From Acidobacteriota bacterium (GTDB taxonomy: Bacteria; Actinomycetota; AC-67), in NCBI GenBank assembly GCA_016208485.1, contig JACQXY010000061.1, positions 14,330-78,329 on the forward strand: a stretch of 64,000 bases of DNA. Direction: 5' to 3'. The position numbers were made by a program, and so were the translations under genes. The notes beneath the pieces were generated by a model. It did no database searches, was not told the DNA's origin, and saw only the letters and a list, made by a program, of their open reading frames with translations. Shown here in pieces: positions 1 through 64,000 of the stretch; within the stretch, counting starts at the first letter, position 1; the number at the start of each line of letters is the position of its first letter.

Positions 1-936
1 CTCGCCGTGGAGGTCGTCCTCCCCAATGGTGAGACCGCCCTGCTCGGAGGTCTCGATCCCGAGCCGCCGGGCTACGACCTGCGCGGGCTCTTCGTCGGCA
101 GCGAGGGTTGCATGGGCATCGCGACGAGAATCGCGGTGAGACTCACCCCGAGCGCACCGGCCATCAAGACGTTGCTCGCCGATTTCACGTCACTGGACGA
201 CGCCGCGCGGACCGTCGGCGACGTGATCGCGGCGGGCGTCATCCCGGCCGCCATGGAGATGATGGACGCTCGGTTCGTGGAGGTGATCGAGCGATCCCTC
301 CACGTTGGCTTCCCGCCGGACGCAGCCGCGATGCTCCTCGTCGAGACCGACGGCCTGGCGGCGGGGACGGAAGCGGCGGCCTCCGCCATCCGCTCGATCG
401 CGGAGGCGAATGGCGCGCGCAGCGTGCGGGTAGCCGCCGACGCCGAGGAACGCGCGCTGCTGTGGAAGGGACGCAAGTCGGCCTTCGGAGCCATCGCTCT
501 GATCGCTCCCAACTACTATCTCCACGACACGGTCGTACCACGGACCCGCCTTGCGGAAGTCCTGCGCAGGATCAACGACATTGCCGACGCCCATCAGCTT
601 GCCCTGCTGAACGTCTTCCACGCGGGCGATGGAAACCTCCATCCCCTCTTACTCTTCGACAAGCGCGTCGCCGGAACGATGGAGCGCGTGCTCGACGCCG
701 GCAAACAGATCATCCGGGTCTGCGTCGATGCGGGCGGAGTGCTCTCCGGGGAGCACGGCATAGGACTCGAGAAGACGGAGTTCATGCCGTGGATCTTCTC
801 CGGATCCGACCTCGATGCGCAGGCGCGCGCGCGCTGCGCTTTCGACCCGGAGCACCGCTTCAACCCGCACAAGGTGCTGCCCGCCGGCTCGCAGTGCGGC
901 GACCTGCGGTCGATCCCAAGGGGTGCGTGGACATGA
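1..936 (+). CDS. glcD: FAD-linked glycolate oxidase subunit GlcD, C-terminal portion (5' end cut by window edge)
   Basis: Frame-1 ORF open from base 1 to the stop at 934-936; the translation (…HAGDGNLHPLLLFD…GEHGIGLEKTEFMPW…) matches the C-terminal FAD-oxidase_C domain of GlcD/D-lactate dehydrogenase family. Confidence 0.7.
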   Translation, partial: LAVEVVLPNGETALLGGLDPEPPGYDLRGLFVGSEGCMGIATRIAVRLTPSAPAIKTLLADFTSLDDAARTVGDVIAAGVIPAAMEMMDARFVEVIERSLHVGFPPDAAAMLLVETDGLAAGTEAAASAIRSIAEANGARSVRVAADAEERALLWKGRKSAFGAIALIAPNYYLHDTVVPRTRLAEVLRRINDIADAHQLALLNVFHAGDGNLHPLLLFDKRVAGTMERVLDAGKQIIRVCVDAGGVLSGEHGIGLEKTEFMPWIFSGSDLDAQARARCAFDPEHRFNPHKVLPAGSQCGDLRSIPRGAWT

Positions 937-1853
937 GGACCCTCGACACACCCGACGCGGCGCTCGAAGCGTTCGCGCGCGAGATCGGTCCGCGCGACCC
1001 GGTCACCCCTCGGGGGGGACGCACTCAGTGGGATGTCGGCGGAGCGCCCGATCCACGCGCCCGAGAGGTTTCTGCGCCGTCCGGCATCGTCTCCTACGAG
1101 CCCGCAGACATGACGGTCCGCGTCCGGGCCGGGACGACCGTCGCCGAGCTGGATGCGGTCCTGGCCGAACAGCGTCAGATGGTGCCGTTCGACGCCTTCG
1201 AGCCTGCTCGAGCGACGGTCGGGGGCGTGCTCGCCGTCGGGAGATCCGGCGTCCGCCGCCTGCGGTACGGCCCCATCCGTGACAGTGTTCTCGAGCTTCG
1301 GTTCGTCTCTGCCGATGGCCTCACGGTCAAGGCCGGCGGCCCGACGGTGAAGAACGTCAGCGGATTTGATCTGTGCAAGCTGCTCGTCGGCTCGCTGGGC
1401 ACCCTCGGCATCATCGCCCAGACCGTGCTCCGGGTTCAGCCGCGGCCGCCCGCAGGAAAGTGGCTCGTCGGCGAGGCCGACCCATTCGAAACGCGCCGCC
1501 GCCTCTTGCGGCCCTCATCGATCCTCTGGGATGGCACAACCGTGTGGGTGCTCCTCGAGGGTCATCCGGCCGACGTCCAAGCGGAGGCTGCTTCCCTCGG
1601 ACCGGAATTCCGCGACGGGGAGGGTCCGCCTGCGTTGCCGACGGCGGGCCGGAGGTCGATCCGTCCGTCGCAGCTCCGGGATCTCACTGGTTCGTTCGTC
1701 GCCGAGATCGGCGTCGGGGTCGTGCACACCACCGACCTGGTCCCTCCTCGGGGAATCGATTCCGTCACGATGGCGCTGCAGCGTGGAATCAAGACCCGAT
1801 TCGACCCGACCGGCCGATTGAATCCGGGGCGCTCTCCGGAGGGGCTTTCATGA
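933..1853 (+). CDS. glcE: glycolate oxidase FAD-binding subunit GlcE
   Basis: ATG at 933 overlaps the glcD stop (ATGA); the 306-aa product has FAD_binding_4-like GlcE features (…VKNVSGFDLCKLLVGSLGTLG…); classic glcD-glcE coupling. Confidence 0.65.
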   Translation: MRTLDTPDAALEAFAREIGPRDPVTPRGGRTQWDVGGAPDPRAREVSAPSGIVSYEPADMTVRVRAGTTVAELDAVLAEQRQMVPFDAFEPARATVGGVLAVGRSGVRRLRYGPIRDSVLELRFVSADGLTVKAGGPTVKNVSGFDLCKLLVGSLGTLGIIAQTVLRVQPRPPAGKWLVGEADPFETRRRLLRPSSILWDGTTVWVLLEGHPADVQAEAASLGPEFRDGEGPPALPTAGRRSIRPSQLRDLTGSFVAEIGVGVVHTTDLVPPRGIDSVTMALQRGIKTRFDPTGRLNPGRSPEGLS

Positions 1854-2019
1854 GCCACCGAAGCCGGTGCCCCGGGACCCTGCGTCGCTGCGGGCCGGCG
1901 AGACCTGCTGTCTCGTCCGATCACGGAACCCCCCCTCCCGGTTCAATCCTGCCCGACCGGGCCGGGGTTCGCGTTCGCCACTCATGTCGCCGGCCACGAG
2001 CGAACTGACGATCCCGCGC

Positions 2020-4239
2020 TCATCTCATCCGCCCCGTGCGCTCTGCCCCCTCGAGGAACACCGAGCGCAGCAGGTCTTCCCGCGCGAGCAGATCCCGAGA
2101 CGAACCGTCGAATCGGATCTGCCCCTTCTCCATGAAGTACGCGTGATCCACCAGGGACAACGCCACATTGACGGACTGCTCGACGAGTACCACGGCCGTC
2201 CCCGCCGCGTTGATCCGTCGCACGGCTTCGAGCAGCTCCGCGACGATGATCGGCGCGAGACCCAGCGACAGCTCGTCGATCAGCAACAGCCGCGGCCGCA
2301 GCACCAGCGCTTTGGCCAGCCCAAGCATCTGCTGCTCGCCGCCCGACAGTGTCGCGGCGGGCAGCGAGCGACGCTCGGCCAGCTGTGGAAACGCCTCGAA
2401 TGCGGTCTCGATGCCACGTTCGCGCGCGCGGCGGTCGCGACCCAGTGAGAACTGGTACAGACGAAGATTCTCGACGACGCTCAGAGTCGGAAACACGGCG
2501 CGGCCGCCCGGGACCTGCGCGACACCGAGCGCGAGCCTGCGCTCGGCCGCGACGTACGTCACGTCCGCTCCCCCGAACCGAACTGTTCCCGCCGACGGCA
2601 AGCCAAGACCCGAGATCACCCGCAGAAGCGTGGACTTGCCGGCCCCGTTCGTCCCCAACAACGCCACCATCTCGCCATCGTCCACGGTGAAGTCGACCCC
2701 GAACAGCACTTGCAGCTGGCCGTACGAGAAGTCGACCCTACGGCACGCAAGCATCGACGGCATCCTCCCGCGCGCGCGCAAGTGGTCAAGCTCAACGCGC
2801 TCGACCATCTCGTCCACCATGCGATCGAGGTCGGATCCGATCGTCCGCGCTGCGCCAAACAACACGAGCGCGGCGATGATGCCCGGCCCCGCCAGCGACG
2901 CGATCGCGCCGCCGGTCCCGAACCGACGGTCGATCCCCCCGAGCAACAAGAGCCCGCCGAATCCGCCGACGGCGGACATGGACATCCCGGCGAGCGCCGA
3001 CGCGTGCGGTCGCATGCGCGGCGGCACGATCGAAAGCATCGCAACGTTGAGGCACGGCAGCACAAGGCCGAGCATCGCAAGGGCGCTCCCGAACAGGGCC
3101 GCCATCAACCAGAATGCGGGCACGAAGATCGCCAGCGCAAGCAGCGCCGTTCCGCCACCGATGAACAGCGCCGTGAGGCGCACCAGCCGACCCGGATCCT
3201 GGCGGAACATCGCTTCGCCACGTGGTGCGAACCATGCCAGCGCACCGATCGAGAACAGTGGCATCACCGCGAAGAACAAGCCGCGCGCGCTCGGCCCCAT
3301 GTCCCACCGATCCTCCAGAAAGAAGAACAGGAAGGTGAACAACGGCACCATGGCCATCCCCAGCACCGCGAACGCCGCCAGGATCCTCCGAATCGTGGGG
3401 ATCAACAGCAGGCGCGAGACGATCTCAAAGAAGCCGAGATGCACATCCTCATCAACGGTCCCCGGTCTGTCACCCACGGCGCCGGCGACGACGTCGCGCA
3501 CTGCATTCGCGTCGAACCGCCCATATCCGGGGTCCTGCAATCGCACGGCAACGACGGCGACCAGAACCGACAGGCATCCCATGACGATGAATACCCCGCG
3601 CCATGTGAAGGAAAAGGCGCCCACGAGCAGCGCGACGAGCAATGGGGCGGTGATGTTGCCGGTCTGTGCGAAGGACCTGTAGGCGACAAGCACGCGCACC
3701 CGCGCTGCGGGGGGGTACGAGTCGACAACCAACGGGGCATGCACGGCGTTGACCGAACCGGATGAGGCGCCGTCGGCGAGCATGACCAGCAGCAACCCCC
3801 ATGCACCTGCGACGAAGCCCGTGAACATCGTTGCGACGCTCCACGCGAACGCCGTGGTGACGGCGACGGTGTTACGGCCCGCGCGGCGTTGCACCAGAGC
3901 GGCCATGGGCAGGGCCGCGAGCGTCATCGCGACGGTCTTCAGCGCGACGAGCGCCGCCAGCATCCCAGCCGAGATGCCGAGCGTGCGACTGATCTCGGGT
4001 CCGAGTACGAAGAACCCGTAGCCCTGGAACTCGTCGACGATCACCAAGAGTCCGAGCGCTGCCAGCGGATACCAGCCGACGCCGGCGTGGCGAACCGTTT
4101 CTCGCAGCGGCGGCACGCCCTGCACGCCGGTGATGCCGAGCGCCGCACGCGCAGAGCCGCGGATGTGCTCACGCAGTTTCTCGAACTCGGCGATCGCCGG
4201 CGTGTGGTCCGGCGCGCCGCTCCGCCTGCGTTCAGTCAT
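2020..4239 (-). CDS. fusion protein: N-terminal 12-TM MFS-like membrane domain + C-terminal LivF-type ABC ATPase (branched-chain amino acid transporter family)
   Basis: 739-aa ORF; N-terminal ~480 aa hydrophobic multi-TM; C-terminus has Walker A GTNGAGKST, ABC signature LSGGEQQML, Walker B LLLIDE, typical of LivF. Confidence 0.7.
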   Translation of the reverse strand: MTERRRSGAPDHTPAIAEFEKLREHIRGSARAALGITGVQGVPPLRETVRHAGVGWYPLAALGLLVIVDEFQGYGFFVLGPEISRTLGISAGMLAALVALKTVAMTLAALPMAALVQRRAGRNTVAVTTAFAWSVATMFTGFVAGAWGLLLVMLADGASSGSVNAVHAPLVVDSYPPAARVRVLVAYRSFAQTGNITAPLLVALLVGAFSFTWRGVFIVMGCLSVLVAVVAVRLQDPGYGRFDANAVRDVVAGAVGDRPGTVDEDVHLGFFEIVSRLLLIPTIRRILAAFAVLGMAMVPLFTFLFFFLEDRWDMGPSARGLFFAVMPLFSIGALAWFAPRGEAMFRQDPGRLVRLTALFIGGGTALLALAIFVPAFWLMAALFGSALAMLGLVLPCLNVAMLSIVPPRMRPHASALAGMSMSAVGGFGGLLLLGGIDRRFGTGGAIASLAGPGIIAALVLFGAARTIGSDLDRMVDEMVERVELDHLRARGRMPSMLACRRVDFSYGQLQVLFGVDFTVDDGEMVALLGTNGAGKSTLLRVISGLGLPSAGTVRFGGADVTYVAAERRLALGVAQVPGGRAVFPTLSVVENLRLYQFSLGRDRRARERGIETAFEAFPQLAERRSLPAATLSGGEQQMLGLAKALVLRPRLLLIDELSLGLAPIIVAELLEAVRRINAAGTAVVLVEQSVNVALSLVDHAYFMEKGQIRFDGSSRDLLAREDLLRSVFLEGAERTGRMR

Positions 4240-4702
4240 TGTGTGCCACCTTGAACGTCACCGAGAACGCCGACTCTCCGATCCGGCTGCCCGAGGCGTT
4301 GAGCAGGATCAGCGTCGCCACGTGCATGTCCGGCGCCGACGGCCGGTCGGTCGGCGGGAGCGTCTCGATCAGCAGCGAGGTTTGAACCGTCCTACGAACG
4401 CCGAACCCAAGAAGAGCGTCGTCGGACGGGCAGCTCGGGTCGCGCGCACAAACAGCGTCGTCGAACAGCGCGACGAGCGTCGTGCCAGGGGCGATCGGCG
4501 TCCGGTCGAGAAACAGCGCGAACGTCGTTCCCTCATCCAGATCCCGCGTCCTCCAGGAGATGTCGAACGGCAATGTGACGGTCCCGTGATCCTCGGGCGC
4601 CACGATCGTGACTCGGTCATCCTGCACGAGCGCGATGCCGCTGACCCGGCACGCCGTCAGCATCAGCAACACCGCAACGGAGAGCCTCAGTCCGCCGGTC
4701 AT
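4232..4702 (-). CDS. small secreted lipoprotein, unknown function
   Basis: Internal ATG start MTGGLRLSVAVLLMLTAC (signal peptide + lipobox LTAC); ATGA overlap with the upstream permease/ATPase gene stop and an 8-nt overlap with the downstream gene; embedded in the ABC operon. Confidence 0.5.
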   Translation of the reverse strand: MTGGLRLSVAVLLMLTACRVSGIALVQDDRVTIVAPEDHGTVTLPFDISWRTRDLDEGTTFALFLDRTPIAPGTTLVALFDDAVCARDPSCPSDDALLGFGVRRTVQTSLLIETLPPTDRPSAPDMHVATLILLNASGSRIGESAFSVTFKVAHND

Positions 4703-7491
4703 CCGCGTCTCGCCTTCGCCACGATGCGTGCGTCCGACCGTTCGATCGCGGCGAGATCGCCGCCGAGATACGACCGGATGACATCGGGATTCGCGCGGAT
4801 CTCGGCCGGCGTGCCCTGAGCGATCAACCGGCCCGACTCCATCGCGAGAATCCGGCCGGCGAGCCCCATGATCAACGGGATGTCGTGCTCGATCAGCAGC
4901 ATCGTCGTGTCGAGGTCTCGACGAACGCGAGCCAGAAGCTCGCCCAGCGCCTCGGTCTCGCGCTGCGCGATCCCGGCTGACGGTTCGTCGAGCAGCAGCA
5001 TCGCCGGCTCGAGCGCGACCATGCACGCTATCTCGACGATCCGGCGTGTCCCGGTGGATAGCTCGCTGATCGTCGCGCGTCGGTAGCCTCCGAGCCCCAT
5101 CGCGTCGATCAACGCCGCGGCGCGCGTGAGTGCGAGCCGGTCGCCCCCGCGGAGTCCTGACACGGCCCTGATGAAGCCACCACCGCCGCCGATCCGATGC
5201 GAGGCAAGCGCGATCGCCTCGACGACGGTCATCGTCGGGAACAGCGCTGCGTCCTGGAATGAGCGGATCATCCCGCGGCGGCTTCGCGCTTCGGGTCCGA
5301 ACGTGGTCACGTCGTGACCGGCGAACACAACACTCCCGGCGTCGGCTCGCGCGAAGCCGGAGATCAGATCGAACGCGGTCGTCTTCCCCGCGCCGTTCGG
5401 GCCGATCAGCCCGACAATCTCGCCCGCCTGCACTGCCAGCGACAACCCGTCGACCGCCAGCACCCCCCCGTAGGTCTTGCGAAGACCCGAGGCCGCGAGC
5501 AGTACTCCGCCGGTCGGCGTAGTGCGTGCTCTCGCTCCGGTGCGTGTCACTACGGATGTCGTTGCGCCTGCGGCGGGCCGTTCCTCAGCCCGGACGCCGG
5601 CTCGCGCCGCGACCCATCGAAGGACCGCCGCTCGGACCGGCCGGACGAGCTGTGCGAGCCCACCGGGCGCGTAAAGGACCAACAGGAGCCAGCCAAACGA
5701 GGTCGCCGCAAGCCCGGCTGTGTCGAGCGGCACGAACTGCGGGATCCCGATGATGTATAACGCGCCCATCAGCGGTCCGGCGATCCATCCGATCCCACCG
5801 AGTGCCGCCATCGCGACCACACTGATCGAGGCCCCGGTCGGGAACGCACCCGGCCGCAAAGTCGACAGTGCGTGTCCGAAGACCGCACCCCCCAGCCCCG
5901 CAAGGAACCCAGCGAGCGCGAACGCCTGGAGTTTCACCCGCGTCGCGAGCACTCCGAACGCGCGCGCGGTGTCCTCGTTGTCGCGGACGGCGATCAACTC
6001 CCGCCCAAGAGAGCTGCGCCATATGTTTCGCGCGAGCAATGAGCCGGCGACGAAGACCCCGAGGGCGAACAGGTAGTAGCTTCGGCCCGAGTCGAACGCG
6101 AACCCCCCGATGATCGGCCGGCCCGGCTGAACGCCATCGCCGAGCATCCAGGACTGGCGCAGCAGCCATGTGGAGGAAACAAGCGCGAATCCGAGCGTGG
6201 TCACGGCGAGCATCAACCCTGGGATGCGCAGTGCCGGCAAGCCGATCAGCACCGAACCAACCGCGGCAGCCAGACCGGCCGCGAGGAACGCGAACATGAA
6301 GTTCCCCGTCCTGGCGACGACCCAGAACGATGCCACTGCGCCGATTGCCGCGAGCCCGAATTGCCCGAACGACACCTGGCCGCCGAGGCCGGTGATAACG
6401 CCGACCGACAGTCCCACCAAACCGAACGAGACGATGGTCGCCAAGATGATCGCCGACGAGTTGGTGACGAGGCCGGCGAGCGCCACGGCGATGAGGAGTC
6501 CGGACGCGGCCATGACCAGGCCGCGGTGCCGGATGACCCACACTCGCTCCCATGCCTCAGGGAGGGGAGGCCAGGGGCGCAGCGCGAGCCAGGTACCGCG
6601 CTCCGTCTCGCGCGCACCGCGCCGGCGCTGCGATAGGAGCCCGATCAGGATGACCACGAACAGCACCAAGTTCGGCACACCACCGCGCGGGTAGTTCCAG
6701 ATCACCTCCTGCTCGATCACGCCGACTCCCAGCCCTGCGAGGAGCGCGACCGGCAGACTGGACATCCGCGCGATCACCGCGGGCACGAGCGCGCGCAGCA
6801 GCAGTGTCGGACCGAAGGTGTCACCCGCGGCGAACCCTTGGGTCGGCAGGATCAGCACAGCCGTGAAACACGAGAGCGCGCCGGCGATCGCCCACGCAAC
6901 CCAAGACATCCGGTCGGTCGGCACGCCGGCCAACCGCGCGGCGTCGGGGTTGTCGGCGGCGCCGCGGATCGCCAAGCCGAGCCGGCTACGGCGCAGGAAC
7001 AGCCACAGCCCGAGCACGAGCACTGGGGAAAGAAACAGCATCCCCGAGTAGGCGGGCGTCACCAGCAGCGCCCCGACCTCGAACCGCGGGAGACCCGGGG
7101 GTTGCGGGAACACGGTGCCGGCCCTCGCCTGAGCGTTGATGACGAACGCGAACACCCCAAGGAACTGGGCGATTCCAAGCGTCGCAACGATGCTCATGAG
7201 CCGCGGCGCCTTCCGCAACCGCCTGATGGCCGCGGTTTCCGCCAGCGCACCCATCCCCGCCGATGCGATCACCGCGCCCGGAAACGCGAACCAGTAGGGC
7301 ACCCCCCACCCCACGACCGCAAGGCTCAGCAGAGCCGCCCCGAACGCGCCGACCTGTCCGTGCGCGAAGTTCACGATCCTGCTCGATCGATAGATGAACA
7401 CCAAGCCGACCCCGAGAATGCCGTAGGTCATCCCGGTGATCAGGCCGAGGATGATCAGCGGCCCGTTGATCTCGAAGCCGAGAATCGTCAC
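4699..7491 (-). CDS. triple-fusion ABC importer: LivH-like permease + LivM-like permease + LivG-like ATPase (branched-chain amino acid/HAAT family)
   Basis: 930-aa ORF (GTG start); two BPD_transp_2-like permease segments followed by Walker A GPNGAGKTT, signature LSTGTRRIVE, Walker B LLLDEP, C-terminal LivG-type extension. Confidence 0.75.
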   Translation of the reverse strand: MTILGFEINGPLIILGLITGMTYGILGVGLVFIYRSSRIVNFAHGQVGAFGAALLSLAVVGWGVPYWFAFPGAVIASAGMGALAETAAIRRLRKAPRLMSIVATLGIAQFLGVFAFVINAQARAGTVFPQPPGLPRFEVGALLVTPAYSGMLFLSPVLVLGLWLFLRRSRLGLAIRGAADNPDAARLAGVPTDRMSWVAWAIAGALSCFTAVLILPTQGFAAGDTFGPTLLLRALVPAVIARMSSLPVALLAGLGVGVIEQEVIWNYPRGGVPNLVLFVVILIGLLSQRRRGARETERGTWLALRPWPPLPEAWERVWVIRHRGLVMAASGLLIAVALAGLVTNSSAIILATIVSFGLVGLSVGVITGLGGQVSFGQFGLAAIGAVASFWVVARTGNFMFAFLAAGLAAAVGSVLIGLPALRIPGLMLAVTTLGFALVSSTWLLRQSWMLGDGVQPGRPIIGGFAFDSGRSYYLFALGVFVAGSLLARNIWRSSLGRELIAVRDNEDTARAFGVLATRVKLQAFALAGFLAGLGGAVFGHALSTLRPGAFPTGASISVVAMAALGGIGWIAGPLMGALYIIGIPQFVPLDTAGLAATSFGWLLLVLYAPGGLAQLVRPVRAAVLRWVAARAGVRAEERPAAGATTSVVTRTGARARTTPTGGVLLAASGLRKTYGGVLAVDGLSLAVQAGEIVGLIGPNGAGKTTAFDLISGFARADAGSVVFAGHDVTTFGPEARSRRGMIRSFQDAALFPTMTVVEAIALASHRIGGGGGFIRAVSGLRGGDRLALTRAAALIDAMGLGGYRRATISELSTGTRRIVEIACMVALEPAMLLLDEPSAGIAQRETEALGELLARVRRDLDTTMLLIEHDIPLIMGLAGRILAMESGRLIAQGTPAEIRANPDVIRSYLGGDLAAIERSDARIVAKARRG

Positions 7492-7546
7492 GCGGGGCAG
7501 CCGACCGATGCTCCGGCGAAGTCGCCACAGCCTCCCCGGTCGGGGA

Positions 7547-9064
7547 TCATGCGACCGCTCGATGCGCGCCGCTGAGGACCCAGCACTCGCACGACATCCT
7601 GTAGATCACGCCGTTCGTCGCGGCGACCCCGTCGTGAGCGCGGGCGTCGGAAAACAGCGTGCGGTACGTCCGTGGCGAAACGAAGCGTTGTCCCAGACTC
7701 TCGACCCCAAGCCGGAAGCCATCCACGTTCGACGCCGGGGCAGCGTCCAAACCGGCCTTGAGAAGGAACCACATGTCGCACAGGGTGATCGCTTGCCCGG
7801 TCGAGCCGACGTCAGGGAGTTCAACCCCCGCCCTATGGAGGATGTCCAAGCACAGACGCTCGGACTCGTTCACCGGCTTCGCGTCCGTGACGTCCTCCTG
7901 ATGGCGCCACCCCACCGCAATCGCTTTCGCCAGCTGACGGTGCGGCACATTGACATTCTGGAACTCGAGGTGACTGTCGCTCTCGAGGCCATAGTAGGGC
8001 GTGTACTCCTGGCCATCGGCCTGTTTCATGAAGAACGTGGCCATAGTTGCGTTCACGTCGTAGAGCAGGACGTGCGTCACGTTCCGTGTCTTGAACCGCA
8101 GGACCGCATTTTGGATCTCCGCAATCGTCGCGCCCGCATCGGGTGTGGAGTCGGGCCACTGGATCTCGACCCTGTCCTCGGCTGCGATCGTAACGCCGTG
8201 CTTCTTCAGTGCGGGCTCCAGGCTACGCGGGATCGACTGCGGCATGCCCGGCACGTCGTAGTACACGAGTCCGTAGTGGTTCGACTTGGACAGGAACCCG
8301 AGCGCTGCCAGCCCGTCGGCCCATGCCTTCGCCTTGCGATCGTAGTTCAATTGACCGGGCCCGTAGTAGTAGCGGCCGAGCCGCCGGACGAACACCTCAT
8401 CCCCGGCGGCGTCGGCGTCGTTGATCGTGATCGTCTTCCCCTCGGCGAGGCACTGTGCCGAATCGACGGTGCCCGCAACGACGGCGAATACCTCTCGATC
8501 GCGCGTGAAGTCCTCACACGCGGCCTGGGCGATGGCCGCATAGGTGTCGGTGCTGGTCGCGTCTAACTCGTGGTACAGCGGCACTGCTGTGCGCCCCCCC
8601 ATCCCGCCGTGCGAATTGATGTACTTCACGATGGCATCCTGGGCCGCGCGCGCATCCACTCCCTGGAGCCCTTTGACGCCGAACGCCGCGACGAATTCGG
8701 CTCCGTTCTTGACCTCGAACGCGCCGATGGAGATCTCGTTGCCCTTCACGCCGCGTCCCGGCGCAAGATCGAAGGAGACCTCGGTGGGCAGCCTCGCGCG
8801 GGCGCCCCCGCCGCCATCCGAGACAAACGGGACGCTGCCGGAACCGGTGGGCGTGCCGCTCGCAGATGGCCCGACCGCGCTCGGCGGCACGCTCGACCCA
8901 ACCGATTCAGCGTCCGACGGGTCCGGGACAGGCTCGAGTTCCCGCGCGCGCTGGGTCGTGGACGAGCAGGTGGCGGCGACCAAGACGAGCACGGCCAAGA
9001 GCCCCGGCAACCGCCGAGCGGTGCGCGCGCGGGGCGTAGACTCGGCTCCGGACCTCATCCCCAT
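7547..9064 (-). CDS. ABC transporter substrate-binding lipoprotein (LivJ/type-I periplasmic-binding-protein family)
   Basis: Start MGMRSGAESTPRARTARRLPGLLAVLVLVAATCSS (signal + lipobox ATC) preceded by strong SD GGAGGAG; product resembles Peripla_BP_6; the upstream 5' extension in the ORF track is Arg-rich and judged non-coding. Confidence 0.7.
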   Translation of the reverse strand: MGMRSGAESTPRARTARRLPGLLAVLVLVAATCSSTTQRARELEPVPDPSDAESVGSSVPPSAVGPSASGTPTGSGSVPFVSDGGGGARARLPTEVSFDLAPGRGVKGNEISIGAFEVKNGAEFVAAFGVKGLQGVDARAAQDAIVKYINSHGGMGGRTAVPLYHELDATSTDTYAAIAQAACEDFTRDREVFAVVAGTVDSAQCLAEGKTITINDADAAGDEVFVRRLGRYYYGPGQLNYDRKAKAWADGLAALGFLSKSNHYGLVYYDVPGMPQSIPRSLEPALKKHGVTIAAEDRVEIQWPDSTPDAGATIAEIQNAVLRFKTRNVTHVLLYDVNATMATFFMKQADGQEYTPYYGLESDSHLEFQNVNVPHRQLAKAIAVGWRHQEDVTDAKPVNESERLCLDILHRAGVELPDVGSTGQAITLCDMWFLLKAGLDAAPASNVDGFRLGVESLGQRFVSPRTYRTLFSDARAHDGVAATNGVIYRMSCECWVLSGAHRAVA

Positions 9065-9099
9065 CTCCTCCTCACCTTGACAGTTCGACGGTCGAGGCG

Positions 9100-9978
9100 T
9101 CACTCCTCCACTTCGGTCGCCAGCGGCCCGAAGATATCGCGCCACCGGTCGAACAGCAGGAGGTGCCCGGCACCCTCGACCACGTTCAATTGAGCTGCAG
9201 GTACCCTGTTCGCGACCCACTCCGCCGCGTGCAGCGGCACGAGCGTATCGTCCGCTCCCTGCCAGATCGCGACCGGGACCGCGATCTCCTCGAGTTCGAA
9301 GCCCCAGGGCTTCACCTCGATCGACAGCTCGTACGCGGATCCCTTGGAACCGCGCCCACCGGTCGCCCGTGCCCGCTCGAGGAACCACGCGCGCACCTCC
9401 GGCCGCGTCGCAACGATGCGATCGGCTTCCGGCATCGACCGCAAAGACCTGTCGAAGAACCGTTCGGGGTTCCTTTGCACGGCTCCGATCATCGGCTTCG
9501 CAAGCATCACGAGCACCGGCCAGGCTCGCCTTGCCACCGCGACCGAGATTCGGGCCTCTCGACGCATCCCCGCCGATCCGAGTGGTGCTCCGGGAGGTGC
9601 GATCCCGCTGATGAACACCGCCCGCGTCACGCGCTCGGGCAGCGCCCGCGCGCAAGCCAACACGTAGGGCCCTCCGGCCGAGACGCCGGCCACGGCGAAA
9701 CGCTCGATGCCGAGCCCGTCCGCCACTTCCGCCACATCGCCAGGCCAATCCGTGATGCGCCTCCGCTGCCGGAAGGCCGAGGCGCCGAAGCCGGGGCGGT
9801 CCGGGCAGACGAACCGCAACCCCAACTGGTGTCCCCACTCGTCGAAAAACGGGAACATCCGATCGCCCGGGTTGCCGTGGAAGAAGAGGACCGGCGCCCC
9901 TGCATGGTTACCCCACTCCGCATAAGAGATCGAGCGGCCATCCTTCAGGCCGACATCTCCGTACCGTGCTCCGTTCAT
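9100..9978 (-). CDS. alpha/beta-fold hydrolase
   Basis: MNGARYGDVGL…VLFFHGNPGDRMF…GVSAGG (GxSxG nucleophile elbow); start chosen at internal ATG 7 nt downstream of the leuD-like stop. Confidence 0.65.
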   Translation of the reverse strand: MNGARYGDVGLKDGRSISYAEWGNHAGAPVLFFHGNPGDRMFPFFDEWGHQLGLRFVCPDRPGFGASAFRQRRRITDWPGDVAEVADGLGIERFAVAGVSAGGPYVLACARALPERVTRAVFISGIAPPGAPLGSAGMRREARISVAVARRAWPVLVMLAKPMIGAVQRNPERFFDRSLRSMPEADRIVATRPEVRAWFLERARATGGRGSKGSAYELSIEVKPWGFELEEIAVPVAIWQGADDTLVPLHAAEWVANRVPAAQLNVVEGAGHLLLFDRWRDIFGPLATEVEE

Positions 9979-9985
9979 GCGCCCG

Positions 9986-10519
9986 TCAGCTCTCTTTCGG
10001 CGCATGCGAGCTGTGCGTCTCGTCCGCGCTCCCGGCCCGCAGCAGCGCAAGAATCCCGCCGGCAGCAAGGATTCGGCGCATCTCCTCCGGCAGCGGATTC
10101 CCCGCGAGATCCGCCCCGCCGACCTTGCTCCGCACCCCGCCCGTCGCCAAGTTCACCTCGACTTCCTCCCCGTCCGAGAAGGCGTGCGCCGCGCCCGCGC
10201 AGGTGAGCACAGGCAAACCGATCGCGACGGCGTTGCGTAGGAACAGGCGCGCAAAGGATTCGGCGACAACACAGCCGACGTCGAGCGACTTGAGCGCCTC
10301 AGGCGCCGTTTCGCGGCTTGACCCACAACCGAAATTGCGACCGGCGACGACGACGTCTCCCGCCCGGACGCCCGACGCAAAGGACGCGTTGACCGACTCC
10401 AGTGCGTGCAGCCTGCGCACCTCGATCGGCTCCGTCGCATACGAGCCGGGAGAGAGCAGGTCGGTGCTGATGTCGTCGCCGAAGCGCCAGACGCGTCCGC
10501 GGACCATGTCACCGGGCAC
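9986..10519 (-). CDS. 3-isopropylmalate/(R)-2-methylmalate dehydratase small subunit family (LeuD-like aconitase swivel domain)
   Basis: 177-aa product …GDDISTDLLSPG…NFGCGSSRE… typical LeuD; overlaps the LeuC-like gene by 11 nt. Confidence 0.75.
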   Translation of the reverse strand: MPGDMVRGRVWRFGDDISTDLLSPGSYATEPIEVRRLHALESVNASFASGVRAGDVVVAGRNFGCGSSRETAPEALKSLDVGCVVAESFARLFLRNAVAIGLPVLTCAGAAHAFSDGEEVEVNLATGGVRSKVGGADLAGNPLPEEMRRILAAGGILALLRAGSADETHSSHAPKES

Positions 10520-11774
10520 AACCGCTCACCACCTTCCGCGGATCGGCGATGCAGCCCGCGATCGCCGACGCGGCGACCGTCGCAGGCGACGCCAGGTAGA
10601 TCTCGGCCTGCGGGCTTCCCATGCGGCCGGGGAAGTTTCGGTTGTGCGTTCCGATGCACCGCTCGCCGGGAGCGAGCAGCCCACCGTGCCCACCGAAGCA
10701 CGGCCCGCAGCCGGGCGGCAGAATCGTGGCGCCGGCCTCGACGAGGACACCGATGAGGCCGCGCCGCTCGGCCTCCCGGTGGATACGACGCGACGCGGGC
10801 GCGACGAGCAGCCGCACCTTCGGGTGGACCTGCGCGCCCCGCAGCAAGTCCGCCGCGACCTCTAGGTCTTCGAGGCGACCATTCGTGCACGAGCCGATGA
10901 ACGCCTGATGGATGGCGGTTCCCTCGACCTCCCCCACAGGTACGACGCGATCCACCGCGTGCGGCACCGCGACCTGCGGCTCCAGCTTCGACAGCGCAAT
11001 CGGGTGCACGGCCGCGTACGCGGCATCGGCGTCGGGTGCCAGGAACTCGTCGGCGCTCCCACCGAGGTAGACGGAGGTCGCCGCGTCGGCGGCGAACATG
11101 CCGAACTTCGCACCGATCTCGACGGCCATGTTGCAGATCGTCAGCCGATCGGCCATGCCCATTCCTGCGGCAGCCGGGCCCGCGAACTCGATCGCGCGAT
11201 ACTGGGCGACGTCTGACCCGAAGCCCCCGGCGATGAACAGAACCACGTCCTTGCCGGTGATCATGTCCGGCAGTGCGCCGGTCATCTCGAAGCGGATCGT
11301 CTCCGGGACGCGGAACCACAGCCGTCCGGTCGCAAGGGTGTACACCATATCGGAGGTGCCGATCCCGGTGCCGGCGGCGCCGACCGCACCCTGAGTCGTC
11401 GTGTGCGAGTCTGTGCCGACGATGAGCATCCCGGGGCGTGAACGGCCGCCTTCAGCGAGCAATTGATGGCAGATGCCACCGCCGGCATCGGAGAAGTATT
11501 CGATCCCGAGTGCATCAACCTCCTCGCGAATGCGGCGGTGCAGCTCGGCTGCCTGCGCGCTCGGCGCCGGGACAAGATGGTCGATGACGATCGCGACACG
11601 GGACGGATCCCAGACCTTCTCGACACCGGCCGATCGCAACTCCGAGAAGACCTGCGCGGCGAAGATGTCGTGGGCCATCGCCAAGTCGATCTCGGCGACG
11701 ACAAACTCGCCGGGCGCAACCGCATCCCGCCCGGAGGCTCGCGCCAGGATCTTCTCCGCCAGCGTGAGACCCAT
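10509..11774 (-). CDS. 3-isopropylmalate dehydratase large-subunit family (LeuC-like aconitase catalytic domain)
   Basis: 421-aa product from MGLTLAEKILAR…; motifs DSHTTT, GSCTNGR, PGCGPCFG (Fe-S cluster Cys); start 2 nt after the SDR stop. Confidence 0.8.
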   Translation of the reverse strand: MGLTLAEKILARASGRDAVAPGEFVVAEIDLAMAHDIFAAQVFSELRSAGVEKVWDPSRVAIVIDHLVPAPSAQAAELHRRIREEVDALGIEYFSDAGGGICHQLLAEGGRSRPGMLIVGTDSHTTTQGAVGAAGTGIGTSDMVYTLATGRLWFRVPETIRFEMTGALPDMITGKDVVLFIAGGFGSDVAQYRAIEFAGPAAAGMGMADRLTICNMAVEIGAKFGMFAADAATSVYLGGSADEFLAPDADAAYAAVHPIALSKLEPQVAVPHAVDRVVPVGEVEGTAIHQAFIGSCTNGRLEDLEVAADLLRGAQVHPKVRLLVAPASRRIHREAERRGLIGVLVEAGATILPPGCGPCFGGHGGLLAPGERCIGTHNRNFPGRMGSPQAEIYLASPATVAASAIAGCIADPRKVVSGCAR

Positions 11775-11776
11775 CG

Positions 11777-12523
11777 TCAGGAGGCTCCAAGGCTGCGGCC
11801 GCCGCAAACGTAGAGGATCTGGCCGGTGACGTAGGAAGCTTCGTCTGAGGCGAAGAAGAGCACCGCCTGCGCGATGTCCTCCGGCGTGCCGACGCGCCCC
11901 ATCGGGACGGTCTTGGCGAGTCGCTCCTGCACGTCCCCGGCGAGCCCGCGGAAGAGCGGCGTGTCGATCAGCGCCGGGGCGACGCAATTCGCCGTGATCT
12001 CGAACTTCGCCAACTCGAGTGCGAGCGTGCGCGTGAGGCTGACGACGCCGCCCTTCGACGACGCATAGTTCGCCTGCCCCGCGCCGCCGAGCCACGCGCG
12101 CGACGAGATGTTGATAATCCGCCCGTGAGTGCGCTCCACCATGTGCGGCACGGCAGCACGGCAGCAGAGGAACGGCGACTTGAGGTTGATGCGGATGACG
12201 TCGTCCCACTCCTCCTCGGACATCTTCGTCAGATAGCGGTCGCGAGCGATGCCGACGTTGTTGACGAGGATGTCGAGCCGCCCGAATTCAGCGACTGTGC
12301 GGTCGACGAGCGCCTGCGCGCCGGCGGTCGTGCTCACGTTGGCCTCGACGCCAATCGCGGACGCGCCGAGGTCGCGCAGCTCCTGGGCCACAGCCGTGAC
12401 ACGGTCGCCCGCGACGTCGTTGACGACGACCAATGCGCCGGCCGCTCCAAATGCCCGCGCGATCCCGGCGCCGATCCCCTGGCCGGATCCGGTGACGACG
12501 GCGACTCGATCCTTGACCTGCAT
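11777..12523 (-). CDS. SDR-family oxidoreductase (FabG-like)
   Basis: TGSGQGIGAGIA Rossmann motif, NNVG, catalytic S…YxxxK (YASSKGG). Confidence 0.8.
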   Translation of the reverse strand: MQVKDRVAVVTGSGQGIGAGIARAFGAAGALVVVNDVAGDRVTAVAQELRDLGASAIGVEANVSTTAGAQALVDRTVAEFGRLDILVNNVGIARDRYLTKMSEEEWDDVIRINLKSPFLCCRAAVPHMVERTHGRIINISSRAWLGGAGQANYASSKGGVVSLTRTLALELAKFEITANCVAPALIDTPLFRGLAGDVQERLAKTVPMGRVGTPEDIAQAVLFFASDEASYVTGQILYVCGGRSLGAS

Positions 12524-12539
12524 TGACGCGCTCCTCCTC

Positions 12540-13325
12540 TCAGCGGCCGACGAACGTGGGTTCCCGCTTCTCCGCGAATGCCTTGATTCCCTCCTTGCGG
12601 TCCTCGCTGATCACCAGATCATGATGGGACGTCGCTTCGAACTCCAGCCCCGCATCTAGATCCACCTCGGTCGCGAGGTTGACGGCTGCCTTGATCTTCG
12701 CGAGCGACAGCGGCGCGCGCTGCCCGATCACGCCCGCGAGCGCACGCGCTTCATCCATCAGCGCGGCGGCCGGGACGACGCGGTTGACGAGCCCGATCGC
12801 GAGGGCCTGCGCGGCGTCGATCCGCTCGCAGGTGAACATCATCTCTTTCGTTCGGGCGGGGCCGAGCAGGCGCGTCGCGCGCTGCGTCCCGCCGGCGCCG
12901 GGCATGCTCCCGACCTTCGCCTCGGGGAACCCGAACTGCGATCCGGCCGCGGCCACCCGCAGGTCGCACGCGAGCGCCATCTCGAGGCCACCGCCCAGGC
13001 AGTAGCCGCGAATCGCGGCGATGACCGGTGTGCCCATCTGCTCGAGACGGCGGAAGACACGTCGGACGCGTGCGCCGAGCGGATCCCCCGTCGAACCCTC
13101 CTGGTAGTCCTTGGCGCGACTCTTGAGGTCGGCGCCGACGCAGAACGCCCTCTCTCCCTGCGCACTGAGGATGAGCACACGCAGGCCCGCGGCCCCCTCG
13201 GCCCTATCGAGGATGCGGCTCATCTCGTCGAGCATCTCGACGCTCATCGCGTTCATAGCTTCGGGGCGGTTGAGCGTGATGAGCCCTACCGCGTCCTCGC
13301 GAGCCCATAGGATCGGTTCCTCCAT
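12540..13325 (-). CDS. enoyl-CoA hydratase/isomerase (crotonase superfamily)
   Basis: LITLNRPEAMNAM…FCVGADLK…GGGLEMALACDLRVAA… crotonase signature. Confidence 0.8.
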   Translation of the reverse strand: MEEPILWAREDAVGLITLNRPEAMNAMSVEMLDEMSRILDRAEGAAGLRVLILSAQGERAFCVGADLKSRAKDYQEGSTGDPLGARVRRVFRRLEQMGTPVIAAIRGYCLGGGLEMALACDLRVAAAGSQFGFPEAKVGSMPGAGGTQRATRLLGPARTKEMMFTCERIDAAQALAIGLVNRVVPAAALMDEARALAGVIGQRAPLSLAKIKAAVNLATEVDLDAGLEFEATSHHDLVISEDRKEGIKAFAEKREPTFVGR

Positions 13326-13335
13326 GGGGACCCCC

Positions 13336-14556
13336 TCACGTCACAGCGGGCTGCGACACCCGCGCTCCCTGGACGACCTGCTGTTCGAACAGCGCGTCGA
13401 TCTCCTCGGCGCCGAAACCGAATTCGCGCAGGACCACCTCGGCATTTTCGCCGGGTCGAACAGGCGGCGGCGGTCCCGGCGCCCCCGGCGTGGCCGAGAA
13501 GCGCACGGGATTGCGGACGGCGGTGATCTCCCCGGCCTCCGGATGCTCGGCGGTGACGAACATCCGCGTGTGCGCCACGTGCGGCTCGACGACGAGGGCC
13601 GGGTAGGACAGCAGCGGCGCGCAGAGGACGTCGGCAGCCTGTAGCAGCGTTACCCATTCGGGTGTGGTCCGCTCGCGGAATATCGGTTCGAGCAGAGCAC
13701 GAAGCGCCGTGCGGTTTCCCACGCGCAGCTCGTTGGTGACGAAGTCGGAACGGGTCGCGAGGTCGGGGCTACCGATCGCCTCACAGAAGCGGCGCCAGCG
13801 GTCCGGTGTGTACGCGGCGACCTGCACGTGACCGTCCCGAGTGGGAAACGCTTCGTTCGGGCACGCGTACGGCGCTGCGCTCCCCTGCCGCAGCGGAGGT
13901 TCGCCCGACGCGAAGAACATCGCCAGGGGCACGACCTGGAGCGCCAGCAGCGCGTCGAGCAGCGACACGTCGGCACGCTGCCCAATCCCGGTACGCTCGC
14001 GCGCGTACAGCGCCGCGAGGATCGCCTGCCCGGCAAACAAGCCGCCGGCCATGTCCGCAGCCGGAACACCAACCTTGACCGGCGGGCCGTCCTCGGTGCC
14101 GGTGACGCTCATGATGCCGCTCATCGCCTGGACGACGCCGTCGACGCCGGGCCGGTCGCGCCACGGCCCGTCCTGCCCGAATGCGGAGATCGCTGCATAG
14201 ATGAGTCGCGGGTTGCGCGCCGACATCGCCCCGAAGCCGATGCCGAGCCGGTCGGCGACGCCGGGCCGGAAGCTCTCCAGCGCGACGTCGCACTCATCAG
14301 CGAGCCGCAGGACGACCTCCCGCCCCGCGGGTTTCTTGACGTCGACGACGATGCTGCGCTTGTTGCGGTTCATGCCCAGGAAGGCCGCTGCCGCGCCGGC
14401 GACGAACGGCGGGCCGAGGCCGCGCCCCCACTCGCCACCGGGTGGCTCGACCTTGACGATCTCGGCGCCGAGGTCGCCCAGCAGCATCGCGCACGTCGGC
14501 CCCGCCGCGCCCTGCGATAGGTCGAGGATGCGGATCCCTTCGAGCGGCCCGCTCAT
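13336..14556 (-). CDS. family III CoA-transferase (CaiB/BaiF/Frc family)
   Basis: N-terminus MSGPLEGIRILDLSQGAAGPTCAMLLGDLGAEIVKVEPP is the canonical CaiB/BaiF start. Confidence 0.8.
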   Translation of the reverse strand: MSGPLEGIRILDLSQGAAGPTCAMLLGDLGAEIVKVEPPGGEWGRGLGPPFVAGAAAAFLGMNRNKRSIVVDVKKPAGREVVLRLADECDVALESFRPGVADRLGIGFGAMSARNPRLIYAAISAFGQDGPWRDRPGVDGVVQAMSGIMSVTGTEDGPPVKVGVPAADMAGGLFAGQAILAALYARERTGIGQRADVSLLDALLALQVVPLAMFFASGEPPLRQGSAAPYACPNEAFPTRDGHVQVAAYTPDRWRRFCEAIGSPDLATRSDFVTNELRVGNRTALRALLEPIFRERTTPEWVTLLQAADVLCAPLLSYPALVVEPHVAHTRMFVTAEHPEAGEITAVRNPVRFSATPGAPGPPPPVRPGENAEVVLREFGFGAEEIDALFEQQVVQGARVSQPAVT

Positions 14557-14563
14557 CGCGCGC

Positions 14564-15832
14564 TCACCGTTCGGCCTTCACCGACTTCCGCGCGCAGGGT
14601 CCCAGCAGGGCGAACACCTCGTCGTCGCACAGCACGTGATCGGACTGCTTCGCCGCCGTCCAGATGCGGTCCATGATCGCCGGATCGGCTTCCAGCCCGC
14701 GGTGCGTCAGCCATGCGATTACGTTCGCCTGACCGCTCATCGGCCCGATGCTGATCACCTGCTCGCGCCCGAACTCGTCGGCCGGCACACCGCTGTAGAC
14801 ACGGTTGGCGAGCCAAGAGTCGCCCTTGCGCATCGCTTTGAGGATCGCCGCCGCATGCACGCCGGTGCTGGTCTCGAAGGCGTCCTTGCCGAAGACCGGG
14901 TTGTTGGAGGGGATCGGCACGCCGGTCGCCTCCGACGCGGCCTGGCAGTACGCGGGGAGCATCGACAGATCGCGGTCGATCCAGCCGAGCAGCTTGAGGT
15001 TGACGAGTAGCAGGTCCATCTCGGTGTTCCCGGCGCGCTCGCCGATGCCGAGCGCGCAGCCGTGAACGCGGTCGACTCCTTCTGCGATCGCGGTGATCGC
15101 GTTCGGGATGTCGAGGCCGCGGTCGCGATGCCCGTGCCAGTCGATCTTGACGTTCTCGCCGGTGTCGGCAACGACCCGCTTGACGTAGCGCACGAGGTTG
15201 CGCACGCCCCACGGCGTCGCGTGGCCGACCGTGTCGGCGAGGCAGATGCGTTTCGCGCCCGCCTCGATCGCCGTCGTGTAAAGGCGCCGCAGATCCTTGC
15301 CGCGGGCGCGAGTCGTGTCTTCGGTGACGTACATGACCTCTATCCCGAGGGAGACGGCGAGCCCGACCGCCGACGCGGTCGTCTTGACCAGGAAGTCCAT
15401 GTCCCAGCCTTCCGCAAACTGCCGGATGGGACTCGACCCGAGGAACAGAGCGGCTTCGATCGGAATCCCGGCGCGCTCCTGCGCCTCGGCGATCGGGAGT
15501 ATGTCGGCCGGCGCGGTACGTCCCGCGGAGTTGGCCTGAATGCGCATGCCGGATGCGCGGATCTCCTGCGCGAGCCGCACCACATCGGCCAGGGCACGCT
15601 CACCCGCGCTCGGATAGCCGATATCGGCGGAGTCAATGCCGAGCGCCTCCATGTGGTGCAGCAGCTCGATCTTCTTTTCGACGGGGGGGTTCAGAACCGA
15701 CGGGCTCTGGAGGCCGTCGCGGAGCGTCTCATCGTCGAGTTCGATCGCTCGCGCCGGCCGCCGCACGGACCCCGACCCCTGATTCCAGTCGTAAAGCAAC
15801 TGCTGCTCGCGGCCCCCGAGTTGCCTCTCCAC
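14564..15832 (-). CDS. LeuA-family 2-alkylmalate synthase catalytic domain (DRE-TIM metallolyase; long-form IPMS-like but lacking the C-terminal regulatory domain)
   Basis: DETLRDGLQSP…GYPSAGE…HGHRDRG… DRE-TIM motifs; start placed at the GTG preceded by SD GAAGGGAGG (8-nt spacer); the ORF-track extension to 15943 is Arg-rich. Confidence 0.65.
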   Translation of the reverse strand: MERQLGGREQQLLYDWNQGSGSVRRPARAIELDDETLRDGLQSPSVLNPPVEKKIELLHHMEALGIDSADIGYPSAGERALADVVRLAQEIRASGMRIQANSAGRTAPADILPIAEAQERAGIPIEAALFLGSSPIRQFAEGWDMDFLVKTTASAVGLAVSLGIEVMYVTEDTTRARGKDLRRLYTTAIEAGAKRICLADTVGHATPWGVRNLVRYVKRVVADTGENVKIDWHGHRDRGLDIPNAITAIAEGVDRVHGCALGIGERAGNTEMDLLLVNLKLLGWIDRDLSMLPAYCQAASEATGVPIPSNNPVFGKDAFETSTGVHAAAILKAMRKGDSWLANRVYSGVPADEFGREQVISIGPMSGQANVIAWLTHRGLEADPAIMDRIWTAAKQSDHVLCDDEVFALLGPCARKSVKAER

Positions 15833-16164
15833 ACCTCTCGCCTCCCTTCGGCACTGTGTGGCTCGCCTCCGGATGCGCTTGAACTGGTCCCGCGCCCAAC
15901 CCCGCTCGCGCTCAGCCAGACTGTTGAAGCCAGACGTTACCAAGCCCCTAGGGTCAAGGCTACGCAGGATCGGACAATGTTCTGGCTCCCGCTTTGGCAG
16001 CTATTGACAACGGCGCCCTCCTCCGCTAGCCTGCCTAGGTCGTCTGGTTGCGTCCAGTGGTCGTTCCAGGGGCTGCCGTGGGTGTCGGTGGCCCCGTCGC
16101 CTGTGCCTCGGGCGCGTACCGAACACCCCGGAGCAATCCGACAACGCTGGCACGGTGTCCCGGG

Positions 16165-17784
16165 ATGAAACCCCACCAGGATGAGCTGACCCAAGAGCCG
16201 AGCGCGCGAGCGACGCTCGCACAACTGCTGGAGAACCTCGGCGAAGGCCTCGTTACGATCCTCGCCGCCCCCAAGGGTCTCGATGTGGAGGTCGTCGGAC
16301 CCGCCATCTTCGATCCGTTGGCCGGCTCCCCGGTCGAGCCCGGCGATCTGATCCTCGCCGTCGCCACCGATCTTTCGCGCGCCGGAGACATAGTGCTGGC
16401 GGCGGCCGACGCCGGCGCCGCCGGCGTCGCCTTCAAGCTGCCGGGCGACCCCCCGCCCGCACTCGCCGAGGCCGGCGCGCGCGCCGGGATTGCGATCCTC
16501 GCCGTGCCGCACGAGCTGTCGTGGGGACACTTCTTCTCCTTGCTGCGCACAGCGGTCGCAAGCACCGCGCAAGTGCCGACGCAAACCTCCGACGTCCCGG
16601 TTGGCGACTTGTTCGCGCTCGCCAACGCCGTTGCGGCGATGGTCGGCGGGCCGGTGACGATCGAGGATCCGAGCTTCCGCATCCTCGCCTATTCGAGCCT
16701 CGAAGAGCCGGTAGACGAGCTGCGGATGCAGACGATCCTCGGGCGCCGCTCCCCGGCAGCATGGATGAGTCGCTTCGGCGACGCCGGGTTCCTGCGTCGC
16801 GTCGCCACCACGGACGATGTCGTCACGGTCGCGGGCATCCCCGAGGAGGGCGTCCTACCGCGCATTGCGATCGCGGTGCGCGCCGGTGGGGAGATGCTCG
16901 GTTCGATCTGGGTGATCGTTCGTCAGGCTCCGGCGCCGCCCGCGTCGGCCGAGGCATTGCGCGAAGCTTCGCGCATCGCAGCGCTGCACCTGATGCGGCA
17001 TCGGGCGACCGCCGACATCGAGCGGCGGTTCCGCGGCGACCTGCTCCTATCGCTGATCGAGGGTCGCGGACCGATCGAGGCCGTCGCCACCAAGCTTGGC
17101 GTCGACGCGGATGGGGCGTTCACCGTCGTCGCGTTCGAGCTGCACTCCGCCGAGGAGCCGGAACTCTCCATCCAGCGGGAGCGGACCCTCGAGCTGATCG
17201 CCGTCTACTGCGAAGCGTTCCGTCGCCGCAGCGCGTGCGTCGCGAGCGGCAAGACCGTCTACTGTTTGCTGCCGACGGCCCCCCATACCGGCCGCCCACG
17301 ACTGATAGCGCTGGCCGCCGACATCATCCGCCGCGCGGAGCGTTCCCTAACAGTCGGGCTGCACGCCGGGATCGGCTCGACGGTCAGCCCCCTGCGAAAC
17401 GTGCCGCGCTCGCGCTGGGAGGCCGACCAGGTGGTGCGCGTCGTCACCCGGTCTCCAGAGCGCGGTCCGGTCGCGCACATCGAAGACGTTCGCGCGCACA
17501 CACTTCTCCTGGAGCTTCAGGATCTCGCGGCAGACCGGCCGCATTTCGCGGCGGGCAAGCTCGAACTGCTGCGCCGGGCGGACGCGCAGCAGGGCACCGA
17601 CTACCTGCGCACGTTGAGTGCATACTTCGAGCACCAGGGCAACGTGGCAAGAGCCGCTCAGGCACTCGGTATCCACGCGAACACGCTCCGCTACCGGTTG
17701 CGGCGCATGGTCGAGCTATCGGGTTTGGATCTCGACGACGCCGACGAGCGACTCATCGCCGACCTGCAGCTCCGCTTCCTGTAG
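16165..17784 (+). CDS. PucR-family transcriptional regulator (C-terminal PucR-type HTH)
   Basis: ATG at 16165 (MKPHQDELTQ…); C-terminal …LGIHANTLRYRLRRMVELSGLDLDDADERL… is the PucR_C HTH; divergent from the LeuA-like cluster. Confidence 0.75.
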   Translation: MKPHQDELTQEPSARATLAQLLENLGEGLVTILAAPKGLDVEVVGPAIFDPLAGSPVEPGDLILAVATDLSRAGDIVLAAADAGAAGVAFKLPGDPPPALAEAGARAGIAILAVPHELSWGHFFSLLRTAVASTAQVPTQTSDVPVGDLFALANAVAAMVGGPVTIEDPSFRILAYSSLEEPVDELRMQTILGRRSPAAWMSRFGDAGFLRRVATTDDVVTVAGIPEEGVLPRIAIAVRAGGEMLGSIWVIVRQAPAPPASAEALREASRIAALHLMRHRATADIERRFRGDLLLSLIEGRGPIEAVATKLGVDADGAFTVVAFELHSAEEPELSIQRERTLELIAVYCEAFRRRSACVASGKTVYCLLPTAPHTGRPRLIALAADIIRRAERSLTVGLHAGIGSTVSPLRNVPRSRWEADQVVRVVTRSPERGPVAHIEDVRAHTLLLELQDLAADRPHFAAGKLELLRRADAQQGTDYLRTLSAYFEHQGNVARAAQALGIHANTLRYRLRRMVELSGLDLDDADERLIADLQLRFL

Positions 17785-17856
17785 ACCCGCCGGTGAACCC
17801 GTCCGCGGTCGCACTGACACGACAGCTTCGGGACGGCGGGCTCTCCCGGCGATCGT

Positions 17857-19041
17857 TCATCCGCCCAGCCGCAGCGCGACCTCGTTCTCGAGCAGCAGGC
17901 CGCGGCGCGTCAGGGTGAGCCTCCCTCCGGCAACCCGCACGAGCCCGGCCTCGCGGAGCACCTCCGCGTCTGCCCGGAGATCGCGCCCGAGTCGCGCGCG
18001 CGCCTCGGCGAGATCGACCCCCTCGATCAGGCGGAGCCGGAGCTGGAGCCACTCCTCCGCGCGCGCCGCCGGGTCGAGGCGCTCCTCGCCGGCGCGCGCG
18101 GCGCGCGGATCCGCCGCGTAGGCGCGCGGGAGCTTGCGGTTCCAGAAGCGCACGCCGGCGATGTGCGAGTGCGCGCCGGCGCCGAGCCCCAGGTACTCGC
18201 CTTGGGTCCAGTAGACGAGGTTGTGGCGGCTCTCGCGTCCGGGCCGCGCCCAGTTCGAGATCTCGTAGTGCCGGTAGCCCGCGCCCTGGAGCACGTCGAG
18301 TGCCGCCTCGAGCTTCGAAGCCTGGTCCTCGTCGTCCGGGGCTGCCATCCGCCCGGTGGCGACGGCGTGGCCTAACGCCGTCGGCCGCTCGATCGTGAGC
18401 GCGTAGCAGCTCAGGTGCTCGGGCGCGAGCGCGAGCGCCTCGCCGAGCGACTCGCGCCAGGCGGCCGCGTCCTCCCCCGGCCCTCCGTAGATGAGGTCGA
18501 GGCTCACGTCGGCGAACCCGGCCTCGCGCGCCGCCCGGACCGCGCGCCGGACGTCCTCCGGCGAGTGTCGCCGGCCGAGCGCCGCGAGCACCGGCCGGGA
18601 GAACGACTGGGCCCCGACGGAGAGCCGGTTCGCCCCGGCCGCGCGGAGCGCCGCCAGGCCACCCGCGGTCACGGTCTCGGGGTTCGCCTCCACCGAGACC
18701 TCGGCTCCGGGGGCGAGGGGCAGGACCCCGCGAATTCGCGCGACGGCGCCGGCAAGGAGGCCCGGGTCCACCATCGTCGGGGTTCCCCCGCCGAGGTAGA
18801 GGGACCCGGCCGCCGGGAAAGGCCCGTGGCGCGCGGCCCACCATTCGGCCTCGCGCGCGAGCGCGTCGAGGTAGGCGCCCACCTCGGCAGCGGAGGCTCC
18901 GACGTGGACGTTGAAGTCGCAGTAGGGGCACTTGTAGGGGCAGAACGGGATGTGCACGTACACCCCGAACGCTGGCGCGAGGTCCGAGGCGACGCCCGTG
19001 GCCGGGTAGGCGGCAAACCCCGCCCCGAAGGGCGGGCTCAC
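17857..19041 (-). CDS. hemW: radical SAM heme chaperone HemW (coproporphyrinogen-III oxidase-like)
   Basis: VYVHIPFCPYKCPYCDFN radical-SAM CxxxCxxC motif, HemN_C-like C-terminus; start set at in-frame GTG with upstream GGAG; the longer ORF-track N-terminus is Arg-rich. Confidence 0.6.
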   Translation of the reverse strand: MSPPFGAGFAAYPATGVASDLAPAFGVYVHIPFCPYKCPYCDFNVHVGASAAEVGAYLDALAREAEWWAARHGPFPAAGSLYLGGGTPTMVDPGLLAGAVARIRGVLPLAPGAEVSVEANPETVTAGGLAALRAAGANRLSVGAQSFSRPVLAALGRRHSPEDVRRAVRAAREAGFADVSLDLIYGGPGEDAAAWRESLGEALALAPEHLSCYALTIERPTALGHAVATGRMAAPDDEDQASKLEAALDVLQGAGYRHYEISNWARPGRESRHNLVYWTQGEYLGLGAGAHSHIAGVRFWNRKLPRAYAADPRAARAGEERLDPAARAEEWLQLRLRLIEGVDLAEARARLGRDLRADAEVLREAGLVRVAGGRLTLTRRGLLLENEVALRLGG

Positions 19042-19154
19042 CGCGGCGCTCCGGTGCCCATCATCGGTCCCGAAGGGTAGCGCGGGAGCGAAGCAGGATT
19101 CCGGGGGGGCTCCGGCGAATCTTGAGCCAGGCCCAAGGAGATAGGGAGGACAGG

Positions 19155-22100
19155 ATGCGACTCTTTCGTGCGCTCGTCGGCGTGATCGTTCTCGTGCTCG
19201 GCGTCCCGGCGGCCGGGCCGGCAGATCCACCAGGGCAGGTGCTCGCGGGGGCTGCGGTGGTGGACTCCACCTGGCACGTCGGCGCGTCCTCGGGGCAATA
19301 CGCGGGCGACCCCGTCCTCGAGCCCGGATCGATCGGCCCCTACGACCCGCAGACCCCCGAGCGCGGGGTCGAGCCCCATCAGCACTCGCTCACGAGCCGG
19401 CCCTCATACGGGCTGCAAGGTCGCGAGTCGGTGCGGGCCCTGGTGATCCAGGGAAGCGACGGAAAGCGCGTCGGACTCGTATCCAACAACCTCTACATCC
19501 CGCAGGACCTGATCGATCGCCGGGTCGCCGGGCTGCTCGCAGAGCACGACGCGCTCGTGGACCTCGGCCTCGCCCCCGGGCCGAGAACCGGCATCACGGG
19601 ATCGAACCTCGTCGTGTCGGTGTCCCACAGCCACTCGTCCCCCTACTACTCCACGCCTTCGTGGGGACCCTGGACGTTCCAGGACGTCTTCGACATCCGC
19701 TTCTTCGAGTTCTACGCCGAGAGGATGGCCGAGGCGGTGATCCGCGCGTCGGCGAGCATGGTCCCCGCCAAGGTCGGAGGGAGTGTGTCGTACTTCGACC
19801 TGCTGCAGCGTCACTCCTTCGGCCCCGAGGTCGCCGACGACGGCACCCCCGCGGGATTCCCCGAGGCCGACTTCCCCGAGAATCGCTCGGTCGGAAAGAC
19901 CGAGAACGAGAAGGCGGTGTTCGTGATCGCGGTCGACGCGGCCGCCACGGGGGAGCCCCTCGCGACCTGGGTGGTGCTCGGCCTGCATCCCGAGATGCTT
20001 TCCGGCAACGACCTGCTCGCCTCCGAGTACGTGAACACGATGTTCCGCTTCGTGGACCGGGAGGTCGGCGGCGTGACGCTCTTCTCGCAGGAGGACACCG
20101 GAACCGCGGAGCCGGCAAAGGATGGCAAGTCTCAGCCCTCCGCGGTGCGGGCGGAGTACTCCCACCGCGAGTACGCGCAGGTGGAGCGCGCCGGTCGCCT
20201 GCTCGCCGATGCCGTCAAGAAGACGCGCGGCGACATCGAGAGCGGAACCCCGGAGGACTCCGAGCAGTTCTCCGCCATGTCGGGCGACTTCCCGGTGGGC
20301 GTGGCCGACCTGCGGCTCGCTCCGCCCAACCTGCGCCCCTCGCCGACCGTTTCCAACTGCCGCGCGGAGAAGGCCTTCGACGGCAACCCCGGTGTGCCGC
20401 TCGTCGGCCTGCCGGACTGCGTCTTCCCGGCCGAGGAGCTGGGCCTGCCCGGGCCACCGGTCAGCCCGCGCGTGGGCTACGGCGCGCTGCGCGAGGCCGG
20501 AGTCCCGGTCCCCGAGAACTACGGCTTCCCGAGCTTCGTCAGCCTCCAGGAATCCGATCAGGTGCACCTGCAGGCGATCCGGCTCGGGAACATCGCCGTC
20601 ACCACCTGCCCGTGCGAGCAGTGGGGGGACCAGGCCCGCAACATCCGGTCGCGCCTGAACAAGGTCCCCGGCGACCTCTGGGACGGCTTCGACTGGACCG
20701 AGCACGCGCGCGGCGAGGCGGCCGGCACGCCCTGGTGCCGCCAGAACTCCGACACCACGTGGACCTGCGCCGACCCGCGCGCCTGGGACTGGGACCTTTC
20801 CGGACCCGTGCCGCGCCAGGTGTGGGACCGCGACCTCCCGCCGGTATCCGACCTCGCCTACCGGCGGATGAAGGCGCAGATTCACAACGACGCCGCGGGT
20901 TGGGACGACCTCGCGAACCTCCAGGCCGAGACCGACCCCGTGGATCCCGCCAAGATCAAGGGGAACTTCACCCACGAGGAACTCACCGATTTCGCCTATG
21001 ACCTCGTGGTTCCGATCGGGATGACGAACGACTACTGGGGCTACATCGTCACCTACCGCGAGTGGGAGCGCGGCGACCACTACCGCAAGGCCCTCTCCGG
21101 TCTCGGGCCGCACTCGGCGGACTTCATGGCGACGCGGCTTTCCCGCATGGCCGCCAACCTGAACGGCGCCAACCTCTCCACCGTCAACCCGAAGGACGTC
21201 GTCTACGGCCCGGAGGACGGGCGCGAGTACGCGACCGCTCAGGCGATCGGCGAGGCCGCGCGCGCCTACATCCCCGCCTATGAGGCGACGCTTCCCGCCG
21301 ACGGCGGAGCGGCAGGGATCGAGCGGCAACCCGGCGACATCGCCCGCTTCGACGCGGCCTCCGTGCGGTGGACCGGCGGGGACCCCTACACCGACACGCC
21401 GAACGTGCGGGTCGAGCGTCTCGAGGACGGCGCCTGGGTGCCGTTCGCCGACGGCTCCGGCGAGGTGCAGTACCGGACCTGGTTCCCGCAGCCGGAGGAC
21501 CTGCCGGCGTGGCGCGCGGGGGAGTTTGCCTGGCACTGGGAAGCCACCTTCGAGGCGCTCGCCTCGGATCTCGAGCTGGTGGACGCGCGCGGCAGCGAGT
21601 ACCGTGCGACCCCCGAGGGGACGTACCGGTTTGTGATCGACGGGACGCGCCGGGGTCTCGCCGGAGCGACGAGCCCCTACCACCTCGAGTCGAACTCGTT
21701 CGACGTGTCGCCGTGGGACGGCATCACGGTCGAGGACATCCGAGTCGATCCCGGCGACGGGACGGTGTCCTTCGCGCTCGGGCCCGTCAACCACTACACC
21801 TACGGCACGCCGAACACCTACACGGTCGGCCCGATCGACTACCCCGATACGGCGACCGCGCTCGACATCTACCCGTTCATCAGCCCGCGCGACCAGTCCC
21901 GGAACCTCGGGCCGGGCGGTGAGCAGTTCTGCTTCGCGTGCAGCTTCCGCCCGTGGGCCGACACCGGGCGGGCGGTGTCGGCGATCGTGACGATCGAGCG
22001 CGCCGGCGGGGGGACCGACCTCGCCGAGGCGACGCTCGGGCCGGACGGCCGGTGGCACACGATCGCCACGCTCGGCGAAGGCGATCGGGCCTTTGTGGCT

Positions 22101-22163
22101 GCGGGGGGCGTCCTCGATGAGTTCGGACAGGTGAACGGGGCCGCGAGCGCGAGCGTCGGCTGA
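19155..22163 (+). CDS. large secreted hydrolase, neutral/alkaline ceramidase-like
   Basis: ATG 19155 with SD GGGAGGA; signal peptide MRLFRALVGVIVLVLGVPAAG; motifs SVSHSHSSP (cf. ceramidase HTHSGP), LSGNDLL, FSQEDTG in ceramidase-like order; ~1000 aa with long C-terminal extension. Confidence 0.5.
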   Translation: MRLFRALVGVIVLVLGVPAAGPADPPGQVLAGAAVVDSTWHVGASSGQYAGDPVLEPGSIGPYDPQTPERGVEPHQHSLTSRPSYGLQGRESVRALVIQGSDGKRVGLVSNNLYIPQDLIDRRVAGLLAEHDALVDLGLAPGPRTGITGSNLVVSVSHSHSSPYYSTPSWGPWTFQDVFDIRFFEFYAERMAEAVIRASASMVPAKVGGSVSYFDLLQRHSFGPEVADDGTPAGFPEADFPENRSVGKTENEKAVFVIAVDAAATGEPLATWVVLGLHPEMLSGNDLLASEYVNTMFRFVDREVGGVTLFSQEDTGTAEPAKDGKSQPSAVRAEYSHREYAQVERAGRLLADAVKKTRGDIESGTPEDSEQFSAMSGDFPVGVADLRLAPPNLRPSPTVSNCRAEKAFDGNPGVPLVGLPDCVFPAEELGLPGPPVSPRVGYGALREAGVPVPENYGFPSFVSLQESDQVHLQAIRLGNIAVTTCPCEQWGDQARNIRSRLNKVPGDLWDGFDWTEHARGEAAGTPWCRQNSDTTWTCADPRAWDWDLSGPVPRQVWDRDLPPVSDLAYRRMKAQIHNDAAGWDDLANLQAETDPVDPAKIKGNFTHEELTDFAYDLVVPIGMTNDYWGYIVTYREWERGDHYRKALSGLGPHSADFMATRLSRMAANLNGANLSTVNPKDVVYGPEDGREYATAQAIGEAARAYIPAYEATLPADGGAAGIERQPGDIARFDAASVRWTGGDPYTDTPNVRVERLEDGAWVPFADGSGEVQYRTWFPQPEDLPAWRAGEFAWHWEATFEALASDLELVDARGSEYRATPEGTYRFVIDGTRRGLAGATSPYHLESNSFDVSPWDGITVEDIRVDPGDGTVSFALGPVNHYTYGTPNTYTVGPIDYPDTATALDIYPFISPRDQSRNLGPGGEQFCFACSFRPWADTGRAVSAIVTIERAGGGTDLAEATLGPDGRWHTIATLGEGDRAFVAAGGVLDEFGQVNGAASASVG

Positions 22164-22212
22164 GCCCGGTATCGGCCTGCGCGGGTGCCGTCCGCCCGCC
22201 ATCCGGCGCGCG

Positions 22213-22253
22213 GTGTTTCAGATCTGAATCCTGAATTCACATCTGAAACCACT
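22213..22253. promoter_or_regulatory. AT-rich palindromic element upstream of tdh-kbl (perfect 12-bp palindrome TTCAGATCTGAA plus inverted repeat GTTTCAGAT…ATCTGAAAC)
   Basis: Seen directly in sequence; ~40% GC in a ~70% GC context, 120 nt upstream of the tdh start. Confidence 0.3.
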
Positions 22254-22376
22254 TCGAGAGGGGCGAGTGCGTGGGAGCGACGCGCTGCGGGCTCCCCGTC
22301 CTAGACTATGGCGGCCGGGGGCCGAGCCTCGGCGCGGCCTCGATGTGGGGGCTCCGACGATGAGGGGTTGCTCCGC

Positions 22377-23408
22377 ATGAAAGCGCTCGTCAAGGCGAAG
22401 GCAGAGCCCGGCCTGTGGATGGAGAACGTCCCGATGCCGGCGGTCGGCGGGGACGACGTCCTGATCCGCGTCCATCGCACGGGGATCTGCGGCACCGATC
22501 TCCACATCCACTCGTGGGACCCATGGGCACAGGCGAATGTCCCCGTGCCCCTCGTGATCGGGCACGAGTTCGTGGGCGAGATCGTCGACCGGGGCGTCCA
22601 CGTCACCGACCTGGAGCCCGGCGACCTCGTCAGCGGCGAGGGGCACCTGATCTGCGGCCGGTGCCGCAACTGCATGGCCGGCCGCCGCCACCTGTGCGCG
22701 CACACGAAAGGGATCGGGGTCAACCATCCGGGCGCGTTCGCCGAGTACATCGCCCTGCCGGCCTCGAACGTCTGGCGGCACCCGCAGGGCATCGACCTCG
22801 ACGTCGCGGCGATCTTCGACCCCTTCGGCAACGCGGTCCACGCCACGCTCACCTTCCCGGTGCTCGGCGAGGACGTGCTCGTCACCGGGGCGGGCCCGAT
22901 CGGGCTGATGGCGGCGCTCGTCGCGCGGCACGCCGGCGCGCGGTACGTCGTGGTCACCGACGTGAACGGCTACCGTGTAGACCTCGCCCGCCGCCTGGGC
23001 GTGACGCTCGCGCTCAACATCACCGAGGCGAAGATCGCCGACGCGCAGCGCGAACTCGGGATGCGGGAGGGGTTCGACGTCGGCCTGGAGATGTCGGGAG
23101 AGCCCGCGGCCCTCAGGGACATGATCGCGAACATGGCCCACGGTGGGAAGATCGCGATGCTCGGCATCCCGACGAGCGAGTTCGGGATCGACTGGACCCG
23201 CCTGGTGTTCAACATGAACACGATCAAGGGCATCTACGGGCGCGAGATGTTCGAGACCTGGTACTGGATGAGCGTGCTCGTGGAGTCCGGCCTGGACATC
23301 TCCCCGGTGATCACGCACCGGTTCGAGGCCGCCGACTTCGAGCAGGCGTTCGCGACGACCCGGGAGGGCCGCTGCGGCAAGGTGCTCATCCGCTGGACGG
23401 ATCGCTGA
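22377..23408 (+). CDS. tdh: L-threonine 3-dehydrogenase
   Basis: [21 protein letters not shown]…GHEFVGEIV…[19 protein letters not shown] zinc-ADH motifs identical in pattern to Tdh. Confidence 0.85.
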
Positions 23409-23421
23409 GGAGGCGCGCCGG

Positions 23422-24600
23422 GTGCTGGGACCGCTGAAGGAGGAGATCGAACGTCGCCTCGCCGAGATCCGCGCGGCGGGGCTCGACAAGGTCGAGCGCG
23501 TGCTCACCTCGCCACAGGACGGTCGGGTCCGGGTGTCCGGCGGCAAGGAGGTGCTGAACCTCTGCGCGAACAACTACCTCGGGCTCGCCGACCACCCGGC
23601 CGTGATCGCCGCCGCGAAGGAGGCCCTCGACCGGTGGGGCTACGGGATGGCGTCGGTGCGCTTCATCTGCGGGACCTCCCAGATTCACAAGGACCTCGAG
23701 GCGCGGCTCTCGGAGTTCCTCGGGACCGAGGACACGATCCTCTACTCCTCGTGCTTCGACGCGAACGGGGGGCTGTTCGAGACCCTGCTCGGCGAGCGCG
23801 ACGCCGTCATCTCCGACGAGCTGAACCACGCCTCGATCATCGACGGCATCCGTCTATCGAAGGCCCGGCGCCTGCGCTACCGCAATCGCGATACGGAGGA
23901 CCTCGCGGAGCAGCTTCGGGCGTGTGCCGATGCGGACAACCGGTTGATCGCGACCGACGGAGTCTTCTCGATGGACGGGCACGTCGCGCCGCTCGATCGA
24001 ATCTGCGAACTCGCCGAGCGCCACTCCGCGCTCGTCATGATGGACGACTCCCACGCGGTCGGGGTGATGGGGGCGACGGGGCGCGGAAGCCACGAGGCGC
24101 GCGGAGTCATGGGGCGGGTGGACATCATCACCGGGACGCTCGGCAAGGCGCTCGGCGGGGCGAGCGGGGGATATGCGAGCGGCCGGCGCGAGATCATCGA
24201 CCTGTTGCGCCAGCGGAGCCGCCCGTACCTGTTCTCCAATTCAGTGGCGCCTGCCATCGTGGCGGCCTCGCTCACGGTCCTAGACCTGATCGAGGCAAGC
24301 GACGACCTGCGCGCGCGCCTCGCCGAGAACACGACCTGGTTCCGCAGCGGGATGACCGAGATGGGCTTCGACATCGTCCCCGGCGAGCACCCTATCGTGC
24401 CGATCATGATCGGGGACGCGGCCGAGGCCTCGCGAATGGCCGATGCCCTCCTCGGCGAGGGGGTCTACGTCATCGGGTTCAGCTACCCGGTGGTGCCGCT
24501 CGGCAAGGCCCGGATCCGCGCGCAGATGTCGGCGGCGCACTCGCGCGCCGATCTCGAGCAGGCGGTCGGCGCGTTCGAGCGCGTGCGCGCGCGCGGCTGA
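23422..24600 (+). CDS. kbl: glycine C-acetyltransferase (2-amino-3-ketobutyrate CoA ligase)
   Basis: GTG start; PLP-dependent AOS family, …LCANNYLGL…SFSMDG…; immediately downstream of tdh (tdh-kbl operon). Confidence 0.85.
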
Positions 24601-24603
24601 GGA

Positions 24604-25031
24604 TCAGGGGCTTTCCCGCAGGACTCGCTCGACCCCGTCGGTGATCGCTGCGCCGAGAGTTCGCAGACGCTGCCTCTCCGTGCGCGAGAGGTCGAGATCC
24701 CCCAGATACGTGAAGACATCACGGACCGCGGCCACCACCTCCAGGCCCGGCGCCTCGGACGCGCGCAGGACCTCCCCGATGTGACGGGGCGACACGTCAC
24801 GGGCGAGCAGGCCCCAGATCTCCACCCGGTCCTTCTCGCCGGGCTGGCTATCGGAGGCAACATCTCGGGGCCGACGATTACGTCGATGTCGTGGCTCTGA
24901 AGACCACCGGTCCTGGCCCAGCTCGCCCACCCTCCGATCAGGATGGCGCCGGGGAATTCGGCGAGGAACCGATCGAGCACCCGACGGCTGAGGTCGGTGT
25001 ACTCCTTCGGGTAGAACTCCTCAGGCGACAC
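24604..25031 (-). pseudogene. frameshifted nucleotidyltransferase-like gene (minimal NTase, motif GG…SHDIDVIV)
   Basis: Two minus-strand ORFs in different frames (25031→~24900: MSPEEFYPKEYTDL…IGGWASWARTGG…HDIDVIVGPEM; then ~24880→24604: …VEIWGLLARDVSPRHIGEVLRA…) read as one protein only if a frameshift is allowed. Confidence 0.35.
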
Positions 25032-25380
25032 CGGCGTCGAGCATCCCGACCGTGAGCGCCGACACGAACCGCGCAGCGGCCCATCCCGGAACGTTGCAGA
25101 GGTCGACGAACGCCTGCGCGAGCGGCGTCACGGCGCCGTAGCGGCGGAGCAGAGGATCGGGATCGAGCACCATGATCGTCGTGTCGCCCGGCACGGCCTC
25201 CTGGAGAGGCGCCGGCAGATCCTCGGGGCTGCCGTAGCAGAGCACGCGGTCGTAGCCGGAGATGAAGTTGCCCCTCTGATACGCGACGACCGGCACCGGC
25301 GTCGTCCGGCCGGTGGTCGTCTCGTCCCCCACCTGCCACGAGATTCCAGGAATCTGATGCAAAGTACCGTATTGGATCAA
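25021..25380 (-). CDS. hypothetical protein (119 aa), overlaps start of NTase-like gene by 11 nt
   Basis: Non-Arg-rich ORF MIQYGTLHQIPGISWQVGDETTTG…; no recognisable domain. Confidence 0.3.
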   Translation of the reverse strand: MIQYGTLHQIPGISWQVGDETTTGRTTPVPVVAYQRGNFISGYDRVLCYGSPEDLPAPLQEAVPGDTTIMVLDPDPLLRRYGAVTPLAQAFVDLCNVPGWAAARFVSALTVGMLDAGVA

Positions 25381-25422
25381 TGCATGACGCCGGGCCGCGT
25401 TCCAGCCCCCCCGGGGGGGCGG

Positions 25423-25644
25423 TCACAGCAGGTTCAGAAGCTCGTCGGCGCTCAGACGTGCCTGGCGCATGACGGAGCGCAGGACCTGCGGGTTGAGGTC
25501 GCCCGGGTGCATTGGGATCGTGACGAGCAAGTTCCCGCGCTTCAGCTGCAGATGGCTTCCTCGCTGGCGAACCGACCGAAAGCCCGCCCTCTCGAGAGCC
25601 CCCACGAGTTCGCGCGGTTTGAGCGAGGGGAGCCGGCGGGACAC
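25423..25644 (-). CDS. hicA: type II toxin HicA (mRNA interferase, YcfA family)
   Basis: 73 aa, …KPRELVGALERAGFRSVRQRGSHLQLKRGNLLVTIPMHPGDLNPQVLRSVMRQARL matches HicA consensus (GSHxxxxxP…IP.H). Confidence 0.8.
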   Translation of the reverse strand: MSRRLPSLKPRELVGALERAGFRSVRQRGSHLQLKRGNLLVTIPMHPGDLNPQVLRSVMRQARLSADELLNLL

Positions 25645-25650
25645 GGGCGC

Positions 25651-25923
25651 CTACGCGTGGGCACGGATGTCCACGTCCACGGTGAAGCGGAACACCTCCG
25701 CCACGCCTTCGGGAGATGCCTCACGCGGATCGTCGGCACGGGGCACAGGACGCAAGTATGGAAGGCCATCCTCGAAGCAACCTTCCATGTGCAGGGTCGC
25801 GGCCTCAAGGAGCATCATCTTCGCTTGTTCGATCGTCGTCCCCTCGGAGGCTACATCCAGCTCCGGGCAGAGAGCCGTGTAACCTCCGGCCTCTTCGACG
25901 ACAACCCCCGTAAAGACGAACAT
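25651..25923 (-). CDS. hicB: antitoxin HicB (UPF0150 family)
   Basis: 90 aa from internal ATG MFVFTGVVVEEAGGYTALCPELDVASEGTTIEQAKMMLLEAATLHMEG…; 6-nt gap to hicA; -10-like TATACT upstream. Confidence 0.7.
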   Translation of the reverse strand: MFVFTGVVVEEAGGYTALCPELDVASEGTTIEQAKMMLLEAATLHMEGCFEDGLPYLRPVPRADDPREASPEGVAEVFRFTVDVDIRAHA

Positions 25924-26025
25924 GCACGGCTCCTGGAATCGGCCTGATCGCAGTATAGCGCCGCCGTCAGGCCGGTCTCCCCGAATCTCCGCTGGATCGG
26001 GCATGCCAGGCTGACCTGGAGACCG

Positions 26026-27843
<1,818 letters not shown>

Positions 27844-27926
27844 GCGGGCCAGGATACCGCGCGCCGGGCACCCCGGTTCGGGGCGGCTCGCCCTCCCCCA
27901 CCGGCCCTGGTACAATCCGCCCTCCG

Positions 27927-28199
27927 ATGGCGAACATCAAGTCCCAGATCAAGAGGAACCGGCAGAACGAGGCCCTGCGCCAGCGCAACCTGGCGGTGCG
28001 CTCCGAACTGCGGACCTTCGCCCGGCGCTTCCGCGAGGCGCTCGCCTCCGGCGACCGCGCGAAGGCGGAGGCGGCGCTCCAGCGCGCCTGCCGTGCCTAC
28101 GACCGCGCCGCGGCAAAGGGCGTCGTTCACAAGAGCAACGCCGCCAACCACAAGTCCCGGCTCTCCAAGGCCTTCAACAGCGCCGGCTCCGCGGCCTGA
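27927..28199 (+). CDS. rpsT: 30S ribosomal protein S20
   Basis: [31 protein letters not shown]… canonical S20. Confidence 0.9.
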
Positions 28200-28261
28200 C
28201 GGCGCGCCGGCCTCATCGAACTCGAGCATCAACTGCCCAGCGCCCCCGGAAACTCGTTCCG

Positions 28262-28609
28262 CTAGCGATTCCGCAGGAAGGCCCAGATCCCTAGGCCGAC
28301 GCACGTCACCGAGCCGGCGCCCACAAGGAGCATGGGCAGGGTCTTGAGGTCGTTGAACATCATGACCGTCAGGGCCACGTACACGAGCGGTAGCACGAGA
28401 CCCGCCAGAATCAACTCGAGAGCGGCCATCCGGTTCGCGGATCGCCGGCGCGCCGCCCTCTGTTCCTCGCTGCGATGCACGGTCGGAAGCCGAAAGACCT
28501 GCAACCAGGCGACGTGCGGCCGCGCGCGCGCGAGCCACGCCAGTGCGAACACGATCGCGAGGACACCAAGCAGAATCGCGCCTGCGCTGTGGGGAAAGAG
28601 CGCGTCCAT
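28262..28609 (-). CDS. small integral membrane protein (3 predicted TM helices), unknown function
   Basis: Internal ATG MDALFPHSAGAILLGVLAIVFALAWLA…; hydrophobic stretches; upstream part of ORF-track ORF is Arg-rich. Confidence 0.45.
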   Translation of the reverse strand: MDALFPHSAGAILLGVLAIVFALAWLARARPHVAWLQVFRLPTVHRSEEQRAARRRSANRMAALELILAGLVLPLVYVALTVMMFNDLKTLPMLLVGAGSVTCVGLGIWAFLRNR

Positions 28610-28617
28610 CGTCTGCC

Positions 28618-28947
28618 TCACCGAGTCGGCGCACCGCGTTGTGCCGGCGGCCGGTCGCTGACCATGAGAAGCGCCGCACCGTCCGGAGTAGTGATCGGCC
28701 CCATTCGCCGAAACCCTGCCTTCTCGTAGCAACGGATGGCGCGGACGTTGGAGGGAGCGGGATCGGTCTGGATCTTGGTCACGGCCGGGTCCGTAGACAG
28801 GGGTCTCGCTCGTCCGGCCACCAGGCGCCGCCTGACAGAGCCGGGACGTAGGAATGTATGTAGCCGACCAGAACAAGGAGGTCGACCGAGCCATTCCGCC
28901 AGCCGAGGAAGGTCGCCCTCGGTGAGTCGCTGGAAGGTGATCGTCAT
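28618..28947 (-). pseudogene. remnant of an aminoglycoside-6'-N-acetyltransferase-family GNAT gene (internal deletion/frame disruption)
   Basis: N-terminus MTITFQRLTEGDLPRLAEWL and C-terminus VTKIQTDPAPSNVRAIRCYEKAGFRRMGPITTPDGAALLMV match the ends of AAC(6')-Ib-type GNATs; the ~100-aa middle is replaced by a short Arg-rich segment; total only 109 aa. Confidence 0.45.
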
Positions 28948-29208
28948 GTGGCACGCGCCTCACCGTTCGAGGACGCGGTTATCGCGGCCTGTTCACGCGC
29001 TGACTCCGGAGGGCCCGGGTTCAGGCGCGCCGGCACCGCCCGCTGATCCCGCACCAGCACCACATCGCGCTCCGACGCACGGCCAAGCGTTTCTTGCGGC
29101 CCGAAGACTCGGCGTTGTCGGCGCAGATGCTCTCCCGGCCGAGCCGATTACGGAGGTGGTCCGCGAACGTCTGCTGCGCCAGCCGGTCCTCGCTGTTGAT
29201 GTCGGTGA

Positions 29209-30078
29209 TCATTGCTGGCCACCGAGCCCATCTGTTACGCCGCGGACGATCCTGAACGCGCGATCCAGATCGAACTGGTCGAACTCGCGGGCTCGCAGAA
29301 CCGGCCGCAGGTGGGCGTCGAGCTGCGGCCGCAGCTGATCCAAGCGCTCGGGCGAGACGTCGAGGGCACCGGCGCCATCGACCGCGAGCTTGCTTCGCAC
29401 GAGCCGCAGGAATTCCGGATCGGCGACATCGAGCCCCGCGACGAGCACAGCGTGGTCGATGTCGAAGAAGTCGCGGATCGCTGCCTCCTGCCGCGAGAGG
29501 GCGGCGCGGAGCTTCTCAGCCATCGCCTCAGGGTAGGACAGACACCGCGCTGGAAAGGTCTCGATGAGGGCGCCGCCTCGCGCCCAGTGGAGAACCGCCG
29601 TGTGCACCCGCCCCTGCTCGGGTGCGGTCAGGGTCGGTTCGCGCAGGCCGATTTCGATGGCGATCGTCTCGGTTCTTGGAGCCAGGAGCGAGCGATAGCC
29701 GAGGGTCGCGTTGTACTGGGTCGATGCGTTGTGACCTTGGAGAGGAACCAGCAGCTCGAACCCGATGTTCTGTAGCCGACCGACGACCGCCTTGACCGGA
29801 GTGACGGTGCGACTGCGAACACCCCGTGTCGAGTCCGGCGCTGTCGGAATGCTGAAGTCGAGATCCTCGCTCAGCCGGAAGAAACCCGAGTGGACTTTGG
29901 CCAGGCAGGTGCCCCCCTTGAAGACCAGCGGGACATCGGCGGCCGCAAGCGCCTCGAGGATCACGCTGCAGAAGTAATCCTTCTCGATCAGGCGTGGGGC
30001 GAATCCCGTCTCCTCGCTGGTGAACCGGATCGCCTCCCGCAGGTCCTCCGGCGCATCTTCGTGCCAGCGGATCGGCAT
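29209..30078 (-). CDS. abiEii: type IV TA toxin AbiEii/AbiGii-family nucleotidyltransferase (DUF1814)
   Basis: Internal ATG MPIRWHED…; motif LIEKDYFCSVILEALA…VFKGGTCLAK…RLSEDLDFS characteristic of AbiEii; starts 2 nt after abiEi stop. Confidence 0.8.
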   Translation of the reverse strand: MPIRWHEDAPEDLREAIRFTSEETGFAPRLIEKDYFCSVILEALAAADVPLVFKGGTCLAKVHSGFFRLSEDLDFSIPTAPDSTRGVRSRTVTPVKAVVGRLQNIGFELLVPLQGHNASTQYNATLGYRSLLAPRTETIAIEIGLREPTLTAPEQGRVHTAVLHWARGGALIETFPARCLSYPEAMAEKLRAALSRQEAAIRDFFDIDHAVLVAGLDVADPEFLRLVRSKLAVDGAGALDVSPERLDQLRPQLDAHLRPVLRAREFDQFDLDRAFRIVRGVTDGLGGQQ

Positions 30079-30080
30079 GC

Positions 30081-30884
30081 TCAGGCCTCGCCGTTCCATA
30101 CCACGCCCCAGCGGCGCTCGACGGGGCCACGCTTGACGCGGCGCGGAATCCAGGGGATCGGGCTGCTTGTCGGCGGAACCGCTCGATCGAGTTTGCGCAG
30201 CAACGCCTCGGCGATGCCTTCGCGCTCGAGCAGTGCCCCGATCCGGCGGATCGTTCCCTTGTCGCCGTAACACAGCGTGAGTTCGACGAGGTCGGCCGCC
30301 TTGACTCGCTTCGCTTCCAACTCGCTCCGAATCCAGCGGTATGCCCGCGGGAGGCTCTCGAAACGGGACCAATCGTAGACAGCGTCGACCAGCGTCCGCG
30401 CGCGCGAGGAATAGATCGCCGCTGGGCCGCCCGCCACACCCGCAGCCTCCTCGGTCGCCCCAAGACGGGCGTCCGCGACCTTGATGAGGGTCAGTTGGAC
30501 CGAGCCAATGCTCCGCACGCCGGAGAGTCGGTTGTTGTACGCGCAGACGCGGTTCGGCATCTGCTCGTCGAAACCATACCGATTGAACGCGTTGAGGCCG
30601 CAGATCTGGTAGCGCCCGTCACGCGCAGCCATCAGCGTCGCCATGGCGAGGCCGTCGTCGGGGCTCCACTTGCCGCCCAAAGGCAGGCGTGGCGGCACGA
30701 GATAGAGTCCGCGCCAGACGCGCGCGATCATCCCGGCGCGCGCTAGGCGACTCAAGAGCTTGCGCTCCTGATCCACGCCGAGGCGCATCGGTTTGCGTAG
30801 ATCGCCGGTGCGCACAGTGGTCCAGCCGCGCATCTGCGCGTACGCCAGGAACTCCGCCTCCAGCCGGCCCATGCCCCGATTCAT
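30081..30884 (-). CDS. abiEi: type IV TA antitoxin / transcriptional regulator AbiEi family
   Basis: 267 aa, …RLARAGMIARVWRGLYLV… AbiEi_4 signature; immediately upstream of abiEii. Confidence 0.7.
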   Translation of the reverse strand: MNRGMGRLEAEFLAYAQMRGWTTVRTGDLRKPMRLGVDQERKLLSRLARAGMIARVWRGLYLVPPRLPLGGKWSPDDGLAMATLMAARDGRYQICGLNAFNRYGFDEQMPNRVCAYNNRLSGVRSIGSVQLTLIKVADARLGATEEAAGVAGGPAAIYSSRARTLVDAVYDWSRFESLPRAYRWIRSELEAKRVKAADLVELTLCYGDKGTIRRIGALLEREGIAEALLRKLDRAVPPTSSPIPWIPRRVKRGPVERRWGVVWNGEA

Positions 30885-30925
30885 GGCCGTACTCTATTAT
30901 TGGGATAATCCCCTGTCAAAGGATT
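30885..30925 (-). promoter_or_regulatory. abiEi promoter: -35 TTGACA, 17-nt spacer, -10 TAGAGT, near-leaderless; contains palindrome GGGATaATCCC
   Basis: Reverse-complement reading of 30891-30919 gives TTGACA-N17-TAGAGT ending 6 nt before the ATG at 30884; AT-rich in a GC-rich context. Confidence 0.4.
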
Positions 30926-31165
30926 TACCGAAGCCTACGAGACGACCCCTCTACACCGCGATCTCCCCGCTCATCAGGCGCGGCAACGACAGGTTGCGGG
31001 CGGCGCGGAGCCGCGCATTCTGGAGTCGAAGGGCGTGAGCCTGAGAAAGTCTTCGGATAGACGGTCTCCTGGGTGCTCTGCGTATCGATTCCCCGCGCTC
31101 CCTCCTTCAGCGCGCGTGTTGTGCCGACCGGCGGATCTGAATGACATGGCCCCCGCGCGCTCGAG

Positions 31166-32191
31166 CTATCGCCGTCCCGCGCTCGGCGCGGCTTCGCCGG
31201 CGATCTCGGCGACGAGCATCTCAAGGACCAGCTCCGGCGGCTCGCCCTCCCCGCGCTCCCCGCCCTTGAGCGCGAGATCGGCGTCGGCGAGGAGGCGGAA
31301 CGCGCGGCGGATGTCCTCCGGCCCGAACGCGCGCGCCTGGCGGAACGCGCGCTTCACGGCGCCCTCCTTCACCTCCAGCTCCTTGGCGATCACCGCCGCC
31401 GGGCGCCGCTCGGAGTCGCGCACGAGCGCCACGGTGCGGAGTTGGCGCGCGAGCGCGGCGACCAGGCCGATCGGGTTCTCCCCCTGGCCGAGCAACGCGC
31501 CGAGGTGCCGGAGCGCAGCGGGGCGATCGCGACCGAGGACCGCATCCACGAACGTCCACGCCTGCGACTCGAGCCCCCGGAAGAGCCGCGTGACGGCCGC
31601 GATGTCGATGGCGCCGTCGGTCGAGGAGAGGAGCTGCTCGGCGGCCGACGCCAGCTCGCGAAGGTCGGTCCCGACCGCGTCCACGAGGGCCTGGGCGGCC
31701 TCCGGCGACACTCGACGGCCGGCCGCGCGCAGCCGCGCCGCGACCCAGCGCGGGACCTCCCAGGGCGGAGGAGCCTCGACCTCGATCACATCGGCGACCG
31801 CGCCGAGCGACTTCTTCAGGCGCGCCCCGCGCGCCGCGACGAGCGCGAGCCGTACGCCGGCCGGGGCGTCCGCCGCCCAGCGAGAGATCATCTCGAGCGC
31901 CGGGGCCTTGAGATCGTCCGCATCCGGAACGACGACGAGACGCCCGCCCCCGAAGAGCGAGGGAGTGTCGAGCCCGTAGGCGATCGCGGCGGGGTCGGAG
32001 GCGGGGAGCACCTCGGTCGCGAAGTCGTGCCGCTCGAGCTCCGCCCGCAGGTCCGCGAGAGCGGTCGAGGCGAGGAACTCGTCGCCCGACACGACGAGGG
32101 TCACCGGCGCGGCGCGGCGCGGCGCGGCGCTGCGCGGCGGCGCCCGGTGGCGCGCGGGCGGGTCGGCCGGGGGGCTGGTGCGAGGCATCAC
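31166..32191 (-). CDS. holA: DNA polymerase III subunit delta
   Basis: DNA_pol3_delta family (…LVVVPDADDLK…); N-terminus uncertain (possible GTG start at 32104; the first ~29 aa of the ORF are Pro/Arg-rich). Confidence 0.7.
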   Translation of the reverse strand: MMPRTSPPADPPARHRAPPRSAAPRRAAPVTLVVSGDEFLASTALADLRAELERHDFATEVLPASDPAAIAYGLDTPSLFGGGRLVVVPDADDLKAPALEMISRWAADAPAGVRLALVAARGARLKKSLGAVADVIEVEAPPPWEVPRWVAARLRAAGRRVSPEAAQALVDAVGTDLRELASAAEQLLSSTDGAIDIAAVTRLFRGLESQAWTFVDAVLGRDRPAALRHLGALLGQGENPIGLVAALARQLRTVALVRDSERRPAAVIAKELEVKEGAVKRAFRQARAFGPEDIRRAFRLLADADLALKGGERGEGEPPELVLEMLVAEIAGEAAPSAGRR

Positions 32192-32198
32192 CGAGATC

Positions 32199-34538
32199 CT
32201 ACGCCGCGGCGGCGCGCTCGGAGCGGATGCTCACCCCTCCCCCACCGTCGACTCCGACCGTCACGTCCCCCGACAGGTCAGTCCGGTAGACGCGCATGCC
32301 GGCGGCGGCGAGGGCCTCCAGGGCCGGGCGCGAGGGGTGCCCGTACTCGTTCGGCCCGACCGAGATGACCGCGACGCCGGCCCGCGTCGCCGCGTAGAAC
32401 TCCGGCAGCATGTGCCTCGACCCGTGGTGGGACACCTTCAGGACGGTCGCGCGCAACCGATCCGGGCGCGCGAGGAGCGGCTCCATCCCCTCTTCCTGCA
32501 CGTCGGCGGTGAGCATGAGCGCATCCGAGCCGTACGTCACACGCAGCACGAGCGAGTTGTTGTTGGAGTCGCTGCCGCTTCCGGCGACGAGCGGCTCCGA
32601 CGGACCGAGGACCTCGATCGTCGCGGCGCCGAGCGCGAGCGTCATCCCCGCGCGCCCGATCACCCGGCGGATCCCCCGGCGCGCGAGCGCCGCGATCGCC
32701 GCCCGGTACGCGGAGTGCCCTTCCTCATCCAGGCCGGAATCGAGCGCGATCCCGATCGGGTAGCGCTCGGCGACCGGGACGAGGCCGTCCACGTGATCGG
32801 CGTCCGGATGCGAGAGGGCGAGGATGTCGAGCCGGCGCACCCCCGCGCGCCGGAGCCTCGCGAGGAGCCGTGCGGGGTCGGGCCCGCCGTCGAGGAGCAT
32901 CGTCGCGCCGCCCGGATCGCGCACGAGGAGCGCATCCCCCTGCCCGATGTCGAGAGCCGTCAGGCTGAGACCCCGCGGCGGAGGCGGGGCGACGGCGCGG
33001 CCCCACGCCATGCCGGCGGCGAGCAGCGCCAGGGCGAGCGCCAAGGGCGCAGCCCGGCGCAGCCGCACCGCGCCGAGCCCCACCAGGGCGAGCGCCAGCG
33101 CGACGCCCGCGCCGGCGATCCCGGCCGGCGTGCCGACAGAGGCGTAGGGAACCCCCGCGAGGACGTGGGCGGTGCCGGCCATCCATGCGAGAGCCGGACG
33201 AGTCAGCACAACGAGCGAGCCTGCCGGCGCCCAGACCGCGCCGGCGCCCGCCCCGAGGAGCCCGAGCACCGTCGCCGGCGCGACGGCCGGCGCCGCGAGC
33301 AGGTTCGCCGGCAGCGCGACCAGAGAGACCTGGTGGAAAGTCAGCGCGAGCAGAGGCGTCACGGCGGCCTGAGCGCCGAGCGTGACGGCTGCGGCCGCGC
33401 CGAGCTTGCCGCGCGGCAGCGCACGCGCGAGACGCGGCGCGACAGCGAGGATCCCGAACGTGGCGAGCGCCGAGAGCTGGAACCCGGCGGAGCGGACGAG
33501 GAACGGGTCGTAGACGAGGAGGACGAGCGAGGCGGCACCCAGGCCGGCGAGGGCCTCCCGGCGAGCCCCGACCGCCGCGCCGGCGAGCGCGAGCCCGGCC
33601 ATCGCCCCGGCGCGGAGCACGCTCGGCTCGAACTGCGTGACGGCCATGAAGGAGAGCAGCGCCGCCGCGAGCGCAGCGAGAGTGGCGCGCGGACCCGCGC
33701 CGGCGCGCCGCAGGCCGAACCCCACCGCTCCGAGCACCATGGCCACGTTCGCGCCGCTCACCGCCAAGAGGTGAGTGAGCCCGGTCGCGCGGAAGTCGAG
33801 CCCGATCTCCGGGTCGAGGGTCGAGTCGTCCCCGATGGTCACGCCGAGATACAGGCCCCGGTAACGCTCCGGAAGCCTCCCCGCCTGCCTGCGGACCGCG
33901 TCGCGGCCGGCGCGCGCGATGCGGGTGAGCGGGCTCGCCGAGCGCCCGGCGCGAACGATCCCGTCCGCGCGGGCGTACGCGCGCGCCGCGACCCCCTTCC
34001 AGCGCAGGCGCGCCGCAGCGCGCTGGATCGCCACGGCCGCGCCGGGGCGCTCGACCGGGGCGAGCCTCGCGTCGAGCCGCACCCGGTCCCCCGGCCGCGG
34101 CGGGCGCCGCAGCGGCGGCCGCACCGACACCCAGGCACGCTCGCGGACGGCGAACGGGCGCCGGTCGATCTCCGCGCGCGAGACCCCGAGGAGGAACCAC
34201 GTCCCCCGGGAATCAGACTCCGGCTCGGCGAGGACGGTCCCATCCAGGAGTGCGTCGGCCCCGCGCGCCGCGCCGGCCGCGAGCGCCGATCCGTCGAGGC
34301 TCGCCAGCCGCAGATCGGCGAGGGCGAGCCCGAGGAGGCCGGCGGCGAGGAGCAGCGCCCAGGCGGAGGCCGGCCGGTGGCGCGCGGCGATCGCGACGCC
34401 GAGCGCGCACGCGGCGAGCGCGGCGCACACCCCCCACGGCGGGCGAACGGAGCCGGCGGCGAGCGCCCCGGTCGACAGCGCCCCGGCGAGAGCGAGGAGC
34501 CGGAGGGCCGGCTCGGGTCCCGGCTGCCGGGCTTCCAT
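32199..34538 (-). CDS. comEC: DNA internalization competence protein ComEC/Rec2 with C-terminal metallo-beta-lactamase domain
   Basis: 779 aa, multi-TM competence domain plus MBL motifs (LDIGQGDALLV…ILALSHPDADHVDGL); start abuts comEA stop. Confidence 0.8.
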   Translation of the reverse strand: MEARQPGPEPALRLLALAGALSTGALAAGSVRPPWGVCAALAACALGVAIAARHRPASAWALLLAAGLLGLALADLRLASLDGSALAAGAARGADALLDGTVLAEPESDSRGTWFLLGVSRAEIDRRPFAVRERAWVSVRPPLRRPPRPGDRVRLDARLAPVERPGAAVAIQRAAARLRWKGVAARAYARADGIVRAGRSASPLTRIARAGRDAVRRQAGRLPERYRGLYLGVTIGDDSTLDPEIGLDFRATGLTHLLAVSGANVAMVLGAVGFGLRRAGAGPRATLAALAAALLSFMAVTQFEPSVLRAGAMAGLALAGAAVGARREALAGLGAASLVLLVYDPFLVRSAGFQLSALATFGILAVAPRLARALPRGKLGAAAAVTLGAQAAVTPLLALTFHQVSLVALPANLLAAPAVAPATVLGLLGAGAGAVWAPAGSLVVLTRPALAWMAGTAHVLAGVPYASVGTPAGIAGAGVALALALVGLGAVRLRRAAPLALALALLAAGMAWGRAVAPPPPRGLSLTALDIGQGDALLVRDPGGATMLLDGGPDPARLLARLRRAGVRRLDILALSHPDADHVDGLVPVAERYPIGIALDSGLDEEGHSAYRAAIAALARRGIRRVIGRAGMTLALGAATIEVLGPSEPLVAGSGSDSNNNSLVLRVTYGSDALMLTADVQEEGMEPLLARPDRLRATVLKVSHHGSRHMLPEFYAATRAGVAVISVGPNEYGHPSRPALEALAAAGMRVYRTDLSGDVTVGVDGGGGVSIRSERAAAA

Positions 34539-35255
34539 CTAGACGGTGACGTAGGGCTCGAGCGAGGAGAACTTCTTCTCCCCGATCCCCTCGACCTTCA
34601 GCAGGTCGCGCACGCTCCGGAACGGGCCGTGCTGGGTCCGGTACTCCACGATCCGCTGGGCGAGCACGGGACCGACGCCGGGGAGCCCCTCGAGGTCGCG
34701 CTCGCTCGCGGCGTTGATGTTGAGCTTGCCGCCGCTCGCGGCACCCCCCGACCCACCGCCGTCCGCCGCCGCGCCGTTGGGCGGGACCTCCCCGCGCCGG
34801 GGCACGTAGATCCGCTCCCCGTCGGCGAGCGGGCGCGCGAGGTTGATCGAGTCGACATCGGCGCCGGGCGCCGGACCTCCGGCGCGGCGCACCGCGTCGA
34901 TGACGCGCGCGCCGGGAGCGAACTCGTAGACTCCCGGGCGCCTCACCGCTCCGGCGACGTGCACCACGATGCGCTCCCCGGCCGCGGCGGAGGCCGACGG
35001 CGCCGCGGAAGGCGCCACGGCGGGGACCGCAGCGGCCCCGAGCGCGGCCGGGCGAGCGCGCGCGAAGGCGACGAGCGCCCCCGAGAGGATGAGCCCGCCG
35101 AGGACCGCGAGCGCGACCGTCTCGCGAGGCCGGAACTCGAGCATGCGAGCCGCGCGAACCCACCACGGAACGGCGAGTCCGCTGCGGCCCCGGTCCTGTG
35201 CGCGCTCGCTCAGCATCTGGCCGGGGAAGGATCGATGGACGCGCGACGCTACCAC
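34539..35255 (-). CDS. comEA: competence protein ComEA (helix-hairpin-helix DNA-binding)
   Basis: C-terminus LNINAASERDLEGLPGVGPVLAQRIVEYRTQHGPFRSVRDLLKVEGIGEKKFSSL = tandem HhH; N-terminal TM; exact start uncertain (alternatives 35216, 35144). Confidence 0.7.
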   Translation of the reverse strand: MVASRVHRSFPGQMLSERAQDRGRSGLAVPWWVRAARMLEFRPRETVALAVLGGLILSGALVAFARARPAALGAAAVPAVAPSAAPSASAAAGERIVVHVAGAVRRPGVYEFAPGARVIDAVRRAGGPAPGADVDSINLARPLADGERIYVPRRGEVPPNGAAADGGGSGGAASGGKLNINAASERDLEGLPGVGPVLAQRIVEYRTQHGPFRSVRDLLKVEGIGEKKFSSLEPYVTV

Positions 35256-35324
35256 GCCGGGCGCGCCCGGCCACGTCCGGGAGAAGCGCGCGGAACGGCG
35301 CGAACGCGCCGGACGGACCGGCGC

Positions 35325-36284
35325 TCAGCTCGGCCCGCGCGCGCCCCGGTGCCGGCGCGTCGAGGCGTGGGCCTCGTCTCCGTGCGCCTCCCAGGGATCG
35401 AGGTGAACGTCCACCTGGGCGACGCCGGGCAGCTCGTGCAAGATCCGGTGGTGGACGGTCTCCGCCACCTCGTGCGCTCGCGCGAGCGGCAGGCGCCCGT
35501 CGACCGCCACCGTCAAGGTGACGTAGAGCGAGCGGCCCGCCCAGCGGGCCTGGCAGCGCCCGACCGAGGCGACGCTCGGAGTGCCTCCCGCCACAAGGCG
35601 GATGCGCTCGACGATCTCCGGGTCGACCGCGTCGAGCAGTCGAGCCAGGACCTGGCGGCCGGCGCCCCAGGCGATCGACCCGATCGCGAGCGTGATCACG
35701 AACCCGGCGATCGGGTCGGCGGCGCGAAACCCGAACCGCGCGCCCAGCAAACCGAGGAACGCCGCGACCGAGGCGAGCGCGTCGGTGCGCGCGTGCTGAC
35801 CGTCGGCCACGAGCGGCTCGCTCCCGATGCGGCGCCCGACCCGGATCTTGTACCGCGCGACCACCTCGTTGCCGATCCCTCCCACGAGCGCCGCGGCCAT
35901 CGCCCAGCCGACGAACGCGACCTCGTGCCCTCCGGTGAGCTTGCGGTAGGACTCGAGGGCGGCGTAGCCCGCGCTCGTCCAGATCACGAGCACCACGCCC
36001 ACTCCGGCGAGGTCCTCCAGGCGCTGGTAGCCGAACGTGTAGCGGTGATCCGCGGCCCGGCGCGCGGCCGTGAACGCCACCGCAAGGATCACCGTCGTGA
36101 CGATGTCCCCGATGTTGTCGAGGAGATCTGCAAGCAGGGCGGCGCTCCCGGAGATCGCCACGACGACGGCCTGGAAGACGGCCGTGAGCACGAGCGCAAC
36201 CGCGGAGATCCGGATCGCGCGCAGACCCTCGCGCGTGCCCTCCGGTCCGGCAACGGCAGCGACCCTGTGCGAATCGCCCGACAT
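35325..36284 (-). CDS. cation diffusion facilitator (CDF) family metal efflux transporter
   Basis: Cation_efflux TM domain plus C-terminal ZT_dimer; His-rich tail (HLDPWEAHGDEAH). Confidence 0.8.
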   Translation of the reverse strand: MSGDSHRVAAVAGPEGTREGLRAIRISAVALVLTAVFQAVVVAISGSAALLADLLDNIGDIVTTVILAVAFTAARRAADHRYTFGYQRLEDLAGVGVVLVIWTSAGYAALESYRKLTGGHEVAFVGWAMAAALVGGIGNEVVARYKIRVGRRIGSEPLVADGQHARTDALASVAAFLGLLGARFGFRAADPIAGFVITLAIGSIAWGAGRQVLARLLDAVDPEIVERIRLVAGGTPSVASVGRCQARWAGRSLYVTLTVAVDGRLPLARAHEVAETVHHRILHELPGVAQVDVHLDPWEAHGDEAHASTRRHRGARGPS

Positions 36285-36342
36285 GGTCCCCCCAGGCTAC
36301 GCCGCGCGCGCCCGGTCGCGAGCGCGCGCCGGACCCACCTCG

Positions 36343-38859
36343 CTACCGGACGACGATGTTGACGAGCCGCGGCGGGACGACGACCGTGCGCACGATCTGT
36401 CTCCCACCAAGGTGCGCTCCCACCTTGTCGGAGCCGAGGGCCAACTCCCTCATCCGCTCCTCGGAGACGGCGGCCGGCACCTCGATCCGGTCGCGCACCT
36501 TGCCGTTCACCTGGACCACCATCGTGTGCGTGTCCACGCGCACGAGCGCGGGGTCGACCTGGGGCCACCCGCCCCGGTGGATGCCGGGCTCCCGGCCGAG
36601 GCGGCGCCAGAGAGCCTCGCAGGCGAACGGCGCCATCGGGGCGAGCATGCGCAGGATCGCGTCGAGCGCCTCTCGCACGTCCTCGCCGGACGACCGCGGG
36701 GCGAGGTCGCCGCTCTCGTTCACGAGCGTCATGAGCTTCGCGATCGCGGTGTTGAAACGGAACCGCTCGTAGTCCTCGGTAACTCCGGCGACGGCGCGGT
36801 GGGTCGCCCGCCGCAAGTCGGAGGCGCCGGAGGGCGCGCCGGCCGACCCGGCGCGCGCGGCGTTGTCGAGCGCGAGGCGCCACACCCGCCCGAGCCACTT
36901 GTTCGACCCGGCGATCGAGCAGTCCGCCCAGTCGACGTCGTCCTCGACCGGCCCGGCGAAGAGAAGCGTGATCCGGAGCGCGTCGGCCCCCCAGCGCTCG
37001 ATGGTCGGCATCAGGTCCACGGCGTTGCCGCGCGACTTCGACATCGCCCCCTTCTCGCCGTTCAGGACCATCCCCTGGTTGAGGAGGTTCGGGAACGGCT
37101 CGGCGAAACCGACGAGCCCGAGATCGTGGAGCACCTTGGTGAAGAAGCGCGAGTAGAGCAGGTGAAGGATCGCGTGCTCGATCCCGCCGGTGTACTGGGC
37201 GACCGGCATCCAGCGCCGCACGGCCTCCGGGTCCACGGCCCGCTCCGGGTCGAGCGCGCAGTAGCGGAAGTAGTACCAGGACGAGTCCACGAACGTATCC
37301 ATCGTGTCGGTCTCGCGGCGCGCGGCGGCGCCGCATCGCGGGCAGGCCGCGCTCACCCACTCCTCCACCTTCGCGAGCGGGGACTCGCCGGTCTCGGCCG
37401 GCGTGAGGTCGTCCATCTCGGGGAGAAGCACCGGCAGCTCGCGCTCGGGGACCGGCACCTCGCCGCAATCCCGGCAGTGCACGATCGGGATCGGGCAGCC
37501 CCAGTAGCGCTGGCGCGAGATGAGCCAATCCCTCAGCCGGTAGCTCACCCTGCCCGTTCCGATGCCCTTCTCCTCGAGCCACCGCGTGACGGCGGCCTTG
37601 CCGCGCTCGGCCGGCGTTCCGTCGAACTCGCCCGAGCCGACCATCACCCCCGGGCCGTCGTAGGCCTCCGCCATCGTGTCGCCGTCGAGAGTCCCGTCCC
37701 CGGGGGCGATGACGACCCGGACCGGGATTCCCTCCTGGCGCGCGAACTCGAAGTCTCGCTGGTCGTGCGCCGGCACCGCCATGATCGCCCCGGTCCCGTA
37801 CTCCATGAGCACGTAGTCGGCGACCCAGATCGGGACCGGCTCGCCGTTCACCGGGTTGCGCGCGTGCGCCCCGAGGAACATCCCCTCCCGGCGGCGCCCG
37901 GTCGCGACGCGCTCGATCTCGGTCCGGCGGCGGACGCGCTCGAGGAAGGTCTCGAACTCCGCGCGCAGGCCCGCCCGCTCGGCGAGGCCGGCCGCCATGG
38001 GATGCTCCGGCGCGAGCACGAAGAAGGTCACGCCCCAGAGCGTGTCGGGGCGCGTGGTGAAGATCGGAACCTCCTCGCCCGTCTCGGCGACCGCGAAGGC
38101 GACTTCGGCTCCCTCGCTCCGGCCGATCCAGTTCCGCTGCATCGCGAGCACGCGGTCGCTCCAGCCGCCGAGCAGGGACATGTCCTCGAGGAGCCGGTCG
38201 GCGTAGGCGGTGATCCGGAGGAACCACTGCACCAGGTCGCGCTTGGTCACCACCGCGTCGCAGCGCTCGCAGAGGCCGCCCACCACCTGCTCGTTCGCGA
38301 GCACCGTGCGGCACGACGGGCACCAGTTGACCGCCGCGCCCTTGCGGTATGCGAGCCCACGCTCGAGGAACTTGAGGAATAGCCACTGCGTCCAGCGGTA
38401 GTACTCCGGATCGCAGGTGTTGAACGCGCGCGACCAGTCGAAGGACACGCCGAAGCGCTTGAAGGTCGCCGTCTGGGTCGCGATGTTGGAGTAGGTCCAC
38501 TCGCGCGGGTGGATCCCCCGCTTGATCGCGGCGTTCTCCGCCGGCAGCCCGAACGCGTCGAAGCCGATCGGGTGGAGCACGTCGTGGCCGCGCGCCCAAT
38601 GGAACCGCGCGATGGCATCCCCGATCGCCCACGCCTCGGCGTGGCCGACGTGCAGGTCCCCCGACGGGTACGGGAACATGTCGAGCGCGTACCTCGGGCT
38701 CTTCGGGGCCTCCGGCGCCGCGAAAGCGTTCTGGCGCGCCCACTCCTCGGAGAGAGGCGGCTCGACCGCGCCGGGGTCGTAGCGCTCGCGCTCGCCGGCC
38801 GCGCTCCGGCCCGAGGCCGAAGCGCGCGCGGATGCCTCCGATGCCGTCTCGCCCGTCAT
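36343..38859 (-). CDS. leuS: leucine--tRNA ligase
   Basis: …YALDMFPYPSGDLHVGHAE… HIGH motif, KMSKS (AMSKSRGN), 838 aa. Confidence 0.9.
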   Translation of the reverse strand: MTGETASEASARASASGRSAAGERERYDPGAVEPPLSEEWARQNAFAAPEAPKSPRYALDMFPYPSGDLHVGHAEAWAIGDAIARFHWARGHDVLHPIGFDAFGLPAENAAIKRGIHPREWTYSNIATQTATFKRFGVSFDWSRAFNTCDPEYYRWTQWLFLKFLERGLAYRKGAAVNWCPSCRTVLANEQVVGGLCERCDAVVTKRDLVQWFLRITAYADRLLEDMSLLGGWSDRVLAMQRNWIGRSEGAEVAFAVAETGEEVPIFTTRPDTLWGVTFFVLAPEHPMAAGLAERAGLRAEFETFLERVRRRTEIERVATGRRREGMFLGAHARNPVNGEPVPIWVADYVLMEYGTGAIMAVPAHDQRDFEFARQEGIPVRVVIAPGDGTLDGDTMAEAYDGPGVMVGSGEFDGTPAERGKAAVTRWLEEKGIGTGRVSYRLRDWLISRQRYWGCPIPIVHCRDCGEVPVPERELPVLLPEMDDLTPAETGESPLAKVEEWVSAACPRCGAAARRETDTMDTFVDSSWYYFRYCALDPERAVDPEAVRRWMPVAQYTGGIEHAILHLLYSRFFTKVLHDLGLVGFAEPFPNLLNQGMVLNGEKGAMSKSRGNAVDLMPTIERWGADALRITLLFAGPVEDDVDWADCSIAGSNKWLGRVWRLALDNAARAGSAGAPSGASDLRRATHRAVAGVTEDYERFRFNTAIAKLMTLVNESGDLAPRSSGEDVREALDAILRMLAPMAPFACEALWRRLGREPGIHRGGWPQVDPALVRVDTHTMVVQVNGKVRDRIEVPAAVSEERMRELALGSDKVGAHLGGRQIVRTVVVPPRLVNIVVR

Positions 38860-38933
38860 GTTGGCGGACAGTCTAGCCCGGGGCCCGGGTCCGTCGACCG
38901 AATCCGCGCGCGCCGGCCCCCGGCTCCCCCGCC

Positions 38934-38943
38934 TTGATACAAT
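38934..38943 (+). promoter_or_regulatory. extended -10 promoter element (TGaTACAAT) for tRNA-Ala
   Basis: TTGATACAAT ending 11 nt before the tRNA 5' end. Confidence 0.3.
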
Positions 38944-38954
38944 CGCCGCCGAAT

Positions 38955-39027
38955 GGGGACGTAGCTCAGTTGGTAGAGCGCTTGCTCGGCAGGCAAGAGG
39001 TCGCCGGTTCGAATCCGGTCGTCTCCA
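38955..39027 (+). tRNA. tRNA-Ala (anticodon GGC)
   Basis: Cloverleaf folds by hand: acceptor GGGGACG/CGTCTCC with the Ala identity pair G3:U70, D-arm GCTC-AGTTGGTA-GAGC, anticodon arm CTTGC-TCGGCAG-GCAAG (anticodon GGC; unusual C33), T-arm GCCGG-TTCGAAT-CCGGT; CCA not encoded. Confidence 0.8.
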
Positions 39028-39163
39028 CTTGACCCCCGCTGTCCGCCCCTCCTCCGTTCTCGTACGGAGTGGCTATCGCCCGCGAGCGCAAACTCGTACC
39101 AGATTGATCACGGGCCATTATTGATCGCCGGCCGGTCACGGCGTCGGCCGGCTTCCGCGCTGA

Positions 39164-39301
39164 GAGCTCTCCAAGCGGTTCGACGTGCGCGGGATCCCGA
39201 CCCTGATCCTCTTCCGCGACGGCGAGGAGCGCCACCGCATCGTCGGCGCGAGCAGGACCGGGGAGCAGATCCTCGAGGAGCTCGGGCCTCACCTCTCTTG
39301 A
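39164..39301 (+). pseudogene. orphan 3' fragment of a thioredoxin gene (C-terminal ~45 codons only)
   Basis: Frame opens just after an in-frame TGA; translation …SKRFDVRGIPTLILFRDGEERHRIVGASRTGEQILEELGPHLS* matches the thioredoxin C-terminus (…GIRGIPTLLLFKNGE…VGA…); no CGPC active-site region upstream, which is occupied by tRNA-Ala. Confidence 0.5.
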
Positions 39302-39602
39302 GCTAGGTCGGCGACCCTAGGGTTGCCTCCCCATCCCGCGATAGGGTGGCCGACCGTTTCTCGCTCGCGGCCGACCCATTCGCCCGACAAAGCGGCATTT
39401 CCGAGTTGACCCCCCGCGCTCCAGGGGGTAAACCGACGCCGGAATTGTCGAAAAGGCGAACAATTCCGAGTGAAAAAGGGAAGTTTCGCCTGGACGGAAA
39501 CGGAGCACCCGAGTGGGGTCCAGGGCGGGCGCAACGGGCGCCCGCGCGGCCGGATACCCCTTCATCGGCCGCAGCTCGGGTAGGGAAAGGAGATGGGGGC
39601 GC

Positions 39603-40421
39603 ATGACTCGAGGGAAGTGGCGGATTGGGGCCCTCGCACTGGTGCTCGTCGCCGGGGCCCTCTCGCTCGCTCCGGTGCTCGCGGCCGACCCACTGCCGCA
39701 GGACTTCAGTCACCGCGCGTGGCAGCGGGCGAACGGCGAGGCCCCGGGCGTGTGGACGAGGCAGCACACGTTGACGCACGAGGCCCCTTCGAACCCCCCC
39801 ACGAACTGGACGGGGACCAACAACGCGGACTGCCAGTCGGCGTGCCACTGGGTGCCGGGGAGGCCGGAAGGATGGAAGAAGATCGACGCCCTGCGGAATG
39901 AGATCACGTCGCCGGGCTTCACGAACCTCTTCGGCGTGACCCCCACGTACGTGGGCAACCAATACCCGTGGGACCTGCTCACCAACGCGGAGAACCAGAC
40001 CAAGCACGCGCTCGCGTTCCGCGACCAGACCGCAGGCAACGACGTCGGCTGCGGCTCGTGTCACAGCGCCAAGGCCGCTCTCGACCGAGGGCTCACGATC
40101 GAGGAGGAGTGGAACGAAACGAAGAAGAAGTGGGTGGTGAAGAGCGGCGGGATCACCGGCTGCGCGAACTGCCACGCGTTCGCGTTCGGCAAGACCGTTG
40201 CCGACCCGGCGGTGGGCAACCTCCACGCCACGCACGTGACCTTCGTGCAGGCGGAGATGGGCCTTGCCGACGCCACCGGCATCGGGGACACGGCCTGCCG
40301 CTACTGCCACGCGGGTCTCGGGCTCGAGGCAGACAAGTCCAACGCCAAGGGCTCCTGCTGGAACTGCCACCTGTCGGGCCACTGGCCGAAGGTGCCGTAC
40401 TGGAGCATCGCCCCGGAGTAA
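39603..40421 (+). CDS. secreted pentaheme c-type cytochrome
   Basis: SD AAAGGAG upstream of ATG; signal peptide MTRGKWRIGALALVLVAGALSLAPVLAADP; five CxxCH motifs (CQSACH, CGSCH, CANCH, CRYCH, CWNCH). Confidence 0.75.
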   Translation: MTRGKWRIGALALVLVAGALSLAPVLAADPLPQDFSHRAWQRANGEAPGVWTRQHTLTHEAPSNPPTNWTGTNNADCQSACHWVPGRPEGWKKIDALRNEITSPGFTNLFGVTPTYVGNQYPWDLLTNAENQTKHALAFRDQTAGNDVGCGSCHSAKAALDRGLTIEEEWNETKKKWVVKSGGITGCANCHAFAFGKTVADPAVGNLHATHVTFVQAEMGLADATGIGDTACRYCHAGLGLEADKSNAKGSCWNCHLSGHWPKVPYWSIAPE

Positions 40422-40484
40422 GCGGGGTCGGACGAAGCGAGGGGGTGGTCGCGAGGCCGCCCCCCTTGCTATTCTCTGAGCACT

Positions 40485-43202
40485 TTGTCCTACTCAATGA
40501 CCGGGTGGGTCCGAGTGACCCGGTGGAAGCCGCTCGCCGCGCTCTGCGCGTTGCTCGCGGCCGCTCCTGCCCTCGCGGCTCCGGAGACGGGAAGCGTCCC
40601 ACGGCGACTGTCGGAGAACCACGCCCCCGCGGCGATCGACTCAGGGACCGGCTCGGGGCACTTCGGATCCTGGGAAGTGGACCGCTTCGGATTGCCGGCC
40701 TTCCGCTACACCGCCGACGAGGAGACCGACCCGCTCGCCAGGCAGCCGGAGCTGGGGGGCGATGATCTTTCCACCGACGCCTGGCACCAGCTCGGCAACG
40801 ACCACATCGTCGCCAACGCCTACAACCACGGCTATGTGCAGCTCTGGAGCCAGGACCGCGTCTATCAGTGGATCAACAAGTACGAGCCGGGATCGCGCCA
40901 CTACTCCGGCGGCTATGGCTACCTGAACGCCGGTGGACAGGTTGTGAGCACGATGTACGACGACCGGCCGGGCGGCACGACGGCCGAGCGCGACTTCGGC
41001 GCGGGATACGCGCGCCGAAGCCTCGCGCCGGCGGGCGCGCTCGCGGTCGAGGACTTCGTCTACGCGCCCTTCGGCGACGATCCCGTGCTCCTGCACGACG
41101 TCGCGATCTCCAACCCGACGGACTCACCGGTCGGCGGCTCCTGGTGGGAGTACTGGGACGTCAACCCGGTGGCGCAGGTCTGGGGTCGCACGCGGGGCAC
41201 GCTCTCCCCCACCTACGACCCCGCGACCAAGACCCTGCTGGTGGATCAGATCCCCGACGACGACGACCTCGACCCACTCTCCATCTACGCCTCCGCGCTG
41301 CAGGGCGAGGTGACCGGTTTCGAGACCGACTCGGGCGCGTTCTTCGGCCCCGGCACGCGGGCCCTCCCCTCGACAGTGGCCGCCGACGCCCCGAGCGGCT
41401 CCATCGCGCCGCCGGCGGCTCCCGGGCAGACCGGAACTACGCTGCTCGCGTTCCGCACTCCCGTGTCCATCCCGGCCCGCGGGTCGGTGAGCCTGCGCTA
41501 TGCGTTCGGCGCCGCGCACCGGGCCGCCGTCCCCGAGATCCTGTCCCGCTACGCGGGCGGCGACCCGCTCGCCGCGAGCGAGGGCTTCTGGCGGGAGTGG
41601 CTCCCCAAGGCGTCCTTCGGCGCCGGGCTCGAGTGGCTCGCGCGCGAGCTTCAGTGGGACGCGTACATGGTCCGCTCGGGCACAACCTACGAAGAGTCCT
41701 GCGGTCATCACATCCTCTCCCAAGGTGGCTACTATCAGTACGGGCTCGGCTTGCAGGGCGGGTTCCGCGACCAGCTCGGCCTGAGCCTCTCCATGATCTC
41801 CCTCGAGCCCGAGATCGCTCGGGAGGTCATCCGCTACTCGGCCCAGGAGCAGGAGGCGGCCACCGGGCACGCCCCGTACGCGATGGGGCACATGTGCACC
41901 CCGGTCGCGCTCCCGTCGGCCGACCTCGATTTCTGGTTCCTCCTTGCGACGAGCGAGTACGCGCTCGCGACGCGAGACTTCGACTTCTTCGATGAGGTCG
42001 TCCGGTTCGTGGACGCCGGCCGCGCGCCGCTCTGGGACCACGTGCGGCTCGCCTACCGCCACATGGAGCGGGTTGTGCGGCGCGGGCCGCACGGCGGCTA
42101 CCTCGTCTCGGCGAGCACCGGCGACTGGACGGACTTCTCCGCCCAGTTCATGCAGATGACCGAGTCCCTGTTCATCACCGCGCAGCTCGCCTACGTCTAC
42201 CCGCGCGTGGCGGAGGTCGCCGATGCGCGGGGGGACGCCCGGTTCGCCACCGCGCTCCGCAAGGACGCCGTGGAGCTCCTCGACGTCCTCCGCCGCGAGT
42301 GGACCGGACGGTGGTTCCCGCGCGGCTACTCGGGCTCACAGCAGATCGGTGTGGGGACGATCTACGAGGAGCCGCAACCGTGGGCGCTCCTTGCCGGAGC
42401 CGCCGATCCCGGTCAAGCCGCGACCCTGATGGACAACATCCGGCTCCTCCTCACCGGGGACGGCGCGCCGGGCGGCCCGAGCCTCATCGGCACCGCGCAG
42501 TCGCCGGCCGCAGGCGACCCGAGGGTGACCGAGAGGGCACTGCCCATCTTCCAGGAGGCCGGCGCGCTCGGCTCCTACGGAGGGGGGAACGCGGTCTACC
42601 TCGGCGGGGTCTGGTACGCCCTCAACGGCCCGCTCGTGTGGGCGCTCGGGAGTCTCGACGAGGTTCCAGGCGCGGCCACCTTCGCCTGGGGCGAGTACCT
42701 CCGCAACACGCTCGCGAACCACGCGGTGCAGTTCCCGAACCACTGGGACGGCACGATCTCGGTGGACGACGTGTGCTGGGCCTGGTACTCGAAGGACCGC
42801 GAGCGGTGCGGCGACGAGGCCTTGAGCGTCCAGTACCGCTACGCCGGCCAGATCCTCAACAAGCACGCCTGGTGGCTCTGGGCGATCCAGAAACTCGCCG
42901 GGATCGTGCCCGAGCGAGACGGGTACCGGATCGAGCCCCACCTGCCGCTCGACGCCTTCTCGCTCCGCCTGCCGTCGGTCGGGCTCGCCTCGGAGCCGGG
43001 GAGGCTCCGCGGCTACGTGCGCGCGGAGCGGGACGGGACCCTGCGGATGCGCGTCCGGCTCCCGGAGAACGCCGATCCGGCGAGCGCGGTCGCCTGGGTG
43101 AACGGCGAGCCGCAGGCCCCCGGGGTTTCCGGCCGGCTCGTGGAGTTCGACCTGCCGGCGCCGGCCGGCACCCCCGCCGATTGGGCCGTGACCTGGGAGT
43201 GA
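40485..43202 (+). CDS. large secreted glycoside-hydrolase-like protein (alpha/alpha-barrel type; family unresolved)
   Basis: 905 aa, signal peptide …KPLAALCALLAAAPALAAPE; W/Y/G-rich composition typical of (alpha/alpha)6 GH catalytic domains; no family-level assignment possible by eye. Confidence 0.45.
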   Translation: MSYSMTGWVRVTRWKPLAALCALLAAAPALAAPETGSVPRRLSENHAPAAIDSGTGSGHFGSWEVDRFGLPAFRYTADEETDPLARQPELGGDDLSTDAWHQLGNDHIVANAYNHGYVQLWSQDRVYQWINKYEPGSRHYSGGYGYLNAGGQVVSTMYDDRPGGTTAERDFGAGYARRSLAPAGALAVEDFVYAPFGDDPVLLHDVAISNPTDSPVGGSWWEYWDVNPVAQVWGRTRGTLSPTYDPATKTLLVDQIPDDDDLDPLSIYASALQGEVTGFETDSGAFFGPGTRALPSTVAADAPSGSIAPPAAPGQTGTTLLAFRTPVSIPARGSVSLRYAFGAAHRAAVPEILSRYAGGDPLAASEGFWREWLPKASFGAGLEWLARELQWDAYMVRSGTTYEESCGHHILSQGGYYQYGLGLQGGFRDQLGLSLSMISLEPEIAREVIRYSAQEQEAATGHAPYAMGHMCTPVALPSADLDFWFLLATSEYALATRDFDFFDEVVRFVDAGRAPLWDHVRLAYRHMERVVRRGPHGGYLVSASTGDWTDFSAQFMQMTESLFITAQLAYVYPRVAEVADARGDARFATALRKDAVELLDVLRREWTGRWFPRGYSGSQQIGVGTIYEEPQPWALLAGAADPGQAATLMDNIRLLLTGDGAPGGPSLIGTAQSPAAGDPRVTERALPIFQEAGALGSYGGGNAVYLGGVWYALNGPLVWALGSLDEVPGAATFAWGEYLRNTLANHAVQFPNHWDGTISVDDVCWAWYSKDRERCGDEALSVQYRYAGQILNKHAWWLWAIQKLAGIVPERDGYRIEPHLPLDAFSLRLPSVGLASEPGRLRGYVRAERDGTLRMRVRLPENADPASAVAWVNGEPQAPGVSGRLVEFDLPAPAGTPADWAVTWE

Positions 43203-43216
43203 CCGCCCCCCGACAT

Positions 43217-43232
43217 TGTGCGCTTGCGCACA
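43217..43232. promoter_or_regulatory. perfect inverted repeat TGTGCGC-TT-GCGCACA between GH-like gene and Rrf2 regulator gene
   Basis: Seen in sequence; candidate Rrf2 operator or stem-loop. Confidence 0.25.
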
Positions 43233-43378
43233 CAGTTGGGTCTACGCCCTAGGGTGCGGGCGACATTCACCTGGGGCAAATGCGTGATCGCCCCTGGGGC
43301 GAGCGGTTCTGGCCCTTCGCCCTCCTCATCCTGCACAGTCTTCCTGCGAGGCGCATTGCAGCCGACGCGAGGACGGGC

Positions 43379-43807
43379 ATGAGGCTGACGAAGGAAGCCG
43401 ACTACGCGGTCCGTTGCGTTCTGGACGTCGCCGGAAACGGGTGGACGGACACCGGACGGGTCGCCCATCGCCAGAACGTCCCCGCGTCGTTCCTCGGCAA
43501 GATCGTGCAGTCCCTCGCCCGGGCCGGCATCCTCACCACGCGCCGGGGGGTCGGCGGAGGGGTCCGCCTCGCGCGCCCGGCCGACTCGGTCACCCTCCTC
43601 GAGATCGTAGAGGCCGTGCAAGGTCCCTTGACCGTGAACGCCTGCGGCGCGGGCCCCGAGGCGTGCGAATGCACACCCGACTGCCCCGCCTACCCGGTCT
43701 TCCTCCGAGCACAGAAGGCGCTCCGCGACGTCCTGTGCGTGCCCGTCGGAAACCTGCTCGATAGTCGCGGGTTGAAGCCCGTCGCAGCGGCGCGAGACGC
43801 GAGCTAG
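43379..43807 (+). CDS. Rrf2-family transcriptional regulator (IscR/NsrR-like, Cys-cluster type)
   Basis: MRLTKEADYAVRCVLDVAG… wHTH plus C-terminal CGAGPEACECTPDCP cysteine cluster. Confidence 0.75.
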   Translation: MRLTKEADYAVRCVLDVAGNGWTDTGRVAHRQNVPASFLGKIVQSLARAGILTTRRGVGGGVRLARPADSVTLLEIVEAVQGPLTVNACGAGPEACECTPDCPAYPVFLRAQKALRDVLCVPVGNLLDSRGLKPVAAARDAS

Positions 43808-46551
43808 GCGCTTCGGCGCCGCCCGCGCCGCTGCCGGCCGACCACCCCGGTCACGAGCGCGCCCGCGGCGAGCGCCGCGCCGAGGAGGCCCAGAGGAACC
43901 CGCGCGCCCCCGCCCTTCGCGGGAAGCGCCAGGGGCACCACCGCCCGCGCGGCGCCGCGGCCCGGCGCCTCGCCGTCGTCCTCGATGACCCTGTGCGCGC
44001 GGGACTCCGCGGCGAGCACCGCGCGATCCGGCTTCGGTGCGAGACCCGGCCCGTAGCGCCAGGCCCCACCGTGGTACATCAGGTCGAGCAGCTCCTGGAC
44101 CTCCTCCTCGTCCTGGTCCACCAAGCTCCAGTCGATCGCCCCGGACCGCGCGACCACGTCCTCCGAGAACTGGTTCAGCGGGTCGAGCGGCGGGTTGAGA
44201 TCGTTCGGAGAGATCGCGGGTTTCACAGCGGCGTACGGGCTGAGATCAGGGTCATCCGAGACGTTCCTGAACAGGTCCCAGAGCGGGCGCGCGGCCTTGT
44301 CGTCGTACTGGCTCATCGGCCGCAGGCCGAAGATCAGCTCGATGCTGCTCAGGATGGAGGAGAAGTCGTACCGCTCGTGAGTGAGGAGCCCATCGCGCAC
44401 CCAGGACCCGGCGGCGAGGAACACCGTCCGGTGCGAGTCGATGTGGTCGTTGCCGGACTGTGGGTCGTCCTCGACGGCGAGGAACACCGTGTCCTCCCAG
44501 TAGGGGCTCGACGACACCGCCTCGATCATCTTCCCGAGCGCCCAGTCGTTGTCGGCGACCATTGCCTGGGGGGTTCGCGCGCCGGGCTCGCCGCCGTAGG
44601 TGTGATCGTTGGGGATCCACACGTAGCTGAACCGCTCCAGGAGCCCCGCCTCCACGTCCTTGGTGAACGCCTGCACGCGGTCGATGTCGCGGGTGTAGTA
44701 CTGCAGGCCGCTCGGGTAGGCCTGCGAGGTGTGCGCGGCGAACTTCGCGAGGTTCTCCGGGCGAACCGACAACTGGTTGCCGTCCCAGCCGTAGATCCGG
44801 AATCCGAGCCCCGCCTCCATCGCCTGGTCCACCAGGTACCCCTCGCCGGGGATCGACACGTCGGCGAGGCCGATCGCGACGTTGCGCTCCTCGGTCGTCC
44901 AGACGCGCGCGGCGTAGTCGGATATCTGCGCGGCGTTGGTCCACATGTGACCGGTGAAGCTCTCCTCGATGGGCGTGCGGAACTCGTCGGCCGTCACCCA
45001 CCGGCGCGCGATCTCGTGAGTGTTCGGCGTGTTGGCGTGCCCGAAGCGGACGAGGCACGGATCGCCGCGCACCCCCGGCATCACGATCGGCGGCGGCAGA
45101 TCGCCGGGCTCGCACTTGCCAGAGAGGTCGCCGAGGACCTGGTCGAAGGTCTTGTTCTCCCGGACGACGAACACGACGTGCTTGATCTTGGGCGAGCGCC
45201 CCAGCGCGCGGTCATACATCGCGTTGCCCGCGGGGATCTCTGCGAGCCGGTCGGTATCGAAGGAGTTGTTCTCGCGCACCGCGGCGGTGTACTGCGCGAG
45301 CGCCTCGGGACCCGGATCCGCGACCACCTGCAGGGTCCCGATGATCTGAGTCGTGGGGCCGGGGCCGTCGGGATTCGGTCCGCTCCCGAGCCCCTTCGCG
45401 CTCGCGACGTAGAGCCCCTTGCCGAAGGCCGACGGCGCGACCGCGGTCGGGTACCAACCGGTCGGGACGTAGGGGGTCAGCTCAGGCCGAAGCGGCGGAT
45501 CGGCGAGATCCACCACCGCAACCGCGTTGTTCCCCCCGAGCGTCACGTAGAGCGTGTCTCCCGAGAGCGCGAGATCGGTCGGGGTCGAGGAGCGCGGAGC
45601 CCCCTGGTAGGGCTCAAGCGAGATCGTCCGGACCGGCCGGTGGATCGCCGGTCCCTCAGTGCGCACCACCGAGACCGTGTCGTCGTTGCCGTTCGCCACG
45701 AAGAGCGTGCCGTCGGGGCGCATCGCCATCGCGGTCGGGTGCCGCCCGACCCGGGCGCGCCCCGCCGGAACGAGGAGCCCAGTAGCGGGTTCTCGGCGGT
45801 AGACCGCCAGCTCGGGACGGCCCCAGAGGCTCACGTACACCCCGGTGCCGTCGGGAGTGATGGCGACCTCGTACGGGAAGCTGTCCGCGGGAACGATCTG
45901 AACGGGCCGCGCCGCCGCGAGGTCCACCACGGCGACCGCGCCGGACTCCTGGCACGCCACGTAGAGGTTCTTGCCGTCCGGAGAGATCGCGATCCCCGCG
46001 GCGAACACACAGGCCGGCGACGGGGGCTCCTTCGCGAGGCCGCGCGCGGCGTCCAGGACGAAGCCTCCCGGGCCGGGGAACTGCGACCGCGCAAGCGAGA
46101 TGGTCGCGCCCGCGGTGAGCGTCATCGCGCCCCCGTCCCACGCGAAGCTGCGCACGAGGTTCGCGATCCCGCCGGAGGCATACAACGTGCTCCCCTCCCA
46201 CGCGAGCCCGACCCAGTTCGGGTGCGCGGCGATCTGGTACTGCCCGAGGGGATGCGCGAGCGCCGGGCTCTCCGGATTCGTCACGTCGACGATCGAGTAG
46301 CCCTGCGTCTCGCGGCCGGAGTTCGCCACGATGACGGCCTTGCCGTCGGGAGTCTCTATGAGATCCTGGGGTCCGCGCCCAACCTGAACGATCGCCCCGG
46401 CCGGGGTGACCTTCTGGCCGGTCGGAAGGAGCGCGTCGTACATCTCGGCCCCGGCGGCGGGCAACCGGAGCGCGATCCCGCCGGCGACGAGCGCCGCCGC
46501 CAGAAGGACGGCCGACGAGCGCGGCATGCGAAGGATCTTCCCTGATCTCAC
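43804..46551 (-). CDS. secreted bifunctional YVTN beta-propeller / phosphoesterase-family (phospholipase C / acid phosphatase AcpA-like) protein with C-terminal hydrophobic anchor
   Basis: N-terminal signal peptide; repeated …PDGK/PDGT…YV… beta-propeller blades; C-terminal half with HVVFVVRENKTFDQVLGDL (phosphoesterase ENxSFD motif); C-terminal LPAKGGG-hydrophobic-RQRRGRRRSA tail. Confidence 0.6.
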   Translation of the reverse strand: MRSGKILRMPRSSAVLLAAALVAGGIALRLPAAGAEMYDALLPTGQKVTPAGAIVQVGRGPQDLIETPDGKAVIVANSGRETQGYSIVDVTNPESPALAHPLGQYQIAAHPNWVGLAWEGSTLYASGGIANLVRSFAWDGGAMTLTAGATISLARSQFPGPGGFVLDAARGLAKEPPSPACVFAAGIAISPDGKNLYVACQESGAVAVVDLAAARPVQIVPADSFPYEVAITPDGTGVYVSLWGRPELAVYRREPATGLLVPAGRARVGRHPTAMAMRPDGTLFVANGNDDTVSVVRTEGPAIHRPVRTISLEPYQGAPRSSTPTDLALSGDTLYVTLGGNNAVAVVDLADPPLRPELTPYVPTGWYPTAVAPSAFGKGLYVASAKGLGSGPNPDGPGPTTQIIGTLQVVADPGPEALAQYTAAVRENNSFDTDRLAEIPAGNAMYDRALGRSPKIKHVVFVVRENKTFDQVLGDLSGKCEPGDLPPPIVMPGVRGDPCLVRFGHANTPNTHEIARRWVTADEFRTPIEESFTGHMWTNAAQISDYAARVWTTEERNVAIGLADVSIPGEGYLVDQAMEAGLGFRIYGWDGNQLSVRPENLAKFAAHTSQAYPSGLQYYTRDIDRVQAFTKDVEAGLLERFSYVWIPNDHTYGGEPGARTPQAMVADNDWALGKMIEAVSSSPYWEDTVFLAVEDDPQSGNDHIDSHRTVFLAAGSWVRDGLLTHERYDFSSILSSIELIFGLRPMSQYDDKAARPLWDLFRNVSDDPDLSPYAAVKPAISPNDLNPPLDPLNQFSEDVVARSGAIDWSLVDQDEEEVQELLDLMYHGGAWRYGPGLAPKPDRAVLAAESRAHRVIEDDGEAPGRGAARAVVPLALPAKGGGARVPLGLLGAALAAGALVTGVVGRQRRGRRRSA

Positions 46552-46662
46552 CGTGCACCTCCAGCGATCGTAGGTCCGACGAGAGCGTGCGAGAGAAACC
46601 TTCGACGCCGAAGCCCCGGTTCCTGCCTTGGCAGGGATCCGGGTGGCGGCCCGACGGGGGGT

Positions 46663-47064
46663 CTACGCGCGCGAGCGGGCGCCGCGCGCGCGCGGCTCGG
46701 CCGGGGGCTCCTCCCAGGGCACGAGAGGCGCGTCCTTCCAAAGCCGCTCCAGCTCGTAGTAGTCGCGCTCCTCCTGGAGGAACACGTGCACCACGACGTC
46801 CACGAAGTCCAGAAGCACCCAGCGCAGGTCGCGCTCGCCCTCGCGGCGGACCGGCCGGCGCCCCGCGGCCCGCATGTCTTGCTCCACGCCGTCGACGATG
46901 GCCTTGACTTGGCGGTCGGTCGCGCCGGAGGCGATCACGAAGTAGTCGGTGATCACGATGAGGTCCCGCACCTCCAGGATCCGCACGTCCTTTGCCTGCT
47001 TCCCGCCGCATGCCCGCGCCGCGAGCACCGCCGCGTCCCGGGAGTCGAGGTCACCGCTCATCAT
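46663..47064 (-). CDS. rsfS: ribosome silencing factor RsfS (iojap)
   Basis: …ILEVRDLIVITDYFVIASGATDRQVKAIVDGVEQ…DFVDVVVHVFLQEERDYYELERLW canonical RsfS; ATGA overlap with upstream gene. Confidence 0.85.
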   Translation of the reverse strand: MMSGDLDSRDAAVLAARACGGKQAKDVRILEVRDLIVITDYFVIASGATDRQVKAIVDGVEQDMRAAGRRPVRREGERDLRWVLLDFVDVVVHVFLQEERDYYELERLWKDAPLVPWEEPPAEPRARGARSRA

Positions 47065-48614
47065 CCCTCCCCAAGGAAGTCCTTGCCGACGACGATGGTG
47101 ACGTCCACGAAGGTCTGCGGCCGCAGCCCGACCTCCACCCGGCCGACCCCGAGGAGCCGGCGGACGCGGTCGCCCACGGCGAGCGCGTCCCGGTCGTCGG
47201 AGTAGACGACGATCTTCGTCGCCGGGTAGTTGAAGCTCGGCGCGTTGCCCGTGACGACCACCTTCATTCCCGCCCGCACCAGCCGCGAGGCGACCCGCGC
47301 GCCGGAATCGGGACGCCCGTTTCCGTTGCGGATCTCGACCCGGACCGTCGCGCCGCCGGCCGGCCGCAGGCTGGATCCGGGGAAGAACTCCTCGACGATC
47401 CCGCCGAGCGGCCCCTCCTCGACCTGGTATGCGTCGCCCGTGCCGACCGACTTCACCGGCAGCACCGGGTAGCTCCGGTCGTCGGCCGGAGCGGCTGCGA
47501 ACGAGGCGAGGAACCCCCCGACCTCGGCACCAGAGGTCCCCGAAGCCACCGACCGGCCGGCCCGCTCGAACAGCGCCGCGAGCCCGGGCGGGTCCTGCGC
47601 GAAGCGCTGGAACAACCCCTCCCACACCGCGCGCATCCGAGGGAACCGCGATAGCTCCGACTCGCCTTCGCCGGTGAAACCGAAGTAGCGAGCCGCCGCG
47701 GCGCCCTCCATCCGCTGCGACCCAGCCTCGAAGGCGACCTCGAACCGGCCCCTCCCCGAGGGGGCGAGCAGCTTGTCCGGCACGTCTACGACGATGCCGC
47801 CGGCGCGGTCTACGAGCCCCGCGAGAGTCCGGTCGCTGAAGGCCGCCCATTCGTCGACGCGGACCCCGAGCAGGTTCTCCGCCGTCGTCACCTGGAGCGA
47901 CGCCCCCCCGATGCTGTAGGCCTTCCCGATCCGGTCGAAGTCCTGTCCGGGGATCTGCGACAGGGTCGACGTCGGCAAGAACATCACGACGGGACTGACG
48001 GCCGTTCCGATCGGGAAGGCTCCGGAGGCAGAGGGGGCAGCGCCCGGCGAACCCGAGGGGGCGGGAGGTGGGGAGGTCGAGCGGTCGATGGCGAAGAAGG
48101 CGAGGGAGTCCGCCTGCTGCGACAGATCCGACGCGGCCGTCGTGATCACGAGGAAAGTCTCCTGCCGCGCCGCCGGCGCTTGGGAGGCAGTCACCTCGGG
48201 CGCGGTCTTGGACGAGAAGAGCCTCGGGACGGCGATCGCGCCCGAGCCGGCCACCAGGAGAACGGCCACGACGAGCGCCGGCCGGAGCCGCCGGTGGGGC
48301 CGGGACAGGCCGATCTCCTCCGCGCCGGCCGGCTCGGGGGCCGGCGCTTCCGGCTCGGCCGGCTCGGGGGCCATCGCTTCCGGCTCGGCCGGCTCGGGGG
48401 CCGGAGGCTCGGGGGCCGGAGGCTCGGGGGCCACCGCTTCCACCGCTGCGGGCTCGAGCGGGGTTCTCCGAAGGGACTGCGCTCCGGGGCCGGTCGCGCG
48501 CCGGCGGCGCCGGGCGGCGATCGCGACTCCCGCGATCACCCCCAACGCCAGAAGCCCGCGCCGCGCCCGGCGCGCTCTCTTCCCCCTACGCCTCGACAAC
48601 TTCCCCGCGCTCAC
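47061..48614 (-). CDS. LytR-CpsA-Psr (LCP) family cell-envelope protein with N-terminal Pro/Glu-rich repeat region and C-terminal LytR_C domain
   Basis: TM anchor, repeats APEPPAPEPPAPEPAEPEAMAPEPAEPEAPAPEP, LCP core, C-terminal …VRVEIRNGNGRPDSGARVASRLVRAGMKVVVTGNAP… (LytR_C). Confidence 0.6.
   Translation of the reverse strand: MSAGKLSRRRGKRARRARRGLLALGVIAGVAIAARRRRRATGPGAQSLRRTPLEPAAVEAVAPEPPAPEPPAPEPAEPEAMAPEPAEPEAPAPEPAGAEEIGLSRPHRRLRPALVVAVLLVAGSGAIAVPRLFSSKTAPEVTASQAPAARQETFLVITTAASDLSQQADSLAFFAIDRSTSPPPAPSGSPGAAPSASGAFPIGTAVSPVVMFLPTSTLSQIPGQDFDRIGKAYSIGGASLQVTTAENLLGVRVDEWAAFSDRTLAGLVDRAGGIVVDVPDKLLAPSGRGRFEVAFEAGSQRMEGAAAARYFGFTGEGESELSRFPRMRAVWEGLFQRFAQDPPGLAALFERAGRSVASGTSGAEVGGFLASFAAAPADDRSYPVLPVKSVGTGDAYQVEEGPLGGIVEEFFPGSSLRPAGGATVRVEIRNGNGRPDSGARVASRLVRAGMKVVVTGNAPSFNYPATKIVVYSDDRDALAVGDRVRRLLGVGRVEVGLRPQTFVDVTIVVGKDFLGEG
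48328..48450. repeat. imperfect tandem repeat array (~30-bp unit ggccggctcgggggccggcgcttccggctc, ~3.5 copies with 15-bp sub-units) inside LCP gene
   Basis: Direct inspection of 48301-48460; encodes the (A/E)PEP(P/A) repeats. Confidence 0.6.
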
Positions 48615-49221
48615 CTCGGTACAGACCGGTCTTCCGTATGTATCGGTCGACGGCCTCGGGCACGAGATAGCGAATCGGCCGCCCTTCTCGCGCGCGCCGC
48701 CTGATGTCCGTCGAGGATATCGCCAAGGCCGGGATCTCCATCGTCAGCACGCGTCGCCCAAGCTCGGGCGGCAACTGCTTCTCGAGGCGGTCCAGATCGT
48801 ACCCCGGCCGGGTCGCCGCGATGAACCAGGCCTCCTCGAGGACCCGCTCGGGGTCCTTCCAGGTGAGGATCTGGAGCACCGCGTCGGCTCCGGTGATGAA
48901 GTACATCTCCGCGGGCGCGAACGCGCGCTTCAGATCTCTCAGCGTGTCCACCGTGTAGGTGGGCCCGGGACGATCGATCTCGACCCGGGAGACCTCGAAC
49001 GCCGGATTGGAGGCAGTCGCGATGGCGGTCATCAGGAAGCGCTCCTCCGGCGGGGCGACCTGGAGCCCTTCCTTCTGCCAGGGCCGGCCGGCAGGAACGA
49101 AGACCACCACGTCGAGGGCGAACCCGAACAGGGCTTCCTCGGCGGTCACCAGATGCCCGGTGTGAATGGGGTCGAACGTCCCACCCATCACCCCGACCCG
49201 GCGCACGGTGGCCTCGCCCAT
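48586..49221 (-). CDS. nadD: nicotinate-nucleotide adenylyltransferase
   Basis: VGVMGGTFDPIHTGHL (HxGH motif), 211 aa; overlaps LCP gene start by 29 nt. Confidence 0.85.
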   Translation of the reverse strand: MGEATVRRVGVMGGTFDPIHTGHLVTAEEALFGFALDVVVFVPAGRPWQKEGLQVAPPEERFLMTAIATASNPAFEVSRVEIDRPGPTYTVDTLRDLKRAFAPAEMYFITGADAVLQILTWKDPERVLEEAWFIAATRPGYDLDRLEKQLPPELGRRVLTMEIPALAISSTDIRRRAREGRPIRYLVPEAVDRYIRKTGLYRGERGEVVEA

Positions 49222-49422
49222 CGGTTGCTGAGTCTAGCAGCGGCGTTCAGGGAGCGGCCGGCGTCTGGGTCGCCGAGGCCGTGCCGGTCGGCGCCTCGAT
49301 CACGCCGCCGGTATCTGCGCCCCGGCCGCACGCGCCGAGCGCCAGCGCCACGGCGGCGAGCGCGACCACGATCCTCAGTCGGTTCCGCACGATCGGTCCC
49401 CCCCAAAGTGGATGGCGCGCCT

Positions 49423-49893
49423 CTACCGGACGACGATCACGCCCGCCATAGCGAGACCTCCCGGGGCGCCGTGCAGCTTGCAGTAGTACGGGTACCGTCC
49501 GGGCTTGCTGAAGGTCCACGAGAACGTCTGGCCCCTCTGCAGGCACTTGCTCTGATCCACCGGGCAGGGCTCGGGGCTCGAATCGAAAGCCTTGTCCTCG
49601 GCCGTCACCGTGTGCGGCTGCACGCCCGTCTGGCTCCAAACGACCTCCGTCCCGGCGCCGACCGTCAGCTCCTTCGGCCTGAAGTCATTGTCGATGACCT
49701 CGACCGCGGCCGTTCCGCTCGCTCCGCCGCCTCCGGTTGGAGACGCGGCCGGGCTTGCCAGCCCGGTCCCCGGAGAGGAGGCCGTCTCGCTTTCGGCGGG
49801 AGCGGGAAAGCCGGTGTCCTTCGTCGCGCCGCAAGCGGCGGCAACGGAGGTGAGAGCGAGAAGAAGCGCGAACGCGCGCACGGATCGACGCAT
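49423..49893 (-). CDS. cupredoxin-like (plastocyanin/azurin family) copper-binding lipoprotein
   Basis: Signal peptide + lipobox MRRSVRAFALLLALTSVAAACG; C-terminal YPYYCKLHGAPGGLAMAGVIVV with Cu ligands (C…H…M) typical of type-1 copper sites. Confidence 0.65.
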   Translation of the reverse strand: MRRSVRAFALLLALTSVAAACGATKDTGFPAPAESETASSPGTGLASPAASPTGGGGASGTAAVEVIDNDFRPKELTVGAGTEVVWSQTGVQPHTVTAEDKAFDSSPEPCPVDQSKCLQRGQTFSWTFSKPGRYPYYCKLHGAPGGLAMAGVIVVR

Positions 49894-50003
49894 GCCCAGT
49901 GTCCTTTCGAGCTCCCGGTTGCCGATCATCCTACGAAGAACGCCCTGGTAGCGCAAACCCGACCGCACAGGTCGGAAACCTTGCGGGTGCTACGCTGGCG
50001 ATC

Positions 50004-51368
50004 ATGATCGACCCCCGCGACGCGCTCGAGGAATCGGCCGAGATGCTCTCCATCGTGATGGAAGGCCTCCCCGCCTGGACGTCCCCCGACGCGTTCGCCC
50101 AGGCCACCGTGCGCGACCTCGACCGCCACTTCACGCCGGGCCTCGTCCGCTACCGCAAGTCGGTGACCGAGGCCGGCGACTTCGCCGCGCTCGAGTGGTC
50201 GGGCGAGGGATCTGTCGTGCGCGACCCGGCCGGGCGTGAGTGGATCGACTGCCTCGGCGGCTACGGCATCTACAACCTCGGCATCCGCCATCCGGAGGTC
50301 GTGGAGGCCGTGCGCCGGCAGCTCGACCGCAACCCGCTCCCCACCCAAGAGCTGCTCGACCCGGTGAAGGGGATGCTCTGCCGCCTGCTCGCGGGGATCA
50401 CCCCCGGCGACATCGAGAACGCGTTCCTCTGCAACTCCGGCACCGAGGCCGTCGAGGGCGCGATGAAGATCGCGCGCGTGGCGACCGGGCGGCGCGGATT
50501 CGTCTGCGCCGAGCGCGCGTTCCACGGCAAGACGCTCGGCGCGCTGTCTCTCATGGGCAAGGCGCAGTTCCGCGAGCCGGTCGAGCCGCTGCTCGCCGGC
50601 GTGCGCCGGGTCCCATTCGGAGACGCCGGCGCGATCGAGTCCCTCCTCGATCAAGAGGGGGACGACATCGCGGCGGTAGTGCTCGAGCCGATCCAGGGCG
50701 AGGCCGGCGCGATCGTGCCTCCCGACGACTACTTCCCGCGCGCGCGCGCGGCGTGCGACGCGGCGGGGACGCTGCTCGTGGCCGACGAGGTCCAGACCGG
50801 GCTCGGGCGCACCGGCGCCCTGTGGGCCGTGGACCACTGGAACGTCGTGCCCGACATCTTGTGCGTCGCCAAGTCTCTCGGCGGGGGCGTCATGCCGGCC
50901 GGCGCGATCCTCGGCCGCGGGCAGGTGTGGAAAGCGCTGGAGGCGAACCCGTTCCTGCACACCTCCACGTTCGGGGGAAACCCGCTCGCGTGCGCGGCCT
51001 CGATCGCCGCGATCCACGTCACCCTGCGGGAGCGACTCTGGGAGCAGGCCGCGCGCAAGGGCGAGCGCTTCACGGCCGGGCTGCGCCTCCTCGCCGAGCG
51101 CTACCCCGGCGTGCTCACGCAGGTCCGCGGGCGCGGGCTGCTCATCGGGATGGTCTTCCCCGACGACCGGACCGGATACGAGGTCGCCGCCGGGCTCTTC
51201 CGGCGCGGGGTCCTCGTTGCCGGGACGCAGGTGTCTGCGGCCACGATCCGAATCGAGCCCGCCCTCAACATCCCCGACGACCTGATCGACGCCGTGCTCG
51301 CGCGCCTCGCCGAAGCGCTCGCCGACACCGCGGCCGCGGGCGGCGCGCTCAGATCGCCCGCGCGATGA
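50004..51368 (+). CDS. class III PLP-dependent aminotransferase (acetylornithine/putrescine/omega-aminotransferase family)
   Basis: …LCNSGTEAVEGAMKIAR…DEVQTGLGRTGALWA…CVAKSLGGG (PLP Lys) signature. Confidence 0.8.
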   Translation: MIDPRDALEESAEMLSIVMEGLPAWTSPDAFAQATVRDLDRHFTPGLVRYRKSVTEAGDFAALEWSGEGSVVRDPAGREWIDCLGGYGIYNLGIRHPEVVEAVRRQLDRNPLPTQELLDPVKGMLCRLLAGITPGDIENAFLCNSGTEAVEGAMKIARVATGRRGFVCAERAFHGKTLGALSLMGKAQFREPVEPLLAGVRRVPFGDAGAIESLLDQEGDDIAAVVLEPIQGEAGAIVPPDDYFPRARAACDAAGTLLVADEVQTGLGRTGALWAVDHWNVVPDILCVAKSLGGGVMPAGAILGRGQVWKALEANPFLHTSTFGGNPLACAASIAAIHVTLRERLWEQAARKGERFTAGLRLLAERYPGVLTQVRGRGLLIGMVFPDDRTGYEVAAGLFRRGVLVAGTQVSAATIRIEPALNIPDDLIDAVLARLAEALADTAAAGGALRSPAR

Positions 51369-52692
51369 AGTCCTCGAGCTGGCGCACGTTACGCACCTCG
51401 ACCATACCGTCGATCCAGGCGGCGTACTCCGAGGCGATCGAGTCCCCGGTGTCCCAGTGGGCGCGCGGCTCCGGGTTGAGCCACCACACGTGCCGCGCTT
51501 TCTGCGCGAGCGCCTTCATGACCCAGGACCCCGGCGAGCGGTAGTTGTTGCGCGCGTCCCCGAGGACGAGGACGCTCGAGCGCGGCCCGAGCGCCTCGCC
51601 GCAGGTCTCCCAGAATCGCTCGAGCGAGGTGCCGTAGTCGGAGTGCCCGTCGAGCCCGACGACGTTCGCCTCGCGGTTGATCCGGTCCACGGCCTGGACG
51701 AAATCCTCGAACTCGAACAGGCGGGTGACCTCGTCGAGGGTGTCGACGAATACGAACGAGCGGACCCTGCTGAACTGGGTCTGCAGCGCGTGGACGAACA
51801 TGAGGGTGAACCGCGCGAACGCCGACACCGATCCGGAGACGTCGCAGACGAGGAACAGCTCCGGCCGGTGCGGAACCCTCCGGCGGAAGCGCGTCTCGAA
51901 CGGCACGCCGCCGGTGGACAGGGACGCGCGAACGGTGCGCCGCACGTCGAGCCTCCCCCGGTGGGCGCGCCGCCGCTTCATCGCGAGGCGGGTCGCCAGC
52001 CGCCGCGCGAGCGGCACGACCGCGCGCCGGAGCTGCGCGATCTCCTCGGAGGTGGCCCGCACGAACTCCAGGTCCTCCGGGAGTGGCCGGACCGCGTGCT
52101 TCGCGACCGCCTCGGGGCCCCGGCGCTCGGCGAGCCGGCGCCGCACGTCGGCCTCCACGGCCCGGCGGAACGCGCGCAGGCGCTCCTCGAACTCCTCCCG
52201 CATCATGCGCTCGTCGAGCGCGGAGGGGGCCCCGCGCTCGGCGGCCTCACCCATCAGCCGCTCCAGCATCGAGTCGAGATTGAGAACCCGGAACACCCGG
52301 TAGGTGAAGTAGGGGCTCCCGCCGCGCGCGTCCTCCACCCGTCCGAACGCCGCGACGGCCCGGCGCGCCATCTCCCGGATCTCTCCCCCGTCGCCGGCTG
52401 AGAGCGCCCGCAGCAGGTCCTCGAAGAACTCCTCGGGGTTCTCGCCGCCCTCCTCCCGGGCGGCGGTGTCCGGGCCGAGGCGCGTGCCGAAGTACAGGTC
52501 GAAGAGCGTGTCGAAGGCCGGCCGGTGCGCCTCGTTCTTCACCATCGTCGTCGCGAGCGCCGCGCGGAACGGCTCGCGCTCCTCGACGCCGACGTGCGCG
52601 AGCGCGCGCATCCCGTCGAGATGCTCGCTCGTGGCGACCGGCACGCCGGCCTTGCGAAGCGCCTCGGCGAACTCGAGCAGCCGGTCGAGCAT
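51349..52692 (-). CDS. VWA-domain protein (CoxE-like)
   Basis: C-terminal …LFLVCDVSGSVSAFARF… MIDAS DxSGS motif; 5 nt downstream of MoxR ATPase gene. Confidence 0.7.
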   Translation of the reverse strand: MLDRLLEFAEALRKAGVPVATSEHLDGMRALAHVGVEEREPFRAALATTMVKNEAHRPAFDTLFDLYFGTRLGPDTAAREEGGENPEEFFEDLLRALSAGDGGEIREMARRAVAAFGRVEDARGGSPYFTYRVFRVLNLDSMLERLMGEAAERGAPSALDERMMREEFEERLRAFRRAVEADVRRRLAERRGPEAVAKHAVRPLPEDLEFVRATSEEIAQLRRAVVPLARRLATRLAMKRRRAHRGRLDVRRTVRASLSTGGVPFETRFRRRVPHRPELFLVCDVSGSVSAFARFTLMFVHALQTQFSRVRSFVFVDTLDEVTRLFEFEDFVQAVDRINREANVVGLDGHSDYGTSLERFWETCGEALGPRSSVLVLGDARNNYRSPGSWVMKALAQKARHVWWLNPEPRAHWDTGDSIASEYAAWIDGMVEVRNVRQLEDFIARAI

Positions 52693-52697
52693 CGGGC

Positions 52698-53591
52698 TCA
52701 GTTGTCGGAGGGGCGCGGGGCGATCTTCAGCTTGGCGCTGACCTTCTCCATGTCGGTCTGGAACTTGAGCAGCACCCCGAGCGAGCGGCGCGCGGCGCCC
52801 TCGTCGAGCGTCGTCACCCCGAGGTGCAACAGCGTCCGGGCCCAGTCGAGCGACTCGGCGATCGAGGGCGCCTTCTTCAGCTCCATCTGCCGGATGCTCC
52901 GCACGACGCGCACGATCTGGTCGGCGAGGGTCTCGGGGATCTCCGGCACGCGCGAGAGAACGATCGCCTTCTCGCGCTCGATGTCGGGGTAGTCGAGGTA
53001 CAGGTAGAGACAGCGGCGCTTGAGCGCCTCCGACAGCTCGCGGGTGTTGTTCGAGGTGAGGACCACGAACGGGATCTGCCGGGCGACGACCGTCCCCATC
53101 TCCGGGATCGTCACCTGGAAGTCCGACAGCAGCTCGAGCAGCAGCCCCTCGAACTCGAAGTCGGTCTTGTCGATCTCGTCCACGAGCAGCGTCACCGGGT
53201 CGTCGCTCCGGATGGCCGACAGGAGCGGGCGCTCGAGCAGGAAGTCCTCGGTGAAGATGTTCGCCTCCACGTCCTCCCAACTCCATTCGCGATCGCGCTC
53301 GGCCTGGATCCTGAGAAGCTGCTTCTTGTAGTTCCACTCGTAGAGCGCTTTCGCCTCGTCCACGCCCTCGTAGCACTGGAGGCGGATGAGGCGCGACCCG
53401 GTCGAGGACGCGAGCGCTTTCGCCAGCTCGGTCTTGCCGGTGCCGGCCGGCCCCTCCACGAGGATCGGCTTGCCGAGGCGGCCGGCAAGGAAGACGACCG
53501 TCGCGATCGACTCGTCCGACAGGTACCCGGCGCCACCGAGGCGCTCGGAGACCTCCTCGACGCTTCCGAACGTCCGTCCGGCGCTAGCCAC
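52698..53591 (-). CDS. MoxR-family AAA+ ATPase (CoxD-like)
   Basis: Walker [17 protein letters not shown], Walker B LLVDEIDK, ~300 aa. Confidence 0.8.
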
Positions 53592-54866
53592 GGACCTGGC
53601 CCGTTCCGTGCACGATGTACTTGTAGGAGGTCAGCTCGGGCAGGGCCATCGGCCCGCGCGCGTGGAGCTTCTGGTTGGAGATCCCGATCTCGGCGCCGAA
53701 GCCGAACTCGCCGCCGTCGGCGAAACGCGTCGAGGCGTTCACCATCACGCAGGCGGAGTCGACTCCGGCGGCGAAGAGGCGCGCGGCCGCCTCGTCCTCG
53801 GTCACGATCGCCTCGGTGTGCCGGCTCCCGTAGCGGTTCACGTGCTCGACGGCCTCCTCGACGGATCCGACGACCTTCACCGCCATGATGAGATCGAGGT
53901 ACTCGGCATACCAGTCGTCCTCCGTCGCAGGCTTCATCGCGGCGGAGTAGCTGCGCGCCGCCTCGTCCCCGCGCAGCTCGACCCCGCGCCGGGTCAGCTC
54001 CTCGATCGCGCCCGGCAGGAACCGGTCGGCCAGCGCGCGGTGCACGAGCAGCGTCTCGGCCGCGTTGCAAACAGACGGCCGCTGCGTCTTCGAGTTCACG
54101 AGGATCGCCGTGGCCTTCCCAAGATCGGCCGCGGAGTCCACGTAGACGTGGCAGTTGCCGACCCCGGTCTCGATGACCGGGACGGTAGACTCCTCGACCA
54201 CCGTGCGGATCAAGTCGGCGCCGCCGCGCGGGATCAAGACGTCCACCAAGCCGTGCGCGCGCATCAGCTCCTTGACGCTCTCGCGGTCGGTCGATCGGAT
54301 GAGCTGGACCGAGTCGGGCGGCAGGCCGGCCAGCGTGCCGGCCTCGTCGAGGATGTCGGCGAGGACCGCGTTCGAGGAGATCGCGCTTCGCGAGCCGCGG
54401 AGCACGCAGGCGTTCCCGCTCTTCAGGCACAGCCCCGCGGCATCCACCGTCACGTTCGGGCGCGCCTCGTAGATGATGCCGACGACCCCGAGCGGAACGC
54501 GCACTTTCTCGATCGCAAGGCCGCTCGGCACGGTCCAGGAGGCGAGGGTCTCCCCCACGGGGTCCGGCAGGGTGACCACATGGCGCAGCCCGTTCGCCAT
54601 CTCGGCGATGCGGGCCGGAGTGAGCGTGAGGCGGTCGATGAGCGCGGCGGGAGTGCCCTCGGCCCTCGCGCGCTCGAGGTCCACGCCGTTCCCCTCGAGG
54701 ATCTCGTCCGCGCGCGCATCGAGCGCCGCGGCCATGGCCGCGAGCGCCGCGTCCTTCACCGCGGTCGCCGTCGTGGCGAGCGCGAACGCGGCTCGGCGCG
54801 CGCGCCCCGCGATCTCGAGAACCCCGCTGATGCCCGCCTCCCGGTGCCAACGGCGCGTGTCCCTCA
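53584..54866 (-). CDS. proA: glutamate-5-semialdehyde dehydrogenase (gamma-glutamyl phosphate reductase)
   Basis: Aligns with ProA throughout (…[31 protein letters not shown]…[10 protein letters not shown]…LHARGPMAL); start tentatively GTG at 54866. Confidence 0.8.
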
Positions 54867-54910
54867 CCGCGCCCGTGCAGAGACTATCGCAGATGCCGGA
54901 ACCTCGTGAT

Positions 54911-54926
54911 ACATGGTATACTATGT
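54911..54926. promoter_or_regulatory. vapBC promoter/operator: 16-bp near-palindrome ACATgGTATACtATGT containing -10 TATACT
   Basis: Seen in sequence; 14/16 symmetric around GTATAC; strongly AT-rich in a GC-rich context; vapB ATG lies 1-7 nt downstream (likely leaderless). Confidence 0.35.
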
Positions 54927-55165
54927 GCATGTTCACGGAGCGCACGCAGGTCTTGCTGAGCCCCGAGCAGCGGCGCGCCCTCGAGCGGCTGGCAAAGCGC
55001 CGCAAGGCCTCGGTCGGCGCCGTCGTCAGAGATGCCATCGAGGCCTACCTGACCCCGGGGGCCGGATCGAGATCGAAGGCGCTCGAGGCGCTTCTCGCGA
55101 TCGAGGCCCCCGTGGCGGACTGGGAGATCATGAAGGCCGAGATCGAGCAGGGAGCGCTCTCCTGA
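54923..55165 (+). CDS. vapB: ribbon-helix-helix antitoxin (VapB/CopG-like)
   Basis: M(CM)[43 protein letters not shown] fold signature; alternative ATG at 54929. Confidence 0.65.
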
Positions 55166-55596
55166 CGGTCTTCATCGACACCGCCCTGCCGATGTACGCG
55201 GCGGGCCGGGAGCACCCGTTGCGCGAGCCCTGCCGGGAGATCCTCGGACTCGCGGCGGCGGGGCGGCTTCCGGCCGTCACCTCCGCCGAGGTCGTCCGGG
55301 AGATCCTCCACCGGTTCGCGCACATCGGACGGCGCGACCTGGGGGCGGCGCTCGCCTCGGCGACCCTGGACCTCTTCGCTCCCGTCTTGCCGGTCACCCA
55401 CCGGATCGTGCAGCGCACGGCGGCCCTGGTCGAGCGATGCCCGCGCCTCTCCGCCCGCGATCTCGTGCACGTCGCCACGTGCCTGGAGGAAGGGATCGGG
55501 GCGATCGTGAGCCCCGACACGGGCTTCGACGAGGTCGGCGCGATCAGGCGGATCCCACCCGGGGACCGCAAGCTCCTGGCGCGCTACCTCCGGTAG
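55162..55596 (+). CDS. vapC: PIN-domain toxin VapC
   Basis: …[15 protein letters not shown]…VTSAEVVREILH…DLVHVATCLEEGIGAIVSPDTGFD with conserved PIN acidic residues; no canonical ATG/GTG/TTG upstream of the first conserved Asp so the start (CTG at 55162?) is uncertain. Confidence 0.6.
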   Translation: MTVFIDTALPMYAAGREHPLREPCREILGLAAAGRLPAVTSAEVVREILHRFAHIGRRDLGAALASATLDLFAPVLPVTHRIVQRTAALVERCPRLSARDLVHVATCLEEGIGAIVSPDTGFDEVGAIRRIPPGDRKLLARYLR

Positions 55597-55678
55597 AGTG
55601 TCCGAACCATCGCGTACATTGTTCTCCGGTCTATCTGCCGACTTGGGGTGCTTGATGGACGCTGCGGAGGGAAGCCGG

Positions 55679-58600
55679 ATGCGGTTCAGCCCCGGCCAGA
55701 TCCTCACCGGCCCTCTTTTCAACGAGCCGATGCGGGTCGAGAACGTGCAGGCCGGCGGCCAAGCAAGCTGGGTGGTGGGGCTCGTCGGCCTGCACTCCGA
55801 GCGCTTCCGCAAGGTGACCCTCAGCCCAGACGACGTCGAGCAACTGACGATCCTCGACGCGCGGCACTCATACGCGGGGGATGGACGGCTTCTGCGCCTC
55901 GGCCTCCAGGCATACGCCCTAGGAATCGCCTACGAATTCGACCCCTACTTTGGACTCTCTATCTCGCGCGTAGATCCGCTGCCGCACCAGCTCGAAGCCG
56001 TCTACGACTACCTGCTCAGGCTGGCGCGGGTGCGGTTCCTGCTCGCGGATGACGCCGGGGCCGGGAAGACCATCATGGCAGGGCTGCTGGTCCGAGAGCT
56101 CGAGCTCCGGGGTCTAGCCGAGCGCATCCTGATCGTCTGCCCGGCAAACCTTGCTTTCCAGTGGCAGCGCGAGCTGAAGGAGAAGTTCGATACCACGTTT
56201 CTCGTGATGAAGGGCCAAGACATCCGAGACCAGTTCGGCATGAACCAGTGGCTAGAACGGGACCGCGTCATCACGTCGCTCGACTTGGCGAAGCGCGAGG
56301 ACATCTTGCCGGGACTGCGCCAAGTCCACTGGGACCTTGTCATCGTGGACGAGGCCCATCGAATGTCGGCTGCCGACGAGTCGCACAAGAGCATGCGCTA
56401 CCGGCTCGGCGAGCTGCTGCGCGACGTCTCCGATCACATGCTCCTTCTCACGGCCACTCCGCACAAGGGCGACCCGCAGAACTTCAGTCTGTTTCTCCAG
56501 CTCCTCGACGCGGACGCCTACGCCGACGTGAAGTCGATCCGCGAGGCGATGGACCGCCGGCGGGCGCCCTTCTACTTGCGCCGCACCAAGGAAGCGATGG
56601 TCTACTTCCCCGAGCGGCGGCCGGACGGCTCCTGGGCTGCCGAGAAGATCTTCACCAAGCGAATCCCGCACACGGTGGACTTTCTGATCGACGGTGCGGA
56701 GTTCGATCTCTACCGCGAGGTGACGCGCTTTGTGAAGCGCGAGAGTGCCCGCGCGGCGGCCGAGGGCGAGGATCCCCGCGCTCGGGCGATCGGCTTCCTG
56801 ATGTCCCTCTACCAGCGCCGGCTCGCCTCGAGCACGTACGCGATGAAGCGATCACTCGAGAATCGCGCCCGACGCCTTGAAGACGGGCTCAAGCGCGCGC
56901 AGGACCTTGCCCGCCAAGCGCCGCCGGATATCCCCGATCCGGACGAGCTGGACGAGATGGAGGAAGGTGAGAGGGAGCAACTCGAGGCCATGATCGAGGC
57001 GATCACTCTCGCGGGAAACGCCGACCAAGTGCGCCAGGAGGTCCAGGAGCTGCGGCGGCTCGCCGCGCAGGCCCAAGCCGTGGTGGACGCGGGAGTAGAG
57101 GCCAAGCTTTCGGAGCTGAAGGATCTGCTCCAAGAAGAGGGCTTCTTCGATCATCCTGACCAGCGCTTGCTCCTGTTCACCGAGTTCAAGGACACCCTCG
57201 ACTACCTCGTGGAGCGCCTGGAGTCCTGGGGCTTCCGGGTCGGCTGCATCCACGGGGGCATGAAACCTGGCTCGCGCAACGAGCCCGGCACGCGCTTGTA
57301 CGCCGAGCAGCAGTTCCGTGAGGGCGAGATCCAGATCCTCGTCGCGACCGAGGCCGCGGGCGAGGGGATCAACCTGCAGGTCTGCAACATCCTCTTCAAC
57401 TACGACATCCCGTGGAACCCGAACCGTCTCGAGCAACGGATGGGCCGCATCCACCGTTACGGCCAGCGCAAGGATTGCTTGATCTTCAACTTCGTGGCGA
57501 CGAACACGATCGAAGGCCGCGTCCTCCAGCGGCTGCTCGAGAAACTCCAGGAGATCCGCGACGCGCTCGACGACGATGCGGTTTTCAACGTGGTCGGCGA
57601 GATTCTGCCGGCCGCCCACGTCGAACGCGTGCTGCGCGACTACTACGCCGGACGCCTCGGAGACGCCGACCTCGAGGAGCGCCTGCTCCGCGACGTGGAT
57701 GAGGGGCAATTCCGGGCCATCTGCCAGAACGCCTTAGAGGGACTGGCGAGCAAGAGGCTCAACCTGGAGATGCTGATCGAGCGTCGCGCGCGGGCACAAG
57801 AGCAACGCGTTGTTCCTGAGACCATCGCCCGATTCATGCGTGAAGCATCCGAGTTCGTGCCGCTCAGCCTGAGGATGGTTCCCAGCCTTGCCCACACCTT
57901 CGAGCCTGCCCGAACGCCCTCCGTTCTACGGCGCCACGAGAAGGACCCGGACTGGAAACTCCCGGCTCTCGCCGACCGCTATCCGCGCTGCTCCACCGAC
58001 CGGGAGACGGCAGAGACCCAGAAGCTGGAGTGGGTCACGCCCGGCCATCCACTATTCGAGGCGATCCGGCGCCACACGCACGCACGGGCGCTGGACGCCC
58101 TCGGCCAAGGTGCGACGTTCCATTCGCTCCAGCATGAACGTCCGGCGCGCATCGACTTCTATCGCGCCCGGGCAGTGGACGGACTCGGACAGGTCGTCCA
58201 TGAGCGGCTCTTCGCCGTGGAGATCGACGAGGACTCGGAGCCTCGGCTCCAAGAGCCCAGCTTGCTCGGGAACTTCGCGCCCGCAATCGCGCCGGCCGAG
58301 ATGCCTGCGGTGGCCGCCCTTCCAGAAGCGACGGCCTGGCTCCACGAACAGGCGCTGGCGCCGTTCCTCGACGAGACGCGGCAGGACCGCATGTCCGAGG
58401 TTGAGCGGATCGCCGCGCACGTCGAGCTGTCGCTGACGGAATTGCTCCAGCGTGCCGACGAGGAGATCGGCCGTTCGGCCTCAGACGTCGAGCAGAAGCT
58501 CGCCGGTGCCGAAGGGCGGCTCGCCATGGCGGAAACGCGTCACGCGGAACTGCTCACGCGACGCGATCGACGCCGGACCGATCTTGAGCACCAGCGTTCG

Positions 58601-59101
58601 CTGACCCTCCAAGCGGTTGAGCGGCTCGCGAGCGTCCTCATCTTGCCGCACCCCGAACGCGAGGCGCCCGATGTGCGACGCCTCAGGCCGAACTTCGAAA
58701 CCGAGGCCACCGCCATGCGCGTGGTGATGGAACATGAGCGGGCGCAGGGTCGTCAGGTCTACGACGTCTCCAAGAAGAACCTGGGCTACGACATCACGAG
58801 CCTCGACCTTGCCTCCGGTGAGTTGCGCCTCATCGAGGTCAAGGGCCTCGGCGCGGCGACCGGCACGATCCTGCTGACGCCCAACGAGCGGCGCGTCGCA
58901 GAGGATCGACCCGACTGCTTCTGGCTCTACGTCGTCACCGACTGCGACAATGCTCCGCGACTCCAGGAGCCGATCCGCGATCCGGCGCGGCTCGACTGGA
59001 ACGAAGTGCGAAAGGTGGCGCACTACTACCTCTCGGTGAACGCGATGACGAAACCCATGCAGGTGCGCGAAGAGCCGTTGCCGTACGGGAAGGCCCCCTG
59101 A
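55679..59101 (+). CDS. SNF2-family helicase (DEXDc + HELICc) with long coiled-coil linker and C-terminal DUF3883 restriction-endonuclease-like domain
   Basis: ATG with SD GGAGGGAAG (alternative upstream GTG 55598/ATG 55655); motifs LLADDAGAGKT (I), DLVIVDEAHR (II), LLLTATPHKG (III), …ILVATEAAGEGINLQ…QRMGRIHRYGQ (V/VI); C-terminus …RLIEVKGLGAATGTILLTPNERRVAEDRPDCFWLYVVTDC…. Confidence 0.75.
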   Translation: MRFSPGQILTGPLFNEPMRVENVQAGGQASWVVGLVGLHSERFRKVTLSPDDVEQLTILDARHSYAGDGRLLRLGLQAYALGIAYEFDPYFGLSISRVDPLPHQLEAVYDYLLRLARVRFLLADDAGAGKTIMAGLLVRELELRGLAERILIVCPANLAFQWQRELKEKFDTTFLVMKGQDIRDQFGMNQWLERDRVITSLDLAKREDILPGLRQVHWDLVIVDEAHRMSAADESHKSMRYRLGELLRDVSDHMLLLTATPHKGDPQNFSLFLQLLDADAYADVKSIREAMDRRRAPFYLRRTKEAMVYFPERRPDGSWAAEKIFTKRIPHTVDFLIDGAEFDLYREVTRFVKRESARAAAEGEDPRARAIGFLMSLYQRRLASSTYAMKRSLENRARRLEDGLKRAQDLARQAPPDIPDPDELDEMEEGEREQLEAMIEAITLAGNADQVRQEVQELRRLAAQAQAVVDAGVEAKLSELKDLLQEEGFFDHPDQRLLLFTEFKDTLDYLVERLESWGFRVGCIHGGMKPGSRNEPGTRLYAEQQFREGEIQILVATEAAGEGINLQVCNILFNYDIPWNPNRLEQRMGRIHRYGQRKDCLIFNFVATNTIEGRVLQRLLEKLQEIRDALDDDAVFNVVGEILPAAHVERVLRDYYAGRLGDADLEERLLRDVDEGQFRAICQNALEGLASKRLNLEMLIERRARAQEQRVVPETIARFMREASEFVPLSLRMVPSLAHTFEPARTPSVLRRHEKDPDWKLPALADRYPRCSTDRETAETQKLEWVTPGHPLFEAIRRHTHARALDALGQGATFHSLQHERPARIDFYRARAVDGLGQVVHERLFAVEIDEDSEPRLQEPSLLGNFAPAIAPAEMPAVAALPEATAWLHEQALAPFLDETRQDRMSEVERIAAHVELSLTELLQRADEEIGRSASDVEQKLAGAEGRLAMAETRHAELLTRRDRRRTDLEHQRSLTLQAVERLASVLILPHPEREAPDVRRLRPNFETEATAMRVVMEHERAQGRQVYDVSKKNLGYDITSLDLASGELRLIEVKGLGAATGTILLTPNERRVAEDRPDCFWLYVVTDCDNAPRLQEPIRDPARLDWNEVRKVAHYYLSVNAMTKPMQVREEPLPYGKAP

Positions 59102-59117
59102 TGGCGGAACGGATCCG

Positions 59118-60602
59118 ATGAGCGAGCGCATCTTCGTGAGCAGCGTGCAGAAGGAACTGGAGGCCGAGCGACGGGCCGTGCGGGCCTTCGTTCGCGGGGA
59201 TGCGCTGCTGCGGCGGTTCTTCGATGTCTTTCTCTTCGAAGACCTCGCGGCATCCGATCGGCGGGCGGACGATGTGTACCTCGACGAGGTGGGACGCTGC
59301 GCCGTCTACCTCGGACTTCTCGGCGACGAGTACGGCAGCGAGGACGCGGCGGGGGCATCGCCGACTGAGCGCGAGTTCGACCACGCCACAGCCCTGGGCA
59401 AGACGCGCCTCGTCTTCGTCAGGGGCGTTGACCACGACGGCCGGCATCCGAAGATGCGCGCTCTGGCCGCCAAGGCCGGAGCGCAGCTTATCCGCAGGCG
59501 TTTCAGCGGGATTTCAGACCTCACCGCGGCCCTCTACGCCAGCCTCGTCGAGCATCTGGAGCGGACGGGCAGGCTTAGCACGCGGCCCTTCGACGCTGCG
59601 GCCTGTCCGGACGCCACGTTGGAGGACGTCTCGCCCCAGAAGATGGAATGGTTCATCGGCATCGCCCGCCGCGAGCGGCAGTATCCTCTCCGCGAGGCTA
59701 CACCGCCGGTCGAGGCTCTGGCCCACCTGAACCTGCTCGACGCAGGCCAGCCGACCCGCGCAGCCGTCCTCCTATTCGGGCGGGAGCCGCAACGCTTTCT
59801 CCTCAGCTCCGAGATCAAGTGCCTGCACTTCCACGGCACCGAGGTGCGCAAGCCCATCCCGTCGTACCAGGTGTACAACGGAACCGTGTTCGAGTTGGTG
59901 GACCAGGCGGCGGACTTCGTCATGTCCAAGATCGCCCGGGCCGTCGGCACCCGCGCCCACGGCCCGGAGGCACCTGTCGAGTACGAGCTGCCCCGAGAGG
60001 CCGTGGTCGAGGCCATCGTGAACGCCGTCGCACACCGCGACTACACGAGCAACGCCAGTGCGCAGGTGATGCTCTTCGCGGACCGGCTGGAGGTCTGGAA
60101 CCCCGGAGAACTCCCCCCCACCCTGACGCTGCCGCAGTTGCGCATACCGCATCCCTCCATTCCCCACAACCCGCTCATCAGCGAGCCGCTCTTCCTTGCC
60201 CGGTACATCGAACGAGCCGGCACCGGCACACTGGACATGATCGCCCGGTGCCGGGAAATGGGCTTGCCCGAACCGGAGTTCCGGCAGGACGGTGGACAGT
60301 TCGTCATGACCTTGTGGCGCGACTGGCTCACGGAGGAAGTTCTGGCCTCCCTGGCACTGAATGAACGCCAGGAGAAGGCGGTCGGCTTCATCCGGCGAGA
60401 AGGCCGCCTGACCAACCTCCAGTACCAGGAGATCACGGGCGCGAGCCGGGCCACCGCGAAGCGGGACCTCGAGGAGCTTATGGGCAAGGGTGTGCTAGTC
60501 CGCATGGGCACCGGGCGCGCTGCCCATTATCTGGTTGCGAAGAAACGGCTCAAGAAAGGCTCAAATGGCTCACCGGAGGGTGCGGACGGAAATGGCTCAT
60601 AA
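59118..60602 (+). CDS. fusion protein DUF4062 + Schlafen/AlbA_2 divergent-ATPase + HATPase_c_4 + C-terminal wHTH (RecG-C-terminal-like 'transcriptional regulator' family)
   Basis: N-terminus MSERIFVSSVQKELEAERRAVRAFVRG matches DUF4062 start consensus; middle …AAVLLFGREPQRFLLSSEIKCLHFHG… (AlbA_2); …PLISEPLFLARYIERAGTGTLDMIARCREMGLPEPEF (HATPase_c_4); C-terminal HTH; TAA stop. Confidence 0.6.
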   Translation: MSERIFVSSVQKELEAERRAVRAFVRGDALLRRFFDVFLFEDLAASDRRADDVYLDEVGRCAVYLGLLGDEYGSEDAAGASPTEREFDHATALGKTRLVFVRGVDHDGRHPKMRALAAKAGAQLIRRRFSGISDLTAALYASLVEHLERTGRLSTRPFDAAACPDATLEDVSPQKMEWFIGIARRERQYPLREATPPVEALAHLNLLDAGQPTRAAVLLFGREPQRFLLSSEIKCLHFHGTEVRKPIPSYQVYNGTVFELVDQAADFVMSKIARAVGTRAHGPEAPVEYELPREAVVEAIVNAVAHRDYTSNASAQVMLFADRLEVWNPGELPPTLTLPQLRIPHPSIPHNPLISEPLFLARYIERAGTGTLDMIARCREMGLPEPEFRQDGGQFVMTLWRDWLTEEVLASLALNERQEKAVGFIRREGRLTNLQYQEITGASRATAKRDLEELMGKGVLVRMGTGRAAHYLVAKKRLKKGSNGSPEGADGNGS

Positions 60603-60662
60603 GTGGCTCAAACGGCTCACGCGGCCCGAACCCCGAAACCAACCCGACGAGGGCGACGCGAG

Positions 60663-60797
60663 ATGATCCCCAAGGAGTGCAAGCGCCTGGCTGAGGTGGA
60701 CTTCCCGATTGCCGAGGCGCCGCGGCATGCGGCGTGGGAGAAGTCGATCCGGCAGGGACATCCGAGCGCACCTGCCTCGAGAACTCAGACCCCATGA
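60663..60797 (+). pseudogene. duplicated 5' fragment (~35 codons) of the DUF1156 methyltransferase gene; short ORF whose stop overlaps the DUF3644 start
   Basis: 60663-60767 is ~89% identical at DNA level to 61867-61971 (protein MIPKECKRLAEVDFPIAEAPRHAAWEKSIRQGHPS vs MIPKECKRLAEVDFPIAEVSRHAAREKSIRHGHPS); homology ends ~nt 105 and the ORF terminates with TGA overlapping ATG 60794. Confidence 0.5.
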
Positions 60798-61870
60798 GAG
60801 GGCTGCCCTACGACGTCAAGGCGCTCGTCGAGAAGGCGAGGGAGACCGCCCTGCTCGCAGTGGAGACCTACAACCGCCCCACGGCGAGCTTCCGGTCAGG
60901 CGCGTACGTAGTCCTGATGATCATCGCTTGGACGTCGCTCTTTCACGCGATGTTCCTTCGCAAGGGAATCAAGCCGTACTGCCGAAAGCCCGGCTCAAGA
61001 CGGTACGAGCGGATCGATGGTGAGCCTCGGCGCTGGGAGCTCGGAGAGTGCCTGCGGCAACACTACAAGGCGAGTAACCCTGCCACCCGGCGGAATCTCG
61101 AGTTCTTCATTGGGCTCCGCAACAAGATCGAGCATCGTTCGCTTGCGCAGATCGACCCAGAAGTCTTCGGCGAATGCCAAGCGATGTTGCTGAACTTCGA
61201 GTCCCTGCTCGTTTCGGAGTTTGGTGATCGGTACGCGATTCGTGGCGGTCTCACGTTCGCCTTGCAGTTCTCACGGGTCGTTCCGACGAGTTCATCGGCG
61301 CCGGCCGCCAATACTGCTGGTAGAGCGTTCAAGGCGATCAAGCAATACGTGGACGCCTTCCGGTCAAGTCTGAGCGCGGACGTGCAGAACGACCTGGCCT
61401 ACAGCTTCAAGGTCTTCCTCGTTCCGAAGATCGGCAATCACGCGAGCAAGGACTCGGTTGCCGTGGAATGGATCAAATACCATCCCTCGAAGCCTGAGGA
61501 GATGAGGCACTACGAGAAGGTAGTGGCGATGATCAAGCCCAAGGAGGTGCAGATCGCGAATCTGGGCCGCCTAAAGCCGACGCAAGTCGCGCGGCAAGTT
61601 GCGGTCAAGCTCGGCAGGCGGTTCACGAATTACGACCACAAGCTTTGCTACGAGCATTTCACGATCCGGCCGCCAGGTGGGGCACCCGATCCGTCGGCAT
61701 GCAACCCTCAGTTCTGTGTCTACGACGATCTCCACAAGGACTACTGCTACACGCCGCAGTGGGTTGACTTCCTTGGGGAGAGACTGGCTGATCCTGCGCT
61801 CTACGCGAACATCATCACGAGAAGGAAGGCCACCGCGAAACCCATTGAAACCAGGAGCGCAACCGCATGA
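60794..61870 (+). CDS. DUF3644-family (HEPN-like, MAE_28990/MAE_18760-type) protein
   Basis: MRGLPYDVKALVEKARETALLAVETYNRPTASFRSGAYVVLMIIAWTSLFHAMFLRKGIKPYCR… matches my recollection of the DUF3644 N-terminal consensus; lower GC (~58%); ATGA overlaps at both ends. Confidence 0.55.
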   Translation: MRGLPYDVKALVEKARETALLAVETYNRPTASFRSGAYVVLMIIAWTSLFHAMFLRKGIKPYCRKPGSRRYERIDGEPRRWELGECLRQHYKASNPATRRNLEFFIGLRNKIEHRSLAQIDPEVFGECQAMLLNFESLLVSEFGDRYAIRGGLTFALQFSRVVPTSSSAPAANTAGRAFKAIKQYVDAFRSSLSADVQNDLAYSFKVFLVPKIGNHASKDSVAVEWIKYHPSKPEEMRHYEKVVAMIKPKEVQIANLGRLKPTQVARQVAVKLGRRFTNYDHKLCYEHFTIRPPGGAPDPSACNPQFCVYDDLHKDYCYTPQWVDFLGERLADPALYANIITRRKATAKPIETRSATA

Positions 61871-64000
61871 TCCCGAAGGAGTGCAAGCGCCTTGCCGAGG
61901 TGGACTTCCCGATCGCCGAGGTGTCGCGGCACGCGGCGCGGGAGAAGTCGATCCGGCACGGGCACCCGAGCACGCTGCACCTGTGGTGGGCCCGGCGGCC
62001 GCTGGCGTCGAGCCGCGCGGTGCTGCTGGGGCTACTCTGGCCGGATCCATGCGATCCGCTGTGCCCGCCAGAGTTCAAGGCGAAGGCTCGAGAGTTGCTG
62101 CCGCGGGTGCAGGGCGGGGGCGCGCCAGGCCCAACTAACAATGATCTACGGCAATCGCTGCTCAAGTTTATCGGTGCGTTTGCGAACTGGGACCTTGCCG
62201 CGAACGGCGTTTACCTGGAGGTCAGCCGCGCCCTGGTGAAGGCGGCGCACGGCGAGGAGCCACCGCTGGTCGTGGATCCGTTCGCGGGGGGCCGATCGAT
62301 CCCGTTGGAGGCTCTGCGGCTTGGCTGCGATGCCTTCGCGAGCGACTTGAACCCCGTCGCCTGCCTGATCCTCAAGGTGATGCTCGAGGACATCCCGCGC
62401 CACGGGCCGAAGCTCGCCGAGGAGCTGCGCCGCGTCGGGACGGAGATCAAACGGCAGGCGGAGAAGGAGTTGGCGGATCTCTACCCCAAGGATCCGGACG
62501 GCGCGACGCCGATCGCCTACCTCTGGGCGCGGACCGTGCGCTGCGAGTCGCCGAACTGCGGCGCGGAGATCCCGCTCGTGCGCTCGTTCTGGCTCTGCAA
62601 GAAGGCGAACCGCCGGCGGGCGCTCAGGCACCGCGTCGTGCGGCCCGCGGGCGAGCCGCCGCGCGTCGAGTTCGAGATAGTCGAGCCGAAGGCTGAGGAG
62701 GAGGTGCCCGGCGGGACGGTGACGCGCGCGAAGGCCACGTGCGTCGCGTGCGGCGCGGTGCTCCCGCCCGAGCGCGTGCGGCCGCAGCTCGCGGCACAGC
62801 GCGGCGGGGCCGACGTCGTCTTCGGCGCCGAGGGCCTACGCACGGCCGGGGCGAGGATGCTGGCCGTTGTGACGCTCCGGCCCGACGAGCAGGGACGGCA
62901 CTATCGGCTGTCAACCGAGCGCGACTACGAGGGCACCCGCAACGCGCAGGAGCGGCTCGCGGCGATCCTCGGCGCGTGGGAGCGTGACGGAAAGATGGGC
63001 CTCCGCCCGGTGCCGGATGAGCCGCTGCCGCCGATCGGCACGCTCGGCTTTCGCGTGCAGCGGTACGGCATGCTCCAGTGGGGCGACCTCTTCACGGCGC
63101 GGCAGAAGACTGCGCTGGTCACGTTGTCGGTGCGGATGGCCCGAGAGAACGGAGACGTCATTGAGGCAATGGCGTCTTCTCTTTCGAGACTTGCGGACAA
63201 GAACGCATCACTCGCAGTCTGGAATCAGATCGGCGAGAAGATTGAGCACGTCTTCGGGCGTCAGGCACTCCCAATCGTCTGGGACTTCGCAGAGGTGCCC
63301 ATATTTTCGAACTCTACCGGTAATTTCGGCAGCGGTGTCGATCTCGTCCGAAAAGTGTTAGAGGCTTGGCCTGGCTCACTTGCAGGGCAAGTTCAACTCG
63401 CTGACGCTACCGAGCACCCACTCCCCGACCAGACCGCAACCGTCTGGTTCACCGACCCGCCCTATTACGATGCGGTCCCGTACGCCGACCTCTCGGACTT
63501 CTTCTTCGTCTGGCTGAAGCGCGCGCTACCGGGACGAGCAGTCTTGCGCGATCCGTTCGATCCGGCCAACCCGCTTTCCCCCAAACGGCGCGAAGCCGTG
63601 CAGGACGAGACGAAACGAGACAACGGTCGGTCGAAGGACCGAGCGTGGTTCGAGGAGACGATGGCCCGTGCCTTCGCCGAAGGCCGACGGGTACTGCGAG
63701 AGGACGGCGTGGGCTCCGTGGTTTTTGCCCACAAGACGACGGAAGGCTGGGAAGCGCTCCTCTCCGGGATGATTCGGGGCGGCTGGACGATCACCGGCTC
63801 GTGGCCCATCGCCACGGAGCGCCCCGGGCGACTGCGCGCACAGGAGTCTGCCGCCCTCGCCACCAGCGTCCACCTCATCTGCCGCCCCCGCCCTGTGGAT
63901 GCAGGCGTCGGTGACTGGGCCGACGTTCTGCGCGAGCTGCCGAACCGCGTCGGCGACTGGATGGAGCGCCTGCAGGGCGAAGGTATTCGCGGCGCCGACC
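61867..64000 (+). CDS. DUF1156-domain N6-adenine DNA methyltransferase with Zn-ribbon (COG1743 family), 3' end beyond window
   Basis: Open frame from ATG 61867 to the window end; N-terminal DUF1156 (…HGHPSTLHLWWARRP…VDPFAGGRSIPLEALRLGCDAFASDLNP = SAM-binding motif I), CxxC…CxxC Zn-ribbon (CESPNCG…CVACG), catalytic motif IV DPPY (VWFTDPPYYD). Confidence 0.75.
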   Translation, partial: MIPKECKRLAEVDFPIAEVSRHAAREKSIRHGHPSTLHLWWARRPLASSRAVLLGLLWPDPCDPLCPPEFKAKARELLPRVQGGGAPGPTNNDLRQSLLKFIGAFANWDLAANGVYLEVSRALVKAAHGEEPPLVVDPFAGGRSIPLEALRLGCDAFASDLNPVACLILKVMLEDIPRHGPKLAEELRRVGTEIKRQAEKELADLYPKDPDGATPIAYLWARTVRCESPNCGAEIPLVRSFWLCKKANRRRALRHRVVRPAGEPPRVEFEIVEPKAEEEVPGGTVTRAKATCVACGAVLPPERVRPQLAAQRGGADVVFGAEGLRTAGARMLAVVTLRPDEQGRHYRLSTERDYEGTRNAQERLAAILGAWERDGKMGLRPVPDEPLPPIGTLGFRVQRYGMLQWGDLFTARQKTALVTLSVRMARENGDVIEAMASSLSRLADKNASLAVWNQIGEKIEHVFGRQALPIVWDFAEVPIFSNSTGNFGSGVDLVRKVLEAWPGSLAGQVQLADATEHPLPDQTATVWFTDPPYYDAVPYADLSDFFFVWLKRALPGRAVLRDPFDPANPLSPKRREAVQDETKRDNGRSKDRAWFEETMARAFAEGRRVLREDGVGSVVFAHKTTEGWEALLSGMIRGGWTITGSWPIATERPGRLRAQESAALATSVHLICRPRPVDAGVGDWADVLRELPNRVGDWMERLQGEGIRGAD

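Follow-up and report, generated by a model that had tools for sequence, protein, structure and literature searches.

Probable acquisition of genes, and their decay, at two junctions of the holA / rpsT / lepA / hemW gene order, with an AbiE pair as the last piece of a restriction-modification operon

Introduction

We examined why holA, rpsT, lepA and hemW, close neighbours in related bacteria, are separated by toxin-antitoxin (TA) and defence-like genes in a 64,000-nt stretch of contig JACQXY010000061.1 (hereafter "the window", i.e., all of the DNA analysed). A first-pass annotation had described a tight holA/rpsT/lepA cluster broken by accessory TA/Abi genes; here we ask what those genes are, how they arrived, and what is left of them.

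Results

The core backbone and its two widened junctions

The conserved actinobacterial backbone runs leuS-comEA-comEC-holA / rpsT / lepA / hemW. The closest relatives (LepA 70–77% identical; the nearest LepA in the collections searched was 77% identical, and the comparison set is limited to that distance) nearly always have these genes less than ~320 bp apart. The backbone genes of the window are:

17857..19230, reverse strand: hemW-like radical-SAM gene (Pfam Radical_SAM and HemN_C)
26026..27915, reverse strand: lepA, core; the anchor for finding related loci
27927..28199, forward strand: rpsT, core (Pfam Ribosomal_S20p on an identical protein)
31166..32191, reverse strand: holA, core (Pfam DNA_pol3_delta_C on a near-identical protein; synteny)

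Past holA lie comEC, comEA, a CDF transporter gene and leuS. The holA-rpsT gap is 2,967 bp (~3.0 kb), compared with a median of 164 bp over 107 relatives, and the described interruption of the cluster is thus borne out. Ten of the 13 closest relatives had data for junction spacing; their holA-rpsT gap was 35–312 bp in nine and 891 bp in the remaining one, and their lepA-hemW spacing was -51 to 182 bp in all ten, against 6,796 bp (~6.8 kb) in the window. The ancestral downstream neighbour of lepA is hemW; kbl, formerly placed in the conserved block, does not belong there, since lepA is followed directly by hemW in relatives and tdh-kbl lies inside the 6.8-kb gap. None of the genes of the islet was found near lepA in ~160 related loci.

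The holA-rpsT junction: remains of a type I restriction-modification operon

The right patch contains:

28262..28609, reverse strand: small, 115-aa membrane ORF with three helices (present in the gene calls of two independent assemblies; GC3 0.84)
28618..28947, reverse strand: AAC(6')-Ib/AacA4-family acetyltransferase pseudogene (the GNAT remnant), with two internal deletions and frame changes
28986..29212, reverse strand: hsdR 5' remnant (the "short ORF"), first ~76 codons, frameshift near 29100
29209..30078, reverse strand: abiEii nucleotidyltransferase toxin gene, intact (Pfam AbiEii 90.7 bits, cut-off 22.5; PADLOC 1.5e-29)
30081..30884, reverse strand: abiEi antitoxin/repressor gene, intact (PADLOC AbiEi 2.5e-18, residues 8–264)
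30891..30919, reverse strand: TTGACA-17-TAGAGT, a promoter-like site whose spacer contains the palindrome GGGATTATCCC
30954..31049, reverse strand: hsdS 3' remnant, last 32 codons (72% identical to the final 32 residues of the L168 HsdS)

A 2.05-kb part of this patch is a piece of a type I restriction-modification (R-M) operon. Two related loci, L167 and L168, carry intact hsdM-hsdS-abiEi-abiEii-hsdR operons whose AbiE pairs are 82–88% identical in amino acids to that of the window, and a single blastn alignment of 2,054 bp (85.4% identity) joins window positions 31032–28987 to L167, running through the hsdS tail, the promoter, abiE and the hsdR head. The hsdS remnant lies beyond 30930, where the islet had been said to end. 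With its frames joined, the hsdR remnant matched only "type I restriction endonuclease subunit R" in tblastn (plasmids); it is 64% identical to the L167 HsdR over the first 44 residues and 47% over the first 76, conserved positions are replaced (e.g., LGWES to LGRES), and its ATG overlaps the abiEii stop (ATGA, 29209–29212).

The two genes in between are whole. AbiEi (Pfam AbiEi_4 23.5 bits, slightly below the cut-off of 25) is 88% identical to the L167 AbiEi, with dN/dS 0.20; abiEii has dN/dS 0.26 versus L167, and its product retains motifs I–IV (G55G56-x15-D72LD74, K189LRAALSR, R202DFFD206). Relatives of AbiEii reach 86% identity, compared with 77% for the best LepA match. The promoter-like site was the sole sigma-70-like site in 24000–31500; its hexamers and the ATTATC core are invariant across 5 loci, and the palindrome is a candidate AbiEi operator. 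The intact AbiE pair is the sole survivor of an R-M operon.

Whether that operon was ever complete at this site is a separate matter. A fragment of ~2 kb (hsdS tail-abiE-hsdR head) could have been imported ready-made by illegitimate recombination, with no full R-M operon ever present, and we regard this as a real if somewhat doubtful possibility. Elsewhere, in six further contexts, the stretch homologous to L167 starts no more than ~100 bp from the hsdS stop and gives out at most ~20 bp from the hsdR start; therefore the abiE pair often moves as a compact unit of 1.73–1.83 kb, sometimes with 38–70 nt of hsdS tail, and four of seven other contexts hold a bare abiE cassette without R-M flanks. 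The frameshift and the changes at conserved positions in the hsdR head speak against ready-made import, as does the nucleotide identity of the R-M flanks, 77% versus 85–89% for abiE, which is expected if the flanks decayed after function was lost; dN in the remnants was 2–3 times that of the abiE genes, as estimated from just 32–39 codons per remnant. Such flank decay could equally post-date import of a fragment. Decay in place of a whole operon and arrival of a ready-made fragment would leave the same traces here.

The acetyltransferase gene is non-functional, because even with its frames joined it scores 100 bits (E 9e-29; 3e-24 unjoined) against NCBIfam AAC_6p_set_A, far under the 280-bit cut-off. 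Its N-terminal, middle and C-terminal segments fit the AAC(6')-Ib/AacA4 family profile, the last closely, but ~110 of ~184 codons are left, split over two frames; tblastn matched aac(6')-Ib in 3,642 plasmids. The membrane ORF had no family match and no plasmid match.

The lepA-hemW junction: hicB-hicA and a ruined nucleotidyltransferase pair

The left gap contains:

19122..24600, forward strand: gene for a 1013-aa secreted protein, with tdh and kbl (Pfam ADH_N/ADH_zinc_N, Aminotran_1_2)
24604..25031, reverse strand: MenT1-fold nucleotidyltransferase (NTase) pseudogene (tblastn with full-length homologues)
25021..25290, reverse strand: winged-helix partner gene, 3' remnant (tblastn, 69% identity over residues 113–201)
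25423..25644, reverse strand: hicA toxin gene, intact (Pfam HicA_toxin E 6e-15, 55.5 bits, cut-off 27)
25651..25923, reverse strand: hicB antitoxin gene (weak Pfam match, E 0.0085; HicB fold by predicted structure)

HicA had sequence matches in PDB to 1whz and to HicA 6g26/4c26. The AF2 model of HicB (pLDDT 93) had HicB structures as all nine of its best PDB matches (TM 0.64–0.71). At 90 aa, a length also returned by an independent gene call, HicB consists of the N-terminal neutralising domain without the DNA-binding domain, and with 544 homologues it is full length for its own subfamily.

The winged-helix and NTase genes are the ruin of a pair from an unannotated family. Both the broken NTase-like gene and a partner ORF (25021–25380) were present as first annotated, but the NTase gene is internally deleted instead of simply frameshifted: it keeps residues 1–62 and 140–220 of a ~229-aa protein, ~77 codons are gone, and the frame changes near 24852. 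The partner remnant corresponds to residues 113–201 of ~201 and is 5'-truncated within an ORF that extends to 25380; homologues of 201–203 aa align to the C-terminal 75% of that ORF only, and full-length members have a weak GntR HTH match at the N-terminus. The NTase family comprises >500 "hypothetical" proteins; no Pfam, NCBIfam or PADLOC model matched it, and its match to the AbiEii profile was not significant (E 0.58). A full-length member was modelled confidently (AF2 pLDDT 93), with MenT1 8an4/8an5 as the best PDB folds (E 2e-5).

The 1013-aa protein had no Pfam match, and none of 160 relatives had a homologue of it or of tdh-kbl at a distance of 10 kb or less from lepA. This part of the gap may be a rearrangement instead of an acquisition, because its composition is native (GC3 0.91–0.94).

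Composition, decay and origin of the patches

Of the genes first annotated, hicA, the HicB-fold gene, abiEi and abiEii were all confirmed (Pfam, PADLOC, and predicted structure for HicB), and the membrane ORF, the GNAT remnant and the frameshifted short ORF (29021–29212) were all found. The proposed three TA-like modules reduce to two intact ones (hicB-hicA, abiEi-abiEii) and the NTase ruin. Gene decay held up, with frame changes and deletions mapped against full-length homologues, and is more extensive than the two remnants first counted: there are five (wHTH, NTase, AAC(6'), hsdR, hsdS). Linkage by ATGA/4-nt overlaps applied to one of five junctions, abiEii/short ORF; the others are an abiEi/abiEii spacer of 2 nt, hicB/hicA of 6 nt, GNAT/membrane of 8 nt, and a wHTH'/NTase' overlap of 11 nt.

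GC3 was 0.73–0.88 for islet genes versus 0.91–0.95 for core genes, with every TA/defence element below the core, and the patch genes were probably acquired horizontally. That they are long-standing, lineage-specific core content of the clade is improbable: the comparison does stop at 77% LepA identity and the tdh-kbl-1013-aa segment is native in composition, but five pseudogenes, the GC3 deficit of the TA/defence elements, the similarity of the abiE segment (85% of nucleotides identical) to loci whose genomic contexts are unrelated, and the absence of islet genes from all ~160 relatives argue against it. The clustering of TA/defence genes and the lower composition of both patches would also suit the single insertion of a mobile element, be it a genomic island, an integrative element or the remnant of a prophage, that spans 24.6–31 kb. 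We consider this very unlikely; lepA and rpsT, core genes of core composition, stand between the patches, no integrase, transposase or att repeats were found at them, flanking direct or inverted repeats were absent save GC-rich chance matches, the only tRNA is ~8 kb off, and the relatives of the modules occur separately, in unrelated contexts.

The source is a metagenome-assembled genome whose NCBI contig label, "Acidobacteria bacterium", disagrees with its actinobacterial core genes, and an assembly or binning artefact could produce such junctions. This is hardly credible, as Logan assemblies from two sequencing runs of one accession series reproduce both junctions at 100% identity (L081 and L082, lepA-rpsT-membrane-aac'-hsdR'-abiE-holA-comEC; L177, lepA-hicB-hicA-remnant).

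Discussion

We conclude with good confidence that the two junctions each gathered horizontally acquired DNA, mostly decayed since: on the right the R-M operon fragment, and on the left hicB-hicA and the NTase ruin, beside tdh-kbl, whose composition is native. The 2.05 kb at the right junction come from a type I R-M operon in which an AbiE pair sat between hsdS and hsdR; what remains of it is the end of hsdS (32 codons), the promoter of abiE, both abiE genes intact, and the start of hsdR (~76 codons, frameshifted). The idea of a TA/Abi hotspot stands for acquisition and decay here, but not as a property of these junctions elsewhere in Actinomycetota, where 189 cargo clusters were mostly metabolic/transport genes with few defence-like ones.

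By analogy with characterised families, AbiEi would repress the abiE promoter and neutralise AbiEii, a DUF1814 nucleotidyltransferase predicted to block translation; homologous MenT toxins add nucleotides to tRNA 3' ends, which AbiEii might likewise do once antitoxin control is lost, e.g., upon phage infection. HicA would be an RNase restrained by the short HicB. Loss of a TA pair costs the cell, so that pairs outlive their neighbours, and costly deletion would explain two intact pairs amid wreckage. The patches are ordinary genome clutter; the twist is an AbiE pair as the last piece of an R-M operon.

Comparison with known systems

HicAB of Burkholderia pseudomallei and HicA3B3 of Yersinia pestis (PDB 6g26, 4p78) share with the window pair a HicA domain that passes the Pfam cut-off, the fold of the HicB N-terminus (TM 0.65–0.71) and adjacent genes. 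The window differs in its order, hicB then hicA, in a 90-aa HicB without the C-terminal DNA-binding domain, and in that hicB begins 21–100 nt after lepA; therefore read-through from lepA may occur.

The NTase ruin compares with MenAT1 (Rv0078A/B) and the MenT/DUF1814 toxins of M. tuberculosis (PMC10435456, PMC7450476). As there, the family of the broken NTase gene sits in a two-gene operon with overlapping genes; its confident full-length model has its best PDB matches in MenT1, and the family keeps GG...S-H-D-I-D as well as acidic and basic motifs further on. The partner differs, a winged-helix protein of ~201 aa versus the small MenA1, and in the window both genes of the pair are pseudogenes.

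AbiE of Streptococcus agalactiae and Lactococcus lactis is a type IV TA system, recently proposed as type VII (PMC3985639; bioRxiv 10.64898/2026.01.19.700257). The window pair is likewise bicistronic (abiEi-abiEii), with a DUF1814 toxin bearing motifs I–IV, a two-domain antitoxin whose first domain is a winged helix, and a promoter palindrome at the place expected of an autoregulatory operator. It differs in distant sequence (profile matches only) and in its flanking hsdS and hsdR relics.

Published cases of TA/defence pairs lodged between hsdS and hsdR of type I R-M operons are DarTG2 in EPEC (RRDM island; PMC12255303), TgvAB on VPI-2 of V. cholerae (PMC11411939), and PrrC (10.1101/2024.01.29.577857). 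The AbiE relatives of L167 and L168 occupy the same slot, hsdM-hsdS-[pair]-hsdR; in the window, unlike any of these, the host operon is lost, with hsdM absent, hsdS cut to 32 codons and hsdR to ~76, and the guest alone survives.

Gene Map of the Region

At about 70% G+C the window yields raw ORF lists full of spurious frames, and the real genes were chosen by the GC content of third codon positions (GC3). The resulting map covers 17.8-38.9 kb. Between the hemW homologue and leuS, the accessory genes and remnants form two patches, a left one at the lepA-hemW junction and a right one at the holA-rpsT junction.

Genes and gene remnants of the region (window coordinates, strand, description)
17857-19230, minus, hemW-like radical-SAM gene (Radical_SAM and HemN_C)
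19122-22163, plus, gene for a 1013-aa secreted protein, same strand as tdh-kbl and upstream of it, divergent from hemW
22308-23408, plus, tdh
23422-24600, plus, kbl
24604-25031, minus, broken NTase-like gene
25021-25380, minus, short partner ORF
25423-25644, minus, hicA
25651-25923, minus, hicB
26026-27915, minus, lepA
27927-28199, plus, rpsT
28262-28609, minus, small membrane ORF (115 aa)
28618-28947, minus, GNAT remnant
29021-29212, minus, short ORF (hsdR remnant)
29209-30078, minus, abiEii
30081-30884, minus, abiEi
31166-32191, minus, holA
from 32199, minus, comEC, comEA, cation-efflux gene and leuS

No Pfam match at E 1e-5 was obtained for the 1013-aa protein, which has an apparent signal peptide. 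An assembly artefact was ruled out: both sets of junctions recur at 100% identity in the Logan assemblies SRR12113402 and SRR12113406 (one accession series), therefore the arrangement was taken as real.

Comparison with Related Loci

The window proteins were mapped onto 160 loci, from genomes and metagenomes, surrounding relatives of its LepA. The best relatives were 70-77% identical (genome contigs at best 70%, metagenome contigs at best 77%) and all were from Actinomycetota; exact-protein look-ups returned the same organism only, and the synteny comparison reaches family or order distance only. NCBI labels the identical proteins (locus tags HY775_...) "Acidobacteria bacterium"; this label is probably wrong for the window, since the 160 closest relatives of LepA all come from actinobacteria and the synteny is of that type too.

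The relatives repeatedly show leuS-comEA-comEC-holA, followed by rpsT on the opposite strand and next by lepA and a hemW homologue. Among the 13 loci with LepA at least 70% identical, ten provided data for each junction: the holA-rpsT gap was 35-312 bp in nine and 891 bp in the tenth, and all ten had a lepA-hemW gap between -51 and 182 bp. The corresponding gaps in the window are 2,967 bp and 6,796 bp, and rpsT and lepA are 12 bp apart. None of the toxin-antitoxin (TA) or defence genes and remnants of either patch was found within 10 kb in any of the 160 related loci. The first-pass annotation was right that accessory genes interrupt a conserved block; its backbone, the number and nature of its remnants, and its claim that the accessory genes are linked by 4-nt overlaps required correction. 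In particular, it had counted kbl in the conserved block next to lepA; this was rejected when the window genes were all compared by tblastn with the related loci, which carry the hemW homologue directly after lepA. The tdh, kbl and 1013-aa genes share the expanded lepA-hemW gap with the TA genes. Separately, a CDF cation-efflux transporter gene (35325-36284) lies between leuS and comEA, which are adjacent in the closest relatives; it is a third interruption of the leuS-comEA-comEC-holA|rpsT|lepA|hemW backbone, with core-like composition.

GC3 is 0.91-0.95 for the core genes, and also for tdh, kbl, the 1013-aa gene and the cation-efflux gene; it is 0.73-0.88 for every TA, defence or remnant element. 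AbiEii has relatives of up to 86% amino acid identity, whereas the slowly evolving LepA has none above 77%. The low GC3 and the closer relatives of AbiEii both suggest that the TA and defence elements were acquired horizontally; for the tdh-kbl block, a greater age or a rearrangement is possible. Genes in the first 19 kb (window 1-19000) have a GC3 of 0.80-0.88, compared with 0.91-0.95 in the lepA/holA/leuS region, which suggests that a large region left of hemW has a different history.

Remnants of a Type I Restriction-Modification Operon in the Right Patch

Two contigs, L167 and L168, whose AbiEii proteins are 82% identical to that of the window, carry the intact gene order hsdM-hsdS-abiEi-abiEii-hsdR. 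The short ORF that follows abiEii in the window opens with MITDINSEDRL, exactly as does HsdR of these contigs, changes frame near 29100, and continues with TLGRASERDVVLVRD...LNP...SAREQA. The remnant had no Pfam or NCBIfam match and was identified by tblastn alone, in which the joined peptide matched, among plasmids, only genes named "type I restriction endonuclease subunit R". At the opposite flank of the pair, the seemingly intergenic stretch upstream of abiEi (31049-30954, minus strand) codes for a peptide 72% identical to the final 32 residues of HsdS. A single DNA alignment of 2,054 bp to L167 (window 31032-28987, 85.4% identity) spans all of these parts, with identities of 77% for the hsdS tail, 83% for the promoter, 89% for abiEi, 85% for abiEii and 77% for the hsdR head, and homology to L167 ends on both sides of this segment. 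The restriction-modification (R-M) system is incomplete: no match to hsdM was found, only the last 32 codons of hsdS are left, and hsdR is cut down to its first ~76 codons, frameshifted. The right patch is what remains of a type I R-M operon that contained an AbiE pair. Other TA or defence pairs are likewise on record in the hsdS-hsdR interval, namely DarTG2, TgvAB and PrrC (PMC12255303, PMC11411939, 10.1101/2024.01.29.577857).

The abiE cassette was also found on other contigs, of which L163 (6963-8884) retains a 71-residue hsdS tail and L175 (60-1843) ~38 nt of that tail; L164 (7131-8867), L174 (1345-3076) and L176 (7133-8863) carry a bare cassette of 1.73-1.83 kb in unrelated surroundings. 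In six contexts cassette homology ends no more than about 100 bp from the hsdS stop and about 20 bp from the hsdR start, and this clustering hints at a discrete unit of ~1.75 kb entering or leaving the hsdS-hsdR junction.

The GNAT remnant at 28618-28947 is a decayed aminoglycoside acetyltransferase gene of the AAC(6')-Ib/AacA4 family, here in an environmental actinobacterial MAG. Its N-terminal 24 and C-terminal ~62 codons share a frame, the middle piece LVGYIHSYVPALSGGAWWPDERDP lies in another, and two internal stretches are deleted, among them the one that corresponds to the acetyl-CoA-binding loop of GNAT enzymes. The C-terminal 60 residues closely match the family profile, and the joined pieces scored 100 bits with NCBIfam, up from 85 and far below the cut-off of 280. 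The 115-aa membrane ORF beside this remnant had no family and no plasmid match in the libraries searched.

The AbiE Pair

AbiEii was assigned by Pfam PF08843 (90.7 bits, cut-off 22.5) and by PADLOC (AbiEii, 1.5e-29). The DUF1814 motifs are described as hG[G/S]x15DhD for motifs I and II, with an Arg in motif II, KLxAaxxR for motif III and +DxxD for motif IV; mutation of any of these four in S. agalactiae AbiEii abolishes toxicity (PMC3985639). In the window protein, motifs I/II read F-K-G55-G56, 15 residues that include R68, and D72-L-D74; motif III is K189LRAALSR196 and motif IV R202DFFD206. These residues are invariant in an alignment of 25 AbiEii sequences, except D72 and D74 (at least 90%). 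AbiEi was recognized by PADLOC over its whole length (AbiEi, 2.5e-18, residues 8-264), and scored 23.5 bits with Pfam AbiEi_4, slightly below the 25-bit cut-off. Its gene is directly upstream of abiEii, the abiEi stop codon and the abiEii ATG being 2 nt apart.

Compared with L167, dN/dS was 0.20 for abiEi and 0.26 for abiEii, and dN of the hsdS and hsdR stubs (32-39 codons each, too few for a decisive comparison) was 2-3 times that of abiE; the AbiE pair is intact and apparently under purifying selection. The sole sigma-70-like promoter in the interval 24.0-31.5 kb, TTGACA-17-TAGAGT, lies just upstream of abiEi, and its spacer holds the palindrome GGGATTATCCC, a candidate AbiEi operator; the promoter hexamers and the ATTATC core of this palindrome are invariant in five loci. 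As judged from these sequences, the pair would be functional and autoregulated. By analogy with studied systems, AbiEi would repress the abiE promoter and neutralise AbiEii, an NTase that would arrest translation (PMC3985639, PMC7450476, 10.64898/2026.01.19.700257).

The pair, flanked by hsdS and hsdR stubs, is the last surviving piece of its own R-M operon, and offers a clear example, dated by decay, of a TA pair that persists while its carrier defence operon erodes; this fits the idea of "addictive" modules outliving their hosts. For annotators, it is a warning that a short ORF beside a TA pair could be what is left of an R-M gene.

The HicBA Pair of the Left Patch

HicA was identified by Pfam PF07927 (55.5 bits, cut-off 27; profile positions 2-57 of 58) and by PDB sequence matches, and direct reading places the G-S-H motif at residues 29-31. 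Sequence profiles for the 90-aa product of the gene upstream of hicA were weak and below cut-off; it has 544 homologues of similar length, in a subfamily of 94-122 aa. Its AF2 model (pLDDT 93) returned only HicB proteins among the top nine Foldseek matches in the PDB (best 6g1c, E 5e-4, TM 0.68-0.71), with a predicted partial RNase H-like N-terminal fold encoded next to hicA. The model aligns to the N-terminal ~86 residues alone, the neutralising domain, of HicB structures of 135-140 aa, and the C-terminal RHH/HTH DNA-binding domain is absent. On the evidence of the model, the 90-aa product is a short HicB that lacks a DNA-binding domain. Because hicB begins 21-100 nt past the lepA stop, its transcription may come from lepA read-through. 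A perfect C7/G7 palindrome, CCCCCCCGGGGGGG (25395-25422), immediately follows the hicA stop, at the position where the truncated winged-helix gene ceases to show homology; it could mark a terminator or the end of a deletion.

Origin of the Two Patches

We considered if both patches could represent a single mobile element, an island or prophage. This was rejected: no integrase or transposase was found among the ORFs of the region, there were no meaningful att-like flanking repeats, and an Rfam scan of 17-40 kb detected only one tRNA, at 38955, away from the patches. The two patches are kept apart by core genes, and separate insertions followed by deletions would best account for both.

The first-pass annotation had proposed a hotspot of TA/Abi acquisition and decay. 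Acquisition and decay are evident in this genome; specificity for TA genes did not extend across lineages. Gaps above 1 kb occurred in other Actinomycetota loci at holA-rpsT (20%), rpsT-lepA (33%) and lepA-hemW (46%). The enlarged junctions of these loci gave 343 ORFs in 189 clusters, spurious high-GC ORFs included; a Pfam scan of 149 representatives found 98 families, mostly of transport and metabolism, and PADLOC few defence-like proteins, in both cases among the matches listed. The three junctions are generally permissive and are not TA-specific hotspots.

A Ruined Winged-Helix and NTase Pair, and Comparison with Known Systems

The left patch also holds a broken pair. The segment 25021-25290 (minus strand) encodes the C-terminal 89 residues of a protein of ~201 aa, with residues 1-112 missing; in full-length relatives of this protein a GntR-type winged helix is weakly recognizable at the N-terminus. 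In the adjoining NTase remnant, a protein of ~229 aa has been cut down to residues 1-62 and 140-220; residues 63-139 are deleted with a change of frame, and the ~77 lost codons hold several invariant residues. The pair is dead in the window. Full-length pairs with the same 11-nt overlap are present in three unrelated contexts (contigs L169, 6001-7288; L171, 6001-7261; L173, 786-2073), as expected of a mobile TA pair, and full-length copies are common in metagenomes of Actinomycetota, Acidimicrobiales and Dormibacteria.

More than 500 proteins of ~220-245 aa, each named "hypothetical", make up the NTase family, which had no covering Pfam, NCBIfam or PADLOC model and no PDB sequence match. The model of a full-length member (pLDDT 93) was closest by Foldseek to the M. 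tuberculosis toxin MenT1 (8an5/8an4, E 2e-5 to 4e-5, TM 0.45-0.57). That the family is plain AbiEii was rejected upon the profile-profile comparison with the AbiEii alignment (hhalign E 0.58, not significant) and the lack of a PDB sequence match; one member each gave an AbiEii match with Pfam (0.027) and PADLOC (0.015). The pair would resemble a module of MenAT/AbiE type in fold and operon architecture, with a sequence-profile link to DUF1814 that is not significant.

The intact parts of the region are all of known families, AbiE and HicAB, in an embedding context that is already known. The main lead is the unannotated family of winged-helix and MenT1-fold NTase proteins, a possible new TA or defence system; in other respects the region is ordinary accessory clutter in a variable actinobacterial junction. 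We consider the chances evenly balanced that the broken pair belongs to an undescribed TA family, composed of a winged-helix protein of ~201 aa and an NTase of ~220-245 aa with a MenT1-like fold. If so, the window would show the expected order of decay, with the toxin core lost first and the antitoxin truncated later, and the family would add a new branch to the tRNA-targeting NTase toxins of the MenAT/AbiE class.

Follow-up and report, generated by a model that had tools for sequence, protein, structure and literature searches.

Which defence system do the genes at the end of this locus encode, and what are the two genes lodged between its helicase and its methyltransferase? Within the 64,000-nucleotide stretch of DNA analysed here (the window), plus-strand genes are packed tightly between 54,923 and the window end (64,000), and our analysis indicates that they very probably contain an Hma (helicase-methylase-ATPase) system with two self-contained cargo defences in the slot between hmaA and hmaB. 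A sequence-only reading had counted five consecutive plus-strand genes; there are six, together with a 44-aa remnant ORF. The same reading placed this island downstream of proA, and the identity of proA was correct (NF001221, 608 bits), but proA lies on the minus strand and is divergently transcribed from vapB; in transcriptional terms the island therefore does not lie downstream of it.

Analysis of the two core genes revealed the hallmarks of Hma. hmaA (55598..59101, plus strand) encodes an SNF2 helicase with a C-terminal NOV_C/DUF3883 PD-(D/E)xK nuclease and matches the PADLOC HmaA profile (8.5e-174) over its full length, residues 69-1114 aligning to profile positions 45-1131 of 1176. In agreement with its initial description as an SNF2/DUF3883 helicase, Pfam found SNF2-rel_dom, Helicase_C and NOV_C (formerly DUF3883) in this one protein. 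HmaA is 1,167 aa long, or 1,140 aa from ATG 55679, which is likely the true start; the Logan gene call is also 1,140 aa. Its motifs are intact (GAGKT154, DEAH251, QRMGRIHR613, D1065 and E1080-V-K1082). hmaB (61867..64000, plus strand, open at the window end) encodes a DUF1156 N6-adenine DNA methyltransferase (PADLOC HmaB 8.8e-107; Pfam DUF1156 1.4e-21), cut at residue 711 by the window end, as the sequence-only reading had it. The window covers the first 711 of its 1,000 codons, and the gene is predicted to end near 64,869, the full length of 1,000 aa being taken from the 100%-identical NCBI protein MBI4730023.1; motifs DPFAG137 and DPPY530 are intact.

These features recall the system named Hma (PMC8565338), also described as a type-1 DUF499-centred BREX-related system (PMC12839542). 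As in Hma, an SNF2+NOV_C helicase-nuclease and a DUF1156 N6-adenine methylase are encoded in the same order on the same strand, with other genes embedded between them, and the D/E/K nuclease residues are kept. These residues, together with the HmaA helicase, are needed for defence against T4 (PMC11232893), on which HmaB had no effect (Liu et al., PMC11232893). The locus differs from described Hma systems in that HmaC is not in the window, which ends inside hmaB, and in its particular pair of embedded genes, which the main texts of the Hma papers do not name. Any hmaC of the source locus would fall past 64,000.

To place the locus among its relatives, we used a comparison set of 80 related loci from a genome scan. 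The A-B-C gene order is kept across this set, the third gene being HmaC/DUF499 (5.9e-94), and of the 55 loci whose sequence runs 7 kb or more past hmaB, 54 carry a DUF499 HmaC after hmaB. This retention in close relatives, and the full-length hmaA and hmaB with intact motifs, argue against an incomplete or decaying system in which only hmaA and hmaB remain, HmaC has been lost and the locus is kept as a landing pad for cargo. Such decay would fit the lack of HmaC within the window, the reported absence of hmaC from 19% of hmaA loci (Liu et al., PMC11232893) and the hmaB' remnant described below, a sign of past rearrangement; we nevertheless regard it as quite improbable here.

Hma had initially been proposed alongside DISARM class 1, and the profile scores separate the two. 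Under a DISARM assignment the helicase would be DrmD, the methylase DrmMI, and DrmA, DrmB and DrmC would lie past the window. The resemblance is real: in both, a modification-type defence locus combines an adenine methylase with a helicase of the SNF2 family, PADLOC DrmD profiles match the helicase (1.8e-123) and DISARM_DrmD is its top NCBIfam match. However, that NCBIfam match, at 355 bits, falls below its cut-off of 610, and the DrmD matches are limited to the SNF2 core (residues 33-669 for the best PADLOC one), whereas the HmaA profile is far stronger and spans the full length, including the NOV_C nuclease. No DrmMI profile occurs among 16 PADLOC matches at E≤0.01, the best for the methylase, a DUF1156 protein, being HmaB; and the conserved downstream partner is DUF499 in 54 of 55 relatives, where DISARM would predict the DrmA/DrmB(DUF1998)/DrmC(PLD) set. 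DISARM class 1 is thus very unlikely, and an ordinary type I or type III restriction-modification system, the outcome against which the initial proposal had been set, is even harder to credit. Pfam ResIII matches the helicase (4.6e-12) and PADLOC MTase_II profiles match the methylase, but ResIII is an N-terminal domain generic to SF2 proteins, the matches listed include no model for HsdR, Res, HsdM, Mod or HsdS, and the HmaA and HmaB profile scores are far above the restriction-modification ones.

With Hma as the preferred assignment, the embedded genes find a precedent in the related loci. hmaA and hmaB are contiguous in only 4 of 63 loci, with a median gap of 2,241 nt, and the gap between hmaB and hmaC has a median of 983 nt (contiguous in only 5 of 65). 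The hmaA-hmaB junction is one of two cargo slots in Hma operons. Slot cargo in the relatives includes OLD/GajA-like proteins, AAA_21 ATPases, HEPN-MNT pairs, DUF1016 and DUF433/DUF5615. Published surveys found embedded genes in 62.7% of 1,485 Hma systems (bioRxiv 10.1101/2024.01.29.577857) and in 66.5% of Hma systems, the latter also describing an insertion hotspot (PMC11232893). Because extra defence genes between the helicase and methylase genes are a published Hma pattern, the locus is an ordinary new example of that pattern and not a new kind of system; the original suggestion of a composite or undescribed variant was right about the composite nature only.

The first cargo gene (59118..60602, plus strand) encodes a 494-aa DUF4062/NIR TIR-like protein, a predicted NADase, in which DUF4062 (residues ~1-150), with its TIR-like fold, is followed by a middle domain, HATPase_c_4 (314-399) and a wHTH (417-471). 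Across 54 homologues, E86 of the S-P-T-E-x-E-F motif is invariant and E84 nearly so. This protein had been read as a DUF4062-Schlafen fusion. The DUF4062 part stood, but SLFN_AlbA_2 (PF04326) was absent from the whole protein and from residues 151-320 (E≤1), and no Schlafen structures were among its fold matches. Plain relatives of the chassis carry AlbA_2 at residues 14-131, where DUF4062 sits here; the DUF4062/NIR domain has taken the place of Schlafen AlbA_2 and is not an addition to it. This distinguishes the protein from the SLFN_AlbA_2-HATPase_c_4-HTH family (DIP2311, PDB 3lmm), which has AlbA_2 in place of DUF4062. The chassis region also matches pAgo-associated SIR2-PNTD proteins.

DUF4062 has recently been shown to be an NADase (bioRxiv 10.64898/2026.05.01.722283,.06.25.731849,.09.04.749371). 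Like Swarozyc, Evangelion, Avs2-NIR and Vulcan/Vesta from the 2026 preprints, cargo gene 1 is a single gene whose product has an N-terminal TIR-like DUF4062 domain with a conserved acidic motif and an auxiliary region at its C terminus. The auxiliary region differs, however: it is a DIP2311-type middle domain plus HATPase_c_4 and wHTH, in contrast to the small HTH portal sensor found in KpSwz, the short AUX found in Eva01 and a STAND module. At least 120 protein clusters are 66-85% identical to the DUF4062-HATPase_c_4-wHTH protein, and PADLOC-DB 2.0.0 holds no dedicated model for its gene. Elsewhere this gene is embedded in BREX type 1, stands by itself between housekeeping genes, lies within a TIR/SbcCD island or occupies the Hma B-C slot; it is independent of Hma. 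The DUF4062-HATPase_c_4-wHTH architecture may represent a distinct, widespread single-gene NADase defence.

The second cargo gene (60794..61870, plus strand) encodes a HEPN-family protein, a predicted RNase, for which the DUF3644 assignment of the sequence-only reading was borne out (Pfam 1.6e-51; 175 bits against a Pfam cut-off of 27.6). The PADLOC candidate PDC-S19 matches it over its full length (2.6e-131), and an exact protein look-up confirmed the start at 60794. DUF3644 has been assigned to HEPN (PMC3710099), and in HEC-08, a DUF3644 HEPN defence, the histidine of the Rx4-6H motif is needed (bioRxiv 10.1101/2024.01.29.577857); the Rx4H motif here is R109-NKIE-H114. Although both are DUF3644 HEPN proteins, a PADLOC profile search gave no match of the HEC-08 profile to the protein, indicating that cargo gene 2 belongs to a different DUF3644 subfamily. 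For both the NIR-chassis and the PDC-S19 proteins, a role in defence is predicted from domain homology and guilt-by-embedding.

Could the two genes instead be dedicated accessory subunits, extra effectors triggered by this Hma variant? Both are tightly spaced or translationally coupled with the hma genes, and 'auxiliary and backup effectors' have been proposed for BREX-related systems (PMC12839542). From hmaA through cargo gene 1, hmaB' and the DUF3644 gene to hmaB, the spacings are 16, 60, -4 and -4 nt, the DUF3644 gene stop overlapping the hmaB start (ATGA), and no plus-strand terminators were found between the operon genes from hmaA to hmaB; judging by gene spacing, the hma genes and the two cargo genes are probably co-transcribed. 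Cargo, however, can be wholly different between near-identical Hma cores: the cargo of the closest relative, whose HmaB is 90% identical, consists of a Gabija-like pair and AAA_21+DUF4276. Among the 80 loci, only two have the NIR fusion, with plain AlbA_2 versions of the chassis in 14 more, and only two have DUF3644. The NIR-chassis gene also occurs without Hma genes, and DUF3644 and DUF4062 proteins act as single-gene defences in published tests. We therefore consider dedicated subunits unlikely and favour self-contained cargo.

How cargo enters the slot is suggested by the remnant ORF hmaB' (60663..60797, plus strand), the first 35 of whose 44 codons duplicate the start of hmaB. Bases 60663-60767 (105 nt) are ~90% identical to 61867-61971, in an alignment that begins exactly at the ATG, and match the opening 105 nt of hmaB in each of the other loci compared; in a tblastn comparison, hmaB' and hmaB were 86% identical over 36 aa. 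The hmaB' stop overlaps the DUF3644 ATG (ATGA). Homology with other Hma loci ends at the hmaA stop codon and restarts at the hmaB ATG, and the DUF3644-hmaB junction is common to two of the compared loci (L032 and L079). This 105-nt duplicate records how the DUF3644 gene was acquired, by recombination. Remnants of core genes facing the slots (hmaA-3', hmaB-5', hmaB-3' or hmaC-5') are present in ~16 of the 80 loci, this window included, and Hma slots may turn over via recombination anchored in core-gene ends.

The Hma copy itself was horizontally acquired. GC content of the island is 66.1% compared with 70.3% for the remaining window, below that of every 9.1-kb window elsewhere (lowest, 67.7%). 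GC3 is 0.77-0.83 in the hma and cargo genes and 0.94-0.96 in backbone genes. The drop in GC is real but modest, smaller than the ~58-63% against ~70% at first estimated: only the DUF3644 gene reaches 59%, with vapC at 74% and the other island genes at 65-69%.

At the start of the island lies a vapBC pair, recognized as such in the sequence-only reading, in which a ribbon-helix-helix vapB-like antitoxin (54923..55165, plus strand; RHH_1 1.8e-06) is followed by an overlapping vapC-like PIN toxin (55162..55596, plus strand; PIN 6.2e-12, residues 3-126 on profile positions 1-118 of 120). The vapC start overlaps the vapB stop codon by 4 nt, and because the sequence holds no ATG, GTG or TTG near the start of the PIN domain, vapC may initiate at CTG. 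By GC3 (vapB 0.90; vapC 0.945) vapBC look native; they constitute an independent adjoining toxin-antitoxin module and not an Hma component.

We propose that HmaA, which combines an SNF2 translocase and a PD-(D/E)xK nickase in one protein, acts as the restriction effector, consistent with the nickase defence in the literature, while HmaB presumably marks self DNA by N6-adenine methylation. Within a few kb beyond 64,000 we expect the DUF499 AAA+ ATPase HmaC, whose role is presumably to scan DNA or to assemble the complex. The slot cargo would supply two single-gene abortive-infection-type defences co-transcribed with Hma: the DUF4062/NIR NADase, predicted to deplete NAD+ once its HATPase_c_4-wHTH chassis senses infection, and the DUF3644 protein, a putative HEPN RNase of the kind known in defence. 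The DUF3644-hmaB block very probably came in when this locus recombined with another Hma locus. The crossover on the right would have fallen in homologous core sequence, and an illegitimate one on the left, at codon 35 of the recipient hmaB, would have left the 105-nt hmaB' behind.

Because Hma operons with embedded cargo have already been described, the locus alone changes little. Neither the DUF4062-chassis defence nor slot turnover was found in the main texts of related papers; that both hold, with the chassis proteins forming a distinct, widespread single-gene NADase defence and the slots turning over at core-gene ends, we put at slightly less than an even chance. The locus offers a clean example of an effector swap, in which an NADase stands in for Schlafen AlbA_2 while the sensor chassis is shared, and preserves a recombination scar of how one defence gene slotted into another defence system. 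Together, the swap and the scar could help to guide systematic searches for embedded cargo and for DUF4062 architectures and, if true, slot turnover anchored in core-gene ends would provide a concrete mechanism for the 'embedding' of defence genes in Hma operons.

The genes at the right-hand end of the window (54,923-64,000), a compact series on the plus strand, are best read from their profile matches as an Hma operon (helicase-methylase-ATPase; type-1 DUF499-centred, BREX-related) carrying two embedded single-gene defences and an adjoining vapBC pair, with hmaA and hmaB seen and the window ending inside hmaB. With proA on the minus strand as left neighbour (NF001221, 608 bits), the series comprises vapB (RHH_1), vapC (PIN), a large helicase (SNF2-rel_dom, Helicase_C and NOV_C, formerly DUF3883), a 494-aa protein (59118-60602; DUF4062, HATPase_c_4 and a DIP2311-like/DeoR wHTH), a DUF3644 protein (60794-61870) and a DUF1156 methylase that leaves the window at residue 711, all plus-strand and assigned with Pfam.

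The sequence-only reading had offered DISARM class 1 and Hma for the helicase-methylase pair, and its second alternative proved right: the PADLOC HmaA profile matched the helicase at 8.5e-174 (residues 69-1114 on profile positions 45-1131 of 1176), and the HmaB profile matched the methylase at 8.8e-107. DrmD profiles matched the SNF2 core of the helicase and nothing beyond it, NCBIfam DISARM_DrmD scored 355, under its curated cut-off of 610, and no DrmMI, Hsd or Mod model matched in PADLOC and NCBIfam profile searches. DISARM class 1 was thus ruled out on profile scores, and type I or type III restriction-modification on the Pfam and PADLOC profile matches. Motifs are intact in both core proteins, namely GAGKT154, DEAH251, QRMGRIHR613 and the nuclease residues D1065 and E1080-V-K1082 in HmaA, and DPFAG137 and DPPY530 in HmaB. 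The HmaA nuclease residues correspond to the D/E/K residues needed for nicking and anti-T4 defence (Liu et al., PMC11232893). The full-length methylase has 1,000 aa, as seen in an NCBI protein that is 100% identical (MBI4730023.1, protein P0001 of our comparison) and that an Acidobacteria bacterium MAG encodes on a contig of 102,116 bp; the hmaB stop would fall at about position 64,869.

A scan of species-representative genomes, followed by ORF calling and clustering, yielded at least 80 related loci from many bacterial phyla and archaea, with methylases 67-81% identical to the window HmaB and a conserved co-directional gene trio. The third trio gene, of ~926 aa, encodes HmaC/DUF499 (PADLOC 5.9e-94; Pfam DUF499). 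Since HmaC occurs in 54 of the 55 listed loci having at least 7 kb after hmaB, a DUF499 partner is very likely to lie downstream of the window's hmaB. An exact 28-mer from the window end had no match in JGI metagenomes, and the DUF3644 and DUF4062 proteins had exact matches in Logan contigs only. Two independent read-set assemblies, L001 and L002 (Logan SRR12113402 and SRR12113406), encode proteins identical to the window's, and both contigs break 96 nt into hmaB, pointing to variation between strains or to a break in the assembly there.

Core Hma proteins are highly conserved across distant taxa, HmaA being 66-88% identical to that of the window and the best 120 HmaC clusters 82-93% identical to HmaC of L084, the Dormibacteraeota locus that is the window's closest relative. 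Taxa with the core include MAGs labelled Halobacteria, Bathyarchaeia and Patescibacteria, and the apparent host range may be inflated by MAG binning of mobile islands. One locus from an Alphaproteobacteria MAG (L064, OZ251509.1) lacks both hmaA and hmaC within 10 kb of its hmaB, an orphan DUF1156 methylase gene, and is the sole such fully flanked case among the loci listed. In L079 (792-7639) a 562-aa ORF splits hmaA, and in L071 (13000-19900) a 424-aa ORF, also found elsewhere in that locus, splits hmaC, which probably reflects insertion sequences.

The two genes wedged between hmaA and hmaB are embedded cargo. Among the loci listed, the hmaA-hmaB gap has a median of 2,241 nt and a maximum of 7,888 (at most 100 nt in only 4 of 63 loci) and the hmaB-hmaC gap a median of 983 nt and a maximum of 6,659 (at most 100 nt in only 5 of 65), these slot statistics being approximate because the calls of our simple greedy ORF finder are wrong for some high-GC genes (e.g. 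in related loci L017, L043 and L057). Relatives carry in these slots OLD/GajA-like nucleases, AAA_21 ATPases (HEC-01A/PDC-M07A-like), NsnB-like ATPases, HEPN-MNT pairs, DUF433-DUF5615 pairs and DUF1016 nucleases (PDC-S02); the closest relative (a Dormibacteraeota MAG, HmaB 90% identical) has a Gabija-like pair in the first slot and AAA_21+DUF4276 in the second. Embedded genes have been reported in 931 of 1,485 Hma systems, the basis of a 'guilt-by-embedding' screen (Payne et al., bioRxiv 10.1101/2024.01.29.577857), and insertions in 66.5% of systems, in a region termed a hotspot (Liu et al., PMC11232893). Because embedding in Hma was published before, the suggestion that the locus is an undescribed variant is unsupported. 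The commonest gene of the hmaB-hmaC slot, present in 19 of the loci listed, belongs to a ~322-aa cluster (c4) that lacks a Pfam match, carries a D...EAK motif resembling a PD-(D/E)xK nuclease and usually stands alone there (e.g. L010, L011, L013, L022, L029, L032, L042, L054 and L075); rather than cargo, this may be a fourth, semi-core gene of Hma.

DUF4062, found in the first cargo gene, is a TIR-like NADase domain in the single-gene abortive-infection defences Swarozyc, Evangelion and NIR (bioRxiv 10.64898/2026.05.01.722283,.06.25.731849,.09.04.749371). The label 'Schlafen fusion' given to this gene did not hold, since Pfam found no SLFN_AlbA_2 in its protein; AlbA_2 occurs instead in plain relatives, which are common Hma cargo themselves. 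Among the loci listed, the family sharing its chassis has 16 members in 15 of 80 loci, 14 plain and 2 NIR fusions. As AlbA_2 spans residues 14-131 of the plain versions, whose only region in common with the window protein is the equivalent of its residues 213-402, DUF4062 has replaced AlbA_2 on a common chassis. Profiles for pAgo-associated SIR2-PNTD proteins match this part of the chassis as well. The window gene belongs to a large family, with the two Pfam domains present in at least 120 clusters (66-85% identity) and members in an Hma hmaB-hmaC slot and, outside Hma, within a BREX type 1 operon, alone amid housekeeping genes and in a TIR/SbcCD island; this cargo is shown to be independent of Hma. 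In L086 (3391-17488), a 77%-identical NIR-HATPase_c_4 gene copy lies between brxC and the pglX methylase of a BREX type 1 operon.

The second cargo protein matches Pfam DUF3644 at 175 bits and, over its full length, the PADLOC candidate PDC-S19 (2.6e-131), and has the motif R109-NKIE-H114. DUF3644 has been placed in the HEPN superfamily (PMC3710099), and the DUF3644 protein HEC-08 protects E. coli in a manner requiring the HEPN histidine (bioRxiv 10.1101/2024.01.29.577857). The PADLOC HEC-08 profile did not match the window protein, which thus belongs to a different subfamily, with a putative defence role.

Directly upstream of the DUF3644 gene, positions 60663-60767 hold a recombination scar, a copy of the first 105 nt of hmaB (~90% identity, starting exactly at the ATG), forming a 44-aa ORF whose end overlaps the DUF3644 start codon (ATGA). 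In comparison with other Hma loci, homology ends at the hmaA stop codon, the 105-nt remnant aligns to the hmaB start in all loci tested, and two of the related loci, L032 and L079, share the DUF3644-hmaB junction without a break. The simplest history, judged from these alignments, would be that a locus with the NIR-chassis gene between hmaA and hmaB recombined with a donor carrying DUF3644-hmaB, one crossover falling within homologous core sequence and the other, at codon 35 of hmaB in the recipient, being illegitimate. Core-gene-end fragments occur in ~16 related loci among those listed, every one from a slot-facing gene end; the text of bioRxiv 10.1101/2024.01.29.577857 makes no mention of recombination or remnants.

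The lower GC claimed for the island stood as a drop, to 66.1% compared with 70.3% in the rest of the window and a minimum of 67.7% in equally long stretches elsewhere in it, but the claimed 58-63% is true of the DUF3644 gene only. GC3 is 0.77-0.83 in the hma and cargo genes versus 0.94-0.96 in backbone genes; vapBC, at 0.90-0.945, look native. A tRNA-flanked island was ruled out, with no tRNA at 45-64 kb. No in-frame ATG, GTG or TTG lies near the PIN domain start of vapC (55120-55170), the only start candidates being a CTG at 55120 and a second CTG at 55162 that overlaps the vapB stop; the start could be non-canonical, or reflect a sequencing or assembly error. Elsewhere in the window, GC is unusually high at 31000-37000 (0.73-0.785 per kb versus ~0.70 in the backbone), and AT skew is strongly positive at 33-36 kb.

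The hma and cargo genes are probably co-transcribed, to judge by their spacings (16, 60, -4 and -4 nt) and the lack of plus-strand terminators; a scan of the island for internal terminators and promoters gave nothing above chance. From the literature, HmaA would act as a helicase-nickase in defence, DUF4062 as an NADase and DUF3644 as a HEPN defence, while HmaB may mark self DNA, HmaC may serve in scanning or assembly, and the NADase would be triggered when its chassis senses infection. Embedding in Hma is itself known, and the locus adds one further example; its modest new points are the replacement of a Schlafen domain by an NADase and the core-gene-end remnants.

Follow-up and report, generated by a model that had tools for sequence, protein, structure and literature searches.

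The helicase-methylase-ATPase (Hma) systems were defined in 2021 (Payne 2021, PMC8565338) and were renamed in 2026 as the Type-1 (DUF499-centred) BREX-related system (NAR 2026, PMC12839542). HmaA of Halomonas meridiana alone, expressed from its native promoter, lowers T4 propagation in E. coli; the defence is lost when motif VI is mutated and also in a quadruple mutant of the nuclease site, and its isolated C-terminal domain nicks supercoiled plasmid in the presence of Mn2+ (Liu 2024, PMC11232893). The Hma-type helicases were described as having a single TUDOR domain and, behind the helicase, an inactive REase together with an alpha+beta domain; the Tudor–Snf2–alpha+beta layout is common with RapA (NAR 2026, PMC12839542).

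Related helicases are found in several other settings. DrmD, the SNF2 helicase of class 1 DISARM, is without the NOV_C nuclease. BrxHII of type 3 BREX partners, like HmaA, with an N6-methyltransferase and an ORC-like ATPase, but is without an active C-terminal REase, and BREX uses PglZ and BrxC/DUF6079, not DUF499. ZorD of Zorya type I follows the same concept as HmaA, joining a Snf2 motor to a PD-(D/E)xK-type nuclease for defence, though its Mrr-like nuclease is of a different family from NOV_C. RapA, the RNA-polymerase recycling ATPase of E. coli (PDB 6BOG, 4S20), has a housekeeping role, two Tudor domains and no nuclease.

We compared with these systems a gene from an Acidobacteria MAG that lies in a 64-kb stretch of DNA, hereafter the window; positions are counted along this stretch, and all the features described are on its + strand. 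The ORF at 55598..59101 is real, with 1,167 codons, GTG as the first codon and a coding-type composition (GC3 0.83). The preliminary description suspected that translation starts downstream, at 55679, and the evidence agreed with it. A Shine-Dalgarno sequence, GGAGG (55666-55670), precedes the ATG (55679-55681) by 8 nt (whole element 55666..55681), and this ATG was chosen by two independent gene calls, those of a Logan contig and of the NCBI protein P0001, which has 1,140 aa and is 100% identical to the protein of the window. The profile offsets (position 5 of the DrmD profile corresponds to residue 33) are also in agreement, and the N-termini of homologues fall within about 4 residues of this start. 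The 55598 start is an upstream in-frame extension. From Pfam, PADLOC and the gene calls, hmaA occupies 55679..59101, stop codon included, and encodes a 1,140-aa SNF2-family helicase with a predicted PD-(D/E)xK nuclease.

The PADLOC HmaA model (PDLC00659) matched the protein end to end with 578 bits and E 8.5e-174, residues 69-1114 aligning with positions 45-1131 of the 1176 in the profile. The second-best PADLOC model, DrmD, matched the helicase part only. We concluded that the gene is, with high confidence, hmaA, the effector of an Hma system, situated in a small defence island. The order of domains (SNF2-rel_dom, Helicase_C, NOV_C) is the same as in HmaA of H. meridiana Hm43005 and in the PADLOC HmaA family.

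The complete set of SNF2 motifs I–VI, which had been proposed earlier, could be located. Pfam SNF2-rel_dom matched residues 146-320 (E 1.3e-18) and Helicase_C residues 503-622 (E 1.5e-24), both in the numbering of the 1,167-aa ORF. In the 1,140-aa numbering, lobe 1 (56033..56557) has motif I, GAGKT, at 127-131 (56057-56071), motif II, DEAH, at 224-227 (56348-56359) and motif III, TATP, at 258-261 (56450-56461). Lobe 2 (57104..57463) has motif IV, LLFTEF, at 498-503, motif V, GEGINLQ, at 561-567 and motif VI, QRMGRIHRYGQ, at 586-596; the last one (57434-57466) extends 3 nt past the end of the Pfam domain. All the motifs are invariant across homologues of 33-90% identity, the distant plasmid-borne ones included.

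We also modelled the full-length protein with AF2, using 40 homologues of 85-90% identity. The mean pLDDT was 40.9, a low value because the alignment, drawn from the closest 120 relatives, was too shallow, and the model is usable only for residues 1-60 and for secondary-structure trends. The N-terminal domain (residues 1-60; 55679..55858) is the best part of the model (block pLDDT 73-80), with five predicted strands between residues 8 and 59. A Pfam search of this domain gave no match; the predicted beta-rich fold agrees with the one TUDOR domain reported for the Hma helicase family.

Behind the helicase lobes, the region 57467..58702 is one that HmaA has in common with DrmD and BrxHII. The preliminary description had taken residues 770-1,000 as a long charged or coiled-coil stretch. 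This holds for one part, as a long two-helix hairpin is predicted, at low confidence, at 882-987 (58322-58639; 1,140-aa numbering), preceded by alpha+beta elements at 731-858. Most of the stretch is instead a conserved post-helicase module of the DrmD/BrxHII/RapA type, because the DrmD and BrxHII profiles continue to align through residues ~976-999.

The restriction-endonuclease-like DUF3883 module claimed for the C-terminus was recovered with a significant profile match. Pfam NOV_C/DUF3883 (PF13020; 58703..58963) covered residues 1036-1122 (1,167-aa numbering) with E 3.8e-21; when the domain was searched alone, the value was 1.1e-22, and NOV_C was the sole Pfam match at E ≤ 10. The D…ExK…E nuclease signature is intact and consists of D1038 (within 58787-58801), E1053-V-K1055 (within 58832-58846) and E1070 (within 58877-58888), in 1,140-aa numbering. 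D1038, E1053 and K1055 are invariant in 40 close homologues as well as in 7 distant ones (33-44% identity); among the latter, a Thermus sequence is the only one with another residue, Q, at the position of E1070. The Halomonas protein has this signature in common with ours, with a K-to-E spacing of 15 in both, whereas the D-to-E spacing is 15 here and 20 in Halomonas. Searching the domain against the representative library gave 1,946 matches, and the 150 listed were mostly fragments of the same clade that brought in hardly any new diversity. The last 140 residues, modelled by AF2 from 21 homologues, had an alpha-beta-beta-beta-alpha-beta order, with a mean pLDDT of 58.7. Foldseek of this low-confidence model against the PDB returned chance-level matches only (best E 1.9), and a profile built from 11 NOV_C domains found no match among PDB sequences at E ≤ 10. 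The PD-(D/E)xK fold is a predicted one; its basis is the Pfam clan of the domain, for which we follow Liu 2024 (PMC11232893).

The genes downstream of hmaA fit an Hma operon. Two embedded genes separate it from hmaB, all of them on the same strand. The hmaB gene begins at 61867 and is cut by the window end (61867..64000), so that its first 711 codons are seen; they encode a DUF1156 N6-type DNA methyltransferase (Pfam DUF1156 E 1.5e-21; PADLOC HmaB E 8.5e-107) with the motifs DPFAGG at 137-142 and DPPY at 530-533. A homologue of HmaC was not found elsewhere in the window, which stops inside hmaB, and hmaC, encoding an ORC/Cdc6-like DUF499 ATPase, is expected just beyond its end. When the sequence past the window end was sought, exact matching of HmaA and of the 494-aa protein encoded next to it led only to a Logan contig of 6.4 kb, and an exact 40-mer scan of metagenome contigs gave no match. 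In related loci the order of the genes is well preserved: hmaB was present in 46 of the 54 loci having at least 9 kb downstream, hmaC followed hmaB in 22 of the 25 with room for it, and cargo genes were placed between hmaA and hmaB in all but two of the 46 loci where hmaB was in reach (44/46). PADLOC identified both hmaB and hmaC in two of these loci, L072 and L007, whose HmaB proteins are 72-75% identical to that of the window. The annotated plasmid homologues also have the helicase–DUF1156–DUF499 order, with embedded genes. Scanning the locus for promoters and terminators revealed nothing exceeding the shuffled expectation.

The hmaB partner and the defence genes embedded between hmaA and hmaB are as in the Halomonas and PADLOC Hma loci, but the cargo is different: Septu in Halomonas, and here a Schlafen-like gene and a DUF3644 HEPN gene. 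By profile matches, the first of these (59118..60602; 494 aa) combines DUF4062, a Schlafen-like region, HATPase_c_4 and a wHTH. Its core, residues ~158-402, was found again in 16 of 46 hmaA–hmaB slots, and the class to which it belongs was described in NAR 2026 (PMC12839542). The second (60794..61870; 358 aa) matched DUF3644 (E 1.6e-51) and PADLOC PDC-S19 (E 2.6e-131), has the HEPN motif R109-NKIE-H114 and a Cys/His-rich C-terminal part, and resembles the validated HEC-08 (Payne 2024 preprint). The locus is a further case of 'embedding', its two cargo genes being of classes with known links to defence.

As a side observation, possibly new, remnants of hma gene ends border the cassettes. A 105-nt direct repeat of the hmaB 5' end, 90% identical between 60663-60767 and 61867-61971, flanks the DUF3644 cassette. 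The upstream copy forms a remnant ORF of 44 codons (60663..60797) that reproduces hmaB codons 1-35, and its stop codon overlaps the DUF3644 start codon (ATGA), both in the window and in L007. The remnant/DUF3644 junction in L007, which comes from an unrelated MAG, is identical. When cargo slots of relatives were searched, extra same-strand copies were detected for the hmaA 3' end in 10 of the 81 sequences with a hit, for the hmaB 5' end in 14 of 65 and for the hmaB 3' end in 4 of 50. Extra copies of the hmaA 5' end (0/81) or of an internal stretch of hmaC (0/34) were not seen in the relatives. This pattern of gene ends could be accounted for by Campbell-type or homology-facilitated illegitimate recombination, with cassettes being stacked and scars left behind. 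We tentatively propose, as a possibility somewhat short of even, that the conserved hma gene ends serve as arms for recombination, through which the embedded defence cassettes would turn over in an integron-like manner; the remnant leader ORF may drive translational coupling to the cassette gene. We found no mention of such remnants in the Hma papers examined.

Directly upstream of hmaA there is a VapBC-like pair (54929..55596), composed of a ribbon-helix-helix-like ORF of 78 aa (54929-55165) and a PIN-domain ORF (E 2.3e-11) that ends at 55596 and whose start is uncertain. This pair is absent upstream of hmaA in related loci; it probably belongs to this island and not to Hma itself. The clade to which our HmaA belongs is unusually conserved, with 85-90% amino-acid identity across phyla, compared to only about 33-44% with the plasmid homologues. 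Recent horizontal transfer was rejected as the cause of the 88% cross-phylum identity, since identity drops to only about 60% at third codon positions and each hmaA follows its own host in GC content. Cassette turnover through the gene ends might be a reason for the strong conservation of HmaA.

We then weighed other identities for the protein. Among the families that the preliminary description had named for comparison (DrmD, ZorD and Hma), HmaA fitted best. It is highly improbable that the protein is the SNF2 helicase of another modification-based system, DrmD of DISARM or BrxHII of type 3 BREX, even though both gave strong partial PADLOC matches. DrmD (E 1.8e-123) has a homologous Snf2 core and post-helicase region, and with the NCBIfam DrmD model the alignment spans 129-999; BrxHII (E 1.3e-91 over 96-976) is built alike as far as the post-helicase alpha+beta region. 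However, the NCBIfam DrmD equivalog models fell short of their cut-offs (355 bits for a threshold of 610, and 217 for one of 950), neither helicase has the NOV_C nuclease, and the HmaA model outscores them and covers the whole protein. The neighbours also argue against both systems: the DISARM partners DrmA, DrmB, DrmC and DrmE were not found among them, and when the PIN ORF, the Schlafen-like gene, the HEPN gene and the DUF1156 methylase were tested for the type 3 BREX set (PglZ, BrxC, BrxA, BrxF, PglXI), PglZ, BrxC and BrxA were not found and PglXI was marginal (E 6.6e-4). For ZorD, the match was confined to the Helicase_C lobe (E 1.9e-20; 51.6 bits against a cut-off of 1,500), and zorABC or other Zor genes were not found among the neighbours. 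The DpdE equivalog model scored below its cut-off.

By sequence, the solved structure nearest to the helicase lobes is that of RapA (E 3.6e-37), and BrxHII, the Type-3 BREX counterpart, parallels the RapA architecture (NAR 2026, PMC12839542). Still, a housekeeping, RNA-polymerase-associated Swi2/Snf2 ATPase of the RapA type is an extremely remote reading of this gene. The RapA equivalog score was 166.7 bits against a cut-off of 576, the C-terminal nuclease signature is intact, and the distribution of HmaA is patchy and cross-phylum. The gene also sits in an island of lower GC content (0.66, as against 0.71 upstream) alongside toxin-antitoxin, HEPN and methylase genes.

With the gene read as hmaA, an inferred mode of action can be sketched. 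The Snf2 motor would translocate on double-stranded DNA and thereby bring the C-terminal nuclease to the invader DNA, which this nuclease would nick or cut. HmaB, a DPPY amino-methyltransferase, may mark host DNA as self, and HmaC, the ORC/Cdc6-like DUF499 ATPase, may sense or assemble the complex. The two embedded genes, Schlafen-like and HEPN, would be co-transcribed with the Hma system as second-layer effectors of the RNase type.

HmaA could also be a self-contained helicase-nickase, abortive-infection-like and independent of HmaB methylation and of HmaC, with the operon serving mainly as a landing pad for defence genes. Several results of Liu 2024 (PMC11232893) speak for this: hmaA alone protects E. 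coli from T4, the protection fails at MOI 10, T4 sensitivity is unchanged after growth in HmaB-overexpressing hosts, and hmaB and hmaC are absent from 14.7% and 19.3%, respectively, of 1,079 hmaA neighbourhoods. We nevertheless regard this alternative as unlikely, since synteny of the three genes is well conserved among the related loci counted above, HmaB keeps its catalytic DPPY, and the system parallels type 3 BREX with its ATPase, N6-methyltransferase and helicase (NAR 2026, PMC12839542); moreover, an unrestrained nicking translocase would be expected to be toxic if self-marking were lacking. The same data bear on the earlier proposal that the helicase–nuclease arrangement belongs to modification-dependent defence. 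The defence part is supported by the HmaA profile and the downstream hmaB. Dependence on modification is conjectural: Hma is methylase-associated and RM-like, and HmaB had no effect on T4 sensitivity in Liu 2024 (PMC11232893).

The HmaA described here is genuine, yet it is an unremarkable representative of a known family, whose arrangement has already been published and experimentally characterised. With this Acidobacteria MAG, one more Hma locus joins a family of thousands that has a detection model, an experimental test and a recent evolutionary reclassification, and the locus yields a clean annotation of the true start, the catalytic residues and the operon partners. If a systematic survey agrees, the gene-end remnants could explain mechanistically how defence genes get embedded in Hma operons.

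The open reading frame at 55598–59101 on the forward strand is present as listed in the preliminary description, and its GC3 of 0.83 gives the codon-position pattern of a true gene in a window of ~70% GC. The suggestion that translation begins downstream of the ORF-track start also held. A GGAGG at 55666–55670 lies 8 nt 5′ of an ATG at 55679, which is the start both in the Logan gene call and in the 100% identical NCBI protein P0001 (1,140 aa); the N-termini of homologues are offset from it by only a few residues. Numbering from this ATG, we located all six motifs of the SNF2 set that had been claimed: GAGKT (I, 127–131), DEAH (II, 224–227), TATP (III, 258–261), LLFTEF (IV, 498–503), GEGINLQ (V, 561–567) and QRMGRIHRYGQ (VI, 586–596). 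In the 1,167-aa numbering, Pfam places SNF2-rel_dom at 146–320 and Helicase_C at 503–622.

We compared the protein with the DrmD, ZorD and Hma families, and observed that HmaA, the helicase-nuclease of the Hma anti-phage system, was the best match and the only one running end to end (PADLOC, E = 8.5e-174; residues 69–1114 against profile positions 45–1131 of 1176); DrmD models matched the helicase half only. The NCBIfam equivalogs all scored below their cut-offs: 355 bits against 610 for DrmD, 52 against 1,500 for ZorD, 167 against 576 for RapA and 172 against 500 for DpdE. There is no solved structure of any HmaA, and RapA is the closest solved chain by sequence. These results support the reading of a defence-type SNF2 helicase-nuclease.

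The C-terminal DUF3883/restriction-endonuclease-like module was borne out by a NOV_C/DUF3883 match (Pfam, E = 3.8e-21; 1036–1122 in the 1,167-aa numbering) together with a classical PD-(D/E)xK signature, GYD(1038)ITS…LIE(1053)VK(1055)G…TPNE(1070). When the domain alone was searched against Pfam, NOV_C (E = 1.1e-22) was the single family matched. D1038, E1053 and K1055 are unchanged in 40 close homologues and in all seven homologues at 33–74% identity, which include plasmid genes of cyanobacteria, Rhodococcus, Thermus and Fervidibacter; of these seven, all but the Thermus protein, which has Q there, also keep E1070. The AF2 model of the domain has the right order of PD-(D/E)xK elements at a mean pLDDT of only 58.7, Foldseek with this model returned chance-level matches only, and a profile of the NOV_C domain had zero matches among PDB sequences. 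The PD-(D/E)xK fold is thus assigned from the sequence signature and from the literature, where NOV_C is placed in clan CL0236 (Liu et al. 2024, PMC11232893, citing Steczkiewicz 2012).

The charged/coiled-coil region described at about 770–1000 stood in part. The DrmD (NCBIfam, aligned 129–999) and BrxHII (PADLOC, aligned 96–976) profiles run through it, so this stretch is the post-helicase module that helicases of this group conserve. For the module, an inactive REase followed by an alpha+beta domain has been described (NAR 2026, PMC12839542), the whole helicase being laid out as TUDOR, Snf2, inactive REase, alpha+beta domain, active REase. The AF2 model of the full protein is poor, with a mean pLDDT of 40.9; its secondary structure suggests mixed alpha/beta elements at 731–858 and a single long helical hairpin at 882–987. 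Its best part, a five-stranded beta domain at residues 1–60, would be compatible with the published TUDOR domain.

At E ≤ 1e-20, HmaA matches at least 7,984 relatives, of which the best 120 are 85–90% identical despite labels of different phyla. The same range was seen when window 55679–59098 was compared with the 80 related loci fetched (L002–L081), from MAGs labelled Acidobacteria, Betaproteobacteria, Rokubacteria, NC10, Dormibacteraeota and Eisenbacteria. The relatives share 88% amino-acid, 82% nucleotide and only ~60% third-codon-position identity, and the GC of hmaA tracks each host. The conservation therefore reflects purifying selection, unusually strong for a defence gene, and not recent transfer. 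The N-terminal part of HmaB is less conserved (52–78%).

In 54 of the loci the sequence extends 9 kb or more past hmaA, and 46 of these have the DUF1156 methylase gene hmaB, separated from hmaA by cargo in 44 of the 46 (median gap 3.35 kb). The DUF499 ATPase gene hmaC lay 3′ of hmaB in 22 of the 25 with room; PADLOC confirmed both genes in L072 and L007. RefSeq plasmids are annotated in the order helicase-related protein, (PIN genes), DUF1156, (HsdR-N, Uma2), DUF499. The cargo is diverse and defence-like, with TIR-like, HEPN, Abi_2-like and YhcG-like ORFs judged by sequence inspection only, and in L007 a PDC-S06 ATPase (PADLOC).

In the window, hmaB runs from 61867 to the window end (+), its first 711 codons matching HmaB at E = 8.5e-107 and encoding DPFAGG and DPPY; the window ends inside it and does not include hmaC. 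Two genes are embedded before it. The first (59118–60602, +) encodes a 494-aa protein with DUF4062 (4–90), a Schlafen-like region, HATPase_c_4 (314–399) and a wHTH, weakly similar to pAgo-associated PADLOC models. Its core (residues ~158–402) recurs in 16 of the 46 hmaA–hmaB slots; among fetched loci, similarity reaching into the DUF4062 part was seen in L023 only (first 44 residues, at the contig end). In at least 1,017 taxa, Schlafen–minimal-kinase–wHTH genes have been noted close to Type-1 BREX-related loci (NAR 2026). The second (60794–61870, +) encodes a 358-aa DUF3644 HEPN protein with RNKIEH at 109–114 and a Cys/His-rich C-terminus (PADLOC PDC-S19, E = 2.6e-131); HEC-08, which has been validated by experiment, is of this class. 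L007 has the same gene (84% identity) immediately 5′ of hmaB.

Directly 5′ of hmaA is a VapBC-like pair (54929–55596, +), a 78-aa ORF that looks ribbon-helix-helix-like on inspection and a PIN-domain ORF having no canonical start codon that retains the first conserved acidic residue (FIDT). Ordinary metabolic genes precede it on the opposite strand, and hmaA has a GC of 0.66, against 0.71 upstream. The sole tRNA gene of the window, tRNA-Ala (GGC) at 38955–39028 (+), lies 16 kb from the Hma island and so does not suggest itself as its integration site. A block at 31000–37000, spanning several minus-strand ORFs (31166–36284), has very high GC (0.74–0.78 against ~0.69 elsewhere) and positive AT skew of up to 0.29.

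We also observed a 105-nt direct repeat, 60663–60767, with 90% identity to the hmaB 5′ end at 61867–61971. This copy of hmaB codons 1–35 forms a 44-codon ORF (60663–60797) just 5′ of the DUF3644 gene, whose start codon overlaps the ORF stop (ATGA). L007 shares this junction (15890–16003), the copy there being decayed. Across the relatives, extra partial same-strand copies lie within cargo slots. Of the sequences with a match, 10 of 81 have one of the hmaA 3′ end, 14 of 65 one of the hmaB 5′ end and 4 of 50 one of the hmaB 3′ end; there were none of the hmaA 5′ end (0/81) or an internal hmaC stretch (0/34). Examples are L002 15237–15449, L048 15239–15631 and 16590–16988, L021 15160–15324, L064 16394–16600 and L013 13248–13448. 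These copies look like scars of recombination-mediated cassette stacking or exchange via conserved hma gene ends. In the Spirochaetia MAG loci L029, L046 and L048 (~14600–17000), the full hmaA is followed by one or two further copies of its final ~140 codons, the part for the NOV_C nuclease domain; these may be remnants or independent nuclease ORFs.

Hma was first defined by Payne et al. 2021 (PMC8565338) and has been renamed a Type-1 DUF499-centred BREX-related system (NAR 2026). Embedded genes occur in 62.7% of 1,485 Hma systems, and several were validated, including HEC-08, which needs its Rx4-6H histidine (Payne et al. 2024). The HmaA of the window has intact catalytic motifs and shares an operon with hmaB; the need for the helicase and nuclease sites, and nicking, were shown for the Halomonas homologue. 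There, a motif VI mutant lost defence, motif I T136A gained it, the D1084/E1104/K1106/E1121 quadruple mutant was dead, and the isolated C-terminal region nicked supercoiled plasmid with Mn2+ (Liu et al. 2024). In the inferred mechanism, an ATP-driven Snf2 translocase would carry a PD-(D/E)xK nickase onto foreign DNA, while HmaB would mark self DNA through N6-adenine methylation, HmaC may sense or organise the complex, and the embedded Schlafen-like and HEPN genes could be back-up RNases. The main alternative is that HmaA works alone, in an abortive-infection-like manner: Halomonas HmaA alone lowered T4 propagation ~100-fold, and HmaB overexpression left T4 sensitivity unchanged (Liu et al. 2024).

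The hmaA of the window belongs, as an ordinary member, to a family that has already been described and tested by experiment. The Hma papers searched contain no mention of hma gene-end remnants, and this pattern of cassette scars may be the sole element of the locus that is new.

Follow-up and report, generated by a model that had tools for sequence, protein, structure and literature searches.

What is the function of a protein that carries a DUF4062 domain on an ATPase and winged-helix module and is encoded within a defense locus? We addressed this question for one gene, here called gene X, in a 64,000-nucleotide stretch of DNA from an Acidobacteriota bacterium (the window). A reading of the letters alone (the sequence-only reading) had described gene X as an unusual fusion of DUF4062 to a protein with Schlafen (AlbA_2), HATPase_c_4 and helix-turn-helix (HTH) domains, and had proposed that its product could be a sensor, an abortive-infection effector or a regulator of the flanking system. 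The features of the gene and its neighbors are listed in Table 1.

Table 1. Positions of gene X, its modules and the flanking genes in the window.
Feature	Position	Strand	Basis
HmaA-type SNF2 helicase with C-terminal NOV_C nuclease domain	55598..59101	+	Pfam and PADLOC
Gene X, whole: DUF4062 (NIR) head followed by a GHKL-like ATPase domain and a winged helix	59118..60602	+	ORF and translation, Pfam, identical database protein P0001, AF2 model
DUF4062/NIR TIR-like head, aa 1-150	59118..59567	+	Five beta strands and five helices, the last a long helix (132-150)
Predicted catalytic glutamate E86, codon GAG, motif S81-P-T-E-R-E86-F	59373..59375	+	Conservation and KpSwz alignment
Helical linker and Bergerat/GHKL-like ATP-binding domain, aa 152-402	59571..60323	+	Chassis common to Schlafen-GHKL ("Schlatpase") proteins
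N-box E298-A-I-V-N302, predicted Mg-ATP ligands	60009..60023	+	Conservation and motif likeness to RzAgo
Winged helix-turn-helix, aa 405-475	60330..60542	+	Pfam and profile matches; most variable module of the family
Low-complexity tail, aa 476-494, predicted disordered	60543..60599	+	pLDDT <50 for aa 479-494; not conserved
44-codon remnant of DUF1156 methyltransferase 5' end	60663..60797	+	Contains copy 1 of a 105-nt direct repeat; parallel translations
DUF3644 gene, PADLOC candidate defense gene PDC-S19	60794..61870	+	PF12358 E 1.6e-51; PDC-S19 E 2.6e-131
DUF1156 N6-methyltransferase, HmaB type	61867..64000	+	PF06634 E 1.4e-21; open past the window end

Gene X is a passenger in an Hma-type defense locus

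Gene X is an open reading frame on the + strand that runs from ATG to TAA and encodes 494 amino acids. A protein from an Acidobacteria MAG (P0001) is 100% identical to it and 6827 homologues were scored in a protein database search, which together indicate that the gene is real. Its GC3 is 0.83. A TAA stop codon is indeed rare at such a GC content, as had been pointed out: that of gene X is the only one among the 35 long open reading frames of the window (25 TGA, 9 TAG). The gene had also been described as having lower GC than its flanks. It is lower than the window (66.5% vs 69.7%), but not lower than the helicase (65.6%) or the DUF3644 gene (59.3%), and the low-GC region is the entire block from 55.6 to 64 kb (65.7%), not gene X alone.

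The sequence-only reading placed the gene between a defense helicase and a methyltransferase. The defense locus and the gene order were correct, but a methyltransferase remnant and the DUF3644/PDC-S19 gene separate gene X from the methyltransferase proper. The remnant and the methyltransferase gene begin with the two copies of the direct repeat (60663-60767 and 61867-61971; 90% identity). The upstream helicase matched SNF2-rel_dom, Helicase_C and NOV_C in Pfam and HmaA in PADLOC (E 8.5e-174), and 16 nt separate its stop codon from the start codon (ATG) of gene X. The methyltransferase at 61867 matched the methyltransferase of another locus (L006).

A helicase-nuclease of the HmaA type and a DUF1156 methyltransferase are thus both found beside gene X, as in Hma, a type-1 DUF499-centered, BREX-related system. 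HmaC (DUF499) was not found between 48 and 64 kb of the window, and we expect it beyond the window end; the only contig found for the identical protein P0001 is 6.4 kb long and gives no view of the rest of the Hma locus. The gap between hmaA and hmaB is a documented hotspot for inserted defense genes, and insertions between genes occur in about 66.5% of hma loci. Gene X sits in this hotspot. Because fewer than one sixth of the loci with gene X are in such systems, it is a passenger of Hma and not part of the core.

The N-terminal head resembles DUF4062 NADases

The N-terminal DUF4062 domain was borne out by a Pfam match (PF13271) over aa 4-90 (E 3.9e-20; 72.3 bits, well above the gathering score of 24.7). 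This domain, also named NIR, is a TIR-like NADase according to 2026 preprints and also occurs in human TEP1. The catalytic glutamate has been assigned in several DUF4062 proteins (KpSwz E97; PsAvs2 E108; Eva01 E87-Y88). The candidate in X is E86, which, with F87 in SPTEREF, lies in a region of the form S-x-T-E-x-E-(Y/F). E86 was conserved in all 120 close homologues and in 17 of the 17 DUF4062-type members of alignment A1, and S81, Q11 and R18 were also invariant among the 120. A profile of the X family matched the solved Swarozyc protein KpSwz (PDB 10wc_A; E 3.8e-7), and E86 aligned with the position of the E97A mutation ("SFTEKAFDYA") in the solved construct.

It had been stated that DUF4062 normally caps STAND/NACHT NTPases. 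Such caps exist but are no longer the only arrangement: the 2026 preprints place DUF4062 in the single-protein systems Swarozyc, Evangelion and Vulcan and in the two-gene system Vesta, as well as in Avs2. In four architectures, DUF4062 proteins cause NAD+ depletion, and the abortive defense that they provide requires the catalytic glutamate. By analogy with these homologues, which were studied by others, the head of X would hydrolyze NAD+.

The predicted structure is less specific about the substrate. The AF2 model of X has a mean pLDDT of 79.5 and a pTM of 0.55, so the relative placement of its domains is unreliable. In the model, the head has a five-stranded parallel sheet with helices on both sides, as in a flavodoxin-like TIR/NDT fold. 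Fold searches, in which the entire model was the query, matched CMP hydrolases and deoxyribosyltransferases equally as well as TIR NADases. The head could therefore be a nucleotide or nucleoside N-glycosidase whose substrate is not NAD+ (it might catalyze CMP/dCMP-type hydrolysis or base exchange, for instance), with toxicity or defense resulting from depletion of a nucleotide pool, and the head of Avs2 was originally annotated as a CMP hydrolase. However, every DUF4062 domain assayed to date hydrolyzes or depletes NAD+ (KpSwz, PsAvs2, Vulcan, VstA and TEP1), and the head of X is related to KpSwz at the level of sequence and has the same catalytic glutamate. We consider a different substrate quite unlikely.

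DUF4062 takes the place of a Schlafen nuclease on a GHKL chassis

The HATPase_c_4 domain that had been recognized in X was recovered by Pfam (PF13749; aa 314-399; E 7.5e-20). In its N-box, E298 and N302 were invariant in alignments A1 and A2. They probably correspond to E314 and N318 of the Schlafen-Argonaute protein RzAgo, judging by the same E-x3-N spacing and position and not by a direct alignment. In RzAgo, these residues of the PF13749 domain bind Mg-ATP, and the domain brings about ATP-dependent tetramerization (10.64898/2026.05.29.728809). The G1 box of X is atypical (W-N-P-G, compared to D-x-G-x-G), so it is the N-box and the related protein that point to ATP binding by X. If X behaves like the homologues studied by others, ATP would drive its oligomerization.

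We found no Schlafen/AlbA_2 domain in X, contrary to the sequence-only reading: PF04326 had no match on the whole protein (E<=0.01) or on aa 133-329 (E<=10). The view that DUF4062 was added onto a Schlafen protein was rejected, as AlbA_2 was not found even at these relaxed thresholds. A bona fide SLFN_AlbA_2-HATPase_c_4-HTH protein (P0167) is 47% identical to X over aa 143-487, and nothing N-terminal of residue 143 aligned. In this protein and a second relative (P0230), AlbA_2 occupies aa 9-129, the place of DUF4062 in X. Since the alignment of true Schlafen-GHKL-HTH proteins to X is confined to aa 143-487, DUF4062 replaces the Schlafen nuclease and is not a cap. By sequence comparison, then, X is an effector swap on a common chassis: the Schlafen tRNase that this chassis normally carries is exchanged for a DUF4062 head, a predicted NADase.

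A neighbor-joining tree of the chassis (91 NIR-type and 6 SLFN-type proteins; no support values) did not separate the two types of head, and 11 divergent NIR-type tips grouped with the SLFN tips. A third type of head on the same chassis, TIR_2 in P0165, was set aside because the match was below the Pfam cut-off (24.5 vs 28 bits).

The winged helix is the variable module

The C-terminal HTH that had been proposed was supported by weak winged-HTH (wHTH) matches over aa 417-471 (DIP2311-like_C, 1e-5; HTH_DeoR, 3e-3), and the C-terminus of the AF2 model is predicted to fold into three helices and then a beta hairpin. The wHTH also had a profile match to the C-terminus of a Coxiella Fic protein (8cil; E 4e-5). 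Among homologues, Fic-like_C or HTH_20/24 is found in place of the X-type wHTH, and for 43 of the 80 genome loci, tblastn similarity extended no farther than about aa 401-415. The wHTH is presumably a sensor or a partner-binding part. The tail (aa 476-494) showed no conservation in alignment A1.

The family is large and often lies beside restriction-type systems

The architecture of X is not unusual. All of the best 120 database matches (67-100% identical) share it, and 869 representatives of 50%-identity clusters matched X at E<=1e-30. It was present in 80 of the 80 retained genome loci, which span about 20 phyla including archaea. The sequence-only reading had named two outcomes that would count against it, a lack of profile support for DUF4062 and a common, characterized regulator family with this architecture outside defense loci. 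DUF4062 is supported; the architecture is common, yet it is not that of a characterized regulator family.

Genes resembling R-M genes were located within three genes of X in 44 of 85 loci, 26 of these contexts being type I and 12 Hma/DUF499-like. The usual type I order was hsdM-hsdS-X-hsdR, often followed by ygjP, with 4-nt overlaps. In one locus (L002), X is inside BREX-1, with brxC and pglX on either side. About half of the loci have no recognizable R-M gene within three genes, so the association with defense is strong but not universal.

The PrrC anticodon nuclease, an ABC-ATPase-like tRNA nuclease, is encoded between hsdS and hsdR in the EcoprrI type Ic R-M locus, where it serves as a latent suicidal effector behind the R-M system. 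Gene X lies between hsdS and hsdR in four loci (L040, L047, L055 and L086), a position that we take to be equivalent to that of PrrC, which presumably has no sequence relationship to X.

A true SLFN-type paralogue adjoins X in 11 of the 85 loci. Over aa 156-393, the SLFN-type neighbor in L061 shares no more than 32% identity with the X of the window (not the X of L061 itself), which argues against a recent tandem duplication.

These contexts bear on whether X could be a transcriptional regulator of its host operon (Hma, type I R-M or BREX), with the wHTH bound to an operator and the other domains acting as ligand sensors with no effector role. In favor of this reading, X is located inside defense operons, the C-terminal wHTH is of the DeoR/MarR/DIP2311 type, and homologues carry the database name "predicted HTH transcriptional regulator". 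However, a pure regulator would have no need of the two invariant enzyme-type sites (E86 and E298/N302), and no module is less conserved than the wHTH, the type of which changes from subtype to subtype. X is placed in mid-operon with 4-nt overlaps and not at a divergent promoter, it accompanies very different systems and also occurs by itself on plasmid backbones, and effectors are what the related fusions of DUF4062 and of Schlafen encode. It therefore seems very unlikely that X is a regulator.

On Legionella plasmids, X has a conserved position beside parB/rep, and 48 of the 90 matching plasmids are conjugative. Other stand-alone copies lie among housekeeping genes. That copies stand alone in both settings argues that X works on its own. 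Some loci have IS21, Y1 transposase or resolvases as neighbors. The plasmid position and these neighbors would fit a module that mainly serves mobile elements, through maintenance of a plasmid or island (addiction) or through exclusion, instead of anti-phage immunity. Against such a role, X has no cognate antitoxin-like partner, most of its loci are chromosomal R-M or defense operons, and carriage on plasmids is also typical of true defense genes such as Evangelion; we regard it as highly improbable. Phage records contained only partial, chassis-only matches (24-32% identity), and X was not found to be phage-borne among them.

NCBIfam has no family model for X, nor does PADLOC (2023), in which only the chassis was matched, by the pAgo, Aga and SoFic profiles. 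Annotation built on those libraries therefore leaves X unnamed. The main texts of three DUF4062 preprints, of the pSlfn preprint and of the Schlatpase preprint do not mention a DUF4062-GHKL fusion, and we found no functional test of the exact architecture in the texts searched.

Comparison to known systems

The closest relatives of the chassis are the Schlatpase/pSlfn "HisKinase-HTH" proteins (SLFN_AlbA_2, PF13749 GHKL and C-terminal HTH; COG2865-type; PDB 3LMM, DIP2311). Like them, X has a PF13749 domain with the same N-box residues and a short C-terminal HTH, and like X they are placed within BREX, BREX-related and type I R-M operons; Schlafen-GHKL-wHTH genes are reported to be embedded in BREX and BREX-related loci in at least 1017 taxa. 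The difference is in the head. X lacks the Schlafen nuclease and its motif, E-x4-(E/D)-x-K, and has a TIR-like DUF4062 domain instead, so that the predicted output is depletion of NAD+ in X and cleavage of tRNA in Schlatpase/pSlfn.

Swarozyc (KpSwz; PDB 10wc, 11cq, 11cv) resembles X from the other end. Its DUF4062 head is homologous to that of X and shares the catalytic glutamate. It combines the head, a long helix and a wHTH-containing domain in one protein and follows an abortive NADase logic, as predicted for X. In contrast to X, KpSwz has 326 amino acids and no GHKL domain. The profile alignment starts at aa 4 and ends at aa 174 of X (residue 180 of KpSwz), and because only this part of the X family profile aligns, the AUX domain of KpSwz is unrelated to X. 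The trigger of KpSwz is the phage portal, which is not transferable to X.

Avs2-NIR, Vulcan (NIR-HEAT), Vesta and Evangelion share with X an N-terminal NIR effector joined to a variable sensing part, and they are enriched near defense genes and spread horizontally. Depending on the system, sensing or oligomerization falls to a STAND NTPase, to HEAT repeats, to a small ligand domain or to a short AUX region, none being described in the main text of the preprints as GHKL-wHTH. Compared by description, Evangelion (Eva01-type) has a DUF4062 core and a short AUX, whereas X has a GHKL-wHTH part of 340 aa.

Proposed function of X

Of the three roles first suggested for X, abortive-infection effector is the one that we favor. 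We estimate a probability of roughly 60% that X is, as predicted, a self-contained, single-polypeptide abortive-infection NADase that serves the Hma operon as a second layer. In this model, the head would be a TIR-like NAD+ glycohydrolase dependent on E86 that, once switched on, depletes NAD+ and brings the infected cell to a halt. Binding of ATP at E298/N302 would cause the GHKL-like domain to form a dimer or tetramer, and the oligomer would put the heads in an active arrangement or free them from an inhibited one. The wHTH, an exchangeable module, would determine the trigger by sensing or by binding a partner. This sensor role, the coupling between modules and an anti-phage phenotype are our proposals. 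X would then probably be a suicidal second line behind the methylation-based first line of Hma.

X might also guard methylation-based immunity. The 4-nt overlaps with hsdS and hsdR or with hmaA suggest that expression from within the operon yields X in stoichiometric amounts. The exchangeable wHTH could dock X on the complex (R-M, Hma or BREX), and X could be silent as long as the complex is intact; a phage anti-restriction factor that disables or remodels the complex would then allow the GHKL domain to bind ATP and oligomerize, and the NADase would fire. The logic would be like that of PrrC or PARIS, with depletion of NAD+ as the output. We offer this version tentatively and consider it unlikely. 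Where a Schlafen-type paralogue adjoins X, as in L061 and L065, mixed GHKL oligomers might form, giving loss of NAD+ and cleavage of tRNA together.

Implications

X joins two recent lines of work, one on the DUF4062/NIR NADase that is also found in human TEP1 and one on the Schlafen-GHKL "Schlatpase" module. The GHKL-wHTH chassis emerges as a unit that is independent of the effector and carries either an RNase or a predicted NADase. Stand-alone Schlatpase-HTH proteins are common, and an NADase read-out would make it easy to test what they sense. Given its size, its presence in about 20 phyla, and its location at the PrrC position in many type I R-M operons and in Hma and BREX hotspots, the X family is probably a common and unrecognized second layer of restriction-type immunity.

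Domain composition of X

The gene under study encodes a 494-aa protein (X) with an ATG start and a TAA stop, as determined by ORF calling and translation. A protein 100% identical to X was recorded from an Acidobacteria MAG. There were 6827 matching database proteins, and the best 120 of these were 67-100% identical to X and about the same length. X had initially been read as having four modules. Pfam supported DUF4062, HATPase_c_4 (PF13749, GHKL-like) and, weakly, a C-terminal winged helix (wHTH), but not the fourth, Schlafen/AlbA_2: PF04326 gave nothing at E ≤ 0.01 on full-length X, and nothing on aa 133-329 even at a relaxed E ≤ 10.

In a search of 50%-identity cluster representatives, full-length relatives reached down to approximately 35% identity, and a second class had alignments to X that began only at approximately aa 145. 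P0230 and P0167, both of this second class, begin with SLFN_AlbA_2 (aa 9-129) and continue into HATPase_c_4 and an HTH. X and P0167 were 47% identical over aa 143-487 (E 7e-121), with no similarity upstream of aa 143, and in a multiple alignment the Schlafen E-x4-E-x-K motif ('ESQSLEFK') occupied the position of the DUF4062 motifs of X. Because P0167 matches aa 143-487 only and the motifs share an alignment position, the head is a replacement and not a cap: DUF4062 takes the place of the Schlafen nuclease on a common chassis, which consists of the linker, the GHKL-like domain and the winged helix. The possibility that DUF4062 caps a Schlafen protein was ruled out, as the Schlafen domain is missing and the true Schlafen relatives align only with the chassis.

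Conservation of the head and the chassis

Three 2026 preprints describe DUF4062, renamed NIR, as a TIR-like NAD+ glycohydrolase that provides the effector activity in Avs2, Swarozyc, Evangelion, Vulcan and Vesta, is also active in human TEP1, and needs a single glutamate in every case. The X family profile matched the solved structure of Swarozyc KpSwz (PDB 10wc_A; E 3.8e-7, aa 4-174). X resembles KpSwz in its homologous NIR head and in the aligned catalytic-Glu site, where E86 of X ('SPTEREFDHA') falls on the alanine of the KpSwz E97A construct ('SFTEKAFDYA'). None of 120 close homologues departs from X at E86, S81, Q11 or R18. In a divergent set, E86 is kept by each of the 17 DUF4062-type members, and S81 and R18 are conserved at ≥90%. 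An AF2 model of X (mean pLDDT 79.5) has a five-stranded alpha/beta head. The fold data are also compatible with a glycosidase whose substrate is not NAD+, a reading that we consider unlikely.

The pairing of SLFN with PF13749 has been named 'Schlatpase' in a 2026 Schlafen-Argonaute preprint (10.64898/2026.05.29.728809). According to that preprint, Schlatpase proteins are mostly small with a C-terminal HTH, and some of their genes are inside type I R-M operons; the Schlafen-Argonaute GHKL domain binds and hydrolyzes ATP via E314 and N318, and ATP binding causes tetramerization that assembles the active nuclease. Because Schlafen-Argonautes contain this domain, the PADLOC pAgo profile matched aa 213-400 of X. 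The N-box (E298-x3-N302) was invariant in the X family, as were H306, R307, N-P-G of the G1 region, and G368/G370. Given the atypical G1 box of X, ATP binding is a prediction.

Distribution and genomic neighborhoods

The fusion of DUF4062, GHKL and wHTH is common, and not unusual as the sequence-only reading had proposed. There were 869 representatives of 50%-identity clusters at E ≤ 1e-30, and all 80 loci kept from a one-genome-per-species collection begin at aa 1-5 of X. Judged by record titles, these loci come from some 20 phyla, and three methanogen lineages are among them. The variable part of the family is its C-terminal wHTH: similarity to X ended at aa 401-415 in 43 of the 80 loci, and homologues had DIP2311-like_C, Fic-like_C or HTH_20/24. 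The accompanying remark that the architecture was not recognized as a described one agrees with the paper texts searched, where the NIR head on a Schlatpase-type GHKL-wHTH chassis was absent (their figures may show it), and with PADLOC and NCBIfam, which have no model for it. Three proteins, P0165 (897 aa), P0220 (884 aa) and P0121 (2918 aa), each have at least two tandem head-plus-GHKL units, with SLFN units mixed in for P0121 and a weak N-terminal TIR_2 match, under the Pfam cut-off, before a DUF4062 unit of P0165. They may be true fusions or unsplit gene calls across tandem arrays.

For 85 non-redundant loci, we predicted ORFs and grouped the three neighbors per side into clusters, whose representatives were annotated with Pfam and PADLOC. 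An R-M-like neighbor was present in 44/85 loci (39/73 where genes were called on both sides). Type I genes were found in 26/85, with the recurring order hsdM-hsdS-X-hsdR-ygjP, and an HmaA-like helicase, DUF1156 methyltransferase or DUF499 in 12/85. Other neighbors were type III or IIG methyltransferases and an OLD-like ATPase (4/85). A co-directional neighbor was within 30 nt of X in 43 loci, 17 of them with an upstream 4-nt start/stop overlap. On annotated contigs, X was between brxC and pglX of BREX-1, in the order methyltransferase-X-DUF499, or among housekeeping genes. Schlafen-GHKL-wHTH genes are known to be embedded in BREX and DUF499-centered loci in at least 1017 taxa, and about two thirds of hma loci contain inserted defense genes (literature).

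The option that X regulates its operon, also raised initially, is very unlikely: the catalytic residues are invariant, the wHTH is variable, and stand-alone copies exist.

In three type I operons (L040, L055 and L086), the X start overlaps the hsdS stop by 4 nt, the X/hsdR junction is a 4-nt overlap (L040, L086) or a 2-nt gap (L055), and a YgjP-like metallopeptidase gene follows hsdR. X shares this operon position with PrrC of EcoprrI, which lies between hsdS and hsdR. A role for X in guarding R-M-type complexes, in the manner of PrrC or PARIS, is a more novel but doubtful reading.

A true SLFN-GHKL paralogue adjoins X in 11/85 loci, confirmed for L061 and L065. The L061 array has a 4-nt gene overlap; a recent duplication seems unlikely, since the SLFN neighbor there is just 32% identical to the window X.

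Full-length copies 52-58% identical to X adjoin parB/rep on Legionella plasmids, a conserved position exemplified by L090 and L091. A mobile-element maintenance module is a very unlikely reading of X. On ~130-kb Legionella plasmids H1-H7 (NC_006365.1 of strain Paris is one), the X match is split in two and annotated as two CDSs, so the gene may be disrupted.

Features of X, the window locus and homologous loci
Source	Feature	Position	Details
X	DUF4062	aa 4-90	Pfam, E 3.9e-20
X	HATPase_c_4	aa 314-399	Pfam, E 7.5e-20
X	C-terminal winged helix, weak	aa 417-471	Pfam DIP2311-like_C 1e-5, HTH_DeoR 3e-3
Window	507-aa gene	53386-54909	
Window	PIN gene	54913-55596	
Window	HmaA helicase-nuclease	55598-59101	
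Window	X	59118-60602	+ strand
Window	Methyltransferase 5'-end remnant	60663-60797	44 codons, stop 60795-60797; between X and DUF3644 gene
Window	DUF3644/PDC-S19 gene	60794-61870	PADLOC candidate PDC-S19, E 2.6e-131
Window	DUF1156 methyltransferase	61867 onward	continues past window end
L040	Type I R-M operon, X between hsdS and hsdR	8748-14697	
L055	As L040	8658-14724	
L086	As L040	8646-14736	
L061	DUF4062-type protein	9989-11506	tandem array
L061	SLFN_AlbA_2-HATPase_c_4 paralogues	11503-12915; 13107-14354	tandem array
L065	DUF4062-type protein	3397-4899	tandem array
L065	SLFN_AlbA_2-HATPase_c_4 paralogue	5186-6595	tandem array
L090	X homologue	6989-8560	L. pneumophila plasmid NZ_CP021275.1; DUF4062, HATPase_c_4, Fic-like_C
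L091	X homologue	6989-8500	L. anisa plasmid; DUF4062, HATPase_c_4, Fic-like_C

The window locus

X had been placed between a helicase and a methyltransferase. HmaA is indeed upstream and the DUF1156 methyltransferase downstream, but a methyltransferase remnant and a DUF3644 gene intervene. A 105-nt direct repeat with 90% identity has one copy in the remnant (60663-60767) and the other at the true methyltransferase start (61867-61971), which makes this look like cassette exchange through recombination within the methyltransferase 5' end. A fresh target-site duplication is disfavored. In the unrelated locus L012, too, a DUF3644 gene (9839-10864) is directly 3' of X, and L080 has DUF3644 fragments near X (4797-5252 and 8500-9072); the two genes may recur as a pair or share a common hotspot.

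HmaC was not found in the annotated 48-64 kb of the window. The 507-aa ORF had no match in Pfam, PADLOC or NCBIfam. Its tight packing with the PIN gene (3 nt), and that of the PIN gene with hmaA (1 nt), suggests another embedded effector pair of the same operon.

X has the sole TAA stop among 35 long ORFs, in keeping with the rarity first ascribed to it, and its GC3 (0.83) is like that of neighboring genes. The GC content of X (66.5%), thought to be lower than that of its flanks, is below that of the window (69.7%) but not of the helicase (65.6%) or the DUF3644 gene (59.3%); the low-GC unit is the entire block at 55.6-64 kb.

Proposed function

The best-supported model, to which we give a probability of roughly 60%, is that X is a single-protein abortive-infection NADase, which favors the effector option of the sequence-only reading. 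The NIR head would be the effector, the GHKL domain an ATP-dependent oligomerization switch, and the exchangeable wHTH would determine the trigger. Head chemistry and GHKL behavior are presumed by analogy with homologues characterized by others; we infer the coupling between modules and the trigger. Neither half of X is of a new kind, and swapped effectors are well known among defense systems. In the window locus, X would be a passenger that gives Hma, the DUF499-centered, BREX-related system, a suicidal second layer.
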